Counted from the first letter of the stretch, positions 1 through 59,301 are shown. The stretch: DNA of 59,301 nt from an uncultured Eubacteriales bacterium (GCA_959600635.1 CAUGMN010000005.1:1-59301); one strand, 5' to 3'. Notes: generated by a model not told the origin, from the letters alone. Numbers and translations: made by a program.

Positions 1-7
1 GGTTCTC

Positions 8-379
8 TTAAAAACACCATATAGATTTTTGTACGCCGCCGCCCGCCATCGAGCAAAGTTTTACACCTATTTGGGGATAAAACAGTTCGTAGCCGGGGGC
101 GGGCGTCAGTGTCAGCGTCACCTCGTGACCGGCGGGAAAACGATAGGTTCCAGCCGGGGCAACAGCACCGTGAACGCCGTCGCTGACAGAAAGGCGGTAC
201 TGCCGGTCGGCCGTCGCCGCTGTGGGTGTGGAGGTGAAAGCGGTTTCCGTCGTCACGGCCGACGAAGGCGCAGAAACAGGCGGATCACTTTGCTGCGGTT
301 CGTCCGGCCCATGACAGGCAGACAGCAGAAGCGCTGCGGTCAGCGCCGCGCCCGCAATGCTGAATCGTTGCTTCTTCAT
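8..379 (-). CDS. small lipoprotein, unknown function
   Basis: ORF 8..457(-). Internal ATG at 379 has GAGG 7 nt upstream. N-terminus MKKQRFSIAGAALTAALLLSAC is a signal peptide plus lipobox. Confidence 0.55.
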   Translation of the reverse strand: MKKQRFSIAGAALTAALLLSACHGPDEPQQSDPPVSAPSSAVTTETAFTSTPTAATADRQYRLSVSDGVHGAVAPAGTYRFPAGHEVTLTLTPAPGYELFYPQIGVKLCSMAGGGVQKSIWCF

Positions 380-819
380 AAAAAAACCTCGCTTTCGCGG
401 ACTTTGCAGAAAAGAAACGGATTGGACGCGGAGGTTCGGCCAGAATGTCTGGGTCATGGAAAAACGGTCGCTTGGATGACAGTCGTGACCTCAACCTTGA
501 TTTTGATCTTTACGACAGCGTTTCGGGCGGGCTGAAATGAACCGAAAGAACGGCGGAAAGCGGAGTTTTGATAGAGGAACGATCGATATGAAAAAAATAT
601 CGTAACCCTTCGCCATCCATTAAATTTATTATACAAACAGCGGAGAAAAAAGTCAACATTTAAAAACGAAAAACAGCAAACCAAACGCCGCCCAGACAGA
701 ACCGGCAAAAGCAGGGGTTGATCGTTTTGCTTCCGGCGACAATTTATCTCCGCCGGAAGCTGTTTGCATATTTACGGAAAAAATTCTTTGGAAAAATCGG
801 ATTTGCGTGTTGAATTAGG

Positions 820-848
820 CGGTCGATTCTTGTATAATGATGGTATCG
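820..848 (+). promoter_or_regulatory. sigma-A-type promoter candidate (TTGAAT-17-TATAAT)
   Basis: Hexamers read directly, ~75 nt upstream of the 924 CDS. Confidence 0.4.
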
Positions 849-923
849 GCTCTCAGCCGAATGATGGATCCGGGCGAACGTCGGAACGCTCGCCGGATGG
901 ATTTCCAATCGGAGGAAAGACTT

Positions 924-1721
924 ATGATTCAGCTTGGCGTAAACACTGTTCTGTACAAGGCGTTTCCGCTGCGTGACGCGGTGGAAAATCTGAAAAAAAT
1001 CGGCTATGACGGATTTGAGATCTCGGCCATCGAGGGCATGTGCGAGCACCTCAAACTCAGCGACTGGCGCAGCCAGAAAAACGAGATTTCCGAGCTGTGC
1101 GAGGAGTTCGGCATGAAGCTGCTCGCCACGGAGGTCGCGAGCACCGACCCGGCGCGCCTGACGCTGGCGTTCGAAGCGGCGAAGGAGCTGGGGATCCCCG
1201 TCGTCAACATCGGCCCCAAGGGAAAATCGAACGTTGAGGAAGATCTTGTCGACTGTATCGAACATATGCAGATGCTCGCGAAGCTCGCCGAGAGCTATCA
1301 GGTGACGCTGTGCATGAAGGCGCACGTCGGCGCCAGCGTGTACAGCACGCCGACGACGCTGCGGATGATCGAAAGCGTCAAAAATCCGTATTTCGGCATC
1401 GATATGGACCCGAGCCACATCTTCCGCTGCGGCGAGGAGCCGGAAAACGCGCTGTCGGCCGTGCTGCCCGCTATGCGCCACATCCACATCCGCGACTGTC
1501 ACGGCAGAGAGACCTCGCCGGGGACGCCGTTCCAGCAGATCTGCGGCACGGGCAATATCAATCTGCGCGGCTATGTCGCCGAAATGGTGAAGCAGGGCTA
1601 TGACGGCCCGGTCGATCTTGAAGTGATCGGGCCGGAGCTCACGCTCGCGGAGGCCAATATCGTCGCCGCGGAGAGCTACGGCTATCTGAACGCCTGCCTC
1701 AAAGATCTCGGCGCGCGGTAA
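924..1721 (+). CDS. sugar phosphate isomerase/epimerase (xylose isomerase-like TIM barrel)
   Basis: ATG at 924 follows GGAGG at 911. Sequence IQLGVNTVLY...GYDGFEIS...HIHIRD is typical of the AP-endonuclease-2/xylose-isomerase-like TIM family. Confidence 0.8.
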   Translation: MIQLGVNTVLYKAFPLRDAVENLKKIGYDGFEISAIEGMCEHLKLSDWRSQKNEISELCEEFGMKLLATEVASTDPARLTLAFEAAKELGIPVVNIGPKGKSNVEEDLVDCIEHMQMLAKLAESYQVTLCMKAHVGASVYSTPTTLRMIESVKNPYFGIDMDPSHIFRCGEEPENALSAVLPAMRHIHIRDCHGRETSPGTPFQQICGTGNINLRGYVAEMVKQGYDGPVDLEVIGPELTLAEANIVAAESYGYLNACLKDLGAR

Positions 1722-1922
1722 CGCCGGGCGGAAACCGCTGTCAAAAACAAACTATAATGAACCATACACCGGCGCAAAGCTCACGCAGTTCGTTGTCCGG
1801 CCCGTTTGCCGGACAACGGGCGCCGGCGAAGAGTCTTTTGCCGCGCTCCGCCCGCCCGCGCTTCCGGCGCGGAGCGGGAAAACGGCAATCGGCTGAATCC
1901 ACTACATAAAGGAGATTTTTTC

Positions 1923-3308
1923 ATGAAGAAAAAACCGAACGTGCTGTTTTTCGGGATCGATTCCTGCCGCGCGCTCAACCTGAGCCTGTGCGGGTATCAT
2001 CGCCAGACGACGCCGCACATCGAGCGCATGGCGGAGGACGGCGTCAACTTTGTCAACTGCTTCTCGCCGAGCATTCCCACGCCGCCGGGCTATTCGGCGC
2101 TGCTGACCGGCCGCGACTGCTTCGGCACGGGGATTGTCACGCTCAGAAACGTCCCGAATCTCCCCGAGGGCATTACCTTGCAGGAAGAGCTCTCGAAAAA
2201 CGGCTATAACTGCACCTGTATCGGCTTCGGCGACGGGCAGTATACGCACGGCTTCCAGAAATACATCAACTATTCCGGCTGGGGCGCCGACCGCGAGGAC
2301 GGAAAATCCCACAAGGCGGAGAACATGAACGACGTGGCGATCCCCGAGCTCAAACGGCTCGCCGCCGAGGATCAGCCGTTCTTCCTCTTCCTGCGCCATA
2401 TGGACCCGCACTCCCCGTATCTGCCGCCGGCGCCGTTCGACCGGATGTTCCATTCGGGCGACGAGTGCGACCCCGACAACCACTCGCTCGACGAGCTCTA
2501 TGCGTTTGAGCCGTTCCGCGATTATTTCAGAGAATGGTTCCCGGCCGGCTGTACCGACAAGGAGTACATTAACGCCCAGTACGACGGCGCGATCGCCTAT
2601 ATGGACAGCTGCATTCAGCGCATCTTCACAACGGTGCGCGAGCTCGGCATCGAAAACGATACGCTGATCGTTCTCACCAGCGATCACGGCGAGACGCTCG
2701 ACGAGCACAGCTGCTACTACGATCATCACGGCCTCTACGAGGGGACGCTGCACGTTCCGCTCGTCTTCAAGCTGCCCGGCGTCGTGCCCGACGGCTATGT
2801 GTTCGACGACTATGTCCAGCAGAAAGATGTTATGCCGACGATTTTGGAGATCCTCGGAATCAAGACAAAGCTCAAATTCGACGGCCGCAGCCTGGTTCCG
2901 CTCTGGACGGACGGTGAGCGCGAGGCCGAGCCGGAGATGTATCTGACCGAGGCGACCTGGATGCGCAAGCACGGCTGGCGCACGCCGGAGTGGAAGCTCA
3001 TTGTCTCTTTGGAGCCGGATTTCCACTTCAAGCCGAAGGTCGAGCTTTACAATCTCATTAAAGACCCGCTTGAACTCGACAACGTCGCCGACAAAGAGCC
3101 GGCCGTCGTCAAAATGCTGACGCAGCGCATGGAAAAGCACATCGCCAAGCGCAAAAAAGCCTATAAGACGGAGAACCCCATCGACGTCGCCGCGACGATC
3201 TGGAATCCGCTCAACCGCCCGTTTGAATCGAGCGAGGAGGCGTACACGACGCTGCATATCGGCGACCCGAAGGCGGCTCAGAAGCTGCAATCGCAGGAGA
3301 GAAAATAA
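1923..3308 (+). CDS. sulfatase-fold (alkaline phosphatase superfamily) enzyme, cytoplasmic, non-canonical nucleophile motif
   Basis: ATG at 1923 follows AAGGAG. Contains LFFGIDSCR, SPSIPTPPGYSALLTGR, LFLRHMDPHSPY and LTSDHGE. No signal peptide. Confidence 0.8.
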   Translation: MKKKPNVLFFGIDSCRALNLSLCGYHRQTTPHIERMAEDGVNFVNCFSPSIPTPPGYSALLTGRDCFGTGIVTLRNVPNLPEGITLQEELSKNGYNCTCIGFGDGQYTHGFQKYINYSGWGADREDGKSHKAENMNDVAIPELKRLAAEDQPFFLFLRHMDPHSPYLPPAPFDRMFHSGDECDPDNHSLDELYAFEPFRDYFREWFPAGCTDKEYINAQYDGAIAYMDSCIQRIFTTVRELGIENDTLIVLTSDHGETLDEHSCYYDHHGLYEGTLHVPLVFKLPGVVPDGYVFDDYVQQKDVMPTILEILGIKTKLKFDGRSLVPLWTDGEREAEPEMYLTEATWMRKHGWRTPEWKLIVSLEPDFHFKPKVELYNLIKDPLELDNVADKEPAVVKMLTQRMEKHIAKRKKAYKTENPIDVAATIWNPLNRPFESSEEAYTTLHIGDPKAAQKLQSQERK

Positions 3309-3326
3309 CGGAAACGAGATGAGATC

Positions 3327-4328
3327 ATGCAGAGAGTTTGCGTAATCGGCCTCGGCCATATCGGCAACCTGCATTCAAGAATCTATAAAGGTTGCAAAAA
3401 TGCGGAGCTGGTCGGCGTCTGCGACCTGATCGAGGAGCGCGCCGCCGCCGCGGGCAAAGCCTACGGCGTGCCGTACTACCTTGACGCGCAGAAGATGCTC
3501 GACGAATTAAAGCCCGACCTGTGCAGCGTTGCTACGGGCGGCTATGAGTACAGCTCCGACCACTATAAGCCGTCGATGCAGGTGCTCGCCTCCGGCGCGC
3601 ATCTGCTGTGCGAAAAACCGATTTCCAACGACATCGGCCATGCGCGCGAGATGGTGGCGCTGGCGGAGAAGAACAACCGCTGCTTCGGCATCGATTTTAA
3701 TCACCGCTTTACGCCCGCGTCGTTTGAGGCGGAGAAATGGCAGCGCGAGGGCCGCCTCGGCGACCTGCTGTTCTGTAACATGGCGCTCTGGATCGGCAAG
3801 CCCGGCGAATTCGAGTCGCCGTACTACCATTTAAAAGCGCTCAACCCGCACAGCGTCGACATGATGCGCCACTTTTGCGGCGATATCGAAAAGGTGCAGT
3901 GCTTTGCGATGAAGGCGCCGGGGCGCAACATCTGGTCGAGCGCCTCGATCAATATGTACTTCAAATGCGGCGCAATCGGCCACCTGACGTCGAGCTACGA
4001 TCTGGCGCGCGGCCATCCGATGGAGCGCTGCGAGGTCGCCGGCACGAAGGGGCGCATGGTCGTCGAAGACATGTGGCGCGAGGCGACGCTGTACCCTGCC
4101 GACGACATGACGAAGCTCTGCTACACCAACCCGGTGTTCGGCGGTTATTCCAATTTCGACGACACCTTCCGCTGCCGCATCGAGACGTTTGTCAAACAGG
4201 TCGACGAGGGCGTCGCGCCCGCGCAGATTAACGGCAGCGGCAAAGACGGGCTGGAAGCGCAGCGCGTCATTCACGCGGCGATCAAGAGCCTTGACGAAGG
4301 CAGAATCGTCGAAGTCGCCGAGATTTAG
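3327..4328 (+). CDS. Gfo/Idh/MocA family oxidoreductase
   Basis: N-terminal Rossmann motif VCVIGLGHIGNLH and the EKP motif (LLCEKPIS). Confidence 0.85.
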   Translation: MQRVCVIGLGHIGNLHSRIYKGCKNAELVGVCDLIEERAAAAGKAYGVPYYLDAQKMLDELKPDLCSVATGGYEYSSDHYKPSMQVLASGAHLLCEKPISNDIGHAREMVALAEKNNRCFGIDFNHRFTPASFEAEKWQREGRLGDLLFCNMALWIGKPGEFESPYYHLKALNPHSVDMMRHFCGDIEKVQCFAMKAPGRNIWSSASINMYFKCGAIGHLTSSYDLARGHPMERCEVAGTKGRMVVEDMWREATLYPADDMTKLCYTNPVFGGYSNFDDTFRCRIETFVKQVDEGVAPAQINGSGKDGLEAQRVIHAAIKSLDEGRIVEVAEI

Positions 4329-4396
4329 TAGCGAGGCGCATTTGCTGAAACACAGAGATGATTTGAATGATTTTTATAAAAAGGAGCTGACGCAAA

Positions 4397-5509
4397 ATGG
4401 CGATTAAAGTAGGCGTCGTCGGTATGGGCGGCATCGGCAATACCCACGCGCGCGCGTATGTGAGCGACCCGCTGGCAGAGCTGATCGCGGTCTGCGATAT
4501 CAACCGCGAAAAGGCCGACAAGGCGGCGGAGGAATACGGCGTCAAGGCGTATTATTCGCTCAAAGAGATGATCGAGTCCGAGCCGGACCTCGAAGCGGTT
4601 TCGATCTGCACCAGCGGCTATGAAAACGGCTCGTTCCACTTTGAACCGGCGATGGAGGCGCTGTCCTACGGCAAAAAGGTGCTCTGTGAAAAGCCGCTCT
4701 GCGCCGATATCCGCGACGCGCGCGAGCTGGTCAAGTACGCGGCCGACAACAAGCTGTACCTCGGCTGCAACCTCAACCACTATTTTACCGAGCTGGCCGC
4801 CAAGGCGAAGAAATTGCAGGAGGACGGCGAGATCGGCGAACTGGCGTACTGCCTGCATAAGGTCGGCTTCGACGGCAGCGACGCGGGCTACGGCGGTGTC
4901 GGCGATCCGAAATCGCGCTGGCTCAAACCGTATTCGCACTGCAAGGCGTTCCTGACGCACCCGTTCTCGGTCATGCGTTACTTCTGCGGCGATATCACGC
5001 ATGTGCAGGCGTTCCTCGACCGTCCCGGCGTCCGCAAGACCGCGGGCGACCCGATGCTGTCGATCAACAGCGTCAACTGCAAGTTTGAAAAGGGCGGCGT
5101 CGGCGTTCTGATCAGCCAGCGCGGCGACGCGCGCTTCGGTCTCGGCGGCTGGTGGAGCTATGAGCACGCCGGCACAAAGGGCACGTTCTGCATCGAGAAC
5201 TGCGTTGAAAAGCTGACCTATTGGCCGGGCCACCGCCCGGGCGAGGACGGAAAGCTTGTTATGCCCGAACCGGAAGTCACCGACACGGGTATCAAGAACT
5301 TTGACGCCACTTTCCCGGTGCGTATCCACGCATGGCTGGAAGATCTGACCAACAAGGTTCACTACGAGTTCATCCGCTCCTCCGGCCGCGACGCCCTGGC
5401 GACGCTGGAATACATCGAAGCGGTGATCCAGTCCTACGAGTCGGGCGGCGAAATGGTTCGCCCGCATCCGCTGCCGGCCATCCACGGCACGCCGGAGTAT
5501 ATTCACTGA
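4397..5509 (+). CDS. Gfo/Idh/MocA family oxidoreductase
   Basis: AAGGAG RBS. Contains VGVVGMGGIGNTH and VLCEKPL. Confidence 0.85.
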   Translation: MAIKVGVVGMGGIGNTHARAYVSDPLAELIAVCDINREKADKAAEEYGVKAYYSLKEMIESEPDLEAVSICTSGYENGSFHFEPAMEALSYGKKVLCEKPLCADIRDARELVKYAADNKLYLGCNLNHYFTELAAKAKKLQEDGEIGELAYCLHKVGFDGSDAGYGGVGDPKSRWLKPYSHCKAFLTHPFSVMRYFCGDITHVQAFLDRPGVRKTAGDPMLSINSVNCKFEKGGVGVLISQRGDARFGLGGWWSYEHAGTKGTFCIENCVEKLTYWPGHRPGEDGKLVMPEPEVTDTGIKNFDATFPVRIHAWLEDLTNKVHYEFIRSSGRDALATLEYIEAVIQSYESGGEMVRPHPLPAIHGTPEYIH

Positions 5510-5544
5510 CAAACCCGCGCACAACCTGCACGGAACGCATACCG

Positions 5545-5590
5545 CGCCCTGCGTCCGGATATTACTCCGGACGCAGGGCGTCTGCTTTTC
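5545..5590 (+). terminator. rho-independent terminator
   Basis: 14-15 bp stem GCCCTGCGTCCGGA/TCCGGACGCAGGGC followed by a T-rich tract. Confidence 0.6.
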
Positions 5591-5633
5591 CCGCTTTTTG
5601 TGGAAAAAATAAAAAGAAAAAACGAAAATTATA

Positions 5634-5662
5634 TTGATCATCGAGCCGGAGAATGGTAAAAT
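5634..5662 (+). promoter_or_regulatory. sigma-A promoter candidate with extended -10 (TTGATC-17-TGgTAAAAT)
   Basis: Read directly. It would give a ~165 nt 5' UTR before the 5834 CDS. Confidence 0.45.
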
Positions 5663-5833
5663 GGAAACTGAGAGATCGGAAAAAGAACGGCGGCCGACAG
5701 GGGGATGACAGGGGGCGGAACAGCCCTCTGAAAGATGTGCTGTTATCCCGGCAGCCGGCGTTTTCCGCCGAGAAAACCTGTGGACTGTTTGAAGGCGTAT
5801 ACCTGAAATGCACTGGACGGGGAGGAAATGACG

Positions 5834-7075
5834 ATGGCGAACAGCGAGGAAAAAAAGCTCTTGCGGGAGCTTGCAAAGCGGTATATGGATCTGGCTCGGA
5901 TGCCTGTCAATGAGGAACGGAAGGAGCGGATGAAACGGACAAACGATCTCACGCCGGGACTGCGTCCGGCCGTGTGGATTGATGAGATTCCGTGGCATGA
6001 GATGGATATTGACGGACAGCTGAGCCTTGTCTGTGAAGATCCCTTCGCCCGCAGAATGGAATGGTTTTTCAAAAGCCAGCTGTACCGATGGAAGTATATT
6101 CAGGCGGATATGGTGCTTCTGCCATATTATGCCGTTCACAAAAAGTATTCGTCCACGGGAAACGGTCTGGATACGGATGAACGGATCATCAAGACGGACA
6201 GCAGAAATCATATTGTCTCCCACGCCTATCACGACATGCTGGCGACGGAGGAGCAGCTGGCAAAGATGAAGATGCCCGTGCTGACCGCATGCCCCGAAAA
6301 TGACCGGAAAAATGTCGAAATGGCCGAAGATATTTTAAACGGGATTCTGCCTGTGAAGCTGACGGGCCATCAGTTCTATTATTCTCCGTGGGATACCATC
6401 GCCACGCTGCGCGGCGTGGAGCCGATCCTGATCGATATGATCGACCGGCCCGAATTTCTGCACAAAATTGTCAGCCGCTTTGCGGAGCATCAGGCGGCGG
6501 TGATGGATCAGATGGAAGCGCTCGATCTGCTGGATGCTGAGCCGGTATCCCTGCACTGCACGCCGGCCTTTACAGACGATCTGCCGAAGCCTGCGCCGGA
6601 CGGAAAAGTGAGGCAGAAGAATGTGTGGTTCCGGGCGATGGCGCAGATGTTCAATGTGGTTTCGCCGGCGATTCATGAAGAGTTTGAGCTTCAATACATG
6701 CGGCCGCTGATGCAGCGCTGCGGGCTGGTGTATTACGGATGCTGCGAGCCGCTGGACAACAAGATTGATTTGCTGAAAACTGTGCCGAACATGCGGAAAA
6801 TCGGCGTGAGCCCGTGGTCGAATCAGGAGCGTTCGGCGGAACAGATGGAGAGCCGCTATGTCTTTGCCCGGAAGCCGAATCCGGCTTTTGTGGCGGGAAC
6901 GTTTGACGCTGAAACGGTGCGCCGCGAAATCCGGGAAACCGTTGAACTCTGCATCCGCTACAAATGCCCGTATGAATTTGTGCTGAAAGATATCAGCACC
7001 GTGTCCTATAAGCCGCAGAACCTGATTCAATGGAATCAGGTGGTTCAGGAAGTTCTGGATCACTATTATCGATGA
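5834..7075 (+). CDS. hypothetical cytoplasmic protein, uroporphyrinogen-decarboxylase (URO-D)-like fold suspected
   Basis: ORF 5828..7075. ATG at 5834 is 8 nt after GGAGG. WDTIATLRGVEPILIDMIDRPEF and YGCCEPL resemble the URO-D/MtaA family. The family call is tentative. Confidence 0.6.
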   Translation: MANSEEKKLLRELAKRYMDLARMPVNEERKERMKRTNDLTPGLRPAVWIDEIPWHEMDIDGQLSLVCEDPFARRMEWFFKSQLYRWKYIQADMVLLPYYAVHKKYSSTGNGLDTDERIIKTDSRNHIVSHAYHDMLATEEQLAKMKMPVLTACPENDRKNVEMAEDILNGILPVKLTGHQFYYSPWDTIATLRGVEPILIDMIDRPEFLHKIVSRFAEHQAAVMDQMEALDLLDAEPVSLHCTPAFTDDLPKPAPDGKVRQKNVWFRAMAQMFNVVSPAIHEEFELQYMRPLMQRCGLVYYGCCEPLDNKIDLLKTVPNMRKIGVSPWSNQERSAEQMESRYVFARKPNPAFVAGTFDAETVRREIRETVELCIRYKCPYEFVLKDISTVSYKPQNLIQWNQVVQEVLDHYYR

Positions 7076-7105
7076 ATATGCGATTGGAGTTGGAGGCGTA
7101 GAATC

Positions 7106-7519
7106 ATGTGTAAAAGGCTTTGCCTTTCCCTGATGCTCGCTGCACTGGCTTTTCTGTCTGCGGCGTGTGATCGAAAGCTGCCTGACAATTTCAGCGGAGC
7201 GACGGACAAAACCGACATCGGCAGGCCGGAAAGCACGCCCGTATCGGAGAATGCATCCGTATCGGATATACTTCCTGTATCGACCGCGCCGACTCTTCCA
7301 AAAACAACCGCAGCCGCCGCTCCGTCTCCCGATTCAGAACCCTCACAAACCACCGAGCTGAATCACCTGTTTCACGGCGAGCAGGCGGAGGTTTATCAGG
7401 CCGTGTGGGATTTTCTCTCTGACGAATACCGCGAGAAGGAGTTCGACGAGGTTGCTTATCTTGAAGAAACAGTAGGGATTCATGACGCCCGTCCGGCTCC
7501 GGTACCGCCGGAAGCGTGA
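7106..7519 (+). CDS. small lipoprotein, unknown function
   Basis: GGAGG RBS. N-terminus MCKRLCLSLMLAALAFLSAAC carries a lipobox. A Pro/Thr/Ser-rich linker follows. Confidence 0.6.
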   Translation: MCKRLCLSLMLAALAFLSAACDRKLPDNFSGATDKTDIGRPESTPVSENASVSDILPVSTAPTLPKTTAAAAPSPDSEPSQTTELNHLFHGEQAEVYQAVWDFLSDEYREKEFDEVAYLEETVGIHDARPAPVPPEA

Positions 7520-7527
7520 CAAAAGCT

Positions 7528-7580
7528 GCGGCCGTCCGACTCGTCCCCTTTCCGAGGGCGGCTCGGACGGCCGCTTTTCA
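7528..7580 (+). terminator. rho-independent terminator
   Basis: 12-bp perfect stem GCGGCCGTCCGA/TCGGACGGCCGC followed by TTTT. Confidence 0.6.
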
Positions 7581-7591
7581 GGGAGGTTTTC

Positions 7592-7705
7592 ATGATGAAC
7601 ACAAAAAAATTCGCCGCGCTGCTGCTGACAGCGGCGGTCTGCCTGACGACGCTGGCCGCCTGCGGCAAGAAAACAACTTTTTCATGGCCATGCCGGAAAG
7701 CGTGA
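7592..7705 (+). pseudogene. 37-codon lipoprotein signal-peptide ORF, possible truncated or frameshifted remnant
   Basis: GGGAGG RBS 5 nt upstream. Translation is MMNTKKFAALLLTAAVCLTTLAACGKKTTFSWPCRKA*. It stops 13 residues after the lipobox Cys. An adjacent frame stays open to 7803. Confidence 0.3.
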
Positions 7706-7806
7706 TTCCTGCGGCGGCTCGGACAAGAGAAAACCGCCGAGACTCTTACACTCGGGAGAAGACCGCCGGCGCACAGATTTTCTTGAAAGAAAAAGCGGCG
7801 TAAGAC

Positions 7807-7835
7807 TTGACAAACGGAGCTCGCTCTGCTATAAT
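7807..7835 (+). promoter_or_regulatory. consensus sigma-A promoter (TTGACA-17-TATAAT) for tRNA-Gly
   Basis: Perfect hexamers with a 17-nt spacer, 15 nt upstream of the tRNA 5' end. Confidence 0.65.
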
Positions 7836-7850
7836 ATAAAAAACTTGATT

Positions 7851-7926
7851 TGCGGATTTAGCTCATCTGGTAGAGCGCCACCTTGCCAAGGTGGAGGTAG
7901 CGAGTTCGAGCCTCGTAATCCGCTCC
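7851..7926 (+). tRNA. tRNA-Gly (anticodon GCC), CCA encoded
   Basis: Cloverleaf folded by hand. Acceptor GCGGATT/AATCCGC, D stem GCTC/GAGC, anticodon stem CCACC/GGTGG with loop TTGCCAA, T stem GCGAG/CTCGT, T loop TTCGAGC, discriminator T, then CCA. Confidence 0.9.
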
Positions 7927-8159
7927 AAAAGAGCGTATCGTTCAGATACGTTCTTTTTTTATATTTTTACCGCACGGAGCGCCGAACCGTCCTGCTGTTT
8001 CACACAAACTCAGCTTCTCCACAAGCAGCGGTTCTATTGCCGTTGTCTTGAATTCCGCAGCGGATCTCTTGCTTGCCAGCCCTGTTGGCGTCATCAAACA
8101 CCCCGCTTGTTATTTAGGATACCATGCTGTCTAACAAAAACAAATGGGGTGCAGTTCAC

Positions 8160-8188
8160 TTGTGCTCGGCGCTTTTTTGTTGTATAAT
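8160..8188 (+). promoter_or_regulatory. sigma-A promoter candidate (TTGTGC-17-TATAAT)
   Basis: Read directly upstream of the 8268 CDS. Confidence 0.4.
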
Positions 8189-8267
8189 ATTGCAGTTGGA
8201 AAACGCCGCGGCTTTGTTATTTCCGGCGGGAAACCTGCCGATGAAAAATGAGCGGGGAGAGAGTGAA

Positions 8268-9131
8268 ATGAATATCAAAATCACTGAGGAATCCGACAAA
8301 AAGGTCGTCGTCTTTAAAACGGTTGGGGAGCGCGAACTGGTCGCCGATCTTTATCCGCCGCTTTCGTCGGCGGGTAAATCGCCGGTGTTTTTCTATTTTC
8401 ATGGCGGCGGCTGGAAAAACGGCTCCAAAAGCGAACCGCTGATTTTCGCAAGCCTGATCGACAGACTGCGCGCCGACGGAGTTACGCTGATCTCGGTGGG
8501 ATACCGCCGCACACGCGACGGCCTGCTCTTTCCCGTACCGGTGGACGACTGCATCGACGCGGTGCGTTTTTTCGTCAAAAACGCCGCTTTCTTCGGCTTT
8601 GATACTGAAAAATTGTTTGCCGGCGGCTCATCGGCCGGCGGCCATCTCGCGCTGATGACCGCCTTCGCACAAAACTGCTTTGGCGAGGACGCGGCGCTGA
8701 AAGGGCTTGGCTATCGGATTCAAGCCGTCGTCGATCTGTGCGGTCCGGTCGATCTCAACGACGCGCATGTCGTGCGCGGACAAAAGGAAACCGAACAGAT
8801 TCTGACGGATTTCCTCGGAGACGACAGAACGGCCCGTCCCGAGCTGTTGCGCCGCGCCAGCCCGATTACCTACATCCGGAACTGCGGCCGGGAGGCGCTG
8901 ATGCCGATCATCGCGGTGCATGGGACCGAGGACGAGCTGGTGCACCATACGCAGCCGCTGATTCTCAAAGAGATCTATGAACAGGCCGAGGTTCCCTTTG
9001 AGCTGGTCTATGTGGAAAACGGCGCGCATGCGTTCACGCAGGTCGAGGGCTGCCCGCCGCCGTCGATCGGCTATCAGGAAATTCAGGACAGAATCTACGC
9101 GTTTCTCAAAAAACACGTTCTCGACGCCTGA
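8268..9131 (+). CDS. alpha/beta hydrolase (esterase/lipase, HGGG-type)
   Basis: ATG at 8268 follows GGGGAGAG. Oxyanion motif FHGGGW and nucleophile elbow GGSSAGG. C-terminal HGTED...H. Confidence 0.8.
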   Translation: MNIKITEESDKKVVVFKTVGERELVADLYPPLSSAGKSPVFFYFHGGGWKNGSKSEPLIFASLIDRLRADGVTLISVGYRRTRDGLLFPVPVDDCIDAVRFFVKNAAFFGFDTEKLFAGGSSAGGHLALMTAFAQNCFGEDAALKGLGYRIQAVVDLCGPVDLNDAHVVRGQKETEQILTDFLGDDRTARPELLRRASPITYIRNCGREALMPIIAVHGTEDELVHHTQPLILKEIYEQAEVPFELVYVENGAHAFTQVEGCPPPSIGYQEIQDRIYAFLKKHVLDA

Positions 9132-9188
9132 GGCGCGGCGGAGCGGCTGGAAAAACGCTGTATACACAAAATCAGTCAGGAGGGCCAC

Positions 9189-9734
9189 ATGATGGAAACT
9201 TACAAAATCAACGTCGCCGGAATTGAGCGCGACTTGCCGATCGTCCCGATCAGCGAGCGGCTTTCGATCGCCGCTTTCGTCATTTTCGGGGATACGGAGG
9301 TCGTCGAGCCCTGCGCCCGCGCACTGGCCGCGAAGCTGCCGCCGGTCGACTATCTCATTACGGCCGAGGCCAAGAGCATTCCGCTGATCTATGAGATGGC
9401 GAAGGTCATGGGGATGCCGCGCTATGTCATCGCGCGCAAATCCGTCAAGGGCTATATGGCGCATCCGATCGTCACCCATGTCAACTCGATTACGACCAAG
9501 GACGAACAGATTCTCTGCCTCGACGAAGAAGACGTCGAGCGGATCCGCGGCAAGCGCGTCGCCATTGTCGACGACGTCATCTCTACCGGCGCGTCGCTCG
9601 CGGCGCTTGAAAAGCTGATCGCCGAGGCCGGCGGCGAGGTGGCCGCGCGCGCGGCGATCCTGTCGGAGGGCGACGCGAACGACCGCGAGGACCTGATCGT
9701 CCTCGGCAGGATCCCGCTCTTTTTTAAGGATTAG
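9189..9734 (+). CDS. phosphoribosyltransferase (purine/adenine PRTase-like)
   Basis: PRPP-binding motif VAIVDDVISTGAS. About 180 aa. Confidence 0.8.
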   Translation: MMETYKINVAGIERDLPIVPISERLSIAAFVIFGDTEVVEPCARALAAKLPPVDYLITAEAKSIPLIYEMAKVMGMPRYVIARKSVKGYMAHPIVTHVNSITTKDEQILCLDEEDVERIRGKRVAIVDDVISTGASLAALEKLIAEAGGEVAARAAILSEGDANDREDLIVLGRIPLFFKD

Positions 9735-9975
9735 CTCTTTTTAAGGATGAGATGAAAGGAAGCCCTGTTCTTTGACAGGAGCTGAGACATGCGCGTCGGA
9801 AAAAGAACGTTTTTCAGGGTATCTTATGGATTTCCTGAAAACGGAGGAGTTGAACGGCGCGCATGTTCCGTTTGTCCGGCGGTTCCCGCCGCATCCCGAC
9901 GGAAAACGCCTGTGAAGGCGGCGTCGGCACAGCGGAACGCACGAAAAAGACAGATTCAGGAGGATGGATACAGAT

Positions 9976-11691
9976 ATGATTCGGCGCTTTATCGCGTACT
10001 ACGCTCCCCACAAATGGATGTTCGCGGCGGATATGGCGTGCGCGCTTGTTCTCGCCGCCTGCAACCTGCTGTTTCCGATCATGACGCGGGCGATGATGAA
10101 CGACTATATCCCGAACAGAAACATGAAAATGCTGCTCATCGTCGCCGGCGTGCTCGTCTGCGCCTATATTTTCAAGAAATTTCTGAACTACTTTATCCAA
10201 TATTACGGCCATGTCATCGGCGTCAAAATGCAGGGACAGATGCGCCGCGAGATGTTTGTCAAGCTGCAAAACCTGCCCTTTTCTTTTTATGACAACCACA
10301 AAACCGGCTCGATCATGTCGCGGATGATTACCGACCTTTTCGACATCTCGGAGCTTGCGCACCACGGTCCGGAGGATCTGTTTATTTCCGCCGTGCTGCT
10401 GATCGGCTCCTTTATCGGGATGTCGATGATGAGCTTTTGGCTGACGGTCATCATTTTCGCGTTTGTCCCGCTGCTGATCTGGTTTTCAGCCGTCAAGCGC
10501 GTCAAGATGTCCGACGCGTTCAAAAAGTCGCGCGAGGAGGTCGCTGAGGTCAACGCGACGCTGGAAAACAGCATTTCCGGCATCCGCGTCTCCAAGGCGT
10601 TCTGCAACTGCGACTATGAGACCGAAAAGTTTTCGAAAAACAACCGCGCCTTTATCAAGTCGCGCGAGCAGGCGTACCGCGCGATGGCGGAGTTCCATTC
10701 CGGCAACACCATGATCATCGACTTTCTGAACGTCGTCGTCCTGGTCGCCGGCGGGCTGTTCACGTTTTATGGGCAGATCTCCGAGGGGGATTTCGTCGCT
10801 TTTCTCCTCTATGTCAACGTCTTTCTCGACCCCATCCGCCGTCTGATCGGCTTTATCGAGCAGTATCAGAACGCGATGAGCGGCTTTGAGCGCTTTCTCG
10901 AAGTCATGGACACGCCGACCGAGGCGGAAGCGCCGGACGCCGTACCGCTTGAAAACGTACAGGGACATATCGAGTTTTCCGACGTCAGCTTCACCTACGG
11001 CGACGATAAAAAGGTGCTCGACCATATCTCGCTCGACATTCAGCCGGGACGCAAGGTCGCGCTCGTCGGCCCGTCCGGCGGCGGTAAGACGACGCTCTGT
11101 CATCTGCTGCCGCGCTTTTACGAGGTCACCGGCGGCAGCGTTTGCCTTGACGGCCGCGATATCCGCAAGGTGACGTTCGAATCGCTGCGCAAATCCATCG
11201 GTCTTGTGCAGCAGGACGTGTTTCTGTTCACCGGCACGGTTTACGACAACATCCTTTGCGGCCGCACGGACGCAACCGCAGACGAGGTCTACGAGGCGGC
11301 AAAGCGCGCCAATATCCACGACTTTATCCTCGGCCTGCCCGACGGATACGACACTTTTATCGGCGAGCGCGGCGTCAAGCTGTCGGGCGGTCAGAAGCAG
11401 CGCCTCTCCATCGCGCGGGTGTTTCTGAAAAATCCGCCGGTGCTGATCCTTGACGAGGCGACGAGCGCGCTCGACAACGTGACCGAGCTCGCCGTGCAGC
11501 AGTCTCTGGACAGCCTCTGCAAGGGGCGGACGACGCTCGTCGTCGCGCACCGGCTGTCGACGGTCCGCAACGCCGACGAGATCATCGTCCTCACCGACGC
11601 GGGCGTCAAGGAACGCGGAACGCACAGCGAGCTGATAAAGAGAGACGGAATCTATGCAATGCTGTATAATACGCAGTTTGCGCAACTATAA
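9976..11691 (+). CDS. ABC transporter, fused permease/ATP-binding half-transporter (exporter type)
   Basis: ORF from 9964. The ATG at 9976 is better spaced from AGGAGG (9958-9963). Six-TM N-terminal domain. Walker A GPSGGGKTT, signature LSGGQKQR, Walker B LILDEATSALD. Confidence 0.85.
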   Translation: MIRRFIAYYAPHKWMFAADMACALVLAACNLLFPIMTRAMMNDYIPNRNMKMLLIVAGVLVCAYIFKKFLNYFIQYYGHVIGVKMQGQMRREMFVKLQNLPFSFYDNHKTGSIMSRMITDLFDISELAHHGPEDLFISAVLLIGSFIGMSMMSFWLTVIIFAFVPLLIWFSAVKRVKMSDAFKKSREEVAEVNATLENSISGIRVSKAFCNCDYETEKFSKNNRAFIKSREQAYRAMAEFHSGNTMIIDFLNVVVLVAGGLFTFYGQISEGDFVAFLLYVNVFLDPIRRLIGFIEQYQNAMSGFERFLEVMDTPTEAEAPDAVPLENVQGHIEFSDVSFTYGDDKKVLDHISLDIQPGRKVALVGPSGGGKTTLCHLLPRFYEVTGGSVCLDGRDIRKVTFESLRKSIGLVQQDVFLFTGTVYDNILCGRTDATADEVYEAAKRANIHDFILGLPDGYDTFIGERGVKLSGGQKQRLSIARVFLKNPPVLILDEATSALDNVTELAVQQSLDSLCKGRTTLVVAHRLSTVRNADEIIVLTDAGVKERGTHSELIKRDGIYAMLYNTQFAQL

Positions 11692-11794
11692 ACAGCATTT
11701 GCTTTACTCTGATAAAATGCGATAAGTCAGGGCAAACGTCGGTATGCCAATTCTGTGAAATCTGCCAAAATTGACGATATAGACAAATTTATTG

Positions 11795-11823
11795 TTGAAT
11801 CGGCGGCAAAATCGTTGTATAAT
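11795..11823 (+). promoter_or_regulatory. sigma-A promoter candidate (TTGAAT-17-TATAAT)
   Basis: Read directly, ~55 nt upstream of gdhA. Confidence 0.5.
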
Positions 11824-11857
11824 ACAATACAGGAAACTGAGCTTTCGAGCTTTATGA

Positions 11858-13225
<1,368 letters not shown>

Positions 13226-13247
13226 GCAGAGGGCTGGATCAAATCAA

Positions 13248-13286
13248 AGCGGCGGTTCCGTGTACGCGCGGAACCGCCGCTTTTTT
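13248..13286. terminator. rho-independent terminator between convergent gdhA and tyrS
   Basis: 13-bp stem AGCGGCGGTTCCG/CGGAACCGCCGCT followed by TTTTTT. Confidence 0.6.
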
Positions 13287-13379
13287 CATGGGTAAGATTA
13301 CATACCGCTTTGCACGATGTGGTCGGTGGCATACGCATGTTTCCGGAAATTGCCCGATCCCACGTATGGAATGTTTCCG

Positions 13380-14609
13380 TCACGCGCCGACCGCCGCGCG
13401 GTGGTAGATTTTTTTGCCCTTGCGGATGACGAGCCCCTCGCCGCCGCAGTCGGCGCAGCTCCACTTTTGGCCGATGTCCGTCACCTTTTCGCCGCAGACC
13501 GCAACGCCGCCCTGCTGCACCAGCCGCCGCGCTTCACCCTTGGAGGCCGCCAGCCCGCATTTGACGAGCAGGGTCAGGACGTCGATGGTTCCGTCGGCGA
13601 AATCCGCGCCGCACAGCTCCGTGCAGGGCATGTTTTCCGCCTCGCCGCCGCCGGAAAAGAGACCGCGCGCCGTCTGCTGCGCCTTTTCGGCCTCCGCCTC
13701 GCCGTGCACCATTTTCGTCAGCTCAAAGGCTAAGATCTCCTTGGCGCGGTTGAGCTCGCTGCCCTCCCAGCCGCTCATCGCGTCGATCTGTTCGAGCGGC
13801 AGGAAGGTGAGCATGCGGATGCATTTGAGCACGTCGGCGTCGCCGACGTTGCGCCAGTACTGATAGAATTCAAACGGGCTGGTCTTGTTGGGGTCGAGCC
13901 AGACGGCGTTGCCGGCGGTTTTGCCCATTTTGTTGCCCTGCGAGTCGGTCAGGAGCGTGATGGTCATGGCGTGAGCGTCCTTGCCGAGCTTGCGGCGGAT
14001 CAGCTCCGTGCCGCCGAGCATATTTGACCACTGGTCGTCGCCGCCGAACTGCATGTTGCAGCCGTAGTTCTGGAACAGGAAATAGAAGTCGTAGGACTGC
14101 ATGATCATGTAGTTGAATTCGAGGAACGAAAGCCCCTTCTCCATGCGCTGGCGGTAGCAGTCGGCGCGCAGCATGTTGTTGACCGAGAAGCACGCGCCCA
14201 CGTCGCGCAGCAGCTCAATGTAGTTGAGATTCAAAAGCCAGTCGGCGTTGTTGACCATCATCGCCTTGCCCTCGCCGAAATCGATAAAGCGCTCCATCTG
14301 GCGCTTGAAGCATTCGGCGTTGTGGTCGATATCCGCTTTGGTCAGCATTTTGCGCATATCGGTGCGGCCCGAGGGGTCGCCGATCATGGTGGTGCCGCCG
14401 CCGATGAGGGCGATGGGCTTGTTTCCCGCCATTTGCAGGCGCTTCATCAGCGTCAGCGCCATGAAATGGCCGGCCGTCAGGCTGTCGGCCGTACAGTCGA
14501 AGCCGATGTAAAAGGTGGCCTTGCCGTTGTTGATCATGTCGCGGATGTGCTCTGCATCCGTGACCTGCGCGATCAGGCCGCGCGCCGTCAGTTCTTCGTA
14601 CAGATTCAT
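13380..14609 (-). CDS. tyrS: tyrosine--tRNA ligase
   Basis: 409 aa. HIGH-type motif (LTAGH), KMGKT (KMSKS-type) motif and a C-terminal S4 domain. Confidence 0.95.
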   Translation of the reverse strand: MNLYEELTARGLIAQVTDAEHIRDMINNGKATFYIGFDCTADSLTAGHFMALTLMKRLQMAGNKPIALIGGGTTMIGDPSGRTDMRKMLTKADIDHNAECFKRQMERFIDFGEGKAMMVNNADWLLNLNYIELLRDVGACFSVNNMLRADCYRQRMEKGLSFLEFNYMIMQSYDFYFLFQNYGCNMQFGGDDQWSNMLGGTELIRRKLGKDAHAMTITLLTDSQGNKMGKTAGNAVWLDPNKTSPFEFYQYWRNVGDADVLKCIRMLTFLPLEQIDAMSGWEGSELNRAKEILAFELTKMVHGEAEAEKAQQTARGLFSGGGEAENMPCTELCGADFADGTIDVLTLLVKCGLAASKGEARRLVQQGGVAVCGEKVTDIGQKWSCADCGGEGLVIRKGKKIYHRAAVGA

Positions 14610-14925
14610 ATGTTTCTCCTTTTTCCGGCGGAGGTGTCAATAAAAAAGCCCTCCGCAATCTCAATTGCAGAGGGCGATCGGATGACCGCGGTACCACCTC
14701 TTTCACAGCCGCCTCACGGCGAACTGCCTTACGGCGTCAAAAAAACGCCCGGCGCTTAACGCGCGCGCACGGCACGGCCTACGCGGGGCGCGAAGCAAAC
14801 GCTTTCCGCCCGTTCAGCCTGCGGCTCAGGGAGGTATTTCACACTTCGCCCGCCTCCGCCTTTCACCAAACGGCGGCTCTCTGCGCGCGCGCGGAGCGCT
14901 ACTTGTTCCCCTCACAGCCTTTCGA
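14610..14925 (-). promoter_or_regulatory. T-box leader (tyrosine specifier) with terminator/antiterminator
   Basis: On the minus strand: conserved T-box GGTGGTACCGCGG (14686-14698), then terminator GCCCTCTGCAATTGAGATTGCGGAGGGC plus T6 (14648-14675). Upstream stem-I-like AGAGAG...GGTGAAA, with a candidate UAC specifier at 14834-14836. Confidence 0.85.
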
Positions 14926-14932
14926 TAATATT

Positions 14933-14960
14933 ATTATACCTGAAACGGGCGGCTTGTCAA
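14933..14960 (-). promoter_or_regulatory. consensus sigma-A promoter (TTGACA-16-TATAAT) driving the tyrS T-box leader
   Basis: Read on the minus strand. Confidence 0.6.
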
Positions 14961-15142
14961 GAGCGTTGACAAAAAAATGAAAAAGATGAACCTAAAAAAA
15001 TGAAAGTAACATATCTGTAACTCCGAGAGTGATATAATAAAGACAAAGAAGACAATATAGATTCGCTTTTAGCCCTTTGGTTCGCGCTTCATCGGAGCGG
15101 GCGCAGTGCGGAGAAAGGGCGAAAAACAAGGAGGAAGGTTTT

Positions 15143-17116
15143 ATGAAAAAACGATCGGCAAGAATCGCTCTGCTCTGTCTGGCTGTCTTCATGATCTGTT
15201 CCGCGCTGCCGCTGGCGGCTCTTGCAGCCACAGACTGGGACGTTTCAAAATCAAAGACCGCGGCCGAATTGACGCCTGATTTTGAAACGGACGTGACCCT
15301 GTCGCTGCCCGCCAAGGAGATGCCGCTTGTCTCCGACGTGGTATTTGTGCTGGATAAATCCACAAGCGCACAGGTTGAGCAGGACGCCCTTGACATGCTG
15401 CTGGATCTGCAAGCACAGGTGAAAAACACAGGCGCAAAGGTGCAGGTCGGCGTCGTCATCTTCAACAAGGTCGCGCATTCGACGGAACGCCTCTACGATC
15501 TGGCGACAGAGTATGCAGATATCGAGGCGGCGATCAGACAGGATATCAGCAGCGGCACCAATTCCCATGCCGGTCTGCTCGCGGCGCAAAAGCTCCTTGA
15601 AGAGGATACCGCGACGGACGATTCCCGAAAGTATATGATCTTTGTCAGCGACGGCATCACCTATCTGTTCTGTGAAAACGGCGATTATACGGTTCCGTAT
15701 ACCCGCTCCTATCAGTACCAAAACATCGACGGCACGTCGAAGAATTTCGGCGGTACGATGGCCGAGCTGGACGCCAGATACGGCAGCCAGTGGGCGCCGG
15801 AGGGTGGATTTACCGTATGGCTGGATAAAATCGGCTCCGAAACGGTGAAATGGAACGGCTATAACATCGAATACAACGGAGGCGCGTCCTATCCGGCTGA
15901 GACGGAAGGACTGATGCCGGATGAGGGCGTTTCCAACGTCGAAAACGCTCTTTGGCTGACCTCCGAGCTCTATAAAGACCTTGCGGCAAAATACAACTGC
16001 TATGCGATGCAATCCGGCAAAACCTCCGGCTATGCTTCATATCCGTGGGGCGAGGACTTTATGGCTTATCTGTCCGGCGGGGAAGAGGTTACCTTTGATA
16101 ACATTCAAAACGACATCGTCTATTTCCTCGACGCGGGCAGCTATGTGGTCGATGTGATCGGCGACAAGTTTGATTTCATCAACGATCCCTCCCGCATCAC
16201 GATGAAAGTCGGGGCGGAGGCGCTGACAACGGTAAAGACCGGCGAAAACGCTTATCAATTTGGCAACAGCGAAAAAGCCGACATGTTTACGATGGAGTAT
16301 TTCCCCGCGACGGAAACCGAAAAGGAGCGCTTTGTGTGGACGGCAAACGTCAAGGTCACGAATTTTGCCCCTGCGCAGCTCACCTACGGTCTGGTCCTGC
16401 CCGACCCGGAGACGCGGCCGGGAGCGTATGTGGAGGATACCAACGAGGAAGCGATTCTTTACCCCGTCGACAGCACCGGCAAGGAGGGCGAGCCCGAACC
16501 GTTTGAAAAACCAAAAGTGAACTATACGGTGACGGAACCGCCGGTCTCGTATCTCTATAAGATTGTCGCGCACTACACCAAATACGTCGACGGCGTGGTC
16601 GTCGCCGAGGGCGAGACAAGCGTCGGCCCGTATGACGGCTATCACAATCAGATCGTCTCGGCCAATCCGGACAACTACGCTGAGTACAACGGCGAAACAT
16701 ATACGTTTGTCAGCGGCGAAACGGAAATGAAACTGACGACCGCCGATTTTCTGCATTCGCTCGACCTCTACTTTGAGCTGCGCGAAACCACGCCGGCGAC
16801 CTCGACCGAGCCGCCGGAGACAGACATCACCGATCCTTCCGTTCCGCTCGATCCGCCCGACACGGAACCGACCGTGACGGAGCCGCCTGTCACTGATCCT
16901 GCCGACACGGAACCGATCGTGACGGAGCCGTCTGTCACCGATCCCGCCGTGACCGAGCCGACGGTCGATATCGATGACCCGGATGTGCCGTTGGATCCGG
17001 GCGATGATATCCCGCATACGGGCAGCCAAGATCGGGTTACTCTGCTCAGCGTCCTGCTGGTCGTATCGGCTGCCGGCATCGTTTTGGTAGCGGGAAAGTT
17101 GAAGCGGAACCGCTGA
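15143..17116 (+). CDS. cell-surface vWA (MIDAS) domain protein with C-terminal sortase-type sorting signal
   Basis: AAGGAGGA RBS and a signal peptide ending LAALAA. MIDAS DxSxS (VLDKSTS) plus SGTNSH and FVSDG. Pro/Thr-rich repeats. C-terminus is IPHTG, then a hydrophobic span, then KLKRNR. Confidence 0.8.
   Translation: MKKRSARIALLCLAVFMICSALPLAALAATDWDVSKSKTAAELTPDFETDVTLSLPAKEMPLVSDVVFVLDKSTSAQVEQDALDMLLDLQAQVKNTGAKVQVGVVIFNKVAHSTERLYDLATEYADIEAAIRQDISSGTNSHAGLLAAQKLLEEDTATDDSRKYMIFVSDGITYLFCENGDYTVPYTRSYQYQNIDGTSKNFGGTMAELDARYGSQWAPEGGFTVWLDKIGSETVKWNGYNIEYNGGASYPAETEGLMPDEGVSNVENALWLTSELYKDLAAKYNCYAMQSGKTSGYASYPWGEDFMAYLSGGEEVTFDNIQNDIVYFLDAGSYVVDVIGDKFDFINDPSRITMKVGAEALTTVKTGENAYQFGNSEKADMFTMEYFPATETEKERFVWTANVKVTNFAPAQLTYGLVLPDPETRPGAYVEDTNEEAILYPVDSTGKEGEPEPFEKPKVNYTVTEPPVSYLYKIVAHYTKYVDGVVVAEGETSVGPYDGYHNQIVSANPDNYAEYNGETYTFVSGETEMKLTTADFLHSLDLYFELRETTPATSTEPPETDITDPSVPLDPPDTEPTVTEPPVTDPADTEPIVTEPSVTDPAVTEPTVDIDDPDVPLDPGDDIPHTGSQDRVTLLSVLLVVSAAGIVLVAGKLKRNR
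16859..16966 (+). repeat. 45-bp in-frame tandem repeat (about 2.4 copies) encoding D-T-E-P-x-V-T-E-P-x-V-T-D-P-A
   Basis: GACACGGAACCGACCGTGACGGAGCCGCCTGTCACTGATCCTGCC is repeated at 16904 with 4 substitutions. A partial third unit follows. Confidence 0.6.
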
Positions 17117-17154
17117 CCGCAGAATTTTACTGAGACAAATCCTTTATAAAGCAG

Positions 17155-17185
17155 GCGCCGGCTGGAAAAAGCCGGCGCCTTTTTC
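17155..17185 (+). terminator. rho-independent terminator
   Basis: GGCGCCGGCT/AGCCGGCGCC 10-bp stem followed by TTTTT. Confidence 0.7.
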
Positions 17186-17225
17186 GGCGAAATCCCCTTG
17201 AAACTCCACTTTTTTGCGCCTGCGC

Positions 17226-17254
17226 TTGATTAACGGCTTTTTTTTTGATATAAT
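17226..17254 (+). promoter_or_regulatory. sigma-A promoter candidate (TTGATT-17-TATAAT)
   Basis: Read directly upstream of recJ. Confidence 0.45.
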
Positions 17255-17340
17255 AAAATAGAATATATAGATCATTACGACAGCTGCCGAATGGGCTTGG
17301 CGCGCCGAACCGGAGCAGTTGAAAGGGTATGGGACGATCA

Positions 17341-19392
17341 ATGGCGTTCAATGAGTGGCAAATCCGCACAGTTCAGAAAAAAATCGACGCCGAGACGGCC
17401 GCGCGCTTGTCGCTGCCGCCGCTGCTGCGGCGCTGTCTGGAAGCGCGCGGCGTGACCGGGCCGGAGGAGATTGAGGCTGCGGTCGGAAGCGGTTCGGCGT
17501 TTTTCGATCCGTTTTTGCTCCCCGACATGGAGCGCGCCGCGGCGCGGATCACAGCCGCGCTGGAAAACGGGGAAAAAATTACCGTCTACGGCGACTATGA
17601 CGTGGACGGCGTCACGTCGGCCTATCTGCTGAGCCGCGAGCTGAAACGGCTCGGCGCGGACTGCGCGATCTATATCCCCGACCGGGTCGGAGAAGGCTAC
17701 GGAATGAATATGGAGGCCGTCGAGAAAATTGCGGCCGACGGCACGCGCCTGATCGTGACCGTGGACTGCGGCGTGACGGCGGTTGAGGAAATCGCCCGCG
17801 CCTATGCGCTGGGCATGCAGGTGGTCGTGACCGACCACCATGAACCGCAGGAGGCTTTACCCGCCTGCGAGGCGGTTGTCGATCCCAAGCGGGCGGACAG
17901 TGTATATCCGTTTCGAGAGCTGGCGGGGGTGGGCGTGGCCTTCAAGCTCGCCTGCGCGCTGCGCGGCGAAAACGCCTCTGCGTTTGAGGATTACGGGGAT
18001 GTCGTCGCGCTCGGAACGGTGGCGGACGTCGTCAGCCTGACCATGGAGAACCGGCGCATCGTCTCCGAAGGGTTGGAAAAGCTTCTGTATACCCAAAACA
18101 AGGGCCTCGCCGCTCTAAACCGCGCCGCCGGCTTTTGCGACGCCGCGCACAGCGCGGTAGACGTCGCTTTTAAGCTGACGCCGAAGCTCAACGCCGCCGG
18201 ACGCATGCGCAGCGCCTATGAAGCGCTGGCGCTGCTGCAAAGCGAGACGGACGACGAGGCGGACCGCCGCGCGGCGTATCTCTGCGCGCTGAACACCGAG
18301 CGGCAGGCCGAGGAAGGGCGCGTCTCAGCGGAGGCCGAGGCGATGCTGGACGCGCGCCGCGTCGCGGAAAATCATGCCGTCGTGCTGGCGGGGGCGACAT
18401 GGAAGCACGGCGTCGTCGGCATTTCGGCGGCGAAGCTGACGGAAAAATACGGCTGTCCCGTCGTTCTGTTCGCGCCGGACGGCGAGCTGCTGCGCGGTTC
18501 GGCGCGGAGCATCGAGGGGTTTGACGTCTTTGAGGCGCTCACGCGCGCGGCCGGCGCACTGGGAACGTGCGGCGGGCATAAGATGGCAGCAGGGGTGACG
18601 ATTCCCGCCGCCTCTTTTGAAGAATTTCGGGAGCGCTTCGAGGCGGTCTGCCGGAGCGGACTGGCGGGCGGCGGACCGGTATGCGCGCTCCGAATCGACT
18701 GCGAGGTGCGGGCCGCGGAGCTTGACAGGGAAAGCGTCGCCTCGCTCAGCCGCTTGGAGCCGTTCGGCGCGGGCAACGAGCGGCCGGTCTTCTGCCTTCG
18801 CAACGCGCGCGTCGAAGAACTGATCCCGATCGGCAGCGGAAAACATCTGCGCATGGTTGTCAGCGCGGAGGGGAAGCGTCTGAGCGTCGTCGCTTTCCGC
18901 CGGCAGAGGGAGCGGTTTCGGTATGCGTGCGGCGATTTGGTCGATCTCGCATTTACCGCCGAACTCGATACATACAGAGGCGTTTCTTCGGTGAAACTGT
19001 TTCTAAACGATATTCTTCCCTGCGGCGAACGCCGCGCGAGGGAGAGCGAGGCCGTGCGGCTTCTGCGCGCGGCGACGGCCGGAGAGCGGCCGGCCGGCAT
19101 GGCGTTTCCCGACCGGCGGGTGCTCGGCGCCGTCTGGCGGAGGACGGCGGAGCTGGCGCACGGCGGCGCGATGACGCCGGCGCTGGTACACTGCGGGCTG
19201 CCCGTCGCCGTCAGCGAGGTGGAAACGCTGGTGGCGCTCACCGCTTTTGAAGAAGCGGGTCTGATCGAATGCGCCCGCTTCGGAGAGGCGGACTTCAACG
19301 GCGAAATGACGGTGCGCGTCTGCGCCGGAAACAGTCAAAAAGCGGATCTCAGCGCGACAAAAATCTACGCCGTATTGGGCGGGCAGGGGTGA
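17341..19392 (+). CDS. recJ: single-stranded-DNA-specific exonuclease RecJ
   Basis: DHH motifs (GDYDVDGVTS, TVDCG, VTDHH) and DHHA1 (GGHKMAAG). The start could also be the ATG at 17329. Confidence 0.9.
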   Translation: MAFNEWQIRTVQKKIDAETAARLSLPPLLRRCLEARGVTGPEEIEAAVGSGSAFFDPFLLPDMERAAARITAALENGEKITVYGDYDVDGVTSAYLLSRELKRLGADCAIYIPDRVGEGYGMNMEAVEKIAADGTRLIVTVDCGVTAVEEIARAYALGMQVVVTDHHEPQEALPACEAVVDPKRADSVYPFRELAGVGVAFKLACALRGENASAFEDYGDVVALGTVADVVSLTMENRRIVSEGLEKLLYTQNKGLAALNRAAGFCDAAHSAVDVAFKLTPKLNAAGRMRSAYEALALLQSETDDEADRRAAYLCALNTERQAEEGRVSAEAEAMLDARRVAENHAVVLAGATWKHGVVGISAAKLTEKYGCPVVLFAPDGELLRGSARSIEGFDVFEALTRAAGALGTCGGHKMAAGVTIPAASFEEFRERFEAVCRSGLAGGGPVCALRIDCEVRAAELDRESVASLSRLEPFGAGNERPVFCLRNARVEELIPIGSGKHLRMVVSAEGKRLSVVAFRRQRERFRYACGDLVDLAFTAELDTYRGVSSVKLFLNDILPCGERRARESEAVRLLRAATAGERPAGMAFPDRRVLGAVWRRTAELAHGGAMTPALVHCGLPVAVSEVETLVALTAFEEAGLIECARFGEADFNGEMTVRVCAGNSQKADLSATKIYAVLGGQG

Positions 19393-19397
19393 ACGAT

Positions 19398-21596
19398 GTG
19401 ACGACCGAGGAGCGGGCGGAACGCCTGATTCAGAATTATGCCAGATATGGGCGCATCAGCGAGCTGCCCCGCATCCGCGAGGCGTTCCGGTTTGCCGCCG
19501 AGGCGCACAAGGAACAGTTCCGCGCCAGCGGCGAACCCTATATTTCGCATCCGCTGGCGGTCGCGGAGATCGTCATCGAGATGGAGCTCGACGCGGACTC
19601 CGTGATTTCAGCGCTGCTGCACGACACCGTGGAAGATACGCCGGTGACGTATGAGGACATCAAAGCGCGGTTCGGCGTGACGGTCGCCGACATCGTCGAC
19701 GGGATGACGAAGCTGGCGCGGATTCCCTATACCTCAAAGGCCGAGCAGGAGATGGAAAACCTGCGCAAAATGCTGATCGCGATGGCGCGCGACATCCGCG
19801 TCATCCTCATCAAGCTGGCCGACCGGCTCCACAATGTCCGGACGCTTGACGCGCGTCCGGAGCGCAAGCGCCGCGAGGTCGCGCTGGAAACCATGGACGT
19901 TTACAGCCCCATCGCGCACCGGCTCGGTATCACCAAGGTCAAATGGGAGCTGGAAGACCTGTCGCTCAAATATCTCGACCCGATCGGCTATAACGAGATT
20001 GTGACCGCGCTGGAAGACACCAGCGAGATGCGCGAGGAGCTCATCACCACCATCAAAGCGCAGATGCAGCGCTACTTTGCCGAGGTGGGGCTGGAAAACG
20101 TCTATATTGAGGGGCGCGTCAAGCACATATACAGCATCTACCGCAAAATGTTCATGCAGAACAAAACCATCGACGAGGTCTACGACCTCTACGCCGTGCG
20201 CGTCATTGTGGACACCAAGGAGGAGTGCTACAACATCCTCGGCCTGATCCATGAGCTGTATAAGCCGATTCCCGGCCGGTTTAAGGACTATATCAGCACG
20301 CCCAAGCCCAATATGTACCAATCGCTGCATACGACGCTGATCGGGCGCCGCGGCGTGCCCTTTGAGGTGCAGATCCGCACATGGGAGATGCACCACATCG
20401 CCGAATACGGCGTCGCGGCGCACTGGAAATACAAGCAGGGGCTTTCCGCGGCCGACGCCGACTATGAGAAAAAGCTCGGCTGGATCCGCCAGATGCTGGA
20501 AACGCAGCAGGACACCGACGCGGAGGATTTTATCTCGACGTTCAAGATCGACATGTTCGCCGACGAGGTCTATGTTTTTACGCCCAAGGGCGACGTCATC
20601 AGCCTGCCGGCGGGCGCGACGCTGATCGATTTTGCCTATGCCATCCATTCCGAGGTCGGCAATCACATGGTCGGCGGCAAGATCAATAACCGCATCGTCA
20701 CCATCGACACCGAACCGCAGAACGGCGATATCATCGAGGTGCTGACCTCAAAGGCCTCGCGCGGTCCCTCGCGCGACTGGCTGAAAATCGCCAGGACGAG
20801 CGGCGCGCGCTCAAAAATCAAACAGTGGTTCAAGCGGGAGCGGCGCGAGGAAAATATCGAACAGGGGCGGGAGAGCTTAGAGCGGGAGCTGAAACGCTTC
20901 GGCCTGCTGTTTGAAACGGTCCGGCAGGACGAGGCCCTGCCGGCGGCGCTGAAAAAGCTCTCCTTCAATTCGCTCGACGACCTGTGCGCCGGCATCGGCT
21001 ACGGCGGCGTGACCGCGCAGCGCGCCGCAAACCGCATTAAGGAAGAGTGCGCGCGCGCGCAAAAGCCCGCGGCCGGCGGCGAGGCCGTCCCGCTTGCGCC
21101 GCAGAAGGAGATCCGGCGCTCGGAAAGCGGCGTGATCGTCGAGGGCGTCGATTCCTGCCTTGTCAAATTCGCGCACTGCTGCACGCCGGTTCCCGGCGAC
21201 GAGATCGTCGGCTTTGTCACGCGCGGCTACGGCGTTTCGGTTCACTGTACCGACTGCGCCAACGTCAAATCGCTGGAAGACGCCAAGGACACCGCCGACC
21301 GCTTTGTCGCCGTGTCGTGGGCGGACGTCACGGAGGGCGATTTTGTCGCCCAGATCGAGATTTACGCCAAGGACCGCGTCGCGCTGATTGCGGACGTGAC
21401 GACGATGTTGGCCAATCTGCACATTCTGATTCAGAGCTTGCAGACCAAGCAGCTTGCCGGCGGCGCGCGCCTGCTCACGCTCGGCCTCGGCGTCAGCGAC
21501 AAGGAGCACCTCGAATCGGTCTGTCTGAAACTCAAACGCGTGGCCGGCGTCGAGAAAATCGTCCGCAGCAGCCGCGCGGGCGGGGAAATCGTCTGA
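19398..21596 (+). CDS. relA: bifunctional (p)ppGpp synthetase/hydrolase (RelA/SpoT homolog)
   Basis: GTG at 19398 lies 7 nt after AGGGGTG. HD domain (HPLAVA...HDTVEDT), synthetase domain (YKPIPGRFKDYISTPKPNMYQSLHTT), TGS and ACT domains. 732 aa. Confidence 0.9.
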   Translation: MTTEERAERLIQNYARYGRISELPRIREAFRFAAEAHKEQFRASGEPYISHPLAVAEIVIEMELDADSVISALLHDTVEDTPVTYEDIKARFGVTVADIVDGMTKLARIPYTSKAEQEMENLRKMLIAMARDIRVILIKLADRLHNVRTLDARPERKRREVALETMDVYSPIAHRLGITKVKWELEDLSLKYLDPIGYNEIVTALEDTSEMREELITTIKAQMQRYFAEVGLENVYIEGRVKHIYSIYRKMFMQNKTIDEVYDLYAVRVIVDTKEECYNILGLIHELYKPIPGRFKDYISTPKPNMYQSLHTTLIGRRGVPFEVQIRTWEMHHIAEYGVAAHWKYKQGLSAADADYEKKLGWIRQMLETQQDTDAEDFISTFKIDMFADEVYVFTPKGDVISLPAGATLIDFAYAIHSEVGNHMVGGKINNRIVTIDTEPQNGDIIEVLTSKASRGPSRDWLKIARTSGARSKIKQWFKRERREENIEQGRESLERELKRFGLLFETVRQDEALPAALKKLSFNSLDDLCAGIGYGGVTAQRAANRIKEECARAQKPAAGGEAVPLAPQKEIRRSESGVIVEGVDSCLVKFAHCCTPVPGDEIVGFVTRGYGVSVHCTDCANVKSLEDAKDTADRFVAVSWADVTEGDFVAQIEIYAKDRVALIADVTTMLANLHILIQSLQTKQLAGGARLLTLGLGVSDKEHLESVCLKLKRVAGVEKIVRSSRAGGEIV

Positions 21597-21637
21597 CGGC
21601 GGCGCGCGGCCGCTTCGTTAAAGGGAGGAGACAGACC

Positions 21638-22084
21638 ATGACGGTATTGGTGCAGCGGGTTGCGCGCGCGGCGGTTTCAATCGGAGGAGCCGTTCACGCG
21701 CAAATTGAAAAAGGGCTGCTCGTGCTGCTCGGCGTCCGAAAGGGCGACACCGAGGCGGACGCCGTGTATCTCGCGGAAAAATGCGCCGGGCTGCGAATTT
21801 TCGAGGATGAGAACGGAAAAATGAATCTGCCGCCGTCGGCTGTCGGCGCGTCGATCCTCGTCGTCACCAATTTTACGCTCTGCGGCAGCTGCGCCAGGGG
21901 CAGAAGGCCGTCGTTTGACAACGCCGAGCGGCCGGAGCGCGCAAAGCCTCTGGCGGAGCGCTTCGTCGCCGAATGCGAAAAAAGCGGCCTGCCGGTGCGG
22001 CAGGGCGTGTTCGGCGCGGATATGCAGGTTTCGCTGATTAACGACGGTCCGGTGACGCTGATCATCGATTCGGCGGAGCGTTGA
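21638..22084 (+). CDS. dtd: D-aminoacyl-tRNA deacylase
   Basis: ATG at 21638 follows GGGAGGAG. Begins MTVLVQRV and contains SNFTL-like VTNFTL and a GPVT motif. 148 aa. Confidence 0.9.
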   Translation: MTVLVQRVARAAVSIGGAVHAQIEKGLLVLLGVRKGDTEADAVYLAEKCAGLRIFEDENGKMNLPPSAVGASILVVTNFTLCGSCARGRRPSFDNAERPERAKPLAERFVAECEKSGLPVRQGVFGADMQVSLINDGPVTLIIDSAER

Positions 22085-22181
22085 AACCGAAAACGGAGGA
22101 AGGGCATCCCCGGTTGTGCCCGTGAATGTGAAGGCGTCCGTTGCCTGATTTTTTCAGGCGGGGGAAAGCCCTATACGGATC

Positions 22182-22695
22182 ATGCCGTCAGAACCGTATC
22201 TGAAACGGATGCGGAGCTGCGACGATGTGTTTACAAAAAGCATTTCCCGAAATATTGATCATGACTTTTTACGGATGAAACGGGATGACACGGTTCGGGT
22301 GCTCGGCCTATGGGTGAAAGATACGCTTGCGGGAGCCGTCTCTGTTGAAAAGAAGATAGTCGATTGTAAAACTGCGTTTTCCAATCGAGAGACTCGCGCT
22401 GATCGCCCTCGCTGCGCTCGTTTGGCCGGCGCGAGGGCTCGAATTTGAATGGGAAAGCGAGAGTCTTACAATCGCCTATAAAAATAAGAGGCAAGGGGAA
22501 GCGGCCGTAATCGGCAGCGTTTTCGTGGCGCAAAAGTATAGAGGTTGCGGGTATGCCGTCAGACTGGTTCGAGCGGCACTTGCGCTGTACCCGGGCAGGA
22601 GATATTCGTATAGCTGTGGTTCCGACAATCCCGCCTCTATTGCTACCGCGAAATCAGCCGGATTTGTTTTTGAGGCTACCTATCTTTTTTTATAA
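22182..22695 (+). pseudogene. GNAT-family N-acetyltransferase disrupted by a 112-bp inverted-repeat element
   Basis: The 5' part (frame of 22182) stops at 22446-22448. The 3' part continues in another frame to TAA at 22693-22695. It carries GNAT motif A (QKYRGCGYAVRLV) and NPASIATAKSAGF. Deleting 22362..22473 rejoins both parts in frame. Confidence 0.55.
22362..22473. mobile_element. 112-bp MITE-like imperfect palindrome with 8-bp perfect terminal inverted repeats (GATTGTAA/TTACAATC)
   Basis: Terminal and subterminal arms are partly complementary. A central 8-bp stem GCCCTCGC/GCGAGGGC is present. The length restores the GNAT reading frame when removed. Confidence 0.45.
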
Positions 22696-22779
22696 AAGGC
22701 GCGCGTTTTGTCCGGCGGGATTTTTTTGGAGGAACGCCGCGTCAAACCACAGATCTATTTACGAACGGAGGAATCGGAC

Positions 22780-23418
22780 ATGGAGATCAAAACGATTACG
22801 GTCGGCGCTTCGCAGACAAACTGCTACGTCGTCTATGACAGACACGGTGGGGAGGCCTCCGTCATCGATCCGGGCGCGGAGGCGGAAAAAATTCTCGGCT
22901 TTCTCTCCGAAAAGGCGTTGAAGCTCAAAAATATTTTCCTCACGCACGGGCACTTTGACCATATCCTCGCCGTTCAGCAGGTGCATGAAAAGACGAACGC
23001 GCGCATCGTGATCCACGAGGCGGACGCGGAGTGTCTGCAAAGCTCGTATCAGGCGCTGTACACCTCGATCATGCGCGAGCCGTTCCGCGTGGCCAAAGCC
23101 GATATCCGGCTTCGCGGCGGTGAAAAAACAATCGTCGGCACGGTTGAGGCCGAATTCATGCACACGCCGGGGCATACCCCCGGCTCCATGTGCATTCTCA
23201 TGGACAACGCGCTGTTTACCGGAGATACGCTCTTTGAAGGCGACGTCGGCAGGACGGATCTGCGCGGCGGCGACGAATACGCGCTGAAACGCTCGCTCGC
23301 GTGGCTGTACCGGCTGCCCTATGACTATATCGTCTATCCGGGACACGGCGATCCCACGACGCTGGGCATCGAGCGCGATACAAACGAATACCTGCGCGCC
23401 GCCGTCGGGCGGGCGTAG
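22780..23418 (+). CDS. MBL-fold metallo-hydrolase
   Basis: ATG at 22780 follows GGAGGA. Contains the THGHFDH motif, and HTPGHTPGS. Confidence 0.85.
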   Translation: MEIKTITVGASQTNCYVVYDRHGGEASVIDPGAEAEKILGFLSEKALKLKNIFLTHGHFDHILAVQQVHEKTNARIVIHEADAECLQSSYQALYTSIMREPFRVAKADIRLRGGEKTIVGTVEAEFMHTPGHTPGSMCILMDNALFTGDTLFEGDVGRTDLRGGDEYALKRSLAWLYRLPYDYIVYPGHGDPTTLGIERDTNEYLRAAVGRA

Positions 23419-23459
23419 ACCGCGCCCGTCTTCCGGGATGGAGAAGGAGGATTTTTCAC

Positions 23460-24950
23460 GTGCGCATTTACATGACCGACAACACTTATAAATTCGACGT
23501 CGAGCAGACGGCGATCATCCTCTTTCCTGAACGCACGCCGCGCGTCGAATGCGCGCCGCCGCCGCGCGCCTCGGTCGAGGAGGACTACGGCGTTTCCGTG
23601 CTCTCCATTCTCCCCAAAAGCGTCGCGGCGACGTTTACGCTCCAGCTCGACGGCAAGCTGTGCCGCGAGACGGCGCGCTCCGTTTTTGCCGACGGCTTGA
23701 CGGAGGAGGAACGAAAGACCGAGATCCGGCATACACTGCGTCGGAGCGTTTACAAAGCCTATGTGGAGCTGACCGGCGACAAACCGGCGTGGGGCGCGCT
23801 GGCCGGTGTGCGCCCGGCCAAGCTGGCGCGCAAGCTCATCGAGGAAGGGCGCAGCGAGGAGCAGGCGCGGCGGCTGCTTGAATCGCGCTATTGTATCCGG
23901 CGCGACAAGGCGCAGCTCGCGCTGGCCGCGGCGCGCACGGCGCTCGATCTGAAAGCGCAGATGACGCCGCAGGACGCCGCAGTCTATATCGGCATTCCCT
24001 TCTGCCCGTCCCGCTGCGCCTACTGCTCCTTTATCAGCAAGAGCGCCTCGGCGGCCGGACAGGAGGAAATCGGCCGCTACTTGGAGGTTCTGACGGAAGA
24101 AATTGCCGCGACGGGACGGCAGCTGGACGCGGCGGGCGGCCGCGTCCAGGCAATTTACATCGGCGGAGGCACGCCGACGGTGCTGAGCGCCGCGCAGCTT
24201 GAAAAGCTGCTGGCGGCCGTCCGCGCCGCCTTTCACCCGGCCGGCGGCTGCGAATTCACGCTCGAAGCCGGCCGCCCCGACACGATCACGCGCGAAAAGC
24301 TGGACGCGGCTGCGGGCGGCGGCGTCAACCGCATCAGCGTCAACCCGCAGACGTTTTCCAACCGCGTGCTGGCGCTGGCAGGGCGGAAGCACACCGTCGA
24401 GGACATCTACCGCGTCTATGAGCTGGCGCGGGAGACCGGCGCCTTTGCGATCAACATGGATCTGATCGCCGGCCTGCCCGGCGACAGCCTCGCGGGCTTT
24501 GCCGGCAGCGTGACGGATGCCTGCGGCCTGCGGCCGGAGAACGTCACCGTACACACGCTGGCGCTCAAAAAGGGCTCGGCGCTGACCGAGGGCGGCGCGC
24601 GGCTTCTGCCGCCGAAAACGATTGAGGCGATGCTCGCCGCCGGGGAGCGGATCCTGCGGGAGAACGGCTACGAGCCGTATTATCTGTACCGGCAGAAGTA
24701 TTCGGGCGGAAGCTTTGAAAACGTCGGCTACGCGCGGGACGGGCAAATCTGCCGCTATAACCTCTACATGATGGATGAACTGATGCCGGTTGTCAGCTGC
24801 GGCGCGGGCGCGGTCACAAAGCTCGGCTTCGACGGAACGGGCGAGGTCGTTCGGATCGCAAATCCCAAATACCCTGAGGATTATATCCGCCGCCGTGATG
24901 AGATTGTCGAAAACAGGGCGAAAATCGGCGCGTTTTACCGCGGCGAATAA
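23460..24950 (+). CDS. radical SAM protein, coproporphyrinogen-III-oxidase-like (HemZ/HemN family)
   Basis: GTG start 9 nt after GGAGG. CxxxCxxC motif (CPSRCAYCSF) and GGGTPT. About 496 aa with an N-terminal extension typical of HemZ-like proteins. Confidence 0.8.
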   Translation: MRIYMTDNTYKFDVEQTAIILFPERTPRVECAPPPRASVEEDYGVSVLSILPKSVAATFTLQLDGKLCRETARSVFADGLTEEERKTEIRHTLRRSVYKAYVELTGDKPAWGALAGVRPAKLARKLIEEGRSEEQARRLLESRYCIRRDKAQLALAAARTALDLKAQMTPQDAAVYIGIPFCPSRCAYCSFISKSASAAGQEEIGRYLEVLTEEIAATGRQLDAAGGRVQAIYIGGGTPTVLSAAQLEKLLAAVRAAFHPAGGCEFTLEAGRPDTITREKLDAAAGGGVNRISVNPQTFSNRVLALAGRKHTVEDIYRVYELARETGAFAINMDLIAGLPGDSLAGFAGSVTDACGLRPENVTVHTLALKKGSALTEGGARLLPPKTIEAMLAAGERILRENGYEPYYLYRQKYSGGSFENVGYARDGQICRYNLYMMDELMPVVSCGAGAVTKLGFDGTGEVVRIANPKYPEDYIRRRDEIVENRAKIGAFYRGE

Positions 24951-25182
24951 ACGCGGCGCGGCGGCAACGGCATATGGCCGCGAAGCCCTCCGGTGTTTTC
25001 TCCCTGAACAGGAGAATCTGCAACGCCGGCGTCGATGACGAGGCGTTCTTTGCGGGGCTTGCGGACTGCGCCTACCGCGGCCGGCTTGAAAATTGCCGAG
25101 GCCGCCGCTGTCCCGCAAGAGGGGCGGCGGCGATGATGATCTGTCTGCGGCCGATATGCCGCGGAAAAAAGGAGGAACCGAT

Positions 25183-25566
25183 ATGAACAGCAAAACCGAA
25201 GATTTGATTTCCAAGGTCATGGAAAAGGCGGCCTCTGCCGCCGATTACACGGCGCAGAAGGCCGGTCAGGTCGTAGAGAGCACCAAACTGAACTTCCGCC
25301 TTTACGAGCTCAACGGAACGATCGGAGAATACGAGCGCAGGATCGGCCAAATCGTCTATGCCGCGCACCAGGGCGAGACAGCCGACCAGACGGAACTTGA
25401 CGAGCTGCTCGCAAAGCTTGACGCGGCGAATGCGGACGTAAAAGAAATCCGGATCAAGATGGCCGAACGCAAGAAGATGAAAATTTGTCCCGTCTGCGGC
25501 AAAGCCTGCGCGGCGGACGATGCTTTCTGCGCCGGCTGCGGCGCGGATATGAAGGCCAAGGCATGA
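25183..25566 (+). CDS. zinc-ribbon domain protein with N-terminal coiled-coil-like region
   Basis: ATG at 25183 follows GGAGGA. C-terminal CPVCG...CAGCG motif. Its stop overlaps the mtaD start (ATGA). Confidence 0.6.
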   Translation: MNSKTEDLISKVMEKAASAADYTAQKAGQVVESTKLNFRLYELNGTIGEYERRIGQIVYAAHQGETADQTELDELLAKLDAANADVKEIRIKMAERKKMKICPVCGKACAADDAFCAGCGADMKAKA

Positions 25567-26864
25567 GACTTTTGATTCGCAACGCGGACGTCGTCACATG
25601 CAGCCGCCCCGGGGAGATCATCCCCGGCGGCTGCATGGCGGTGGCGGACGGGAAGATCGAATATGTCGGCCCGGAGCAGCCGGCCGGCCGGTTTGACCGC
25701 GTGATCGAGGCGAAAGGAAAGATTCTGATGCCCGGCCTCGTCAACGCGCATACGCACGTCGCCATGACCGGCCTGCGCGGCTATGCCGACGACCTCGCGC
25801 TCCAAGACTGGCTGACCAATTATATTTTCCCCGTGGAAGATCGGATGAACGCGGACTGCGTCCGCATTTCGGCGCAGCTCGGCATGGCCGAGATGATCGC
25901 CTCGGGGACGACCTCGTTTTCCGACATGTATTCCTTCTGCGACGGCATTGCGCAGGCCGCCGCGGACTGCGGCCTGAAAGCGAACATTTCAAGGGGCGTC
26001 GTCTGCTTCGACGACCTGCCGTTCGACACTGAGCACAATCCCCGCTGGGCCGAGGCGGTGGAGCTGTATGAGCGCTGGCACGGCTATGACGGCGGGCGGA
26101 TCCGCATTGATCTGTCCGTGCACGCCGAATACACGACGACGCGCCGCTGCCGGGAAACCGTGGCCGCTTTTGCCGCGGACAAGCAGGCTCTGGTGCACTT
26201 CCACCTTTCGGAAACGAAGAAGGAGCACGAAGAATGCGTCGCGCGCTACGGGATGACGCCGGCGCGGCTGTTTTACGAAGAAGGGCTGCTGAACCGCCGG
26301 GCGCTGGCCGCGCACTGCGTTTGGCTGACCGGAGACGATATCGCGCTGTTTGCCGAGACCGGGGCCTCCGTGGCGCACTGTCCGGTGTCGAACTTAAAGC
26401 TCGCCAGCGGAATCGCGCCTGTCGCCCGCCTTGCGGAGGCCGGCGTCAACGTCGCTCTGGGGACCGACGGCGTCGCCTCCAACAACAATCACGACCTGTT
26501 CGAGGAGATTAAGCTTGCCTCGCTGCTGCAAAAGGGCGTGACGCTGCGGCCGGAGCTGTTTCCGGCCGGCGAAGCGCTGGCGATGGCGACTGCGCACGGG
26601 GCCGCCGCGCAGGGGCGCGCCGACTGCGGCGCGCTGCGGCCGGGACTGGACGCGGATTTTATCCTCCTGAACGCCGCCGCGCCCGCGATGACGCCGTACC
26701 ACAGCGCCGCGTCCGCCGCGGCGTATTCGGCGCGCGGCGCGGAGGTCTGCATGACCGCCGTGCGCGGCAGGGTGCTCTATGAAAACGGCGAATTCCTGAC
26801 GCTCGACCGCGAAAGGCTTAGCGCCGAGTTTGAACGGCGCGTGCGCCCCGTTCTGTTCCCGTAA
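25563..26864 (+). CDS. mtaD: amidohydrolase, 5-methylthioadenosine/S-adenosylhomocysteine deaminase-like
   Basis: Contains GLVNAHTHVAMT, HLSET and GTDGVASNN, motifs of the ATZ/TRZ-type deaminase family. Confidence 0.8.
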   Translation: MRLLIRNADVVTCSRPGEIIPGGCMAVADGKIEYVGPEQPAGRFDRVIEAKGKILMPGLVNAHTHVAMTGLRGYADDLALQDWLTNYIFPVEDRMNADCVRISAQLGMAEMIASGTTSFSDMYSFCDGIAQAAADCGLKANISRGVVCFDDLPFDTEHNPRWAEAVELYERWHGYDGGRIRIDLSVHAEYTTTRRCRETVAAFAADKQALVHFHLSETKKEHEECVARYGMTPARLFYEEGLLNRRALAAHCVWLTGDDIALFAETGASVAHCPVSNLKLASGIAPVARLAEAGVNVALGTDGVASNNNHDLFEEIKLASLLQKGVTLRPELFPAGEALAMATAHGAAAQGRADCGALRPGLDADFILLNAAAPAMTPYHSAASAAAYSARGAEVCMTAVRGRVLYENGEFLTLDRERLSAEFERRVRPVLFP

Positions 26865-27063
26865 ACGCGGCGGCGCGGACTCCGCCGCATGAAATCTGCG
26901 GGGAACAGACGGTTTGCAGAGCCGCCCTCCGGCGGTTGCGGCGATCCCCGCTGATAGAAACCGGCGGCGTCCGCCCGCGGATTCTGTTCTATCCGACCGG
27001 CTCCGACATAGATATAGATTTGAGAGCGAAACGCCTCAAATTTATCGGAAACGGGTAGGTGCC

Positions 27064-28641
27064 ATGGGCAGAAAGGGCAGAAACCGGATTAGGAACAGCT
27101 ATGTCGGCGGCGCGCTCGTGCTGGCGGTGTCGAACATTCTATGCCGCTTTTTGGGCTTTGTTTTCAAGGTGCCGCTGGCAAACCTCATCGGCGCCGAGGG
27201 TATGGGCTATTACAGCTTCGCGTTTCAGATCTTCAATGTCGTCTCTACCGCGGCCGTTTCCGGCCTGCCGGTGGCGCTGTCGAGAACGGTGGCCGCGTCT
27301 CCGGAGAACGAGCGCCTGCCGATCCTGCGCTCATCGCTGCGGCTGTTCTGCATCGCCGGCGGCGTGGGCACCGCCGTGCTGCTGCTGTTCGCAGGCGGTA
27401 TCAGCGAGCTGGCCGGCTCCGCGCCGTCAAAGTTAGCGGTCATGGCGCTGGCGCCGACGACGCTGTTTGTCGCCGTCGAATCGGCCTACCGCGGGTATTT
27501 TCAGGGAAAGGCCGATATGACGCCGCCGGCGGTTTCCCAAGCGGCCGACGCGGTGACCAAGCTTGTTTTAGGGACGGCCGCGGCGTGGTATCTGTACCGC
27601 GCGGGTTATCCTGCCGAGGTCGTCGCCGCGGGTGCGATTCTCGGCGTAACGGTCGGGACGCTTGTGAGCGCGGCCGTCCTCGTCGTCAGCGCGCGCGGAG
27701 AATACCGGCGCGCCGGCGGAAAGCGGGGAAAACCCATCCGCCTCCATGGAATCAAGCGCAGGCTGCTGCGTCTCGCCTTTCCGCTGACGGTCGGCGCGCT
27801 GTTTTTAAGCATGGTCAACACCGTGGACGCCATGGTGGTTATGAACCGTTTGCAGGGCACGGGGCTGTCGCAGAGCGAGGCGACCGGAGCCTACGGCGCG
27901 TATACGGGCATTGCGCTCACGGTTTACAGCCTGCCGTCGGCGATCACCTCGGCGATCTGCGCCTCCGTGATCCCCGCGGTCGCCTCAGTCGGAGATGTTG
28001 CAACCGCCGACGCCAAATCGCGGCAGCGGGCCTATAAATACCTGAAAACGTCGTTCCGGCTGGCGTCCGTCGTTGTGTTCTTGGCGGCGGCGCTGTTTGC
28101 GGTCATGCCGCGCGAGCTGCTCTCGCTGCTGTTTTCAAGGAGCGGCGATGTTGCCGCCGCCGCGCCGCTGCTGCGGATTTTAGCGCCCGCGACGGTGCTG
28201 TCCGCCTTCTGCTCGCTGTCGGCCGCCGCTCTGCACGCCATGGGGATGATGACCGTTCCGGTCGTCGCGATGGCTGCGGGCGGGTTTGTAAAGCTCGCGC
28301 TCAACTTCTGGCTGATTGGCAACCCGGAGATCCGCGTGATGGGCGCGCCGGTCGGAACCGTGGCGTGCTTTGCCGTCGCGGCCGTGATCAATTTCGCTTA
28401 TATCGCCCGCCGCACGGGCTTTCTGCCGCCTGTCTGGGACTGTATGGTCAAACCGGCCGCGTGCGCGATGCTGGCGGCTTTTACGGCGCTCTCTCTGTAC
28501 AATGCGTTTATAGTTCCGCTCGGCGCGCGGCTGGCGGGCCTGCTCGCGCTCTGCGCGGCGGCGCTGCTCTATTTCTTCCTGCTGGTGTTTACCGGCGTTT
28601 TAAAGCGCGAAGACGGAAAAATGCTCAGCCATACGGCGTAA
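27064..28641 (+). CDS. MOP-superfamily polysaccharide/lipid flippase (SpoVB/YabM family)
   Basis: About 525 aa polytopic membrane protein. N-terminus GGALVLAVSNILCRFLGFVFKVPLANLIGAEGMGYY. It sits immediately upstream of mazG, as yabM does in Bacillus. Confidence 0.75.
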   Translation: MGRKGRNRIRNSYVGGALVLAVSNILCRFLGFVFKVPLANLIGAEGMGYYSFAFQIFNVVSTAAVSGLPVALSRTVAASPENERLPILRSSLRLFCIAGGVGTAVLLLFAGGISELAGSAPSKLAVMALAPTTLFVAVESAYRGYFQGKADMTPPAVSQAADAVTKLVLGTAAAWYLYRAGYPAEVVAAGAILGVTVGTLVSAAVLVVSARGEYRRAGGKRGKPIRLHGIKRRLLRLAFPLTVGALFLSMVNTVDAMVVMNRLQGTGLSQSEATGAYGAYTGIALTVYSLPSAITSAICASVIPAVASVGDVATADAKSRQRAYKYLKTSFRLASVVVFLAAALFAVMPRELLSLLFSRSGDVAAAAPLLRILAPATVLSAFCSLSAAALHAMGMMTVPVVAMAAGGFVKLALNFWLIGNPEIRVMGAPVGTVACFAVAAVINFAYIARRTGFLPPVWDCMVKPAACAMLAAFTALSLYNAFIVPLGARLAGLLALCAAALLYFFLLVFTGVLKREDGKMLSHTA

Positions 28642-28782
28642 AGGACGAGTCGCTTTTTTTGCCGAAGATCCATTTCCGTTCGGGCGGATTGCGCGGCAAA
28701 ACATGAAAAATGGCCGAAAGGCGATATTCGACTCAAATAGATCAATCTTTTTCTCAAAAATACTTGCAATTGGAGCGAAAAT

Positions 28783-29592
28783 ATGGTAAATTTTACGTTG
28801 AAGGAAAAATACTCGATCGATGACCTCCTGCATATCATGCGGCTCCTGCGCTCGCCGGACGGCTGCCCGTGGGACAGGGAGCAGACGCACCGGAGCATCC
28901 GGCGCAATTTTATCGAAGAGGTCTACGAGGCCTGCGAGGCGATCGATCTGGAAGACGACGCCCTGCTGATTGAGGAACTCGGCGACGTGCTGCTGCAAAT
29001 CGTGTTCCACGCCGAGATGGCGCGGGAGGAACGGCGTTTTGATTTTGACGATGTGGCGGACGGGATCTGCAAAAAACTGATCGTCCGTCATCCGCACATC
29101 TTCGGCGGATTAAAGTTGGAGACCGACGGCGCCGAGGAAGTGCTGAAAAACTGGGAAGCGATTAAGAACAAAACCAAAAACCATACCTCCCATACCGAAT
29201 CGCTCGAAGCCGTCGCCAAGAGCCTGCCGGCGCTGATGCGCGCCGAAAAGGTACAGAGCCGCGCCAAGCGCGCGGGCATGGACTGGGACGGCGTTGCCCC
29301 GGTGATGGACAAGCTGCGCGAGGAGACGCAGGAGCTTGCCGAGGCCGCCGAGGGCCGGGGCGACGCGTTTGCCGAGCTGGGCGACGTGCTGTTTACCGCC
29401 GTCAATATCGCGCGGCATATGGGGATTGATCCGGAAGAGGCGCTCGGCGCTTCGACGGAGCGTTTTGTCGCCCGTTTCCGCGCCGTAGAAAAGCGCTGTG
29501 AAAAGGATGGCGTCAACATGGCCGAGGCGGGCCTGCCGGTGCTGGACAAGTTCTGGGAAGACGCCAAGGACGGGGAGAAAAAAGCGAAATAA
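28783..29592 (+). CDS. mazG: nucleoside triphosphate pyrophosphohydrolase MazG
   Basis: Contains LRSPDGCPWDREQTH and tandem MazG domains (EELGDVLLQ and AELGDVLF). Confidence 0.9.
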   Translation: MVNFTLKEKYSIDDLLHIMRLLRSPDGCPWDREQTHRSIRRNFIEEVYEACEAIDLEDDALLIEELGDVLLQIVFHAEMAREERRFDFDDVADGICKKLIVRHPHIFGGLKLETDGAEEVLKNWEAIKNKTKNHTSHTESLEAVAKSLPALMRAEKVQSRAKRAGMDWDGVAPVMDKLREETQELAEAAEGRGDAFAELGDVLFTAVNIARHMGIDPEEALGASTERFVARFRAVEKRCEKDGVNMAEAGLPVLDKFWEDAKDGEKKAK

Positions 29593-29648
29593 CGCCGCGG
29601 CGAGCGGTTTTATGAGGCGATACGAATGGATGAAAGGGAGGCTCTAAG

Positions 29649-29927
29649 GTGAACAAAGCTGATTTGACAAACAGGGTGGCCGAAAAAACCGGTCTGTCTA
29701 AAAAGGACGCGGAAAAGGCGATCACAGCGACGCTTGCTTCGGTCAAGGAAGCGCTGGCGGGGGGCGAGCGCGTAGCTCTGAGCGGTTTCGGGACGTTTGA
29801 GGTCAAAATGCGCAACAAGCGGGTGGCCAGAAATCCGCTGACCAAGCAGGAGATGGTGCTTCCGGCCGTCAAGCAGCCGGCTTTCCGCGCCGGCGCGGCT
29901 TTTAAACAGCAGATTGCGGAATCTTAA
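29649..29927 (+). CDS. hup: DNA-binding protein HU
   Basis: GTG start after GGGAGG. MNKADL...GFGTFEV..R..R.ARNP.T is the canonical HU/IHF fold signature. Confidence 0.9.
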   Translation: MNKADLTNRVAEKTGLSKKDAEKAITATLASVKEALAGGERVALSGFGTFEVKMRNKRVARNPLTKQEMVLPAVKQPAFRAGAAFKQQIAES

Positions 29928-29944
29928 CGGACAGGAGGGCGGTT

Positions 29945-30187
29945 ATGCGCCTCGACAAGTATTTAAAGGTTTCAAGACTCATTAAAAGAAGAACCGTCGC
30001 CAACGAATCGTGCGACAACGAGCGGGTGCTGGTCAACGGCAAAGCGGCGCGCGCCTCCTATGCCGTCAAGGTCGGCGACGTCATCGAGATCGGCTTTGGG
30101 ACCAAGCCTCTAAAAGTCGAGGTCGTGTCCGTCAGCGAACACGCGACCAAGGCTGAGGCCTCGGCGATGTATCGGCAGGTCGAGTGA
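29945..30187 (+). CDS. yabO: S4-domain RNA-binding protein (YabO-like)
   Basis: MRLDKYLKVSRLIKRRT...VNGK is an S4 motif. 80 aa. Conserved position before yabP. Confidence 0.85.
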   Translation: MRLDKYLKVSRLIKRRTVANESCDNERVLVNGKAARASYAVKVGDVIEIGFGTKPLKVEVVSVSEHATKAEASAMYRQVE

Positions 30188-30257
30188 GTTCTACGCGCGC
30201 AACGGGCCGCATATGCTTTGGTATGGAGAAGCATAGGGAAGAGAGTGTGTGCGGCGT

Positions 30258-30530
30258 ATGGAAAAAAACAGACAGGGCGGACAGTCGAACGTGGTGCTGC
30301 TGGCGCGCGAAAAGCTGACGGCCTCCGGCGTATACGAGGTTACAGGCTTCGACGAGATGCAGATCGAGGCGAAAACGGCGCAGGGGCTGCTGCTGATCCG
30401 CGGCAGCGGGCTGCACATCGAGAGCTTTGACGCCGAGAGCGGCGAGCTGGCGATGACCGGCCGCGTCGACGGGCTGGTCTATACCGATCGGGAGCAGAAG
30501 CGCGGCTTTTTAGCGGGGCTGTTGAGATAG
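30258..30530 (+). CDS. yabP: sporulation protein YabP
   Basis: VLLAREKLTASGVYEVTGFDE...LLIRGSGLHIE matches the YabP family. A GTG at 30249 is an alternative start. Confidence 0.85.
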   Translation: MEKNRQGGQSNVVLLAREKLTASGVYEVTGFDEMQIEAKTAQGLLLIRGSGLHIESFDAESGELAMTGRVDGLVYTDREQKRGFLAGLLR

Positions 30531-30532
30531 CT

Positions 30533-30928
30533 ATGGAAAACGAAGCGCTCTATCAGCTCTCCCGCTTTGCGTTTTCACTGGTATGGGGCGTCGTGGTCGG
30601 CGTATTTTATGAAGCCGGCGGCTGCGTGCGGATGCTCGGCCGGTTTTGGCTGACCGCCGCCAGCGACGTGTTTTTCTGGCTCGTGACCTCTGCGGCGACG
30701 TTTTTGTTCTTTCTTTACGTCAACGGCGGAGACATGAACGGATATCTGCTGTTCGCCGTATTTGCCGGCGCAGTTGCGGTGCGCTTGACGCTGGGAAGCG
30801 TCTCCGACGCCGTCGGCCGCAGGGTGGCGGATTGGCTCCGGAAGCGAAGAAGACGGAGAAAGGCGGCCCGCGCCGAAAAAAAACGGCGCGAGAGCGGGAA
30901 AATTTTGCCCAGCCTATTTCTTTTTTGA
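30533..30928 (+). CDS. yabQ: spore cortex biosynthesis protein YabQ
   Basis: Membrane protein. Contains DVFFWLV...FLFFLYVNGGDMNGYL, a basic C-terminal tail, and lies next to yabP. Confidence 0.8.
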   Translation: MENEALYQLSRFAFSLVWGVVVGVFYEAGGCVRMLGRFWLTAASDVFFWLVTSAATFLFFLYVNGGDMNGYLLFAVFAGAVAVRLTLGSVSDAVGRRVADWLRKRRRRRKAARAEKKRRESGKILPSLFLF

Positions 30929-30988
30929 CGTGTATGGTATATAATTAACAACAAGCGGTGTAGGATCCCAACACTCCGGAGGATTGCG

Positions 30989-31276
30989 ATGAAACACAAA
31001 AGAACAAAATGGGCGGGCTTTGCGCTGAAAACGGCGGCAGTCGTCGTGGCGCTGTATCTCTGCGCCTCTTACTTGTCCCTCAGCGCCGAAGTAGCCGACG
31101 CTGAAAACGAATACGCGGCTCTGCGCGAGGCGCATGCGCTGGAACAGCAGAAAACCGCGGAGCTCGAAGACCTCGTGGACAGCGGGATTACAGACAGGTA
31201 TGTCATCAATGTGGCGCGGCAGAAGGGGTATATCCTGCCGGGCGAGCATGTGTATGTCGATATTTACGGGCAGTAG
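30989..31276 (+). CDS. divIC: septum formation initiator (DivIC/FtsB family)
   Basis: GGAGG RBS. One TM segment followed by a coiled coil. Conserved position after yabQ. Confidence 0.75.
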   Translation: MKHKRTKWAGFALKTAAVVVALYLCASYLSLSAEVADAENEYAALREAHALEQQKTAELEDLVDSGITDRYVINVARQKGYILPGEHVYVDIYGQ

Positions 31277-31387
31277 ACGAGCGCGTTTTCCGGGCAGGCG
31301 CCCGTAACCGATTTGTACCGACGGCTGTGAAGCGGCGCTTTGCGGCTGAGGATATAGAAAAAGTTACAAAGGAGATATCAGTCCTGT

Positions 31388-31816
31388 ATGAGCTTTACAG
31401 AGGGTGAGATTGTCGGCGGTAAGGTGACAAGCATCACAAAGTTCGGCGCGTTCGTCGCGCTGGAAGACGGAAAATCGGGTCTTGTCCATATTTCGGAGAT
31501 TGCAGACAGCTATGTCAGCGATATCAGGCAGTTTTTGACTGAGGGGCAGGAGGTCAGAGTGAAAATTCTGCCTTCGGATAAAGCCGGGAGAATCAACCTC
31601 TCGATCAAAAAAGCCGCAGCTCCTCAACCGCAGAGGACCGCGCCGCAGCCCGTTTCCGCCGGCGCGCCCAGACGCGCCGCGCCGGTTTCGAGCGGGGACA
31701 GCTTTGAGGATAAGCTCAAAGCCTTTATGAAGGACAGCGAGAGCAGAATGTCGACGATGAAAAACCCGCCTGAGAAAAAAGGCGGGATGCCGCGCCGCCT
31801 GCGGACGAAGCAGTAG
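31388..31816 (+). CDS. yabR: S1 RNA-binding domain protein (YabR-like)
   Basis: GEIVGGKVTSITKFGAFVALEDGKSGLVHISE is an S1 domain. Conserved position after divIC. Confidence 0.85.
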   Translation: MSFTEGEIVGGKVTSITKFGAFVALEDGKSGLVHISEIADSYVSDIRQFLTEGQEVRVKILPSDKAGRINLSIKKAAAPQPQRTAPQPVSAGAPRRAAPVSSGDSFEDKLKAFMKDSESRMSTMKNPPEKKGGMPRRLRTKQ

Positions 31817-32013
31817 GCTCGGGAAAACGGTTCAGGGCGGGGAGGAAAGACCGCGCCCTTGGGGCTTGTTTGAAAAATCACGGTGCGGGGCATAGAAGAC
31901 GGAGCTCCTCCGGCGGCGCGGACAGCCGCCGGGAGGCGACGCAAGGTGCTTCACCGCAGCCGGTTCTTTTCAAGCAAGCCTTTCTTTCCGCTCTCTTCTC
32001 TTTTTTCGGCGCA

Positions 32014-32096
32014 ACAAAAAAAGCGGGTGTGCGCAAAATGCGCACACCCAAAGCGGGTTGGGGATAAAGATATGAGCGTTTGGTAACTGCCTCACG
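32014..32096 (-). ncRNA. candidate ~80-nt orphan small RNA (promoter plus terminator without a credible ORF)
   Basis: On the minus strand: TTTACA-17-TATCAT at 32131..32103. Then a terminator with a 10-bp stem (32024-32048) followed by GC and TTTTTTT. Single-stranded C-rich tract UCCCCAACCC. Confidence 0.25.
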
Positions 32097-32151
32097 CATG
32101 ATATGATATCATATTTTATCAGCTTTGTAAAGAGCAAATGATGTAAATTTG

Positions 32152-32177
32152 TGTCGAATATAAAAAAATATTCGACT
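32152..32177. promoter_or_regulatory. inverted repeat TGTCGAATAT-N6-ATATTCGACT containing a perfect Spo0A-box heptamer
   Basis: TGTCGAA at 32152-32158. Its partner AGTCGAA lies on the opposite strand. About 40-60 nt upstream of the fumarate hydratase start. Confidence 0.3.
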
Positions 32178-32214
32178 CCTTTCGACAAAACAAAAAAATA
32201 TAGGGGGATTTACC

Positions 32215-33063
32215 ATGGAAATCCGGGAAATCAGCGGCGAAACCATCGCGGCGGCCGTGGAACGGCTGTTTCTGCGCGCCAACACGGTCCTGCCGCAGGA
32301 CATGAAGGAATCGCTTCTGAATGCGCGCGGAAAAGAGACTGCGGAGAACGCCGTGGAAATTCTGAACGTGCTTGTCGAGAATTATGAATACGCGGAGAAA
32401 AGCAATACGCCGATCTGTCAGGATACGGGTATGGCGGTCGTTTTTTTGGAAATCGGAAGCGACGTACATATAACGGGAATGCTGCCGGAAGAGGCGGTCA
32501 ACGAGGGCGTCCGGAGGGCGTATGTCAACGGATACTTCCGCAAGTCCGTCGTGGTTGACCCGCTGCGGCGGACGCCGGGACACGACAATACGCCCGCGGT
32601 CGTACATATCAGTATCGTCAGAGGCGATCGGGTGAAGATTACGGCGATGCCGAAGGGCTTCGGCAGTGAAAATATGAGCGCGCTGCGGATGTTTAACCCG
32701 TCTGTGGCCAAGGAGGAAATTGAGGATTTTGTGGCCGGAGTCGTCAAAGACGCCGGCGGCCGGCCCTGCCCGCCTGTCGTCGTCGGAGTTGGCATCGGGG
32801 GAACGGCGGAAAAAGCGTGCCTGCTGGCGAAGCGCGCGCTCGCCAGAGAGGCCGGCTCCGCTAACGGCGACCCGCTCTACGCGGAGATGGAGCGCCGCAT
32901 TCTGGAAAAGATCAACGCAACCGGCGTCGGTCCGCAGGGAATGGGCGGGCGGACGACGGCGCTCGGCGTGTCGATTGAGCCGTTTGCGACTCATATCGCG
33001 GGTCTGCCGGTCGCCGTCAACCTCTGCTGCCATGTGAACCGGCATGCGTCGGAGGTTTTGTGA
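32215..33063 (+). CDS. class I (Fe-S) fumarate/tartrate hydro-lyase, alpha subunit
   Basis: 282 aa. Contains PICQDTGMAVVFLEIG and GIGGT, typical of the Fe-S hydro-lyase tartrate/fumarate alpha region. Confidence 0.85.
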   Translation: MEIREISGETIAAAVERLFLRANTVLPQDMKESLLNARGKETAENAVEILNVLVENYEYAEKSNTPICQDTGMAVVFLEIGSDVHITGMLPEEAVNEGVRRAYVNGYFRKSVVVDPLRRTPGHDNTPAVVHISIVRGDRVKITAMPKGFGSENMSALRMFNPSVAKEEIEDFVAGVVKDAGGRPCPPVVVGVGIGGTAEKACLLAKRALAREAGSANGDPLYAEMERRILEKINATGVGPQGMGGRTTALGVSIEPFATHIAGLPVAVNLCCHVNRHASEVL

Positions 33064-33218
33064 AATGTAAAATCTTCGCGATTGATCTTGATATGCTTTT
33101 CATTTTTGGAAATGTATGGTATAATACTCCATATGGGGATACCGTCCGCGGGCGTCGGCTGTGAAGATTTCTACGCGCGTTCTGCGGTATGAAACAACAC
33201 GGCGGGAGGCAGAGCGAT

Positions 33219-33767
33219 ATGGTGTATGACGAGGCGAAGCGGTCGATTGCTACCGACAGACTGCTGCTGCGGCCGTTTCGGGAGGCCGACGCGGAACGGG
33301 TCGCGGAGCTTTGCTCCAACGACCGTCTGTACAGATCGCTTCTGAGCCTGCCCCGCCCCTATACGGTCGAATGCGCCCGCACATGGATGGCCGCGCACGA
33401 AGAAAATTTCAGCGCCGGCCGCTCCTGCGAATTCGCCGTGACGGACGGCGCTGCCGGCTGCCTGTACGGCTGTATCGGCCTGTTCTGCCACTCGCGCGAC
33501 AGAAACGCGGAAATGGGCTACTGGATCGGCGAAGACTACTGGGGCAACGGCTACGCTACGGAGGCCGCCCGCGCGGTCGTGGAGTTTGCGTTCCAGTGCA
33601 AGGGTCTGCACCGCGTTTATGCGCGTCACTTTGCCTCGAATCCCGCTTCGGGCCGGATCATGCAGAAGTGCGGTATGGTTTACGAAGGCACGATGAAGGA
33701 GCACGTTTTCAAAGACGGCCGCTATGAGGATCTGGTGTGCTATGGCCTGCTGAACCCGGCGGAGTGA
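33219..33767 (+). CDS. GNAT N-acetyltransferase (RimJ/RimL-like)
   Basis: ATG at 33219 lies 9 nt after GGGAGG. Contains TDRLLLRPF..DA, YWIGEDYWGNGYATEA and N.ASGRIMQKCGM. Confidence 0.8.
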   Translation: MVYDEAKRSIATDRLLLRPFREADAERVAELCSNDRLYRSLLSLPRPYTVECARTWMAAHEENFSAGRSCEFAVTDGAAGCLYGCIGLFCHSRDRNAEMGYWIGEDYWGNGYATEAARAVVEFAFQCKGLHRVYARHFASNPASGRIMQKCGMVYEGTMKEHVFKDGRYEDLVCYGLLNPAE

Positions 33768-33912
33768 GAGCCGCGCCGCGGACATGCTGATGAAAACAGC
33801 CTGCGGAACAATCAGAGCTTACGGCTGAACGGCGGGGGTTTCCCACGAAAAAACGAAAAAGCGTTCAGGCGCTTGAATTGCTTCGGAGACTGGATAAACG
33901 GAGGATACTTTT

Positions 33913-34932
33913 ATGAACAATGTCGCTTTTCCCGAGCTCGGCCTTGAATTTACCCTGAAAAAAACGGCGTTTTCCATCGGCTCGCTGAACGTGCAGTGGT
34001 ACGGCATTATTATCGCCGTCGGCTTTGCGCTGGCCGTCTTTTACTGTCTCAGACGGGCGCCGAAATTCGGCATTTTGCAGGACAACCTCATCGACATGAC
34101 CCTGATCGCCACGCCCGCGGCGATCATCGGCGCCAGGCTTTACTACGTTGTGTTCAACTGGTCGCAGTTTGCCGACGATCCGGTTTCGGTGTTCAGGATA
34201 TGGGAGGGCGGTATCGCGATCTACGGCGCGCTGATTTTCGGCGCTATCGCCGCATTCATTTACTGCCGCGTCAAAAAAATCAACGTGCTGAACCTGTTTG
34301 ATTTGGCGATACTGGGCTTTATGATCGGCCAATGTATCGGGCGCTGGGGCAACTTTGTCAACGCCGAGGCTTACGGTCAGACGGTGGAGAACTGGTTTTT
34401 GGGCATGTCGATCAACGGAGGCCTGACGGTTCATCCGATCTTCCTGTATGAATCGCTCTGGAATCTCGTCGGCTTCGTGCTGCTCCACTTCCTGTCGAAA
34501 AAACGCCGCTTCTACGGGCAGACTTTTCTGTCCTATCTGGTCTGGTACGGGGTCGGCAGGGGCTTTATCGAAGGGATCCGCGGCGGCGACGCGCTGATGC
34601 TGTTCGACACCGGACTGCGCGTCTCCCAGCTTTTGGGCTACCTCTCGGCGCTTGTCGCCTTCGGCTTCCTGGTTTATAAGTTTATCTTTACCGACCGGGG
34701 CGATACCATCGAGCTGCTCTCCGACGAGGAGATTATGGAGATGAACGCCGTTGAGCAGGCCAAGAAGACGGTCGCCGAACAGGAGGAGCTCCCCGAAGAC
34801 GGCGACGGGGCGGATACGGCCGGCGAGGATGCGGAAACGCCGGAAGAACAGACAGATGAGCTGAAAGACGCTGAGGACGCCGAGGACGCTGAGAATGCCT
34901 CAACAGAGGATACCAACCAAGAGGAGAAGTAA
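33913..34932 (+). CDS. lgt: prolipoprotein diacylglyceryl transferase with long acidic C-terminal tail
   Basis: Contains WYGIIIAVGF, RIWEGGIAIYGA and GRWGNFVNAEAYG. The last ~75 aa are Asp/Glu-rich low complexity. Confidence 0.9.
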   Translation: MNNVAFPELGLEFTLKKTAFSIGSLNVQWYGIIIAVGFALAVFYCLRRAPKFGILQDNLIDMTLIATPAAIIGARLYYVVFNWSQFADDPVSVFRIWEGGIAIYGALIFGAIAAFIYCRVKKINVLNLFDLAILGFMIGQCIGRWGNFVNAEAYGQTVENWFLGMSINGGLTVHPIFLYESLWNLVGFVLLHFLSKKRRFYGQTFLSYLVWYGVGRGFIEGIRGGDALMLFDTGLRVSQLLGYLSALVAFGFLVYKFIFTDRGDTIELLSDEEIMEMNAVEQAKKTVAEQEELPEDGDGADTAGEDAETPEEQTDELKDAEDAEDAENASTEDTNQEEK

Positions 34933-35790
34933 ATGGCTGTTTTAATGGACGGCAAGGCGCTTGCCGCAAAAAAGCGCGCGGAGATCAAAGAAAAGGTCGG
35001 GCATTTTGCGGCGCGCGGCGTCGTGCCCGCGCTGGCGGTGGTGATCGTCGGGGACAATCCGTCGTCGCGTTTCTATGTCAACAACAAGAAAAAAGACTGC
35101 GCCGAGTGCGGAATCCGCAGCATTGAAAAGGCGCTGCCCGAACAGACAAGCGAGGAGGAGCTGCTCGCGGTTCTCGCGGAGCTGAACGCCGACCCATACG
35201 TTGACGGAATCATCGTCCAGCTCCCGCTGCCAAAGCACATCGACGAACGCCGCGTCATCGAGGCCATCGACCCGAAGAAGGACGTCGACGCGTTCCACCC
35301 CGAAAACGTCGGGCGCGTGATGATCGGCGATTACAGCTTTCTGCCCTGCACGCCTGCGGGCGTCATGGAGCTGCTGGCCGAATATCATATCGAGGTCAGC
35401 GGCAAAAACTGCGTGGTGATCGGCCGTTCCAACATTGTCGGCAAGCCGCAGGCGATGCTGCTGCTCCACAAAAACGGCACGGTGACGATCTGCCATTCCA
35501 AGACGCAGCAGCTTGCCGAGGTCACGCGGCGCGCCGACATCATCGTCTGTGCCGTCGGCAGGGAGATGTTTTTGACCGCCGACATGGTGGCGGACGGCGC
35601 AGTTGTCATCGACGTCGGCATGAACGTCAAAAAGGACGGAAAGCTGACTGGCGACGTCGATTTTGAAAACGTTTCCAAGCGCGCGTCGTTTATTACGCCG
35701 GCTCCCGGCGGCGTCGGCCCGATGACGCGGGTCATGCTTCTGAAAAATACGCTCAAAGCCGCTGAACGGCGGCTGACGCAGCGCGTGTAA
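34933..35790 (+). CDS. folD: bifunctional methylenetetrahydrofolate dehydrogenase/cyclohydrolase
   Basis: Contains VGDNPSSRFYV, DGIIVQLPLP, GRSNIVGKP and PGGVGPMT. Confidence 0.95.
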   Translation: MAVLMDGKALAAKKRAEIKEKVGHFAARGVVPALAVVIVGDNPSSRFYVNNKKKDCAECGIRSIEKALPEQTSEEELLAVLAELNADPYVDGIIVQLPLPKHIDERRVIEAIDPKKDVDAFHPENVGRVMIGDYSFLPCTPAGVMELLAEYHIEVSGKNCVVIGRSNIVGKPQAMLLLHKNGTVTICHSKTQQLAEVTRRADIIVCAVGREMFLTADMVADGAVVIDVGMNVKKDGKLTGDVDFENVSKRASFITPAPGGVGPMTRVMLLKNTLKAAERRLTQRV

Positions 35791-35806
35791 AGAAAATCGC
35801 TGATTG

Positions 35807-35842
35807 GGCGGCGGCTCTCCGACAGAGCCGCCGCTTTTTTTT
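35807..35842 (+). terminator. rho-independent terminator
   Basis: GCGGCGGCTCT/AGAGCCGCCGC stem followed by T9. Confidence 0.75.
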
Positions 35843-36051
35843 TCGCGGATGAGCGCGGATTATAAAAAAAATATTTTATTTTGAGCGAATATATATTTAC
35901 AATTGGATAAAACGCATGTATAATAGAACCGTTAAAAGCGGTTTCTATGGCTCTGATTGCGCTGGTTTGGGTTTTTTTATCCGCCTTTTTACGACCGGTC
36001 GGACAGTTGGAGCGCAGAAAAAGGATGAAAAAGCAAAGGGGGAGCATCAGG

Positions 36052-37320
36052 ATGACAGTTCACAGACGGAAGAAAAAAGCGACGGGCAGGGCGGCGCTGC
36101 TGCTGGCGATGCTATTGGCGACGGCGCTCGCCGCGGCGGCCTGCGCCGGCCCGGAGCAGCGGGACGAAACCGGCACAGGCACATCCGCTCTGCCGCAGAG
36201 CCAAACGACCGCCGCGCCGCAGGCAGAAACGCCGGCGTTTCTGCCATGGGAATGGGCGCAGTCTGTGCAGCCGGAGGACGTAGACGCCGAAATCGCCGGC
36301 CGCGCCGTGACGCCGGAGCAGAGCGCGCCGTTCTTTGCGGTTCTGAACCGCCTCGGCAAAGCGGACTTTGCCGAAATTGATCTCAAAACGCATCGGTCTG
36401 ACAAGCCGCGCGGCTGCATCGTGCAGATGATTCGCTGGCAGAACGGAAGCGGCGAAGTTTTCCTGTTTCGAGCCGACGACGAGGCGAAGCAGCTGCTGCT
36501 GACGCATGGCGACAGGAGCTGGCGCATCGGCGAAACGGCGCTGTACGAGGCGTGCCGGCCGTTCGGACTGTATATCCGGGACGCGGTCTGCGACCTCTAC
36601 GACGTCGGCTGCCGGATCGACATCCGCTTATCGATCCGCGGAAAAGGCGAATATGAGGCGATTCCTTTTGAGGAAGAACACTACCGCGATGCGTATATTA
36701 CATGGATGAGCGGTTATCTCTGGCAGCCGACCACAGCCGACGCGGCGCTGTATGAGACCGCCGGCTATCATGTCACAATGGCGGCCGCAGACGACTCAAT
36801 CCGGTTCGTATTCTTCGAGGGTGCCGACACGGTACTGCACTGTACGCCGGAGGGCGACACCTGGTATGCGCTGACGAGGAACGACGGGCAGGAACCGACG
36901 CCGGATCTCGCCGGCGCGCTGACCGAATCGCTGCGCTTTGAATATGACAGAGAGAGGATTGCGGCTACCCGCGCTTTCTTTGCGTGCGACGGTTCCGGCG
37001 AACAGGTGGCGGAGCGGTTTGTGTCGGAGGTCTACGGCGAGCTGCTGCTGAACGGTACGCCCGGAGGCGCGTATACCGCGACCGACTATGAGGCGATCGA
37101 TTGGCAGGTCAGTTCAGTCAGCGAGGACGGGAGGCTGATCAGCGGCTGGTATGAGTTTGCGGTCCGCCCGGAGGACTATGAGCATACCTCGCTCTGGGCG
37201 GGCAACAGCGTGCCGGGGACGGGGAAGTATGAGGGATGGCTGTGTGCGTTCCGGTATTTTGATCTGGAAAAGCTGGGCGACGGCGTCTGGCACTGTGCCG
37301 GAATCGGAACCGGCCGCTGA
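36052..37320 (+). CDS. lipoprotein, unknown function
   Basis: ATG at 36052 lies 7 nt after GGGGGAG. Basic N-terminus then LLLAMLLATALAAAAC (lipobox). No recognizable domain. Confidence 0.6.
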   Translation: MTVHRRKKKATGRAALLLAMLLATALAAAACAGPEQRDETGTGTSALPQSQTTAAPQAETPAFLPWEWAQSVQPEDVDAEIAGRAVTPEQSAPFFAVLNRLGKADFAEIDLKTHRSDKPRGCIVQMIRWQNGSGEVFLFRADDEAKQLLLTHGDRSWRIGETALYEACRPFGLYIRDAVCDLYDVGCRIDIRLSIRGKGEYEAIPFEEEHYRDAYITWMSGYLWQPTTADAALYETAGYHVTMAAADDSIRFVFFEGADTVLHCTPEGDTWYALTRNDGQEPTPDLAGALTESLRFEYDRERIAATRAFFACDGSGEQVAERFVSEVYGELLLNGTPGGAYTATDYEAIDWQVSSVSEDGRLISGWYEFAVRPEDYEHTSLWAGNSVPGTGKYEGWLCAFRYFDLEKLGDGVWHCAGIGTGR

Positions 37321-37536
37321 ATGAGAGCGAGGCTGTTCTTGCGGGCGGACGGCTGAAAGGCAGGAGGCTTTCGGGCTTGCGAAGGCTTTTATCCTGTGGG
37401 ACGGGAGCCGGCGTCTCCGTCCGTCCGCCGCGGCGTTTGTCTGCCGGCGGTCTTGCCGGGCAGCAGAAAAATATGGGTTTTAGCGGCGTGCGGCTGGGAA
37501 AAATTCAAAAATCCTCTGTTTTTTTAGTTTGACCCC

Positions 37537-37566
37537 TTGACAGACGGGGCTGATTTCTGGTAAAAT
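37537..37566 (+). promoter_or_regulatory. sigma-A promoter with extended -10 (TTGACA-18-TGgTAAAAT)
   Basis: Read directly, ~110 nt upstream of rplU. Confidence 0.5.
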
Positions 37567-37574
37567 AATAGAGC

Positions 37575-37677
37575 CGTTTTGTTGCGGTTTTAAGTTTGTG
37601 CCTTCGGACACGACACCGAGACAAGCGGGAGTCGGGTGTAACAGCCAGAAGACGAGGAATAAAGGAGAATTGATTTC
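37575..37677 (+). promoter_or_regulatory. structured 5' leader of the rplU-prp-rpmA operon (L21-leader-like)
   Basis: Hairpins GTGCC-UUCG-GACAC and ACACCGA...TCGGGTGT lie between the promoter and the RBS. Firmicutes are known to carry an L21 leader here. Not validated against a covariance model. Confidence 0.35.
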
Positions 37678-37989
37678 ATGTATGCAGTGATCGAAGCCTG
37701 CGGAAGGCAGTACAAAGTTCAGGACGGCGACGTTCTTTTCATGGAAAAGCTCGGCGTCGAACCCGGTGAAACCGTCCGTTTTGACAAGGTCGTGTTTCTG
37801 TCCGACAACGACGAATCCATCATCGGCAAGCCCTATGTCGAGGGCGCGGTTGTCGAAGCGGAAGTCCTGAAAAACGCCAAAGCGAAGAAGATTCGCGTGT
37901 TCAAATACAACGCCAAGAAAAATTACAGGCGCCGTCAGGGTCACAGACAGCCCTATACGAAGGTTCAGATCAAGAAAATCGCCCGCTGA
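37678..37989 (+). CDS. rplU: 50S ribosomal protein L21
   Basis: [14 protein letters not shown]...[19 protein letters not shown]. Confidence 0.95.
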
Positions 37990-38008
37990 CGGGTTTGACG
38001 AGGCCGAT

Positions 38009-38380
38009 ATGACGAAGGTTGTGTTTACGACCGACCGCGGCAGCTTCACAGGGATGCGCGCCGAAGGACACAGCGGCTACGCGGAAGCGGGCGCAGACAT
38101 CGTCTGCGCGGCGGTGACGGCGGCGTTCGGCATCGTGGAATGCGCGGTAAACGACGTGGCAAAGGCCGGCGCTCAGGTCGCCTGCGCGAAGCGGGGCGCG
38201 GCGCTCAGCTTTGTTTTGCCTGCGGACATATCGGAACAGCAGCGGATGCTCTGCGACAGCGCGATGAGAGCCGCGTATCTGTGGCTCTCCGAAAATATGA
38301 AGCAGTACGGCGCCTATGTTCAGATCAGCGTTTCTGAACGGCGCAACACGGAACAAAACGGAGGAAAAACGAATGCTTAG
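38009..38380 (+). CDS. prp: ribosomal-processing cysteine protease Prp
   Basis: [19 protein letters not shown] is the catalytic His/Cys signature. Located between rplU and rpmA. Confidence 0.9.
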
Positions 38381-38654
38381 AATAAATATTCAGTATTTTG
38401 CACATAAAAAAGGTGTCGGTTCAACAAAGAACGGCCGTGACAGCGAATCCAAGCGGCTCGGCACCAAGAAGGCGGACGGCCAGTATGTCGTCGCCGGCAA
38501 CGTGCTGGTTCGTCAGCGCGGCACCAAAATTCACCCGGGTACGAACGTCGGCATCGGCGGCGACGATACGCTGTTTGCCACGGCGGACGGTCAGGTCAAA
38601 TTCGAGCGCGTCGGCAGAGACCGCAAGAAGGTTTCGGTCTATCCGGCTGAGTAA
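38373..38654 (+). CDS. rpmA: 50S ribosomal protein L27 (with Prp-cleaved N-terminal extension)
   Basis: [30 protein letters not shown]. The extension ends in the F/A cleavage context. The start overlaps the prp stop. Confidence 0.95.
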
Positions 38655-38740
38655 GACTGTTTAGGCGCGCCGCGCATCTGCGCACAGTCAGATGACGGAC
38701 GCGGCTTTCACACGGCTTCATTTTTATACGGTATGAAAAA

Positions 38741-38810
38741 GCACCGACGCCGGGTCGGGCGATATGGCGTTTTGCTCTGTCGCCCGCCCGTGTGTCGGTG
38801 TTCTGTTTTT
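38741..38810 (+). terminator. long hairpin plus T-tract between rpmA and obg (terminator or attenuator)
   Basis: GCACCGAC..CGGGTCGGGCGA / TCGCCCGCCCG..GTCGGTG followed by TTCTGTTTTT. Confidence 0.45.
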
Positions 38811-38839
38811 AGGTCTGATGGAGAAAGAGGGCGTTGCAG

Positions 38840-40111
38840 ATGTTTGTAGATGTGGCGGAGATTTTAGTCAGAGCCGGCCGCGGCGGCAACGGCGCGGTCG
38901 CGTTTCACCGCGAAAAGTATGTTCCGGCCGGCGGCCCCGACGGCGGCGACGGCGGCGACGGCGGCGACGTCATTCTGGAAGTGGACGACAATATGTCCAC
39001 GCTGATGGACTTTAAGTACAAAAAGAAATACGTCGCGCCCAACGGCGAGGACGGCCGCGGCGCGCGCTGCTTCGGAAAAGGCGGCAAGGCGTTAAAAATC
39101 CGCGTTCCGCGCGGAACGCTCGTGCGCGACAAGGCGAGCGGAGCGCTGCTCGCCGACATGAGCGAAACGGAAACGTTTACGGTCGCCAAGGGCGGCCGCG
39201 GCGGGTGGGGCAACGCGCATTTCGCCACGCCGACGAGGCAGACGCCGAGATTTGCCAAATCGGGGCTGGACGGCGAGGAGCGGCAGATCGTTTTGGAATT
39301 AAAGCTGCTCGCCGACGTGGGCCTGATCGGCTTTCCAAACGTCGGTAAATCGACGCTGCTCAGCATCATCAGCGCTGCCCGCCCGAAAATCGCCAACTAT
39401 CATTTTACGACGCTGGTGCCAAATCTCGGCATCGTTTCGGTCGGCGACCATACGTCGTTCGCCGTCGCCGATATCCCGGGGCTGATCGAGGGCGCTTCGG
39501 ACGGCGCGGGGCTCGGCATCGATTTTCTGCGCCATGTGGAGCGCTGCCGTCTGCTGATTCATGTGGTCGACGTGGCGGGCAGCGAGGGCCGGGATCCCGT
39601 CGAGGATTTTGAGCAGATCAATTCAGAGCTGTTTTTGTATTCCGAGGAGCTCGCCTCGCGGCCGCAGATTGTCGCCGCCAACAAGGCCGACCTGATCGAG
39701 GACGAGGCGGTATACGAGCGCTTTGCACAGCACTGTGAATCGTATGGAATGCCCGTTTTCAGACTCTCGGCCGCGACGACGCAGGGGGTGCGCGAGCTGA
39801 TCAACCATGCGGCGGAAATGCTCCAAAAGCTCCCGCCGATCCGCGTTTATGAGCCGGATCCTGTGGTACAGGAGGAGAAAACGAAGGAGGAGACCTTTAC
39901 CATTGCGCGGCGCGAGGACGGCGCTTATGTCGTTGCCGGCAAAAAGCTGCTCGCCGCGATCGCTATGGTCAACCCTGACGACTATGAATCGCTCAACTTC
40001 ATGCAGCGCGTGCTGCGGACAAACGGCGTTTTCGACCGCTTGGAAGCGATGGGCATTCAGGAGGGCGACACGGTCTCGATCAACAATTTTGAATTTGAAT
40101 ACGTGCGCTGA
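38840..40111 (+). CDS. obg: GTPase Obg/CgtA
   Basis: Begins MFVD. Gly-rich Obg fold (GGDGGDGGD), G1 motif GFPNVGKST, DIPGLIEGA, NKAD, and a C-terminal TGS-like domain. Confidence 0.95.
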   Translation: MFVDVAEILVRAGRGGNGAVAFHREKYVPAGGPDGGDGGDGGDVILEVDDNMSTLMDFKYKKKYVAPNGEDGRGARCFGKGGKALKIRVPRGTLVRDKASGALLADMSETETFTVAKGGRGGWGNAHFATPTRQTPRFAKSGLDGEERQIVLELKLLADVGLIGFPNVGKSTLLSIISAARPKIANYHFTTLVPNLGIVSVGDHTSFAVADIPGLIEGASDGAGLGIDFLRHVERCRLLIHVVDVAGSEGRDPVEDFEQINSELFLYSEELASRPQIVAANKADLIEDEAVYERFAQHCESYGMPVFRLSAATTQGVRELINHAAEMLQKLPPIRVYEPDPVVQEEKTKEETFTIARREDGAYVVAGKKLLAAIAMVNPDDYESLNFMQRVLRTNGVFDRLEAMGIQEGDTVSINNFEFEYVR

Positions 40112-40280
40112 GGGGATAGGCCGTTCCGAGGGTTACGGTTTTGCAGCACGGCGCCGCATCAGAATCGACCGCTCTCGTATCGGCGATGGGTGATGGACCG
40201 CTCGCCTGTACGCGCTGGGCTTGGATGAGGATGGAAGCGCGTATGCAACGGAGCGCCGCTTGACACGACAGGAGGAAGCC

Positions 40281-41234
40281 ATGAACGGTGAATCCCGTTT
40301 ATTTCGGGAATTGTCCAAGGATCAAATCGAGGAAATCCTGTTTTTTCATTTTCAAGAAGCCGGATCCGGATACAGCTTATTGGAAGGCGGAATGTTCAAT
40401 ACGACTTACTCTGTTACGCTCTCCGGCGGAAAGCGCTATGTTCTTAGGGTAGGTCCCGTCAACCGCCATCTGCTGTTGCCGTTTGAAACCGCTTTGATGA
40501 CTTCGGAAAAATGGTTTTATCAGCTGTGCGCCGGTAAAAACGTACCGGTCCCAAAAGTCGTGGCCTGTGTGACGGATCAAAAACGGATCGATCGAGATTA
40601 TATGATTACGGAGTACATAGACAGCGTCTGTCTGAACTCTGAGAAGATTTCAACAAGAGAAAAACAAAAGCTTTACTTTGAACTCGGAAGTATTACAGCC
40701 AATTTCCATGCCATAGAAGGGCGACAATTCGGCAGAGTTTCCGACGTCATGACCGGAAGAGGATATGAGAGCTGGGGGAGATATTTGCGGTCGGAATTTT
40801 CTCAGACGGTCGAGCGTTTAAAACCATATCGTCTATTTGATGGCGGGATTTTGGACAAAATAGAGCAAATCCCGGTTGTGTATGGCGAGGTACTAAACGA
40901 CATACAAAAAGCGCAGCTGGTTCATGCGGACTTATGGGAGGGAAATGTGCTAATCTCTCCGAGTCATCGGCGAGTCGCCGCTGTGATTGATGCGGACAGA
41001 GGCTTATTCGGCGATGCCGCCTACGAATTTGCAGGGGGATGGATGAAAAGCGACGCTTTCTTCGCCGGCTATGGGGAGGTGGACCTCGGCCATCCCAGAG
41101 CCGCGTTGCGTCAGAAAATTTACAGGCTCTTATATCGTCTGATAGATACTTATGTATACTTTGTGGAATATAACGACACGGAAAACGGCGATCAGACAAG
41201 AAAAATCGTCTTGGAGTTAGCAGCAGAATTATGA
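40281..41234 (+). CDS. phosphotransferase-family kinase (APH/choline-kinase fold)
   Basis: ATG follows AGGAGGAA. Catalytic loop HADLWEGNVL and DADR. G+C looks lower than flanking DNA by eye. Confidence 0.75.
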   Translation: MNGESRLFRELSKDQIEEILFFHFQEAGSGYSLLEGGMFNTTYSVTLSGGKRYVLRVGPVNRHLLLPFETALMTSEKWFYQLCAGKNVPVPKVVACVTDQKRIDRDYMITEYIDSVCLNSEKISTREKQKLYFELGSITANFHAIEGRQFGRVSDVMTGRGYESWGRYLRSEFSQTVERLKPYRLFDGGILDKIEQIPVVYGEVLNDIQKAQLVHADLWEGNVLISPSHRRVAAVIDADRGLFGDAAYEFAGGWMKSDAFFAGYGEVDLGHPRAALRQKIYRLLYRLIDTYVYFVEYNDTENGDQTRKIVLELAAEL

Positions 41235-41466
41235 CGGTTCTTTGAGGAACAAGTATGAAACCGACATCCAGCCGGATTGACCGGTCAGGGCATAAGCGCC
41301 TGTTTCACGAGCGGGCTGCAACCGGCTGAAAGCCGGGCGAGATGGCGCCAACAGACGGCGCGCAGCGAGAAACAGGCAAGGGTACTTTGATTTCGGCTGC
41401 TTTAAACGGCGCAGGCAAACCGCCGCGGCAGCGAAAAGCAATCGGGCGGATTAGGGGAAGGGATTT

Positions 41467-42624
41467 ATGGAAAAGTTTTCATTTTACGCGCACGGCGGCA
41501 GTCAAAATCACGGCTGCGAGGCCATCGCGCGGACGAGCGCCAACATGCTCGGCGGCGGGGTCACGCTTTACTCCCAGTCGCCGGAGGAGGATCTGGCCTA
41601 CGGGCTGGACGCCTTGATGAAGGTAGAAAAATGCGGCGATCGCGTGCGGCGCTATTCGCCGCGCCATATTGCCTATAAGCTTTGGAGCTATGTCGGGGGG
41701 ATGGACGCGCGCTATCGCTACGAATACCGGCGTTTTCTGGAAAACGCTTCCGGCCTCTGCCTGTCCATCGGCGGCGACAACTATTGTTACGATTATCAAT
41801 GGCTGCTGGCGGTCAACCGCGCGGTTGCCGCGCAGGGCGGCAAGACCGTGCTCTGGGCCTGCTCCATCGAGCCGGACGCGCTGAAAGACGGGGCGCTGTT
41901 GGCCGATCTGCAATCCTATTCGCTGATCACCGCGCGCGAGTCGCTGACCTATGAGGCGCTGTTGGCCGCGGGTATTGAAAAACACACCCGCCTGTTTCCC
42001 GATCCCGCGTTCACGCTGGCAACGGCGCGCGCTTTGTTGCCGGAGGGATTTCACGATGGAAATACCGTAGGGGTGAATTTGAGCCCGCTGATTATGTCCT
42101 GCGAGACAAAGGAAGGGGCGGCCTTCCGAAACTTTGAGGCGCTTATCGAGCATATCCTCCGTACGTCGGACATGCAGGTGGCGCTGATTCCGCATGTCGT
42201 CTGGGCCTATAACGACGACCGCAAGCCGCTGCGCGCCTTGTACGAACGGTTTGCGGATACCGGCCGCGTCGTTTTGATCGGGGACGCGGGCGCCGAGGAA
42301 CTGAAAGGCGTCATCGCCCGCTGCCGTTTCTTTATCGGCGCGCGCACACACGCGACCATCGCCGCCTATTCCTCCTGCGTCCCGACGCTGGTGGTCGGCT
42401 ATTCCGTCAAGGCAAAGGGGATTGCCAAGGATTTGTTTGGAACGTATGAGCGCTATGTTCTGCCGGTGCAGTCGCTTTCGCGCGAGGAGGAGCTGACCGA
42501 GGCGTTTACATGGCTGACCGAACAGGAAAAAGAGATCCGCGCGCACCTGCAAACGCTCATGCCGGAATACGTCGCACGCGCTTACGGCGCGGCGGAAGAG
42601 GTCAAAAAGCTCTATGAACGGTAA
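41467..42624 (+). CDS. polysaccharide pyruvyl transferase family protein
   Basis: 385 aa. N-terminal GGSQNHGCEAI, and C-terminal RFFIGARTHATIAAYS typical of the PS_pyruv_trans (CsaB/WcaK-like) family. Confidence 0.8.
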   Translation: MEKFSFYAHGGSQNHGCEAIARTSANMLGGGVTLYSQSPEEDLAYGLDALMKVEKCGDRVRRYSPRHIAYKLWSYVGGMDARYRYEYRRFLENASGLCLSIGGDNYCYDYQWLLAVNRAVAAQGGKTVLWACSIEPDALKDGALLADLQSYSLITARESLTYEALLAAGIEKHTRLFPDPAFTLATARALLPEGFHDGNTVGVNLSPLIMSCETKEGAAFRNFEALIEHILRTSDMQVALIPHVVWAYNDDRKPLRALYERFADTGRVVLIGDAGAEELKGVIARCRFFIGARTHATIAAYSSCVPTLVVGYSVKAKGIAKDLFGTYERYVLPVQSLSREEELTEAFTWLTEQEKEIRAHLQTLMPEYVARAYGAAEEVKKLYER

Positions 42625-44158
42625 AATCAATCAGCTCCGCGCGGGCGTCGTGCTCACCTATGTGTCTCTCGGCGTCGGCTATCTGGTGTCGATGGTCTTC
42701 ACGCCGGTGATGATCCGCATGCTCGGGCAGAACGAATACGGGTTGTACACGCTCGTGCTGTCCGTCGCCGCGTACTTGAACCTGCTCAATTTCGGCTTCG
42801 GAGCCTCATATATGCGCTTTTACGCGCGTTTCCGCGAACACGGCACGGAAGACGATATCAAGCGTCTGAACGGGCTGTTTTTGCTGACCTTCATTGTCAT
42901 CGCCGCCGTCGCGCTCGCAGCGGGGCTGATGGTCGCCGAAAACGTGGATCTGCTGAAAAAAACGCTGACGCCCGATGAGGTCGCCAGAGCGCGGGTGCTG
43001 ATCCGCGTGCTGTCAATCAACCTCGCGTTTACGCTGATCGCCAGCGTTTTCACCTCGTTTATCACCGCGCAGGAGCGCTTTGTCTTTCAGAAGAGCGTCC
43101 AGATCGTCAAAAACCTGCTGTCGCCTGTCGCCATGCTCGCGGCGCTGCTTTTGGGCTATGCTTCGTTCGGCCTCGTCGTCGTCACGCTGGCGCTGACCGT
43201 ACTGACCGACGCCTGCAATATCTGGTACTGTCTCAAACGCCTCGGGATGCGCTTCCGCTTTTCGGGTCTGCGCTGGGGATTGTTCCGCGAAATCGCCGTC
43301 TTTTCCTCGTTTATCTTTATCAATATCGTCGTCGATCAAATTAACTGGAACGTCGGCAATATCCTGCTCGCCGCCTACCACGGCACGCTGCTCGTCTCCG
43401 TTTTCGGGCTGGCGTCGCAGCTCAACAACTACTACGTCTCGTTTTCCACGGCGGTCTCCGCAGTGTTTGTCCCCAAAGTGAACACGCTGATCGCCAAAAA
43501 CAGCGACAGCGATCTCACAGAGCTGTTCATCCGCGTCGGCCGCGTTCAGTTTTTGATTCTTATGCTCGTCTGCACCGGTTTTGTGCTGTTCGGAAAGCCC
43601 TTTATCGCCCTGTGGGGCGGACCGGGCTACGAGGACGCGTATTATGTCGCGCTGCTGCTGATCGTGCCGGTCACCGTGCCGTCGATTCAGAACATCGGCA
43701 TTGAGATCCAGCGCGCCAAGAATATGCACCGGTTCCGGTCGCTGGTCTATATCGTCATGGCGGCGGTCAACGTGCTCATCGGCGTGCTGCTCTGCCCACG
43801 CTACGGCGCGGTCGGCTGCGCGGCCGGCACGGCGCTCTCGCTGATTCTCGGCAACGGCGTCATCATGAACATTTACTATCACCGCAAAATCGGACTGGAC
43901 ATGATCCGCTTCTGGAAGAGCATGCTCTCGTTTGTGCCGGCGCTCCTCGCGCCGCTGGCGGCAGGCGTTTTGCTGGCGGTGTTCGTCGATACGTCGAGGC
44001 CGCTTTGGCTGGTCGCCTGTATCGCCGCTTATGCCGCCGTATACTGCGCTTCCATGTGGCTGATCGGCATGAATTCGTATGAAAAAAGCTTGATTTCAAG
44101 GCCGGCTGCGAAGCTTTTTCGCCGCCTGACCGGCCGAAAAGCAGAGAGAAAGGGTTGA
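42614..44158 (+). CDS. Wzx-type oligosaccharide flippase (MOP superfamily)
   Basis: 514 aa with about 12-14 TM segments. N-terminal LGQNEYGLY motif. Overlaps the upstream gene by 11 nt. Confidence 0.8.
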   Translation: MNGKINQLRAGVVLTYVSLGVGYLVSMVFTPVMIRMLGQNEYGLYTLVLSVAAYLNLLNFGFGASYMRFYARFREHGTEDDIKRLNGLFLLTFIVIAAVALAAGLMVAENVDLLKKTLTPDEVARARVLIRVLSINLAFTLIASVFTSFITAQERFVFQKSVQIVKNLLSPVAMLAALLLGYASFGLVVVTLALTVLTDACNIWYCLKRLGMRFRFSGLRWGLFREIAVFSSFIFINIVVDQINWNVGNILLAAYHGTLLVSVFGLASQLNNYYVSFSTAVSAVFVPKVNTLIAKNSDSDLTELFIRVGRVQFLILMLVCTGFVLFGKPFIALWGGPGYEDAYYVALLLIVPVTVPSIQNIGIEIQRAKNMHRFRSLVYIVMAAVNVLIGVLLCPRYGAVGCAAGTALSLILGNGVIMNIYYHRKIGLDMIRFWKSMLSFVPALLAPLAAGVLLAVFVDTSRPLWLVACIAAYAAVYCASMWLIGMNSYEKSLISRPAAKLFRRLTGRKAERKG

Positions 44159-45318
44159 CCGGGTTGCATTTTCCCATCGAAGGACAGAGCGCCTGCACAG
44201 GCTGCGGCGCCTGCGCGCTGCGCTGTCCAAAAGGCTGTATTGAAATGAATCCCGATGCAGAGGGCTTTTTCTGTCCGGTGATCGACGAGGAAGCGTGTGC
44301 GGACTGCGGCGCCTGCGCGGCGGTTTGTCCGGTCAACCACCGGCCGGAGCTGCCGAAAGCGCCGGAGGCCTATGCGGCGTACAGCCTCGACGAGGCGGTG
44401 CGCCGGGGCAGCTCGTCCGGCGGCGTCTTCACGGAGCTGGCCGCGACGGTGCTGGCTGGGGGCGGTACCGTCGCGGGGGCGGCGCTGGAAACCGACGGCG
44501 TTGTGCGCCATATCGTCGTCGAGGACGAGGCGGGGCTCATGAAGCTACGCGGTTCAAAATATGTGCAGAGCGAGGCGTGGCATGTCTATGCGCCGGTACG
44601 GGCGCTGCTCGAAAGCGGCCGCGCGGTGCTGTTCACGGGAACGCCGTGCCAGGCGGCCGGGCTTGCGGCCTATCTCGGCCGCCCGTACGAGCGGCTCGTG
44701 ATCGCCGACCTGATCTGTCACGGCGCGCCGTCGCCGGCCGTCTGGAAAAGATATCTGGATTTCCGCGCCGGACAAGCCGGCGCGCCGCTGCGCCATGCCG
44801 AGTTTCGCAACAAAGACGCGGGCTGGAAGCGCTACCGCGTCAAGCTGCGCTTTGAAAACGGCCGTGAATACAGCGCCGCGGCGGCGGCCGACCCGTATAT
44901 GCGCGCTTTTCTCAAAAACGCCTCGCTGCGGCCGTCGTGCCACGACTGTTCCTTTAAGGGCGCGCACCGCGCCGCCGACCTGACGCTCGCCGATTTCTGG
45001 GGCGTGGAAAAACTGCAACCGGCGTTGGGGAGCGGCGACGAGGGCGTGTCGCTCGTGCTCGTCCACACGGACAAGGGCGCGCGCCTGCTGAAAGACAGCG
45101 CCGCGCGGCTCTGTCTGGCTGAGACGGAGGCGGCGCCCGCGCTCGCGGAAAACGCTTCCTATCACCGCTCGTCGCCGGTTCACCGCCATCGCCCGCGCTT
45201 CTTCGCCGAGCTGCACCGGCAGCCCTTTGACCGCCTCGCCGGCCGGTATTGCCGGGATGGTTTCGCGCAGCGGCTGCGGGCGCTGGCGGGAAAGGTAAAA
45301 CGCCGGATTTTCCGGTAG
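44155..45318 (+). CDS. FrhB-like (coenzyme F420 hydrogenase/dehydrogenase beta family) protein with N-terminal 2x[4Fe-4S] ferredoxin domain
   Basis: TTG start overlaps the flippase stop. Contains CTGCGACALRCP and CADCGACAAVCP, then GSSSGGVF, KYVQS and FTGTPCQAAGL. Confidence 0.7.
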   Translation: MTGLHFPIEGQSACTGCGACALRCPKGCIEMNPDAEGFFCPVIDEEACADCGACAAVCPVNHRPELPKAPEAYAAYSLDEAVRRGSSSGGVFTELAATVLAGGGTVAGAALETDGVVRHIVVEDEAGLMKLRGSKYVQSEAWHVYAPVRALLESGRAVLFTGTPCQAAGLAAYLGRPYERLVIADLICHGAPSPAVWKRYLDFRAGQAGAPLRHAEFRNKDAGWKRYRVKLRFENGREYSAAAAADPYMRAFLKNASLRPSCHDCSFKGAHRAADLTLADFWGVEKLQPALGSGDEGVSLVLVHTDKGARLLKDSAARLCLAETEAAPALAENASYHRSSPVHRHRPRFFAELHRQPFDRLAGRYCRDGFAQRLRALAGKVKRRIFR

Positions 45319-45376
45319 GACGCGCCGACGGCCTGTCCGAGAGAAGCTCTATACGGGCGGAGGGGAGTGCGGAATC

Positions 45377-46093
45377 ATGACGCTCATTCGGGCGATTATG
45401 GAATACAACGCGGACGGATGCCTGCTTTACGCTGAGAATTTTACCGGCGCATACGCGCGAGGGAAAGATCTGGCGGAGGCTGCGGCAAAATTTCCCGACG
45501 AAATTCGCCGCTACCGGCGCTGGCTGGGGGAAGCCGGCGCCGACGGAGAACCCTGTGAGGTACAGGTCGTTGAGAAAAAGGAGAGCCGCCTGCAAGTCTG
45601 CGATGCGGACAGCGACGTGCTGTTTCACAGCGAGCGGGCGCCGCTGAGCCGGGAGGAATACACGGCGCTGAGAGATCTCGCGCTCAGATCCGCGGAGGAT
45701 TTTCAGCGCCTTTACGATTCCATTGCCGATAAAACCCATACCGTATTGTCTCCGCGGAAAACCTTTTACGGCGACGTGCCGCTGACGGCGGAGGCGATGT
45801 ATGCGCACACCCAAAACGTCAACGGCTATTACTTCGGCGAGATCGGCGTCGAGGCGGATAATGGGCCGGACATCGCGGCCTGCCGGAGAGCGGGCTTTGC
45901 GGCGCTGGAAGCGGCGGAAGGTTTTCTCCGCAATCCGGTATGGGACGGGAGCTGGGGCGAGCAGTGGACGCTGCGCAAGCTCTGCCGCCGTTTCGTCTGG
46001 CACGACCGTATCCACGCCCGGACGATGTACCGGATGGCGTCGAGACTCTGCGGCGCGGCCAAACCTGCCGATCCGTTCTGTTTTTCGCTCTGA
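45377..46093 (+). CDS. hypothetical protein (possible HicB-like N-terminal fold plus DinB-like C-terminal region)
   Basis: GGAGGGGAG RBS. 238 aa with no firm motifs. The domain suggestion is impressionistic. Confidence 0.55.
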   Translation: MTLIRAIMEYNADGCLLYAENFTGAYARGKDLAEAAAKFPDEIRRYRRWLGEAGADGEPCEVQVVEKKESRLQVCDADSDVLFHSERAPLSREEYTALRDLALRSAEDFQRLYDSIADKTHTVLSPRKTFYGDVPLTAEAMYAHTQNVNGYYFGEIGVEADNGPDIAACRRAGFAALEAAEGFLRNPVWDGSWGEQWTLRKLCRRFVWHDRIHARTMYRMASRLCGAAKPADPFCFSL

Positions 46094-46172
46094 ATGCGGG
46101 AAAAATCAGGCGTTTTCGGAGTCCGCGACCGTCAAGGCGACGGGCCGGAGAGGGAAATAAGGAGGAAGGATC

Positions 46173-46925
46173 ATGCAATATGCGGACAATCCCTATTCGG
46201 ACCGGGAGCGGCGCTATGCGCTCCCGACGGATGTTTCCATGTATAATGTGCGCGGCGCTTTTTATCCGGCCGCGATTCAGCGCATGGCGGTCGGGATGAT
46301 TGAAAACCATCTGGAAAAGCTGGGCATGGACGCGCCGCGGCTGGTTCGGGAATACGGCGTGTCGTGGGTGCTGCTCTCTTTCAGCGCCGAGCTGCGCCGG
46401 CCCCTTCGGCCGGCTGAAGCGTATACGGCGAGGACGTGGCATACCCGCGCCAAGCCGCCGATCTTTCGCCGCGATTTTGTGATCTGCGACGCGGCGGAGC
46501 AGGTGACGGCGGTCGGCGCGACCTTTTCGACGCTGCTCGACGTCAAAAAGCGCCGGATCTGTACCGACAGGGCGCTGCTCGGCCGCTTTTGCCTGCCGGA
46601 CGGCGAGGAACTGCTCGACGCGGATCACCGCTTTTCCGCTGACGCGGCATTTCGCGAGGTGGAGCGGCGGCGCGTGCGGCCGAGCTGGCTCGACGGGGTT
46701 GGGCACGTGAACAACCTCCGCTATGCCGAGCTCGCCTATGACGCGCTCGACGAGGGCGAGCGGCTTCGGGCCGACGCGCTGCGGCGCATGGACGTGTGGT
46801 TCCGCACCGAGCTGACCGATGGGACGGAATTTTCAATGGAGAAAGCGGCAGAGGGCGAAGCGCTGCTGTTGCGGGGCGTGATCCAGCCGTCCGGCCAGCC
46901 GGCCTTTGTCGTCCGGCTGGCGTAA
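46173..46925 (+). CDS. acyl-ACP thioesterase family protein (hotdog fold)
   Basis: AAGGAGGAAGG RBS. WVLLSFSAELRRP...TARTWH...FRRDFVI and DGVGHVNNLRYAE resemble the Acyl-ACP_TE family. Confidence 0.65.
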   Translation: MQYADNPYSDRERRYALPTDVSMYNVRGAFYPAAIQRMAVGMIENHLEKLGMDAPRLVREYGVSWVLLSFSAELRRPLRPAEAYTARTWHTRAKPPIFRRDFVICDAAEQVTAVGATFSTLLDVKKRRICTDRALLGRFCLPDGEELLDADHRFSADAAFREVERRRVRPSWLDGVGHVNNLRYAELAYDALDEGERLRADALRRMDVWFRTELTDGTEFSMEKAAEGEALLLRGVIQPSGQPAFVVRLA

Positions 46926-47125
46926 TGACGCCGTTTGGCAAATGAGCCGGTTTCTCCTCCGCACACAGGCACTGTCAACGATGGAATGCACGTAGAGAAG
47001 CAATGCTTTTCCTTTTTTGATTTACAGGGCTCCATCAGAAAAGACAACGCCGGTTCACGAGGGATCAGGGATATATCAACAATGAGCAAAGCTTAAAAAA
47101 ATGATACAGATTGGGGAAGACAAGG

Positions 47126-47941
47126 ATGAAAGATATTTTGACAGCGCCTTTTGTGCAGGAAATGTGCGATACAACGGCGAATATGTACCGATTCGGCTGG
47201 GATGAGAGAAATGGCGGCAATATCAGCTATCTGCTGGATACGGAAACGGTCGCCGAATATCTTGACCTGAATCAGGTAGTGAGGACCATCCCGACCGGAT
47301 TTGAGGCAAAAGCGCTGATCGGGAAAATCTTTATTGTAACCGGTACGGGCAAATATTTTAAAAATATCAGGGTCGATCCTGAAAACTGTCTCGGTATCAT
47401 CCGGGTGGCGGAGGACGGCACAACCGCCGAGCTCCTTTGGGGATATTCAGACGGGGGAACGTTTACCAGCGAGCTGCCCGCGCATCTGATGAGCCATATG
47501 GCGAGGTTAGCGGTTGATCCGCAGAACAGAGTGGTGCTGCATAGTCATCCGACCAATACGCTGGCGATGAATTATATACACGAGCTGGACGAAAAAAAGT
47601 TTACTCATACATTATGGGAAATGTGTACGGAATGTATCGCCGTATTCCCTGACGGCGTAGGGGTTTTGCCGTGGATGCTCTGCGGAACAAACGAGATCGG
47701 ACAGGCGACGGCGGAAAAAATGCGCGAGTTCAGGCTGGTGATCTGGGGGATGCACGGTATCTATGGCGCGGGCAGAACCATGGACGAGGCCTTCGGTTTG
47801 ATTGAAACCGTAGAAAAGGCGGCGCAAATCTATATGCTCACCGCCCATCTGCCGCGGGTGAATACGATTCAGGACGCCCAAATGCAGCAGCTTGCTGAAT
47901 TTTTCCATGTGGATTACCGGAAAGACTTTTTGAATCTCTGA
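47126..47941 (+). CDS. rhaD: rhamnulose-1-phosphate aldolase (class II aldolase)
   Basis: N-terminus FVQEMCDTTANMYRFGWDERNGGNIS closely parallels enterobacterial RhaD. Contains HSHP. G+C looks lower by eye. Confidence 0.8.
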   Translation: MKDILTAPFVQEMCDTTANMYRFGWDERNGGNISYLLDTETVAEYLDLNQVVRTIPTGFEAKALIGKIFIVTGTGKYFKNIRVDPENCLGIIRVAEDGTTAELLWGYSDGGTFTSELPAHLMSHMARLAVDPQNRVVLHSHPTNTLAMNYIHELDEKKFTHTLWEMCTECIAVFPDGVGVLPWMLCGTNEIGQATAEKMREFRLVIWGMHGIYGAGRTMDEAFGLIETVEKAAQIYMLTAHLPRVNTIQDAQMQQLAEFFHVDYRKDFLNL

Positions 47942-48017
47942 GCGTGAGAAAAAGCCTGTATGGCCAACTGAACCGCGCCGCCGCGCGGCCAAGCGGACAG
48001 ATATAAAAAAACCATTT

Positions 48018-48059
48018 TCATGACTTGCGCCCTGCCATACGGCAGGGCGCAAGTCATGA
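48018..48059. terminator. 19-bp perfect hairpin between convergent rhaD and the ABC operon (bidirectional terminator candidate)
   Basis: TCATGACTTGCGCCCTGCC-ATAC-GGCAGGGCGCAAGTCATGA, with A/T-rich flanks on both sides. Confidence 0.7.
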
Positions 48060-48080
48060 GGCCGAAAATACGGGCGATGG

Positions 48081-48818
48081 CTATGCCTCGGAGCAGAGAA
48101 AACCGTCGCGCATGGTCAGCATGACGTCGCAGCTCCGTCCGATTTCGGAGGAATGGGTGATGATGATACAGATGCGCTGCTGCTCGTGGGCGAGGCGGTT
48201 GATGATATCGATGATGTTGCGGCTGTTCTCGTTGTCGAGGTTGCCCGTCGGTTCGTCGGCGAGGATGACCGCCGGAGACGGGGCCAGCGCCCGCGCAATG
48301 GCAACGCGCTGCTGCTCGCCGCCGGACAGCTTGGTGCTCCGCTTCGCGCCCAACGCCTCGCTCAGCCCCACCTCGGCGAGCAGCTCGTTGGCGCGCTTCT
48401 TTTTGTCGCCCGCATAGCCGCACAGCTCTAAGCTCAGCTCGACGTTTTCGCGCGCCGTGAGCTGTGGCAGCAGGTAGAACGACTGAAAGATCATGCCGAT
48501 GTTGTCGCGGCGGTATTTGTGGCGGTCCAGCTCGGCGACGCTCGCGCCGTTGAAGAGTACCTCGCCTTTCCATGGGACGTCCAGACCGGCCATCACCGAC
48601 ATCAGCGTCGTCTTCCCGGAGCCGGAACGCCCCATGATCGCGTAGCTTTTCCCCGGCGTGAACCGATAGTTCGCCTCCTTCACCGCCTCCACGTATCCCG
48701 CCGGCGACGGGTATCGGTAGCCCAGTCCACGTATCTCCAAGACTGTCTGATTTGCGTCCATATGCTCCGTCCATTCCTTTCCGCTCCGCGCCGAATGCGC
48801 GAAGTCCAGCGTAATCAT
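48081..48818 (-). CDS. ABC transporter ATP-binding protein (MacB/LolD/FtsE class)
   Basis: Walker [10 protein letters not shown], signature LSGGEQQR, Walker [12 protein letters not shown]. The ATG at 48818 overlaps the upstream stop (ATGA). An internal ATG at 48761 is an alternative start. Confidence 0.9.
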
Positions 48819-49648
48819 GACTTTGAATCGAGTTTTTCCAGAGAAAAAACGTTGAAATCCAGCCCTTTTTCTGCGGCATACGCGACAAAAGCCTCGTAGC
48901 TGCCGCTGATTTCGTATTCCGCTGAATCAAGCGGCACAACGGTTTCCAGACCGACCTCCGGAAGCAGCGATTGGCAGATCAGTCGGTAGTCGTCAAAGCT
49001 GACGACGGCGGTTTTGGCATCCGCAGCCTCCCAGCCGAAGTCGAGCACGCCGGCAGCCGTGATGCGTTCGCTGTACGGAAAGTCCTCCTCCAAGCTCGTT
49101 TCACCGAGGGCGTTCACGGACAGCCACATCGTCCCGATGGTTCCAAGCGGGACGCAGTCAATGTAGCGGTGCGCGGAGCCGCTGATCAGCGCGCCGCCTT
49201 TTTTCCACTCATCCTCGGCGATACCTGCCGCCTCCGTCAGAGCGGGCGACAGCCACGCGTACGGCCGGCGGGCCGTCAGCTCGCGGCCGTTGGAGAGACG
49301 CCACTGGATATCGCCGCTATAACCGTAAGGGAGGCCGAACACCGGCTCCTGTTCGTAAAGGAACGCGTCGTCGCTGTATGCGACGAGGCGGTAGCCGGTG
49401 GCGGGATCCCCCTCGCGGATCACCTCAGCGCTGAACAGATTCATGCTGCCGGTCATGCGAAAGGCGGTGACGGCCGGATAATCGGCCAGGAGTTGCGCCG
49501 TATATTCGTCGAGAATTTTGGGCGAATCGTGCGTACGCTGCGTGAGGCGAATCGTACAGACGGTTTCCCCTGAGCCGCCTGCACAGGCGGCGAGCGGCAC
49601 AAGCATGAGCAGCAGCGCCGCGAGCCGGAAAAAACGTTTGACGTTCAT
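48815..49648 (-). CDS. lipoprotein of unknown function, encoded inside the ABC operon
   Basis: GGAGG RBS. MNVKRFFRLAALLLMLVPLAAC carries a lipobox. The start overlaps the upstream stop (ATGA). Confidence 0.65.
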   Translation of the reverse strand: MNVKRFFRLAALLLMLVPLAACAGGSGETVCTIRLTQRTHDSPKILDEYTAQLLADYPAVTAFRMTGSMNLFSAEVIREGDPATGYRLVAYSDDAFLYEQEPVFGLPYGYSGDIQWRLSNGRELTARRPYAWLSPALTEAAGIAEDEWKKGGALISGSAHRYIDCVPLGTIGTMWLSVNALGETSLEEDFPYSERITAAGVLDFGWEAADAKTAVVSFDDYRLICQSLLPEVGLETVVPLDSAEYEISGSYEAFVAYAAEKGLDFNVFSLEKLDSKS

Positions 49649-51096
49649 ACGCCGTCCTCCCCTCCGCTCAGTATTTCCATCGGCTCCGTGCGCATGATGC
49701 GCGTCCAGCACAGCAGCAGCGCGACGCCGGTTACGGCGAGGCCGCCGCCGAGAACGCAGAGTAAAATCGCGGAGTCGCCGCCGCCGTTCAGGTGGATTTC
49801 GATGGCGGCGCTGTCCGCTGCGTCCTGTTCGCCAAGCAGGGTGAACGCCTGCTGTCCGGCCTCCGGTTCCGTTTCGGCCGCGACGCTGCGGTTCAGATAG
49901 GACACAAAGCCTCTGCCGCCGGCCGAACCGATCAAAAAGCCGACGACGAGCGCGCAGAGGACGATCACACCCAGCTCCGCGGCCAGAGCGGCGAGCACCT
50001 TGGCCGGACGGCTGCCGAGCGCGCGGAGAATCCCGATTTCTTTGGCGCGGTTGGCCGTAAAATTGACGATCAGCAGGAAAAAGATCAGCAGACCGGCGGT
50101 CAGGATCACGGCGGTAAAGACTGCGGTGACGGTCGTCAGATCGTCGAGCCGCGCTGTCAGCTGTTTATACACCTTGTCGTTGGCGGTAAGCTTGAATTTG
50201 CCGAGATCAAAACCGCTGTCTGCCGTCTCCTGAATAAAAGCCGCGGCCGTGTCGCCGCGGTAGAGCAGCAAATCGGCGCGCTCGAAGGTGAAATTGTCGT
50301 CGTAATGCTCGTAGCGGATCGGATAGTTGGCGTCGCTTGTACCCGAACGGTCTGCGATCTGCGGGAACAGGTACCACATGTTGGCGTCGAGAGAGGTGAA
50401 GGCAAGCCGCGCCTCCTCCCCGTCGCTGTCATAGAGACCGCAGACGGTCATGGAGCAGAAATAGTTTTCGCGGTGCAGCGTAACGGTGTCGCCGACGGAG
50501 AGCCCATGCGCTCCGGCGTAGGCTGACGGAATCAGAATGTCGTCGGCGTATCCCGTTTCCGGCGTTGCGCGGCGCGGAAAGCGGCCCGCGCTGAGCCGGA
50601 AGGTCGCGTCGGCAAAGGCGTCGTAAAGCGGCACCGAGGAAGAGGCGATGACAGTGAGCGGCGCGCCTAACAAATTTGGCGAGAGAATTTCCGGCGCCTG
50701 CGAGGCGCCGGCCTGTTCGTAAAGCGCCGCAACGTCCGCCTGCGCGTCTACCACGCCGCCAATTTCAGCGCCGTACAGCGCGGGAATGTGGACGCCGCAG
50801 TCCTTGACATAGGGGGAACGCAGCAGCGTCTGTACGTCGGCAATGGTCACGTTGGGGTTGGCCTCCTGCATTGCCCCGCCTTCTTCGTTTGTCTTGGCCT
50901 CGGCGGCGCGCGGCTGAACCGTTACCGTGACCGGCGTTTTCAGCCGGATCCGCTCGGCCTCCGAGGCTGTGGAACGGGCGGAGATCAAGCCGACGACCGC
51001 AGCCGCAGAGAGCAGAAAAAGCACGGCGAACAGCGCCAACGAGCGGAATTTCATGCGCCAGAGGTTTCGCAGGGCGTATTTCAGCAGCGCTTTCAT
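49645..51096 (-). CDS. FtsX/MacB-type ABC permease with large extracytoplasmic domain (permease 2)
   Basis: TM1, then a ~270 aa loop, then three C-terminal TMs carrying RAKEIGILRALGSRP (FtsX domain). ATGA overlap with the upstream gene. Confidence 0.8.
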   Translation of the reverse strand: MKALLKYALRNLWRMKFRSLALFAVLFLLSAAAVVGLISARSTASEAERIRLKTPVTVTVQPRAAEAKTNEEGGAMQEANPNVTIADVQTLLRSPYVKDCGVHIPALYGAEIGGVVDAQADVAALYEQAGASQAPEILSPNLLGAPLTVIASSSVPLYDAFADATFRLSAGRFPRRATPETGYADDILIPSAYAGAHGLSVGDTVTLHRENYFCSMTVCGLYDSDGEEARLAFTSLDANMWYLFPQIADRSGTSDANYPIRYEHYDDNFTFERADLLLYRGDTAAAFIQETADSGFDLGKFKLTANDKVYKQLTARLDDLTTVTAVFTAVILTAGLLIFFLLIVNFTANRAKEIGILRALGSRPAKVLAALAAELGVIVLCALVVGFLIGSAGGRGFVSYLNRSVAAETEPEAGQQAFTLLGEQDAADSAAIEIHLNGGGDSAILLCVLGGGLAVTGVALLLCWTRIMRTEPMEILSGGEDGV

Positions 51097-52505
51097 TTTT
51101 TACCGGCTCCTTTCAACAGCGTCATCGCGTCCAGATGCGCCGTCTGCGCCGCGGCGGCGAGACTGCCGCAGCAGACCGCGGCGAACAGCAGCGCCGCCGT
51201 TTTCAGAACAGAGGCGCGCGACAGCAGCTCCATACCGCTTCGCCTTGCCGCCGCGACGACGGGCATCGCGCCGGTCAGAACGGTGGAATCGGCGGTGTTT
51301 TCGATCTGCGCCGCCATTCGGCTCTCCATAAGCCATGTTTGCACGCCGCCGCCGAAGAGCTGCGCCGCGCCGGCCGCAAGCGCGAGCGCGGCCAGAAGCG
51401 CGACGAGAGCGATCAGCAGGTTTTCTACAAAAAACTGTGCGGAAATCCGGTTGTTTTTCAGGCCGAGCGCGCAGAGAATCCCCGTCTCGCTCATGCGTTC
51501 CCGGCGGTTCTGCCAGCAGAGAATCAGCGTCAGGCAGAACAGGACGACAGTGAGCGCGGCGACGGTCATGTAGGTGAAGGAAGCGATCCGCGACACGGCG
51601 ATCGCCTGGGAATCCGGCGTGACCTTGGTCAGCGACGTGTCGGCGAGAAAAAAGTCTTCCAGCCGTGCCGCCAGATTGTCCGCGGCCGCGTCGCTTGTCA
51701 GCCGCAGGTGCAGCGTTGTGACCGGCAGGGAGAGGCGCAGCTGCGGCTGGTCTTCGTTCATGAGGCGGAAGAATTCCGCCGCAGTCTGTACGGGCAGATA
51801 AATGACGTTCTGCGGGACGGAATAGTCCCAGACAGCGCTTTTGTTTTCGATCTGAGAGCGGAACAGGCCGACGACGGTGAGATTCAGCATCGGCCTTGTC
51901 TCCATGTCGCTTTCCTGCTGGTCATACGGGATGCGGATGCCGACGATATCGCCGAGAGCGATGTGGTTGGCCTCGGCGACCTCGTCGGACAAAAGCGCGG
52001 TATAAGCGCGCGTGCCGTTGTCTTCGGCGGTCAGCTCGCGCCCCTCGGTGACGACGTAGGCGCCGGAGAAAAAGTCTTCGTCGGTTTCACAGGCGTCGAT
52101 ACCGATCATTCGGAACGGCGCGGCGTTGTAGTAGCCGTCAATCTCGGCGAACAGGATTTTTTTCTCGCCGCTCGTCCGCTTGACGCCGGTGAGCAGCGCG
52201 CCGTTGCGGTAAATATAAGCGGGATGCTCGGCGCGCGTCAGCGTGTCGCTGACGACGCCGAAGCCTTCGTCAAGCCGCAGGGCGATTTCACCCGGTATGG
52301 CGCCGCCGCCTTTGAGCGCACAGGCGTAGGTACCCTCCAACGGCCCCATGGCCGCTGAGATCAACCGGCCGCAGCATTCCGAGACGATAAAGGCAATCGT
52401 CAGCAGGCATGCGGACGCCGCGAGCACGAGAAACAGCCGCAGGCTGCGCCGGCGCAGCCGGACCACATTTTTTGCCGCGTGGGAAACGACGGAATAGCCC
52501 TTCAA
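51093..52505 (-). CDS. FtsX/MacB-type ABC permease with large extracytoplasmic domain (permease 1)
   Basis: TTG start 7 nt after AGGAGG, overlapping the upstream stop (TTGA). C-terminal RMSETGILCALGLK FtsX motif. Divergent from permease 2. Confidence 0.8.
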   Translation of the reverse strand: MKGYSVVSHAAKNVVRLRRRSLRLFLVLAASACLLTIAFIVSECCGRLISAAMGPLEGTYACALKGGGAIPGEIALRLDEGFGVVSDTLTRAEHPAYIYRNGALLTGVKRTSGEKKILFAEIDGYYNAAPFRMIGIDACETDEDFFSGAYVVTEGRELTAEDNGTRAYTALLSDEVAEANHIALGDIVGIRIPYDQQESDMETRPMLNLTVVGLFRSQIENKSAVWDYSVPQNVIYLPVQTAAEFFRLMNEDQPQLRLSLPVTTLHLRLTSDAAADNLAARLEDFFLADTSLTKVTPDSQAIAVSRIASFTYMTVAALTVVLFCLTLILCWQNRRERMSETGILCALGLKNNRISAQFFVENLLIALVALLAALALAAGAAQLFGGGVQTWLMESRMAAQIENTADSTVLTGAMPVVAAARRSGMELLSRASVLKTAALLFAAVCCGSLAAAAQTAHLDAMTLLKGAGKK

Positions 52506-53023
52506 TTCGTTTCCTCCTCTCCGATATGGGCGAGATAGCGTTGGCCGCACTGCTCCATACAGTCGGGGTCCATACAGTCGTATTGGTTATGCATACAGCG
52601 GATCAGCATGGAATGATAGCGCTGATTGCAAACCGCACAAAAACGGCTGGCGGGATGGTAATAGCCGTATATTTGGTTTCTCGAAGGCTCTATGAAGTAG
52701 CTGCCGAACGAGTGCTTTTCGATGACCGGTCCCTGGTCGCACTGGGCATTGGAACAGAGTTTCAGATGATACTCGTCCTTAGAATAGATCGGCGACTTCC
52801 ACGCTGCGGCCGGATAGACCATGTAGTACGAATGCTCGCACTGGTCAGCCTGATTGCGGAAAGCGCCCGGCGGCGTCAGAAACACGCCTTCAACCTCGAA
52901 AATGTCGTCGCTTTCTTCCGCTTTTGCCCATGGGCGGAAGCAGACGAGCGCTGCTGCGGCGAGCAGCAGCACAACCACAAGCAGATACGGCAGAATTCTT
53001 TTTTTCCTCTCTGCATTGCGCAT
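52502..53023 (-). CDS. membrane-anchored Cys/His-rich protein, unknown function
   Basis: AGGAGG RBS. N-terminal TM (ILPYLLVVVLLLAAAALVCF). The predicted ectodomain has 9 Cys (CSNAQC, CAVC, CMHNQYDCMDPDCMEQC) and 7 His. Confidence 0.6.
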   Translation of the reverse strand: MRNAERKKRILPYLLVVVLLLAAAALVCFRPWAKAEESDDIFEVEGVFLTPPGAFRNQADQCEHSYYMVYPAAAWKSPIYSKDEYHLKLCSNAQCDQGPVIEKHSFGSYFIEPSRNQIYGYYHPASRFCAVCNQRYHSMLIRCMHNQYDCMDPDCMEQCGQRYLAHIGEEETN

Positions 53024-53130
53024 GAACGCGCCTCCTTTCTAATGCCGGACCAAAAGCGCTTGGCTGAGAACCGCGGCTGTCCCGCATGGCTCCGGCCGAA
53101 GGGCATTGTCGCAGCCGTGTCGGCCGGCTT

Positions 53131-55137
53131 TTATTTTGTCACAAGCGGATGGTCAAACTCCGGGAGCAGGGTGTTGCCGTCGAGGTCGAGGCTTGTGAGG
53201 TTCGGGCAGCGGCGCAAAAGCTCCGCCTCGACCGCGCCGAGCGTCAGCCCGCAGTATTCCAGCGAGAGCGCGGTGAGTTGATCACGGCCTATATCGCTCC
53301 ACGCTTTGAGAAAATCAAGGCTCTTGACGCCGCACTGGTTTGCGGTCAGCTCGCCGATACCGTTGACGAGGGATATCGTTTCCTCGCAAATTTCCGTATG
53401 GCTGATATCAAGCGAACGGAAACGAAAAGAGTCCGCATTTTTCCCGACGCCAAGGCCCTCGATAGCCGTAAGGCGAGTGCTGGAAAGATCCAGGTAGATA
53501 TCAGAGCCTTGATTCGCCATCTCATGAAGCTTGTCGACGGATAAGGCAAACCTCGTCATCGGGTTGCCGGAAAGGTCGAGTGAGGCAAACCTTGCGCCGG
53601 CGAACGGTTCGCCGTCCTCGATCAGATTATCGGCAAGGGCGAGAGTGTGAACGGCGAGATCTTTCAGCGGCGAAACGTCCGCGATTTGATTGCCGGACAG
53701 ATCCAGAGACCGGCAAAGGCAGGTTTGGATGACAGGGAGCTCGGAAATGCGGTTGTATGGGAGATACAGCCCTTCCATCAGTATATTTTTCAGCAGCGGT
53801 TCGGCGCCGTCAAGCGAGGCGACGTCGTTGGAGCTGATGAGTAGCTGAGTTAAACTGTCAAACCAGAGAAAATCGTGGAGATTGTTGATTGGCTCCTGTG
53901 CAGAAAAGTTGGATCTGCGGGGAATCGACATAGCTGCATTCAGATGAATTTGGTCGCACTCGATTAAAATCGTGGCAATGCCGGTCAGGTCGGCCTTGGT
54001 CAGGCTGCCCTCCGGTTTGCCGATGTGAGTACGGACAGCTTTTTCAAGCCGCTCGCTTTTGAAAGCGACGGGCGTGTCAAGAAGCGGCGAGTTGTCGCGG
54101 ACAGGGACGTCGACGGAGCCGGAGAAGCCGTACTTGTTGGTGATTGTAACAGTGAGCCGGCCGAGAAAGGCGGCGGGAATGAAGATTTCTTCGCCGTCGG
54201 CGAGCGGAGTCGTGGAAACACCGCGCTCAGAGGTGGATATAACGGCGGTAGAGAACAGGCCGAGGCCGCCCAATGTAAAGCTGCGAAGACCGTACTCCTC
54301 GTAAACGGTTTCTGTGAGCGTCGGAGCGGAGACGAAATGGAGAGCCGCCAGCTCTTCCTCTGTGAGGAAGCGGTTGATATAGCCTTCATTTTTGACGCCG
54401 TCGCTCAGATTCTGAATCCGCGGCGTCAGCAGCTTAATTTTATAGGCTTCAATCATCAGCGGGACAATGCTTTCGTTGAGCGCATATTCGTTTCCGTCCC
54501 GGCGCAGCGGTATCATAAGCCATTCATCGCCGCCGAGGTATTCATAGCCCATGACATCAAAATATTTGCTGCTACTCCACGCGTTTAAAATGCGGATGAG
54601 GCGTGAAAAAACGAATTCGTCGGAGAGGTCGGGAGAAACGGGGGCAGGATCAGGCTGCTCGGGGCGGCGGAGCTTTTCGGCTTCGGCGGCGAGCGCCTCA
54701 TAATCCGCCGCGGCCTCGGGGCGACGCTTCGCGCATTCGCGGGCGTAAACGATGATCTGCGGCATATACCATAGCTGCTGCTCATACGCCTCGGCGGGAT
54801 CAAGAAAAAAAGCGGTGCCTACCGGGGGCTTTTCTTCGGAACTGTAAATTCGATCATTCAGCAAGGTCCAATCCAGTTCGACCGCCGGCGCGCCCTCGCT
54901 GGGATTATACGGGTCGGCCGGCTCGACCGGATCGGTAGCGGGCGGATCGGTCTGTACGGTGACATATCCGGTATTGACGGTCGTTGTTTGGGGAGGGTCA
55001 CCGCTTGACCCCTGTGCAACGGTTGTGTCGTCAGTGGTTTGAGCCGGGGCGTTTGTATCGCAGGCGGCCAAAACAGAGAGCAGGGCGGCGAGGCAGAGCA
55101 ACCCGCAGAGCAGACGGATCAGACAGCGACGTTTCAT
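53131..55137 (-). CDS. leucine-rich-repeat lipoprotein, paralog A
   Basis: AGGAGGG RBS with lipobox LAAC. About 400 aa N-terminal region of unknown fold, then LRR units (LDLSGNQIADVSPL, LDLSGNPM, LDLDGNTL). Confidence 0.8.
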   Translation of the reverse strand: MKRRCLIRLLCGLLCLAALLSVLAACDTNAPAQTTDDTTVAQGSSGDPPQTTTVNTGYVTVQTDPPATDPVEPADPYNPSEGAPAVELDWTLLNDRIYSSEEKPPVGTAFFLDPAEAYEQQLWYMPQIIVYARECAKRRPEAAADYEALAAEAEKLRRPEQPDPAPVSPDLSDEFVFSRLIRILNAWSSSKYFDVMGYEYLGGDEWLMIPLRRDGNEYALNESIVPLMIEAYKIKLLTPRIQNLSDGVKNEGYINRFLTEEELAALHFVSAPTLTETVYEEYGLRSFTLGGLGLFSTAVISTSERGVSTTPLADGEEIFIPAAFLGRLTVTITNKYGFSGSVDVPVRDNSPLLDTPVAFKSERLEKAVRTHIGKPEGSLTKADLTGIATILIECDQIHLNAAMSIPRRSNFSAQEPINNLHDFLWFDSLTQLLISSNDVASLDGAEPLLKNILMEGLYLPYNRISELPVIQTCLCRSLDLSGNQIADVSPLKDLAVHTLALADNLIEDGEPFAGARFASLDLSGNPMTRFALSVDKLHEMANQGSDIYLDLSSTRLTAIEGLGVGKNADSFRFRSLDISHTEICEETISLVNGIGELTANQCGVKSLDFLKAWSDIGRDQLTALSLEYCGLTLGAVEAELLRRCPNLTSLDLDGNTLLPEFDHPLVTK

Positions 55138-55243
55138 GAAAATTCCCTCCTGTTAGCAGAAACTTTGTGAATAATTAAAAAATACATCCTTGTCTATATA
55201 ATAATGTCGAAAAATATCGGATATACGGTGTGAACTGCGAAAA

Positions 55244-57250
55244 TTATTTTGTCACAAGCGGATGCTCAAACTCCGGGAGCAGGGTGTTTCCGTCGAGGTT
55301 GAGATTTATGAGGTTCGGGCAGCGGCGCAAAAGCTCCGCCTCGACCGCGCCGAGCGTCAGCCCGCAGTTCTGCAAGGAGAGCAAGGTCAGAGCGTCACGC
55401 TCCTGATCGTTCCAGTTTTTCAAAAAGTCAAGGCTGTCAACTGCGCTGCCGTCGGCAAAAATTCGTGAGCAGCCGCCGTAATACGACAGCTCATCCGAGG
55501 TGACACCGGTATAGGAGGCGTTGATCTCGAACAGACACGGCGGATTCGCCCCGTCGGGGTTATCAGGATCAATATAATCCTTTTTCGTCCCATAATCCAA
55601 GGCGGACAGCTTGGTAAAGGAACAATCGATGTAGTTGCCCATTCCTCTTAGACGGAGAGCGGTCAAAGGGTTGCTGGCAACATACAGATCCAAAACGAAG
55701 CAGCTTCCAAGGTCGATAGAGACGAGCTCGTTCTTTGACAGATCGAGTTTATTCAGCTCAATATTGCCGAGGTCGGGAAAGCGGGAAATGCCGTTACCGG
55801 CGAAAGAAAGCTCCGCACACCGAACGCCGTACAGCGGCGACAGATCGGTGATCTGGTTGTAAGAAAAGTCGAGGCACATGCTTCGGCCGAAATTTTTGAT
55901 GACCGGATCAAAGCCGCGGAGAGAAGTCAGGCCCTGCGCCGTCAGCCGTAACTCCGTCAGGTTTTCAAACCAGTAGAAATCGCTCGGGTCGCTGAGCGGG
56001 ACGGCGGCCTGAAAAGAGGTGATACCGCGGTCAACGATGCTTTGTTTGTTGATAACGAGCGTATCCAGATGTGCGTCGATGGAGGTGATTCCGGAGAGGT
56101 CGGCTCTGGTGAGCGCGCCGTCGGGATTCCCGAGATAGGTTCGGACAAACTGTTCCAAACGCGGGTTTTGAAATGTGACGGGCGTATCGAGCAGAGACGG
56201 AGCGGCGGCAACCGCGAGCGAAAACAGCTCGCCTGGTTCTCCGTAAGAATTGATGACCCGGTAGGTGATAAAGCCCTGATAGGCGCAGGGCAACCAGAAG
56301 ACGCCGTCGGAAAGTGTGTTGATAGCATAAAAATCAGATAGATTTTCAATCGGGTTCTCGGTCAGCTTAAATTCCAAGCGCCCGTTCGGCGGCATCGATT
56401 CGAGCAAAAAACGGCGCAGCCCATACGAGTCCGTCGTTTCGATGAGCGTACAGTCGCCGAACTCGCGATAGCCGGCGAGCTCTTCCTCCGTCAGAAAGCG
56501 TTCGAGGTGGCCGGCTTGAAATTGCTTGTAATTGTCATAGGGATACAAAAGACGCAGCGCCTGATAAATGTTGAGAATGACATTCAGCATTCCCTCCGCG
56601 ACGGGAAAATCGCCGCCGCGGCTGCAACTGATCCCGTCAACCAGCTTATAAGGCGAGCCGTTTTCGTCCGTATACTCCTGAACGGTACCGCCGTATGAAA
56701 AAAAGTAGGGCGTTGCATACCATGCGGACAAAACGCTTTTCAGACGCGAGAGCAGCTCGGCGTCGCTGAGATCGGCGGGAACAACGGGCATTGGCTGCGC
56801 AGGGTTGGCGAGGGCGCGGGCGGCGTCAGCGGCGGCGCGCAGAGACTCGGAGGCGTCAGAAAAACGTTCCGCACAGGCGGCGGCATAAGCTGCGAGCTGC
56901 GGCATATACCAGAGCGCATAAGTATATCCCTCGGTATAGAGCTGTTCTGCGTCGCCGTAGATAACGGTATAACCGATTTCGAATTCATCGATCTGATCTT
57001 GAAATTGCTGCATGAGCTCAATCATTGCCGGATCACGTTTGAATTCCGGCGCGCCCTCCGTGGGGTCGAAAACGTCCGGTTCTTCCGGCGGAACCGTCGC
57101 GACGGTGGTTGCGCCCGGCTGATAGCCGGTTGAGACGGCGGAGACGCCGGAACCGCCGTCAGTTGTGGTCAAGGGAGCATTTGTTGTACAGCCGGCAAAC
57201 GCGGCGAAAAGCAAAAAGACGGAAAGAAGAAAACAAATCGTTCGTTTCAT
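55244..57250 (-). CDS. leucine-rich-repeat lipoprotein, paralog B
   Basis: ATG at 57250 lies 6 nt after GGAG. Lipobox FAGC. Same architecture as paralog A. The last ~45 aa are nearly identical to A. Confidence 0.8.
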   Translation of the reverse strand: MKRTICFLLSVFLLFAAFAGCTTNAPLTTTDGGSGVSAVSTGYQPGATTVATVPPEEPDVFDPTEGAPEFKRDPAMIELMQQFQDQIDEFEIGYTVIYGDAEQLYTEGYTYALWYMPQLAAYAAACAERFSDASESLRAAADAARALANPAQPMPVVPADLSDAELLSRLKSVLSAWYATPYFFSYGGTVQEYTDENGSPYKLVDGISCSRGGDFPVAEGMLNVILNIYQALRLLYPYDNYKQFQAGHLERFLTEEELAGYREFGDCTLIETTDSYGLRRFLLESMPPNGRLEFKLTENPIENLSDFYAINTLSDGVFWLPCAYQGFITYRVINSYGEPGELFSLAVAAAPSLLDTPVTFQNPRLEQFVRTYLGNPDGALTRADLSGITSIDAHLDTLVINKQSIVDRGITSFQAAVPLSDPSDFYWFENLTELRLTAQGLTSLRGFDPVIKNFGRSMCLDFSYNQITDLSPLYGVRCAELSFAGNGISRFPDLGNIELNKLDLSKNELVSIDLGSCFVLDLYVASNPLTALRLRGMGNYIDCSFTKLSALDYGTKKDYIDPDNPDGANPPCLFEINASYTGVTSDELSYYGGCSRIFADGSAVDSLDFLKNWNDQERDALTLLSLQNCGLTLGAVEAELLRRCPNLINLNLDGNTLLPEFEHPLVTK

Positions 57251-57317
57251 AACAGACTCCATTGTTTGACGTGACGTGTAAAGGTGTTGAGATGAACTTC
57301 AAGAACGGAAATTTCAT

Positions 57318-57358
57318 CGTTCTCCTGCGCCGCACGCAATGTGCGGCGCAGAAGAACG
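57318..57358. other. 17-bp (one mismatch) hairpin with an upstream competing arm
   Basis: CGTTCTcCTGCGCCGCAC-gcaat-GTGCGGCGCAGaAGAACG. A third AGAACG copy at 57302-57307 could pair alternatively with CGTTCT. It lies 70-110 nt upstream of paralog B. Confidence 0.4.
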
Positions 57359-57600
57359 ATTTAAAAATTCATTTGAAAACAACCATAGGCATCTCATTCC
57401 TTTCTCAGGCGTTTCCTTTGAGGACGGAGCCCGTCTCTAAACAGACGCATGCATACAGGTAAATGAATCCTGAATACAATTATACAATATAAAAACATAA
57501 TAGTAAATATAAAACGAGAAATTATAATAAATTTGTTTAGACAAAAACGAGAATTTGATAAAGACGCGCGGAACAAAAATAACGTTCACCATTTCTTCTG

Positions 57601-57931
57601 TCACAGGCGGATGCTCAAACTCCGGCGCGCTCTCCGTGGGGTCAAAAACGTTCGGTTCTTCCGGCGGCTCCGTCGCGACGGTGGTTGCTCCCGACTGATA
57701 ACCAGTTGAGACGGCAAATGTGACGGAAAGGCCGCCGGACGTGGATCAAGCGATCTCTGCGGGTGCGACGTACCGCCGGGAGTGACAGCCGGCATACGCG
57801 GGAAAGAGCACGCTTATGCAGAGCAGCAGCGCCAAGCTGCTCCGGAAAAGCGATTTATAGCTTTTTTCTCCTGTCGGCCCTGTCAGCAAAAGCGTTGTGA
57901 ATGCGTGCGGACGGCCATACAGCACGCCCAT
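57601..57931 (-). pseudogene. internally deleted, degenerate third copy of the LRR-lipoprotein gene
   Basis: Signal peptide with lipobox (LLLCISVLFPAYAGC). In-frame TGA at 57737-57739. Then an N-terminal homology segment (STGYQSGATTVATEPPEEPNVFDPTESAPEF) is fused directly to the C-terminal end (EHPPV). Confidence 0.55.
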
Positions 57932-57941
57932 ATCTATATAA

Positions 57942-58055
57942 TGTCGAAAAACGTCGTATATACGGTATCGGCTAAAAGTTTTGTTTTTTCATAGGTTTCC
58001 GCCGCGCCCATACCGCCGAAAACAGACAGATTACGCGCGGCGGCCGCATTATAAT
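57942..58055 (+). promoter_or_regulatory. spoIIGA-sigE promoter region candidate with Spo0A-box heptamers
   Basis: TATAAT at 58050-58055, ~30 nt upstream of the GTG start. Near-consensus 0A box CGCCGAA at 58013-58019. Perfect TGTCGAA at 57942-57948. Confidence 0.4.
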
Positions 58056-58085
58056 GATATCGGTTCGGAAAACGGAGGGGTGCCG

Positions 58086-58940
58086 GTGGTTCTTTATCTC
58101 GACGTATTGATGGCGGTCAACCTGATGGCGGATTACGCGCTCCTGCGCGCTGCGGCAAAAATCACCGGACATATCCGCAACCGCCTCCGCATCTTCATCG
58201 CCGCGGCGCTCGGCGCGGCATACGCGGCGCTTGTCTGTATGCCGGCGCTGGAATGGCTCGGCCATTTTCTGATTCGGCTGCTGGTCGGCATTGCGATGAG
58301 CGCGATCGTATTCGGCCTGAACCGCGCCTGCGTGCGCAAAACGCTTGTGTTTTTTCTGCTTTCGTTTCTGCTCGGCGGCGCCGTATTGGCGCTGTCCTAT
58401 GCGGCGGGCGGCGCGGTCGGGCTTTACAACGGCGCTGTTTACATAAATACCTCGCTGCCGTCGCTGGCGCTGGTTGTCGCCGCGGTTTACGGCGTGGTCA
58501 CGCTTGTCTGCGCCGTCGGCGGCCGGCGGGCGCAGGCCATGCGGCGCGTACTGCCTGCGGTGGCGAAGCTCGGCGGGAGAGAGAGCGCGTTTTCCGTCTT
58601 GGCGGATACGGGCTGTTTGGTGCAGGATCCGCTGACCGCGCGGCCGGTCATGCTGGTTTCGCTGGCCGGCGCCGCCGCGCTGCTGCCCGAGGGAATGGCC
58701 AGCGCAATTGAGGAAGGGGCCGACGCCGCGGAGCTGATCGGCCGGTACGCCGGGCAGAGGCTGCCGCTCCGCCCCGTATTCTGCAAGGGGCTGGGCGGAC
58801 AGACGGAGATGCTCGTTTCTTTTCTGCCGGACAGCCTGACGGTGGACGGAAAACCGTGCGACGCGGTGATCGCGGTTACAAAGGACGGCCCGGACGGGGC
58901 GGAGGGCTTTTGCGCCGTTGTCAATTCGGACGCCGTATAG
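58086..58940 (+). CDS. spoIIGA: sigma-E processing peptidase SpoIIGA
   Basis: GTG start after GGAGGGG. VVLYLDVLMAVNLMADYALL is a polytopic N-terminal domain. C-terminal domain carries ADTG (LADTGCLVQDPLT). Located immediately upstream of sigE. Confidence 0.85.
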   Translation: MVLYLDVLMAVNLMADYALLRAAAKITGHIRNRLRIFIAAALGAAYAALVCMPALEWLGHFLIRLLVGIAMSAIVFGLNRACVRKTLVFFLLSFLLGGAVLALSYAAGGAVGLYNGAVYINTSLPSLALVVAAVYGVVTLVCAVGGRRAQAMRRVLPAVAKLGGRESAFSVLADTGCLVQDPLTARPVMLVSLAGAAALLPEGMASAIEEGADAAELIGRYAGQRLPLRPVFCKGLGGQTEMLVSFLPDSLTVDGKPCDAVIAVTKDGPDGAEGFCAVVNSDAV

Positions 58941-58975
58941 CGGATCGTCTGTAAAAACCGGAAGCGAGGGAGTAA

Positions 58976-59301
58976 TATGAGGAAACTGTTGGCGCGTATG
59001 AGGATTTTTTTCTATAAGCTCGGCGTCTGGCTCGGGCTGATCGTCCCCGATCCGGTCTGGTACATCGGCGGGAGCGAGACGCTGCCGCCGCCGCTCAGCA
59101 CAGAGGAGGAGGTCTATCTCTTAGAGCGGTTTTACAGCGACGGAAAGGCTGTGCGGCGCGTGCTGATCGAGCGCAACCTGCGCCTTGTCGTCTATATCGC
59201 GCGCAAATTTGAAAACACGGGCATCAACATCGAGGACTTGATCTCCATCGGCACCATCGGCCTGATTAAAGCGATCAACACCTTCCGCCCCGAAAAGAAC
59301 A
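58976..59301 (+). CDS. sigE: RNA polymerase sporulation sigma factor SigE (pro-sigma-E), 3'-truncated by the window end
   Basis: GAGGGAG RBS. Pro-sequence [18 protein letters not shown], then [13 protein letters not shown]...[17 protein letters not shown]...[13 protein letters not shown]. Confidence 0.9.

Follow-up and report, generated by a model that had tools for sequence, protein, structure and literature searches.

The minus-strand gene block at 48081–57931 of the window (the whole 59,301-nt stretch of DNA analysed) is module 1 of two paralogous, lineage-restricted envelope modules; in our judgement there is about an even chance that each encodes a heteromeric type VII ABC mechanotransducer together with its extracytoplasmic targets. 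The original prediction of an uncharacterised envelope module, with two unlike permeases, one ATPase and neither a two-component system nor a membrane-fusion protein, was supported: inspection of ~10 kb on either side revealed neither of the latter, and homology searches against Pfam, NCBIfam and PDB placed the block in no characterised bacteriocin-immunity or peptide-resistance system. All seven minus-strand ORFs were recovered where they had been placed within the block, in the order two paralogous LRR lipoproteins, Cys/His-rich anchored protein, Perm1, Perm2, lipoprotein and ABC ATPase. The strand asymmetry is likewise real: of the window's remaining long minus-strand ORFs, all but tyrS (13380–14609) are antisense shadows of plus-strand genes. 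Both proposed borders were confirmed, namely spoIIGA (Peptidase_U4, E = 2e-45) at one end and, between the ATPase gene and a convergent aldolase gene at the other, a perfect hairpin whose minus-strand T-run makes it read as the operon terminator.

48018–48059, minus strand: terminator hairpin, 19-bp stem and 4-nt loop, then a T-run
48079–48748, minus strand: homogenised tract, 670 nt, 99.55% identical to the module-2 ATPase gene (L018 7771–8440)
48081–48761, minus strand: ABC ATPase, 226 aa from the probable start M20; the ORF reaches 48818
48815–49648, minus strand: orphan lipoprotein, 277 aa, lipobox LAAC, Cys22
49645–51096, minus strand: Perm2, 4-TM FtsX-family permease, ectodomain ~275 aa
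51093–52505, minus strand: Perm1, 4-TM permease with MacB_PCD and FtsX domains, TTG start after GAGGAGG
52502–53023, minus strand: Cys/His-rich protein, 173 aa, one N-terminal TM anchor, ectodomain ~135 aa
53024–53130, minus strand: spacer between LRR-B and the operon, 107 nt, strong SD AAGGAGG
53131–55137, minus strand: LRR-B lipoprotein, 668 aa, lipobox LAAC
55244–57250, minus strand: LRR-A lipoprotein, 668 aa from an SD-preceded ATG, lipobox-like FAGC (a looser match)
57316–57383, minus strand: Cys/His gene relic, last ~23 nt plus terminator hairpin (20-bp arms, 57316–57360)
57384–57600, minus strand: AT-rich upstream region, best sigma-70-like match TTTACT-17-TATAAT (57507–57479)
57592–57931, minus strand: third LRR gene remnant, signal peptide and N-terminal linker fused to a C-terminal 'PEFEHPPVT' end, frame shifted

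Pfam searches assigned ABC_tran to the ATPase (118.8 bits over ORF 48081–48818), FtsX (PF02687, cut-off 25.5) to Perm2 (43.0 bits), MacB_PCD (PF12704, 38.4 bits vs cut-off 27) plus FtsX (44.9 bits) to Perm1, and LRR_4 (scores of 44.4 and 28.8 bits vs cut-off 27) to both LRR ORFs, 53131–55137 and 55244–57262, but matched neither the lipoprotein nor the Cys/His protein. The predicted pairing of two unlike MacB/FtsX-type permeases with one ATPase was supported. By hydropathy, both permeases have TM1 at ~20–45, an extracytoplasmic TM1–TM2 loop of 260–275 aa and three further TM segments. The Perm2 ectodomain is undetected by Pfam MacB_PCD and aligns with that of Perm1 (hhalign probability 83%, E = 9.5e-6). 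The two permeases are only 28% identical over 147 aa, suggesting that the pair is old, and it has been retained and coupled in both modules. The ATPase has intact Walker A, Q-loop, LSGGE signature, Walker B (ILADEP) and H-loop motifs, with ITH present.

The 4-nt overlaps on which stoichiometric co-production had been proposed are all present in the sequence (TTGA at 52502–52505; ATGA at 51093–51096, 49645–49648 and 48815–48818). They uphold coupling among the Cys/His protein, Perm1, Perm2 and the lipoprotein, whereas coupling of the ATPase through its ATGA is doubtful. Its start is probably M20 (48761), the position at which both the paralogue and the conserved tract begin and which agrees with the 226-aa length annotated for the MAG copy; this would leave a 53-nt gap (48762–48814) after the lipoprotein stop and no overlap. 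As predicted, the 107-nt gap between LRR-B and the operon contains no minus-strand terminator-like site.

The partners on which characterised type VII ABCs act are extracytoplasmic (PMC5985334, PMC11466899). In the mechanism that we infer here, from the heterodimer and the roles of its subunits to the clients and the direction of action, Perm1 and Perm2 would form a heterodimeric MacB/FtsX-type complex with an ATPase dimer, in which cytoplasmic ATP binding and hydrolysis would be transmitted through the 4-TM bundles into motion of both large ectodomains, and this motion would act on the co-encoded extracytoplasmic proteins. The coupled Cys/His protein and lipoprotein would be fixed accessory subunits, and the LRR lipoproteins, together with secreted Cys/His proteins in some strains, would be clients or partners, e.g. 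for release, positioning or activation. Alternatively, there may be two homodimeric transporters using one common ATPase instead of a heterodimer.

The block was found in all 10 same-species contigs at 98.5–100% nucleotide identity, with raw nonsynonymous/synonymous variant counts of 0.5–1.25 across its genes; purifying selection on all of them would fit. Its accessory proteins have almost no relatives among 15 billion proteins, the only one being a paralogous module elsewhere in this MAG, and the family is confined to essentially one species. The module thus looks like a very narrowly distributed form of the 'mechanical' ABC machines, whose targets are proteins outside the cell membrane. Module 2 lies on another contig of that MAG (GCA_003149835.1) and has the module-1 order (LRR, Cys/His, Perm1, Perm2, lipoprotein, ATPase), again with no two-component system or membrane-fusion (HlyD-family) adaptor around it. 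In the proposed census of gene order, the five-gene arrangement plus LRR recurred in module 2 as well as in every same-species contig, and the Cys/His–Perm1, Perm1–Perm2 and Perm2–lipoprotein start/stop overlaps are found in both modules. Apart from the ATPase, the proteins of the two modules share 28–53% identity (LRR 30–32%, Cys/His 35%, lipoprotein 28%), and divergence is concentrated outside the membrane, as in Perm2, where the ectodomain is 36% and the TM regions 57–68% identical. That so deeply diverged a module keeps the same order gives real support to the suggestion that LRR lipoproteins and ABC operon belong together.

In contrast to these proteins, the ATPase gene is near-identical between modules over the 670-nt tract, whose flanks are unrelated, and polymorphisms in it are common to both copies. 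The combination of 99.55% identity and unrelated flanks indicates that gene conversion keeps the two copies alike. The two modules would accordingly combine separate specificities, suggested by the divergence of every extracytoplasmic part, with one interchangeable motor, suggested by the conversion of the ATPase gene.

The nearest solved relatives of the permeases in PDB are MacB (5gko/5lil), pneumococcal Spr0695 (5xu1_M) and B. subtilis YtrF (9o9x), at E ~1e-4. Many Gram-positive FtsX-type ABCs confer peptide resistance (PMC5985334), and GC3 differs between the LRR and ABC genes, so that the block could be read as a generic MacB-like efflux or resistance transporter for antimicrobial peptides or xenobiotics beside an unrelated surface-protein array. 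We regard this as distinctly unlikely, because the LRR–Cys/His–ABC order outlived a duplication that eroded the proteins to ~30% identity, LRR-B and the operon have no terminator between them, a regulatory two-component system and a membrane-fusion protein are absent, and translational coupling ties the permeases to two exported accessory proteins of their own. MacB-type pumps (Spr0693-0695, YknWXYZ) and YtrEF share the MacB_PCD plus FtsX architecture with the block, albeit at marginal similarity, and YknWXYZ relies on one additional small membrane protein and handles an exported toxin that contains Cys (PMC8277102). Unlike the block, however, all three are homodimeric (PMC11466899), and Ykn and Spr0693-5 require the membrane-fusion protein that the block lacks. 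BceAB-type systems differ in having a single 10-TM permease and a BceRS-like two-component system, where the block has two 4-TM permeases and no histidine kinase or response regulator nearby.

The earlier match to LolCDE held for architecture: both combine a pair of unlike MacB-type permeases, each with 4 TM segments, with a single ATPase gene and no adaptor, and lipoproteins are the obvious candidate clients. It did not hold for sequence, since the ATPase fell short of the LolD models (TIGR02211, 178 bits vs cut-off 307.75; NF008639, 165 vs 360), and neither PDB profile searches, which yielded only MacB, Spr0695 and YtrF, nor NCBIfam returned LolC or LolE. Furthermore, the host is a spore-forming member of the Clostridiales with no LolA/LolB or outer membrane in evidence on its contigs, and with its Cys/His protein and lipoprotein the block has two coupled subunits more than LolCDE. 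It is quite improbable that the block is a Lol-like machine of a monoderm, with two client-specific 'lipoprotein release' systems sharing one gene-converted ATPase motor between them. Vex1 and Vex3, the two different membrane subunits of pneumococcal Vex123, belong to the FtsX family. In this monoderm ABC system they are served by a single ATPase, Vex2, with a small secreted peptide gene adjacent (PMC9637936, PMC6177237), so two membrane subunits with one ATPase do have a precedent in monoderms (PMC9637936). The Vex locus (vex123-pep27-vncRS) differs from the block in its linkage to a two-component system and to a peptide of 27 aa, and it lacks the LRR lipoproteins, the Cys/His proteins and the lipoprotein subunit that the block has.

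Module 1 adjoins spoIIGA-sigE-sigG, which had raised the possibility of a sporulation link, i.e. FtsEX-like envelope remodelling expressed together with spoIIGA-sigE. We found no support for it and consider it scarcely credible: block and spoIIGA are transcribed divergently, no sigma-E/K/F/G-like consensus occurs upstream of the block, and the neighbours of module 2 are not sporulation genes but an ECF-like sigma gene and genes of purine biosynthesis (pur). The ATPase also stayed below the cut-off of the FtsE model (TIGR02673, 161 bits vs 264.85), no FtsX-family model in NCBIfam was matched, and the block lacks a partner of the hydrolase or coiled-coil activator kind. The mechanotransducer that we favour nevertheless resembles FtsEX acting with EnvC, PcsB, CwlO or RipC, in that motion would be transmitted to an extracytoplasmic partner and nothing transported across the membrane; the partners would be LRR, Cys/His and lipoprotein in place of cell-wall hydrolase activators. 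The true ftsEX is at another place in this genome, and chimeric contig L001 shows ftsE-like sequence.

Among the putative partners, the lipoprotein has no relatives in Pfam, NCBIfam or PDB, its only homologue being the module-2 lipoprotein (28–33% identity). The LRR proteins carry tandem 20–22-residue LRRs and, like internalin-like surface proteins, match LRR_4 and have internalin A (InlA) chains as best PDB matches (E = 6e-8 to 3e-7). Unlike internalins, which are LPXTG- or GW-anchored, they are lipid-anchored by a lipobox, and they have a ~340-aa N-terminal region without known fold and a C-terminal cap specific to the family, '...GNTLLPEF(D/E)HPLVTK'. In LRR-B a Ser/Thr/Pro-rich linker precedes this N-domain and the internalin-like repeats. 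LRR-A is 36% identical to LRR-B, with the last 203 nt 83% identical in DNA, and more likely starts at 57250 than at 57262, given the SD sequence ahead of the former ATG. AlphaFold models were poor (pLDDT 44 for the lipoprotein, 48 for LRR-B).

The operon's Cys/His protein keeps C62, H64, H86, C90, C95, H104, H123, C129, C132, C143 and C159 in its paralogue, with H-x3-C-x2-4-C...H and CxxC motifs common to both, and is probably metal-binding. Were the block to serve extracytoplasmic metal handling, e.g. of zinc, with the Cys/His-rich ectodomains as metal binders, its LRR lipoproteins would have a parallel in streptococcal LRR/histidine-triad lipoproteins. The conserved motifs, of unproven significance, and the 10 Cys and 7 His of the small exported proteins would suit such a role, but the neighbourhood has no domains for metal transport or regulation and no metallochaperone domain, and MacB-type ABCs are not known as metal importers, making it very improbable.

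Across strains, LRR genes alternate with genes for small Cys/His-rich exported proteins, additional genes for secreted Cys/His-rich proteins being inserted between LRR genes in some of them. The window's strain has no such secreted Cys/His genes, yet has kept the whole ABC operon. The relic at 57316–57383 derives from such a gene, intact (194 aa) in other strains, where the AT-rich region precedes it. Broken LRR genes occur in some contigs (a frameshift in L008, a nonsense codon in L003), suggesting that LRR genes may be dispensable. A 61-aa ORF at 57746–57931 was rejected as a gene, being part of the frameshifted, internally deleted third LRR lipoprotein gene.

Such strain-variable cassettes, tandem arrays and truncated remnants resemble polymorphic toxin/immunity loci, and small Sec-signal Cys-rich proteins lie directly 5' of FtsX-type ABC genes. 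Both would suit a toxin or bacteriocin with self-protection, in which secreted Cys/His proteins are antagonistic, the ABC and lipoprotein expel them from the membrane surface or protect the producer, and the LRR proteins are binding or immunity partners, with precedents in YknWXYZ against SDP, AS-48EFGH against AS-48 and MacAB-type export of a Sec-delivered Cys-rich enterotoxin (PMC5985334, PMC8277102). The lactococcin-972-type ABC model (TIGR03608) was indeed the ATPase's second-best NCBIfam match, but at 175 bits remained below its cut-off of 254.85. No known toxin or bacteriocin domain was matched by the Cys/His proteins, the operon's own is probably membrane-anchored rather than secreted (its AXA site is not preserved in the paralogue), 668-aa LRR lipoproteins would be unusually large as immunity proteins, and the operon persists in the window's strain without secreted Cys/His genes; we thus consider a toxin system unlikely. 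Comparison of the operon's Cys/His protein with the strain-variable secreted ones gave no firm homology (BLASTP E = 1.4; hhalign E = 0.006, 6% probability; shuffle z 0.4–2.7).

The G+C of the block, which had appeared lower by eye, matches that of the window (0.587 vs 0.588). G+C is 0.625 and GC3 0.73–0.84 in the ABC half, within the host range of 0.774 ± 0.052 for GC3, and lower values are confined to the Cys/His and LRR genes (G+C 0.53–0.57, GC3 0.65). With G+C at the window mean, host-like GC3 in the ABC genes and the block present in 10/10 same-species contigs, the argument from composition that the block is accessory fails. Annotation places the host among the Clostridiales, and it has spoIIAA-AB-sigF in addition to spoIIGA-sigE-sigG; the source is an uncultured human-gut Clostridiales species.

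The block next to spoIIGA comprises seven minus-strand ORFs, all found where they had been predicted, and HMM searches of their products recovered ABC_tran, FtsX, MacB_PCD and LRR_4.

Genes of the block (module 1), with Pfam/NCBIfam matches
55244-57262, minus strand, LRR-A: LRR_4
53131-55137, minus strand, LRR-B: LRR_4
52502-53023, minus strand, Cys/His protein (CH173), 173 aa: no Pfam or NCBIfam match
51093-52505, minus strand, Perm1: MacB_PCD and FtsX
49645-51096, minus strand, Perm2: FtsX
48815-49648, minus strand, lipoprotein, 277 aa: no Pfam or NCBIfam match
48081-48818, minus strand, ABC ATPase ORF: ABC_tran

LRR-A probably starts at 57250. The 4-nt overlaps said to chain the operon (one TTGA, three ATGA) are present in the sequence, but the most likely start of the ATPase is M20 (48761), which gives 226 aa, and not its ATGA overlap. 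As originally described, the hairpin at 48018-48059 has 19 pairs (with a T-run after it on the minus strand), the 107-nt spacer between LRR-B and the operon yielded no minus-strand terminator-like site, and the strand asymmetry is genuine: apart from tyrS, the remaining long ORFs on the window's minus strand are antisense shadows of plus-strand genes. An Rfam search of 47800-58300 gave no match and PADLOC returned generic ATPase matches only. The lower G+C ascribed to the block was not borne out (0.587 against 0.588 in the window). Its composition is bipartite, with the ABC genes at G+C 0.61-0.63 and the Cys/His and LRR genes at 0.53-0.57; GC3 of the ABC genes (0.73-0.84) is like that of host genes (0.774 +/- 0.052), and that of the Cys/His and LRR genes is 0.65.

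Perm1 and Perm2 each have four TM segments and a TM1-TM2 loop of 260-275 aa; they share 28% identity across 147 aa only, with ectodomains still detectably related. The ATPase carries the full set of catalytic motifs, and lipoboxes were found in the lipoprotein and LRR-B (LAAC) and in LRR-A (FAGC). In the Cys/His protein, a short cytoplasmic N-terminus leads into a single TM anchor and an ectodomain of ~135 aa, whose Cys and His positions, including H-x3-C-x4-C and C-x2-C, are kept in its paralogue. Such residues bring metal handling to mind as the role of the module, a reading we consider very improbable. Neither the Cys/His proteins nor the lipoprotein had a match in PDB sequence searches, and AlphaFold models of the lipoprotein (pLDDT 44) and LRR-B (pLDDT 48) were of too low confidence to be useful. 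A Foldseek search with this lipoprotein model gave no significant match, the MacB periplasmic domain (5lj8) ranking fourth at E 2.3. The same low-confidence model has beta-alpha-beta units at both termini, and hhalign matched the lipoprotein to the C-terminal end of the Perm2 ectodomain (E 0.019); that it may be a free-standing MacB-PCD-like domain is only a hint.

Understanding of type VII (MacB/FtsX) ABC systems rests on few cases (MacAB, LolCDE, FtsEX, BceAB and HrtAB), and the role of most Gram-positive members is, to our knowledge, unknown. Module 1 falls within the MacB/FtsX superfamily but belongs to none of the LolCDE, FtsEX, BceAB, MacAB/Ykn-type or lactococcin-972-type systems, whose defining features were tested for and not found, save that LolCDE likewise pairs two different permeases with one ATPase gene. 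The original prediction of an uncharacterized envelope module is upheld, and its match to LolC/LolE/LolD extends to architecture only; neither a two-component system nor a membrane-fusion gene flanks the block, as had been stated. All type VII systems of B. subtilis are homodimeric (PMC11466899), LolCE is the heterodimer example in reviews (PMC5985334, PMC8277102), and among monoderms a pairing of two membrane subunits with a single ATPase is already known from pneumococcal Vex123 (PMC9637936). A literature search found no paper describing the present gene combination, and the module is a coherent, previously undescribed variant within the superfamily.

The window's exact SpoIIGA protein led to ten contigs of the same species, drawn from human-gut metagenomes and MAGs, and the block lies beside spoIIGA-sigE-sigG in 10/10, at 98.5-100% nucleotide identity. 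It is therefore fixed in the species and not strain-variable, and its gene order recurs further in a paralogous copy, module 2. Variant counts are compatible with purifying selection on all genes, somewhat relaxed in the LRR genes and the lipoprotein. With the Cys/His protein, lipoprotein and Perm2 as queries, word-indexed searches of 5.8 billion clustered proteins returned self and paralogue only, and of four matches in an exhaustive HMMER search with the lipoprotein (1.84 billion representatives), only one was a true relative. Two database proteins were rejected as relatives: P0005, a 3796-aa repeat protein matching solely via a repeated EPATGYRF motif, and P0006, an adaptor-contaminated 148-aa chimeric ORF with the stretches MCIRDS and DVYKRQ. 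Scans of genome contigs with the Perm2 alignment and with SpoIIGA gave no match, nor did a scan of viral sequences; a metagenome scan recovered the species' own contig only, and among plasmids, tblastn with Perm1 yielded two marginal matches. The system seems to be limited to a single uncultured species, a narrow distribution that makes its general importance uncertain.

The sole distant match, contig L003, is part of module 2, seen in full form in contigs L018-L028. Here a divergent ECF-like sigma gene precedes genes for an LRR lipoprotein (686 aa), Cys/His protein (173 aa), Perm1 (471 aa), Perm2 (486 aa), lipoprotein (286 aa) and ATPase (225 aa), with the same start/stop overlaps as module 1 and purine-biosynthesis genes downstream on the opposite strand. 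A second species as the source of L003 was ruled out: MAG GCA_003149835.1 holds both module 2 (QAMX01000048.1) and module 1 (QAMX01000088.1), and the ATPase genes of the modules are 99.55% identical. Both modules also occur together in two ENA assemblies, and the composition of the pur genes beside module 2 matches the window; from the shared MAG, these assemblies and this composition, both modules therefore reside in one organism. The ECF-like sigma gene (L018 370-930, minus strand; 186 aa, weak Sigma70_r2/r4_2 matches) is divergent from the LRR gene in every module-2 contig, and its product is a possible dedicated regulator; comparison of upstream regions between modules revealed no common regulatory motif at k=9. 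The position of module 1 beside spoIIGA-sigE had raised a sporulation role. However, scans for sporulation-sigma consensus sequences were negative and module 2 adjoins the ECF-like sigma and purine-biosynthesis genes, leaving that role scarcely credible.

Between modules, protein identity is 30-32% for LRR proteins, 35% for Cys/His proteins, 53% for Perm1, 46% for Perm2 (ectodomain 36% vs TM regions 57-68%) and 28% for the lipoproteins. The near-identity of the ATPase genes extends over 670 nt (window 48748-48079; L018 7771-8440), beginning 13 nt past the start codon and stopping 2 nt past the stop codon, between unrelated flanks. The few variable sites are polymorphisms common to both copies across strains (contigs L027 and L029 included), and the two copies in GCA_003149835.1 are identical across the comparable 454 nt. 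This pattern is the mark of gene conversion and fits concerted evolution through it, within bounds that are almost exactly those of the ORF, with the caveat that short-read assemblers can collapse such repeats. Near-identical copies explain why many contigs end in the ATPase gene, and also the divergent 3' end of contig L001 (L001/L007 6723-7570), which switches at the ABC signature motif to an FtsE-like C-terminus and then another gene; it was rejected as a strain variant and represents a chimeric assembly with an ftsE-like gene.

Two copies of a six-part module in one genome constitute a natural experiment, in which outward parts retain 28-53% identity and the cytoplasmic motor is identical. 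The whole module was duplicated, its exterior diverged deeply, all six gene types were retained and the motor was homogenised, a history which argues that the LRR proteins, Cys/His protein, ectodomains and lipoprotein cooperate and carry specificity, pointing to them as a co-evolving specificity unit. The LRR gene being kept with the other gene types in the diverged module 2 supports the proposed tie between LRR lipoproteins and ABC operon, and we regard a generic resistance pump beside an unrelated LRR array as distinctly unlikely. Parts list, topology and coupling, as read from sequence, are consistent with a heteromeric type VII ABC mechanotransducer (PMC5985334, PMC11466899). We propose, with about an even chance of being correct, a Perm1-Perm2/ATPase2 complex in which the Cys/His protein and lipoprotein would be fixed subunits, acting on LRR lipoproteins and/or secreted Cys/His proteins through their release, positioning or activation, or protection against them.

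The LRR array is the part that differs between strains. In four strains, a 632-bp segment at window ~57380 encodes a 194-aa Sec-signal Cys/His-rich protein (CH194), and one strain carries a 204-aa paralogue (CH204) between LRR-A and LRR-B.

Genes for strain-variable Sec-signal Cys/His-rich proteins
L011 8635-9219, minus strand, 194-aa protein
L012 6254-6868, minus strand, 204-aa protein

The window retains only the AT-rich upstream region, last ~23 nt and terminator hairpin of the 194-aa gene (within 57316-57600; end and hairpin 57316-57383). The 61-aa ORF at 57746-57931 is a piece of a degenerate third LRR lipoprotein gene (LRR0, 57592-57931), frameshifted and internally deleted such that signal peptide and N-terminal linker join the C-terminal end; the junction shows short PEF microhomology between N-terminal linker and C-terminal cap. 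The composite order across strains is LRR0 (remnant), CH194, LRR-A, CH204, LRR-B, CH173, Perm1, Perm2, lipoprotein, ATPase, and a small Cys/His-rich exported-protein gene therefore repeatedly comes after an LRR gene. A shared H..C..C..H motif suggests homology of CH173 to CH194/204, statistically not established. Secreted proteins encoded beside an ABC operon could also be read as a toxin/self-protection system, which is possible though we think it unlikely. LRR-A and LRR-B are 36% identical as proteins, and their last 203 nt (53131-53333, 55244-55446) are 83% identical as DNA; the end of LRR-B in L001 matches the window's LRR-A end at 99% identity. This 3'-end similarity suggests local gene conversion inside the array. 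The locus defines three protein families without annotation and shows that a common bacterium of the human gut has surface LRR and Cys/His cassettes that vary from strain to strain.

The module 2 LRR gene of one MAG has an in-frame TAG (L003 302-304), and LRR-B of one assembly (L008, window position 54640) a C5-to-C4 frameshift; either could be true inactivation or sequencing error. Upstream of the block, 41467-46093 holds a surface-polysaccharide modification cluster (polysaccharide pyruvyl transferase, Polysacc_synt flippase, FrhB-like Fe-S protein), and an APH/fructosamine-kinase-like gene at 40221-41234, with G+C 0.478 and GC3 0.51, far under the window mean, may have been horizontally acquired.
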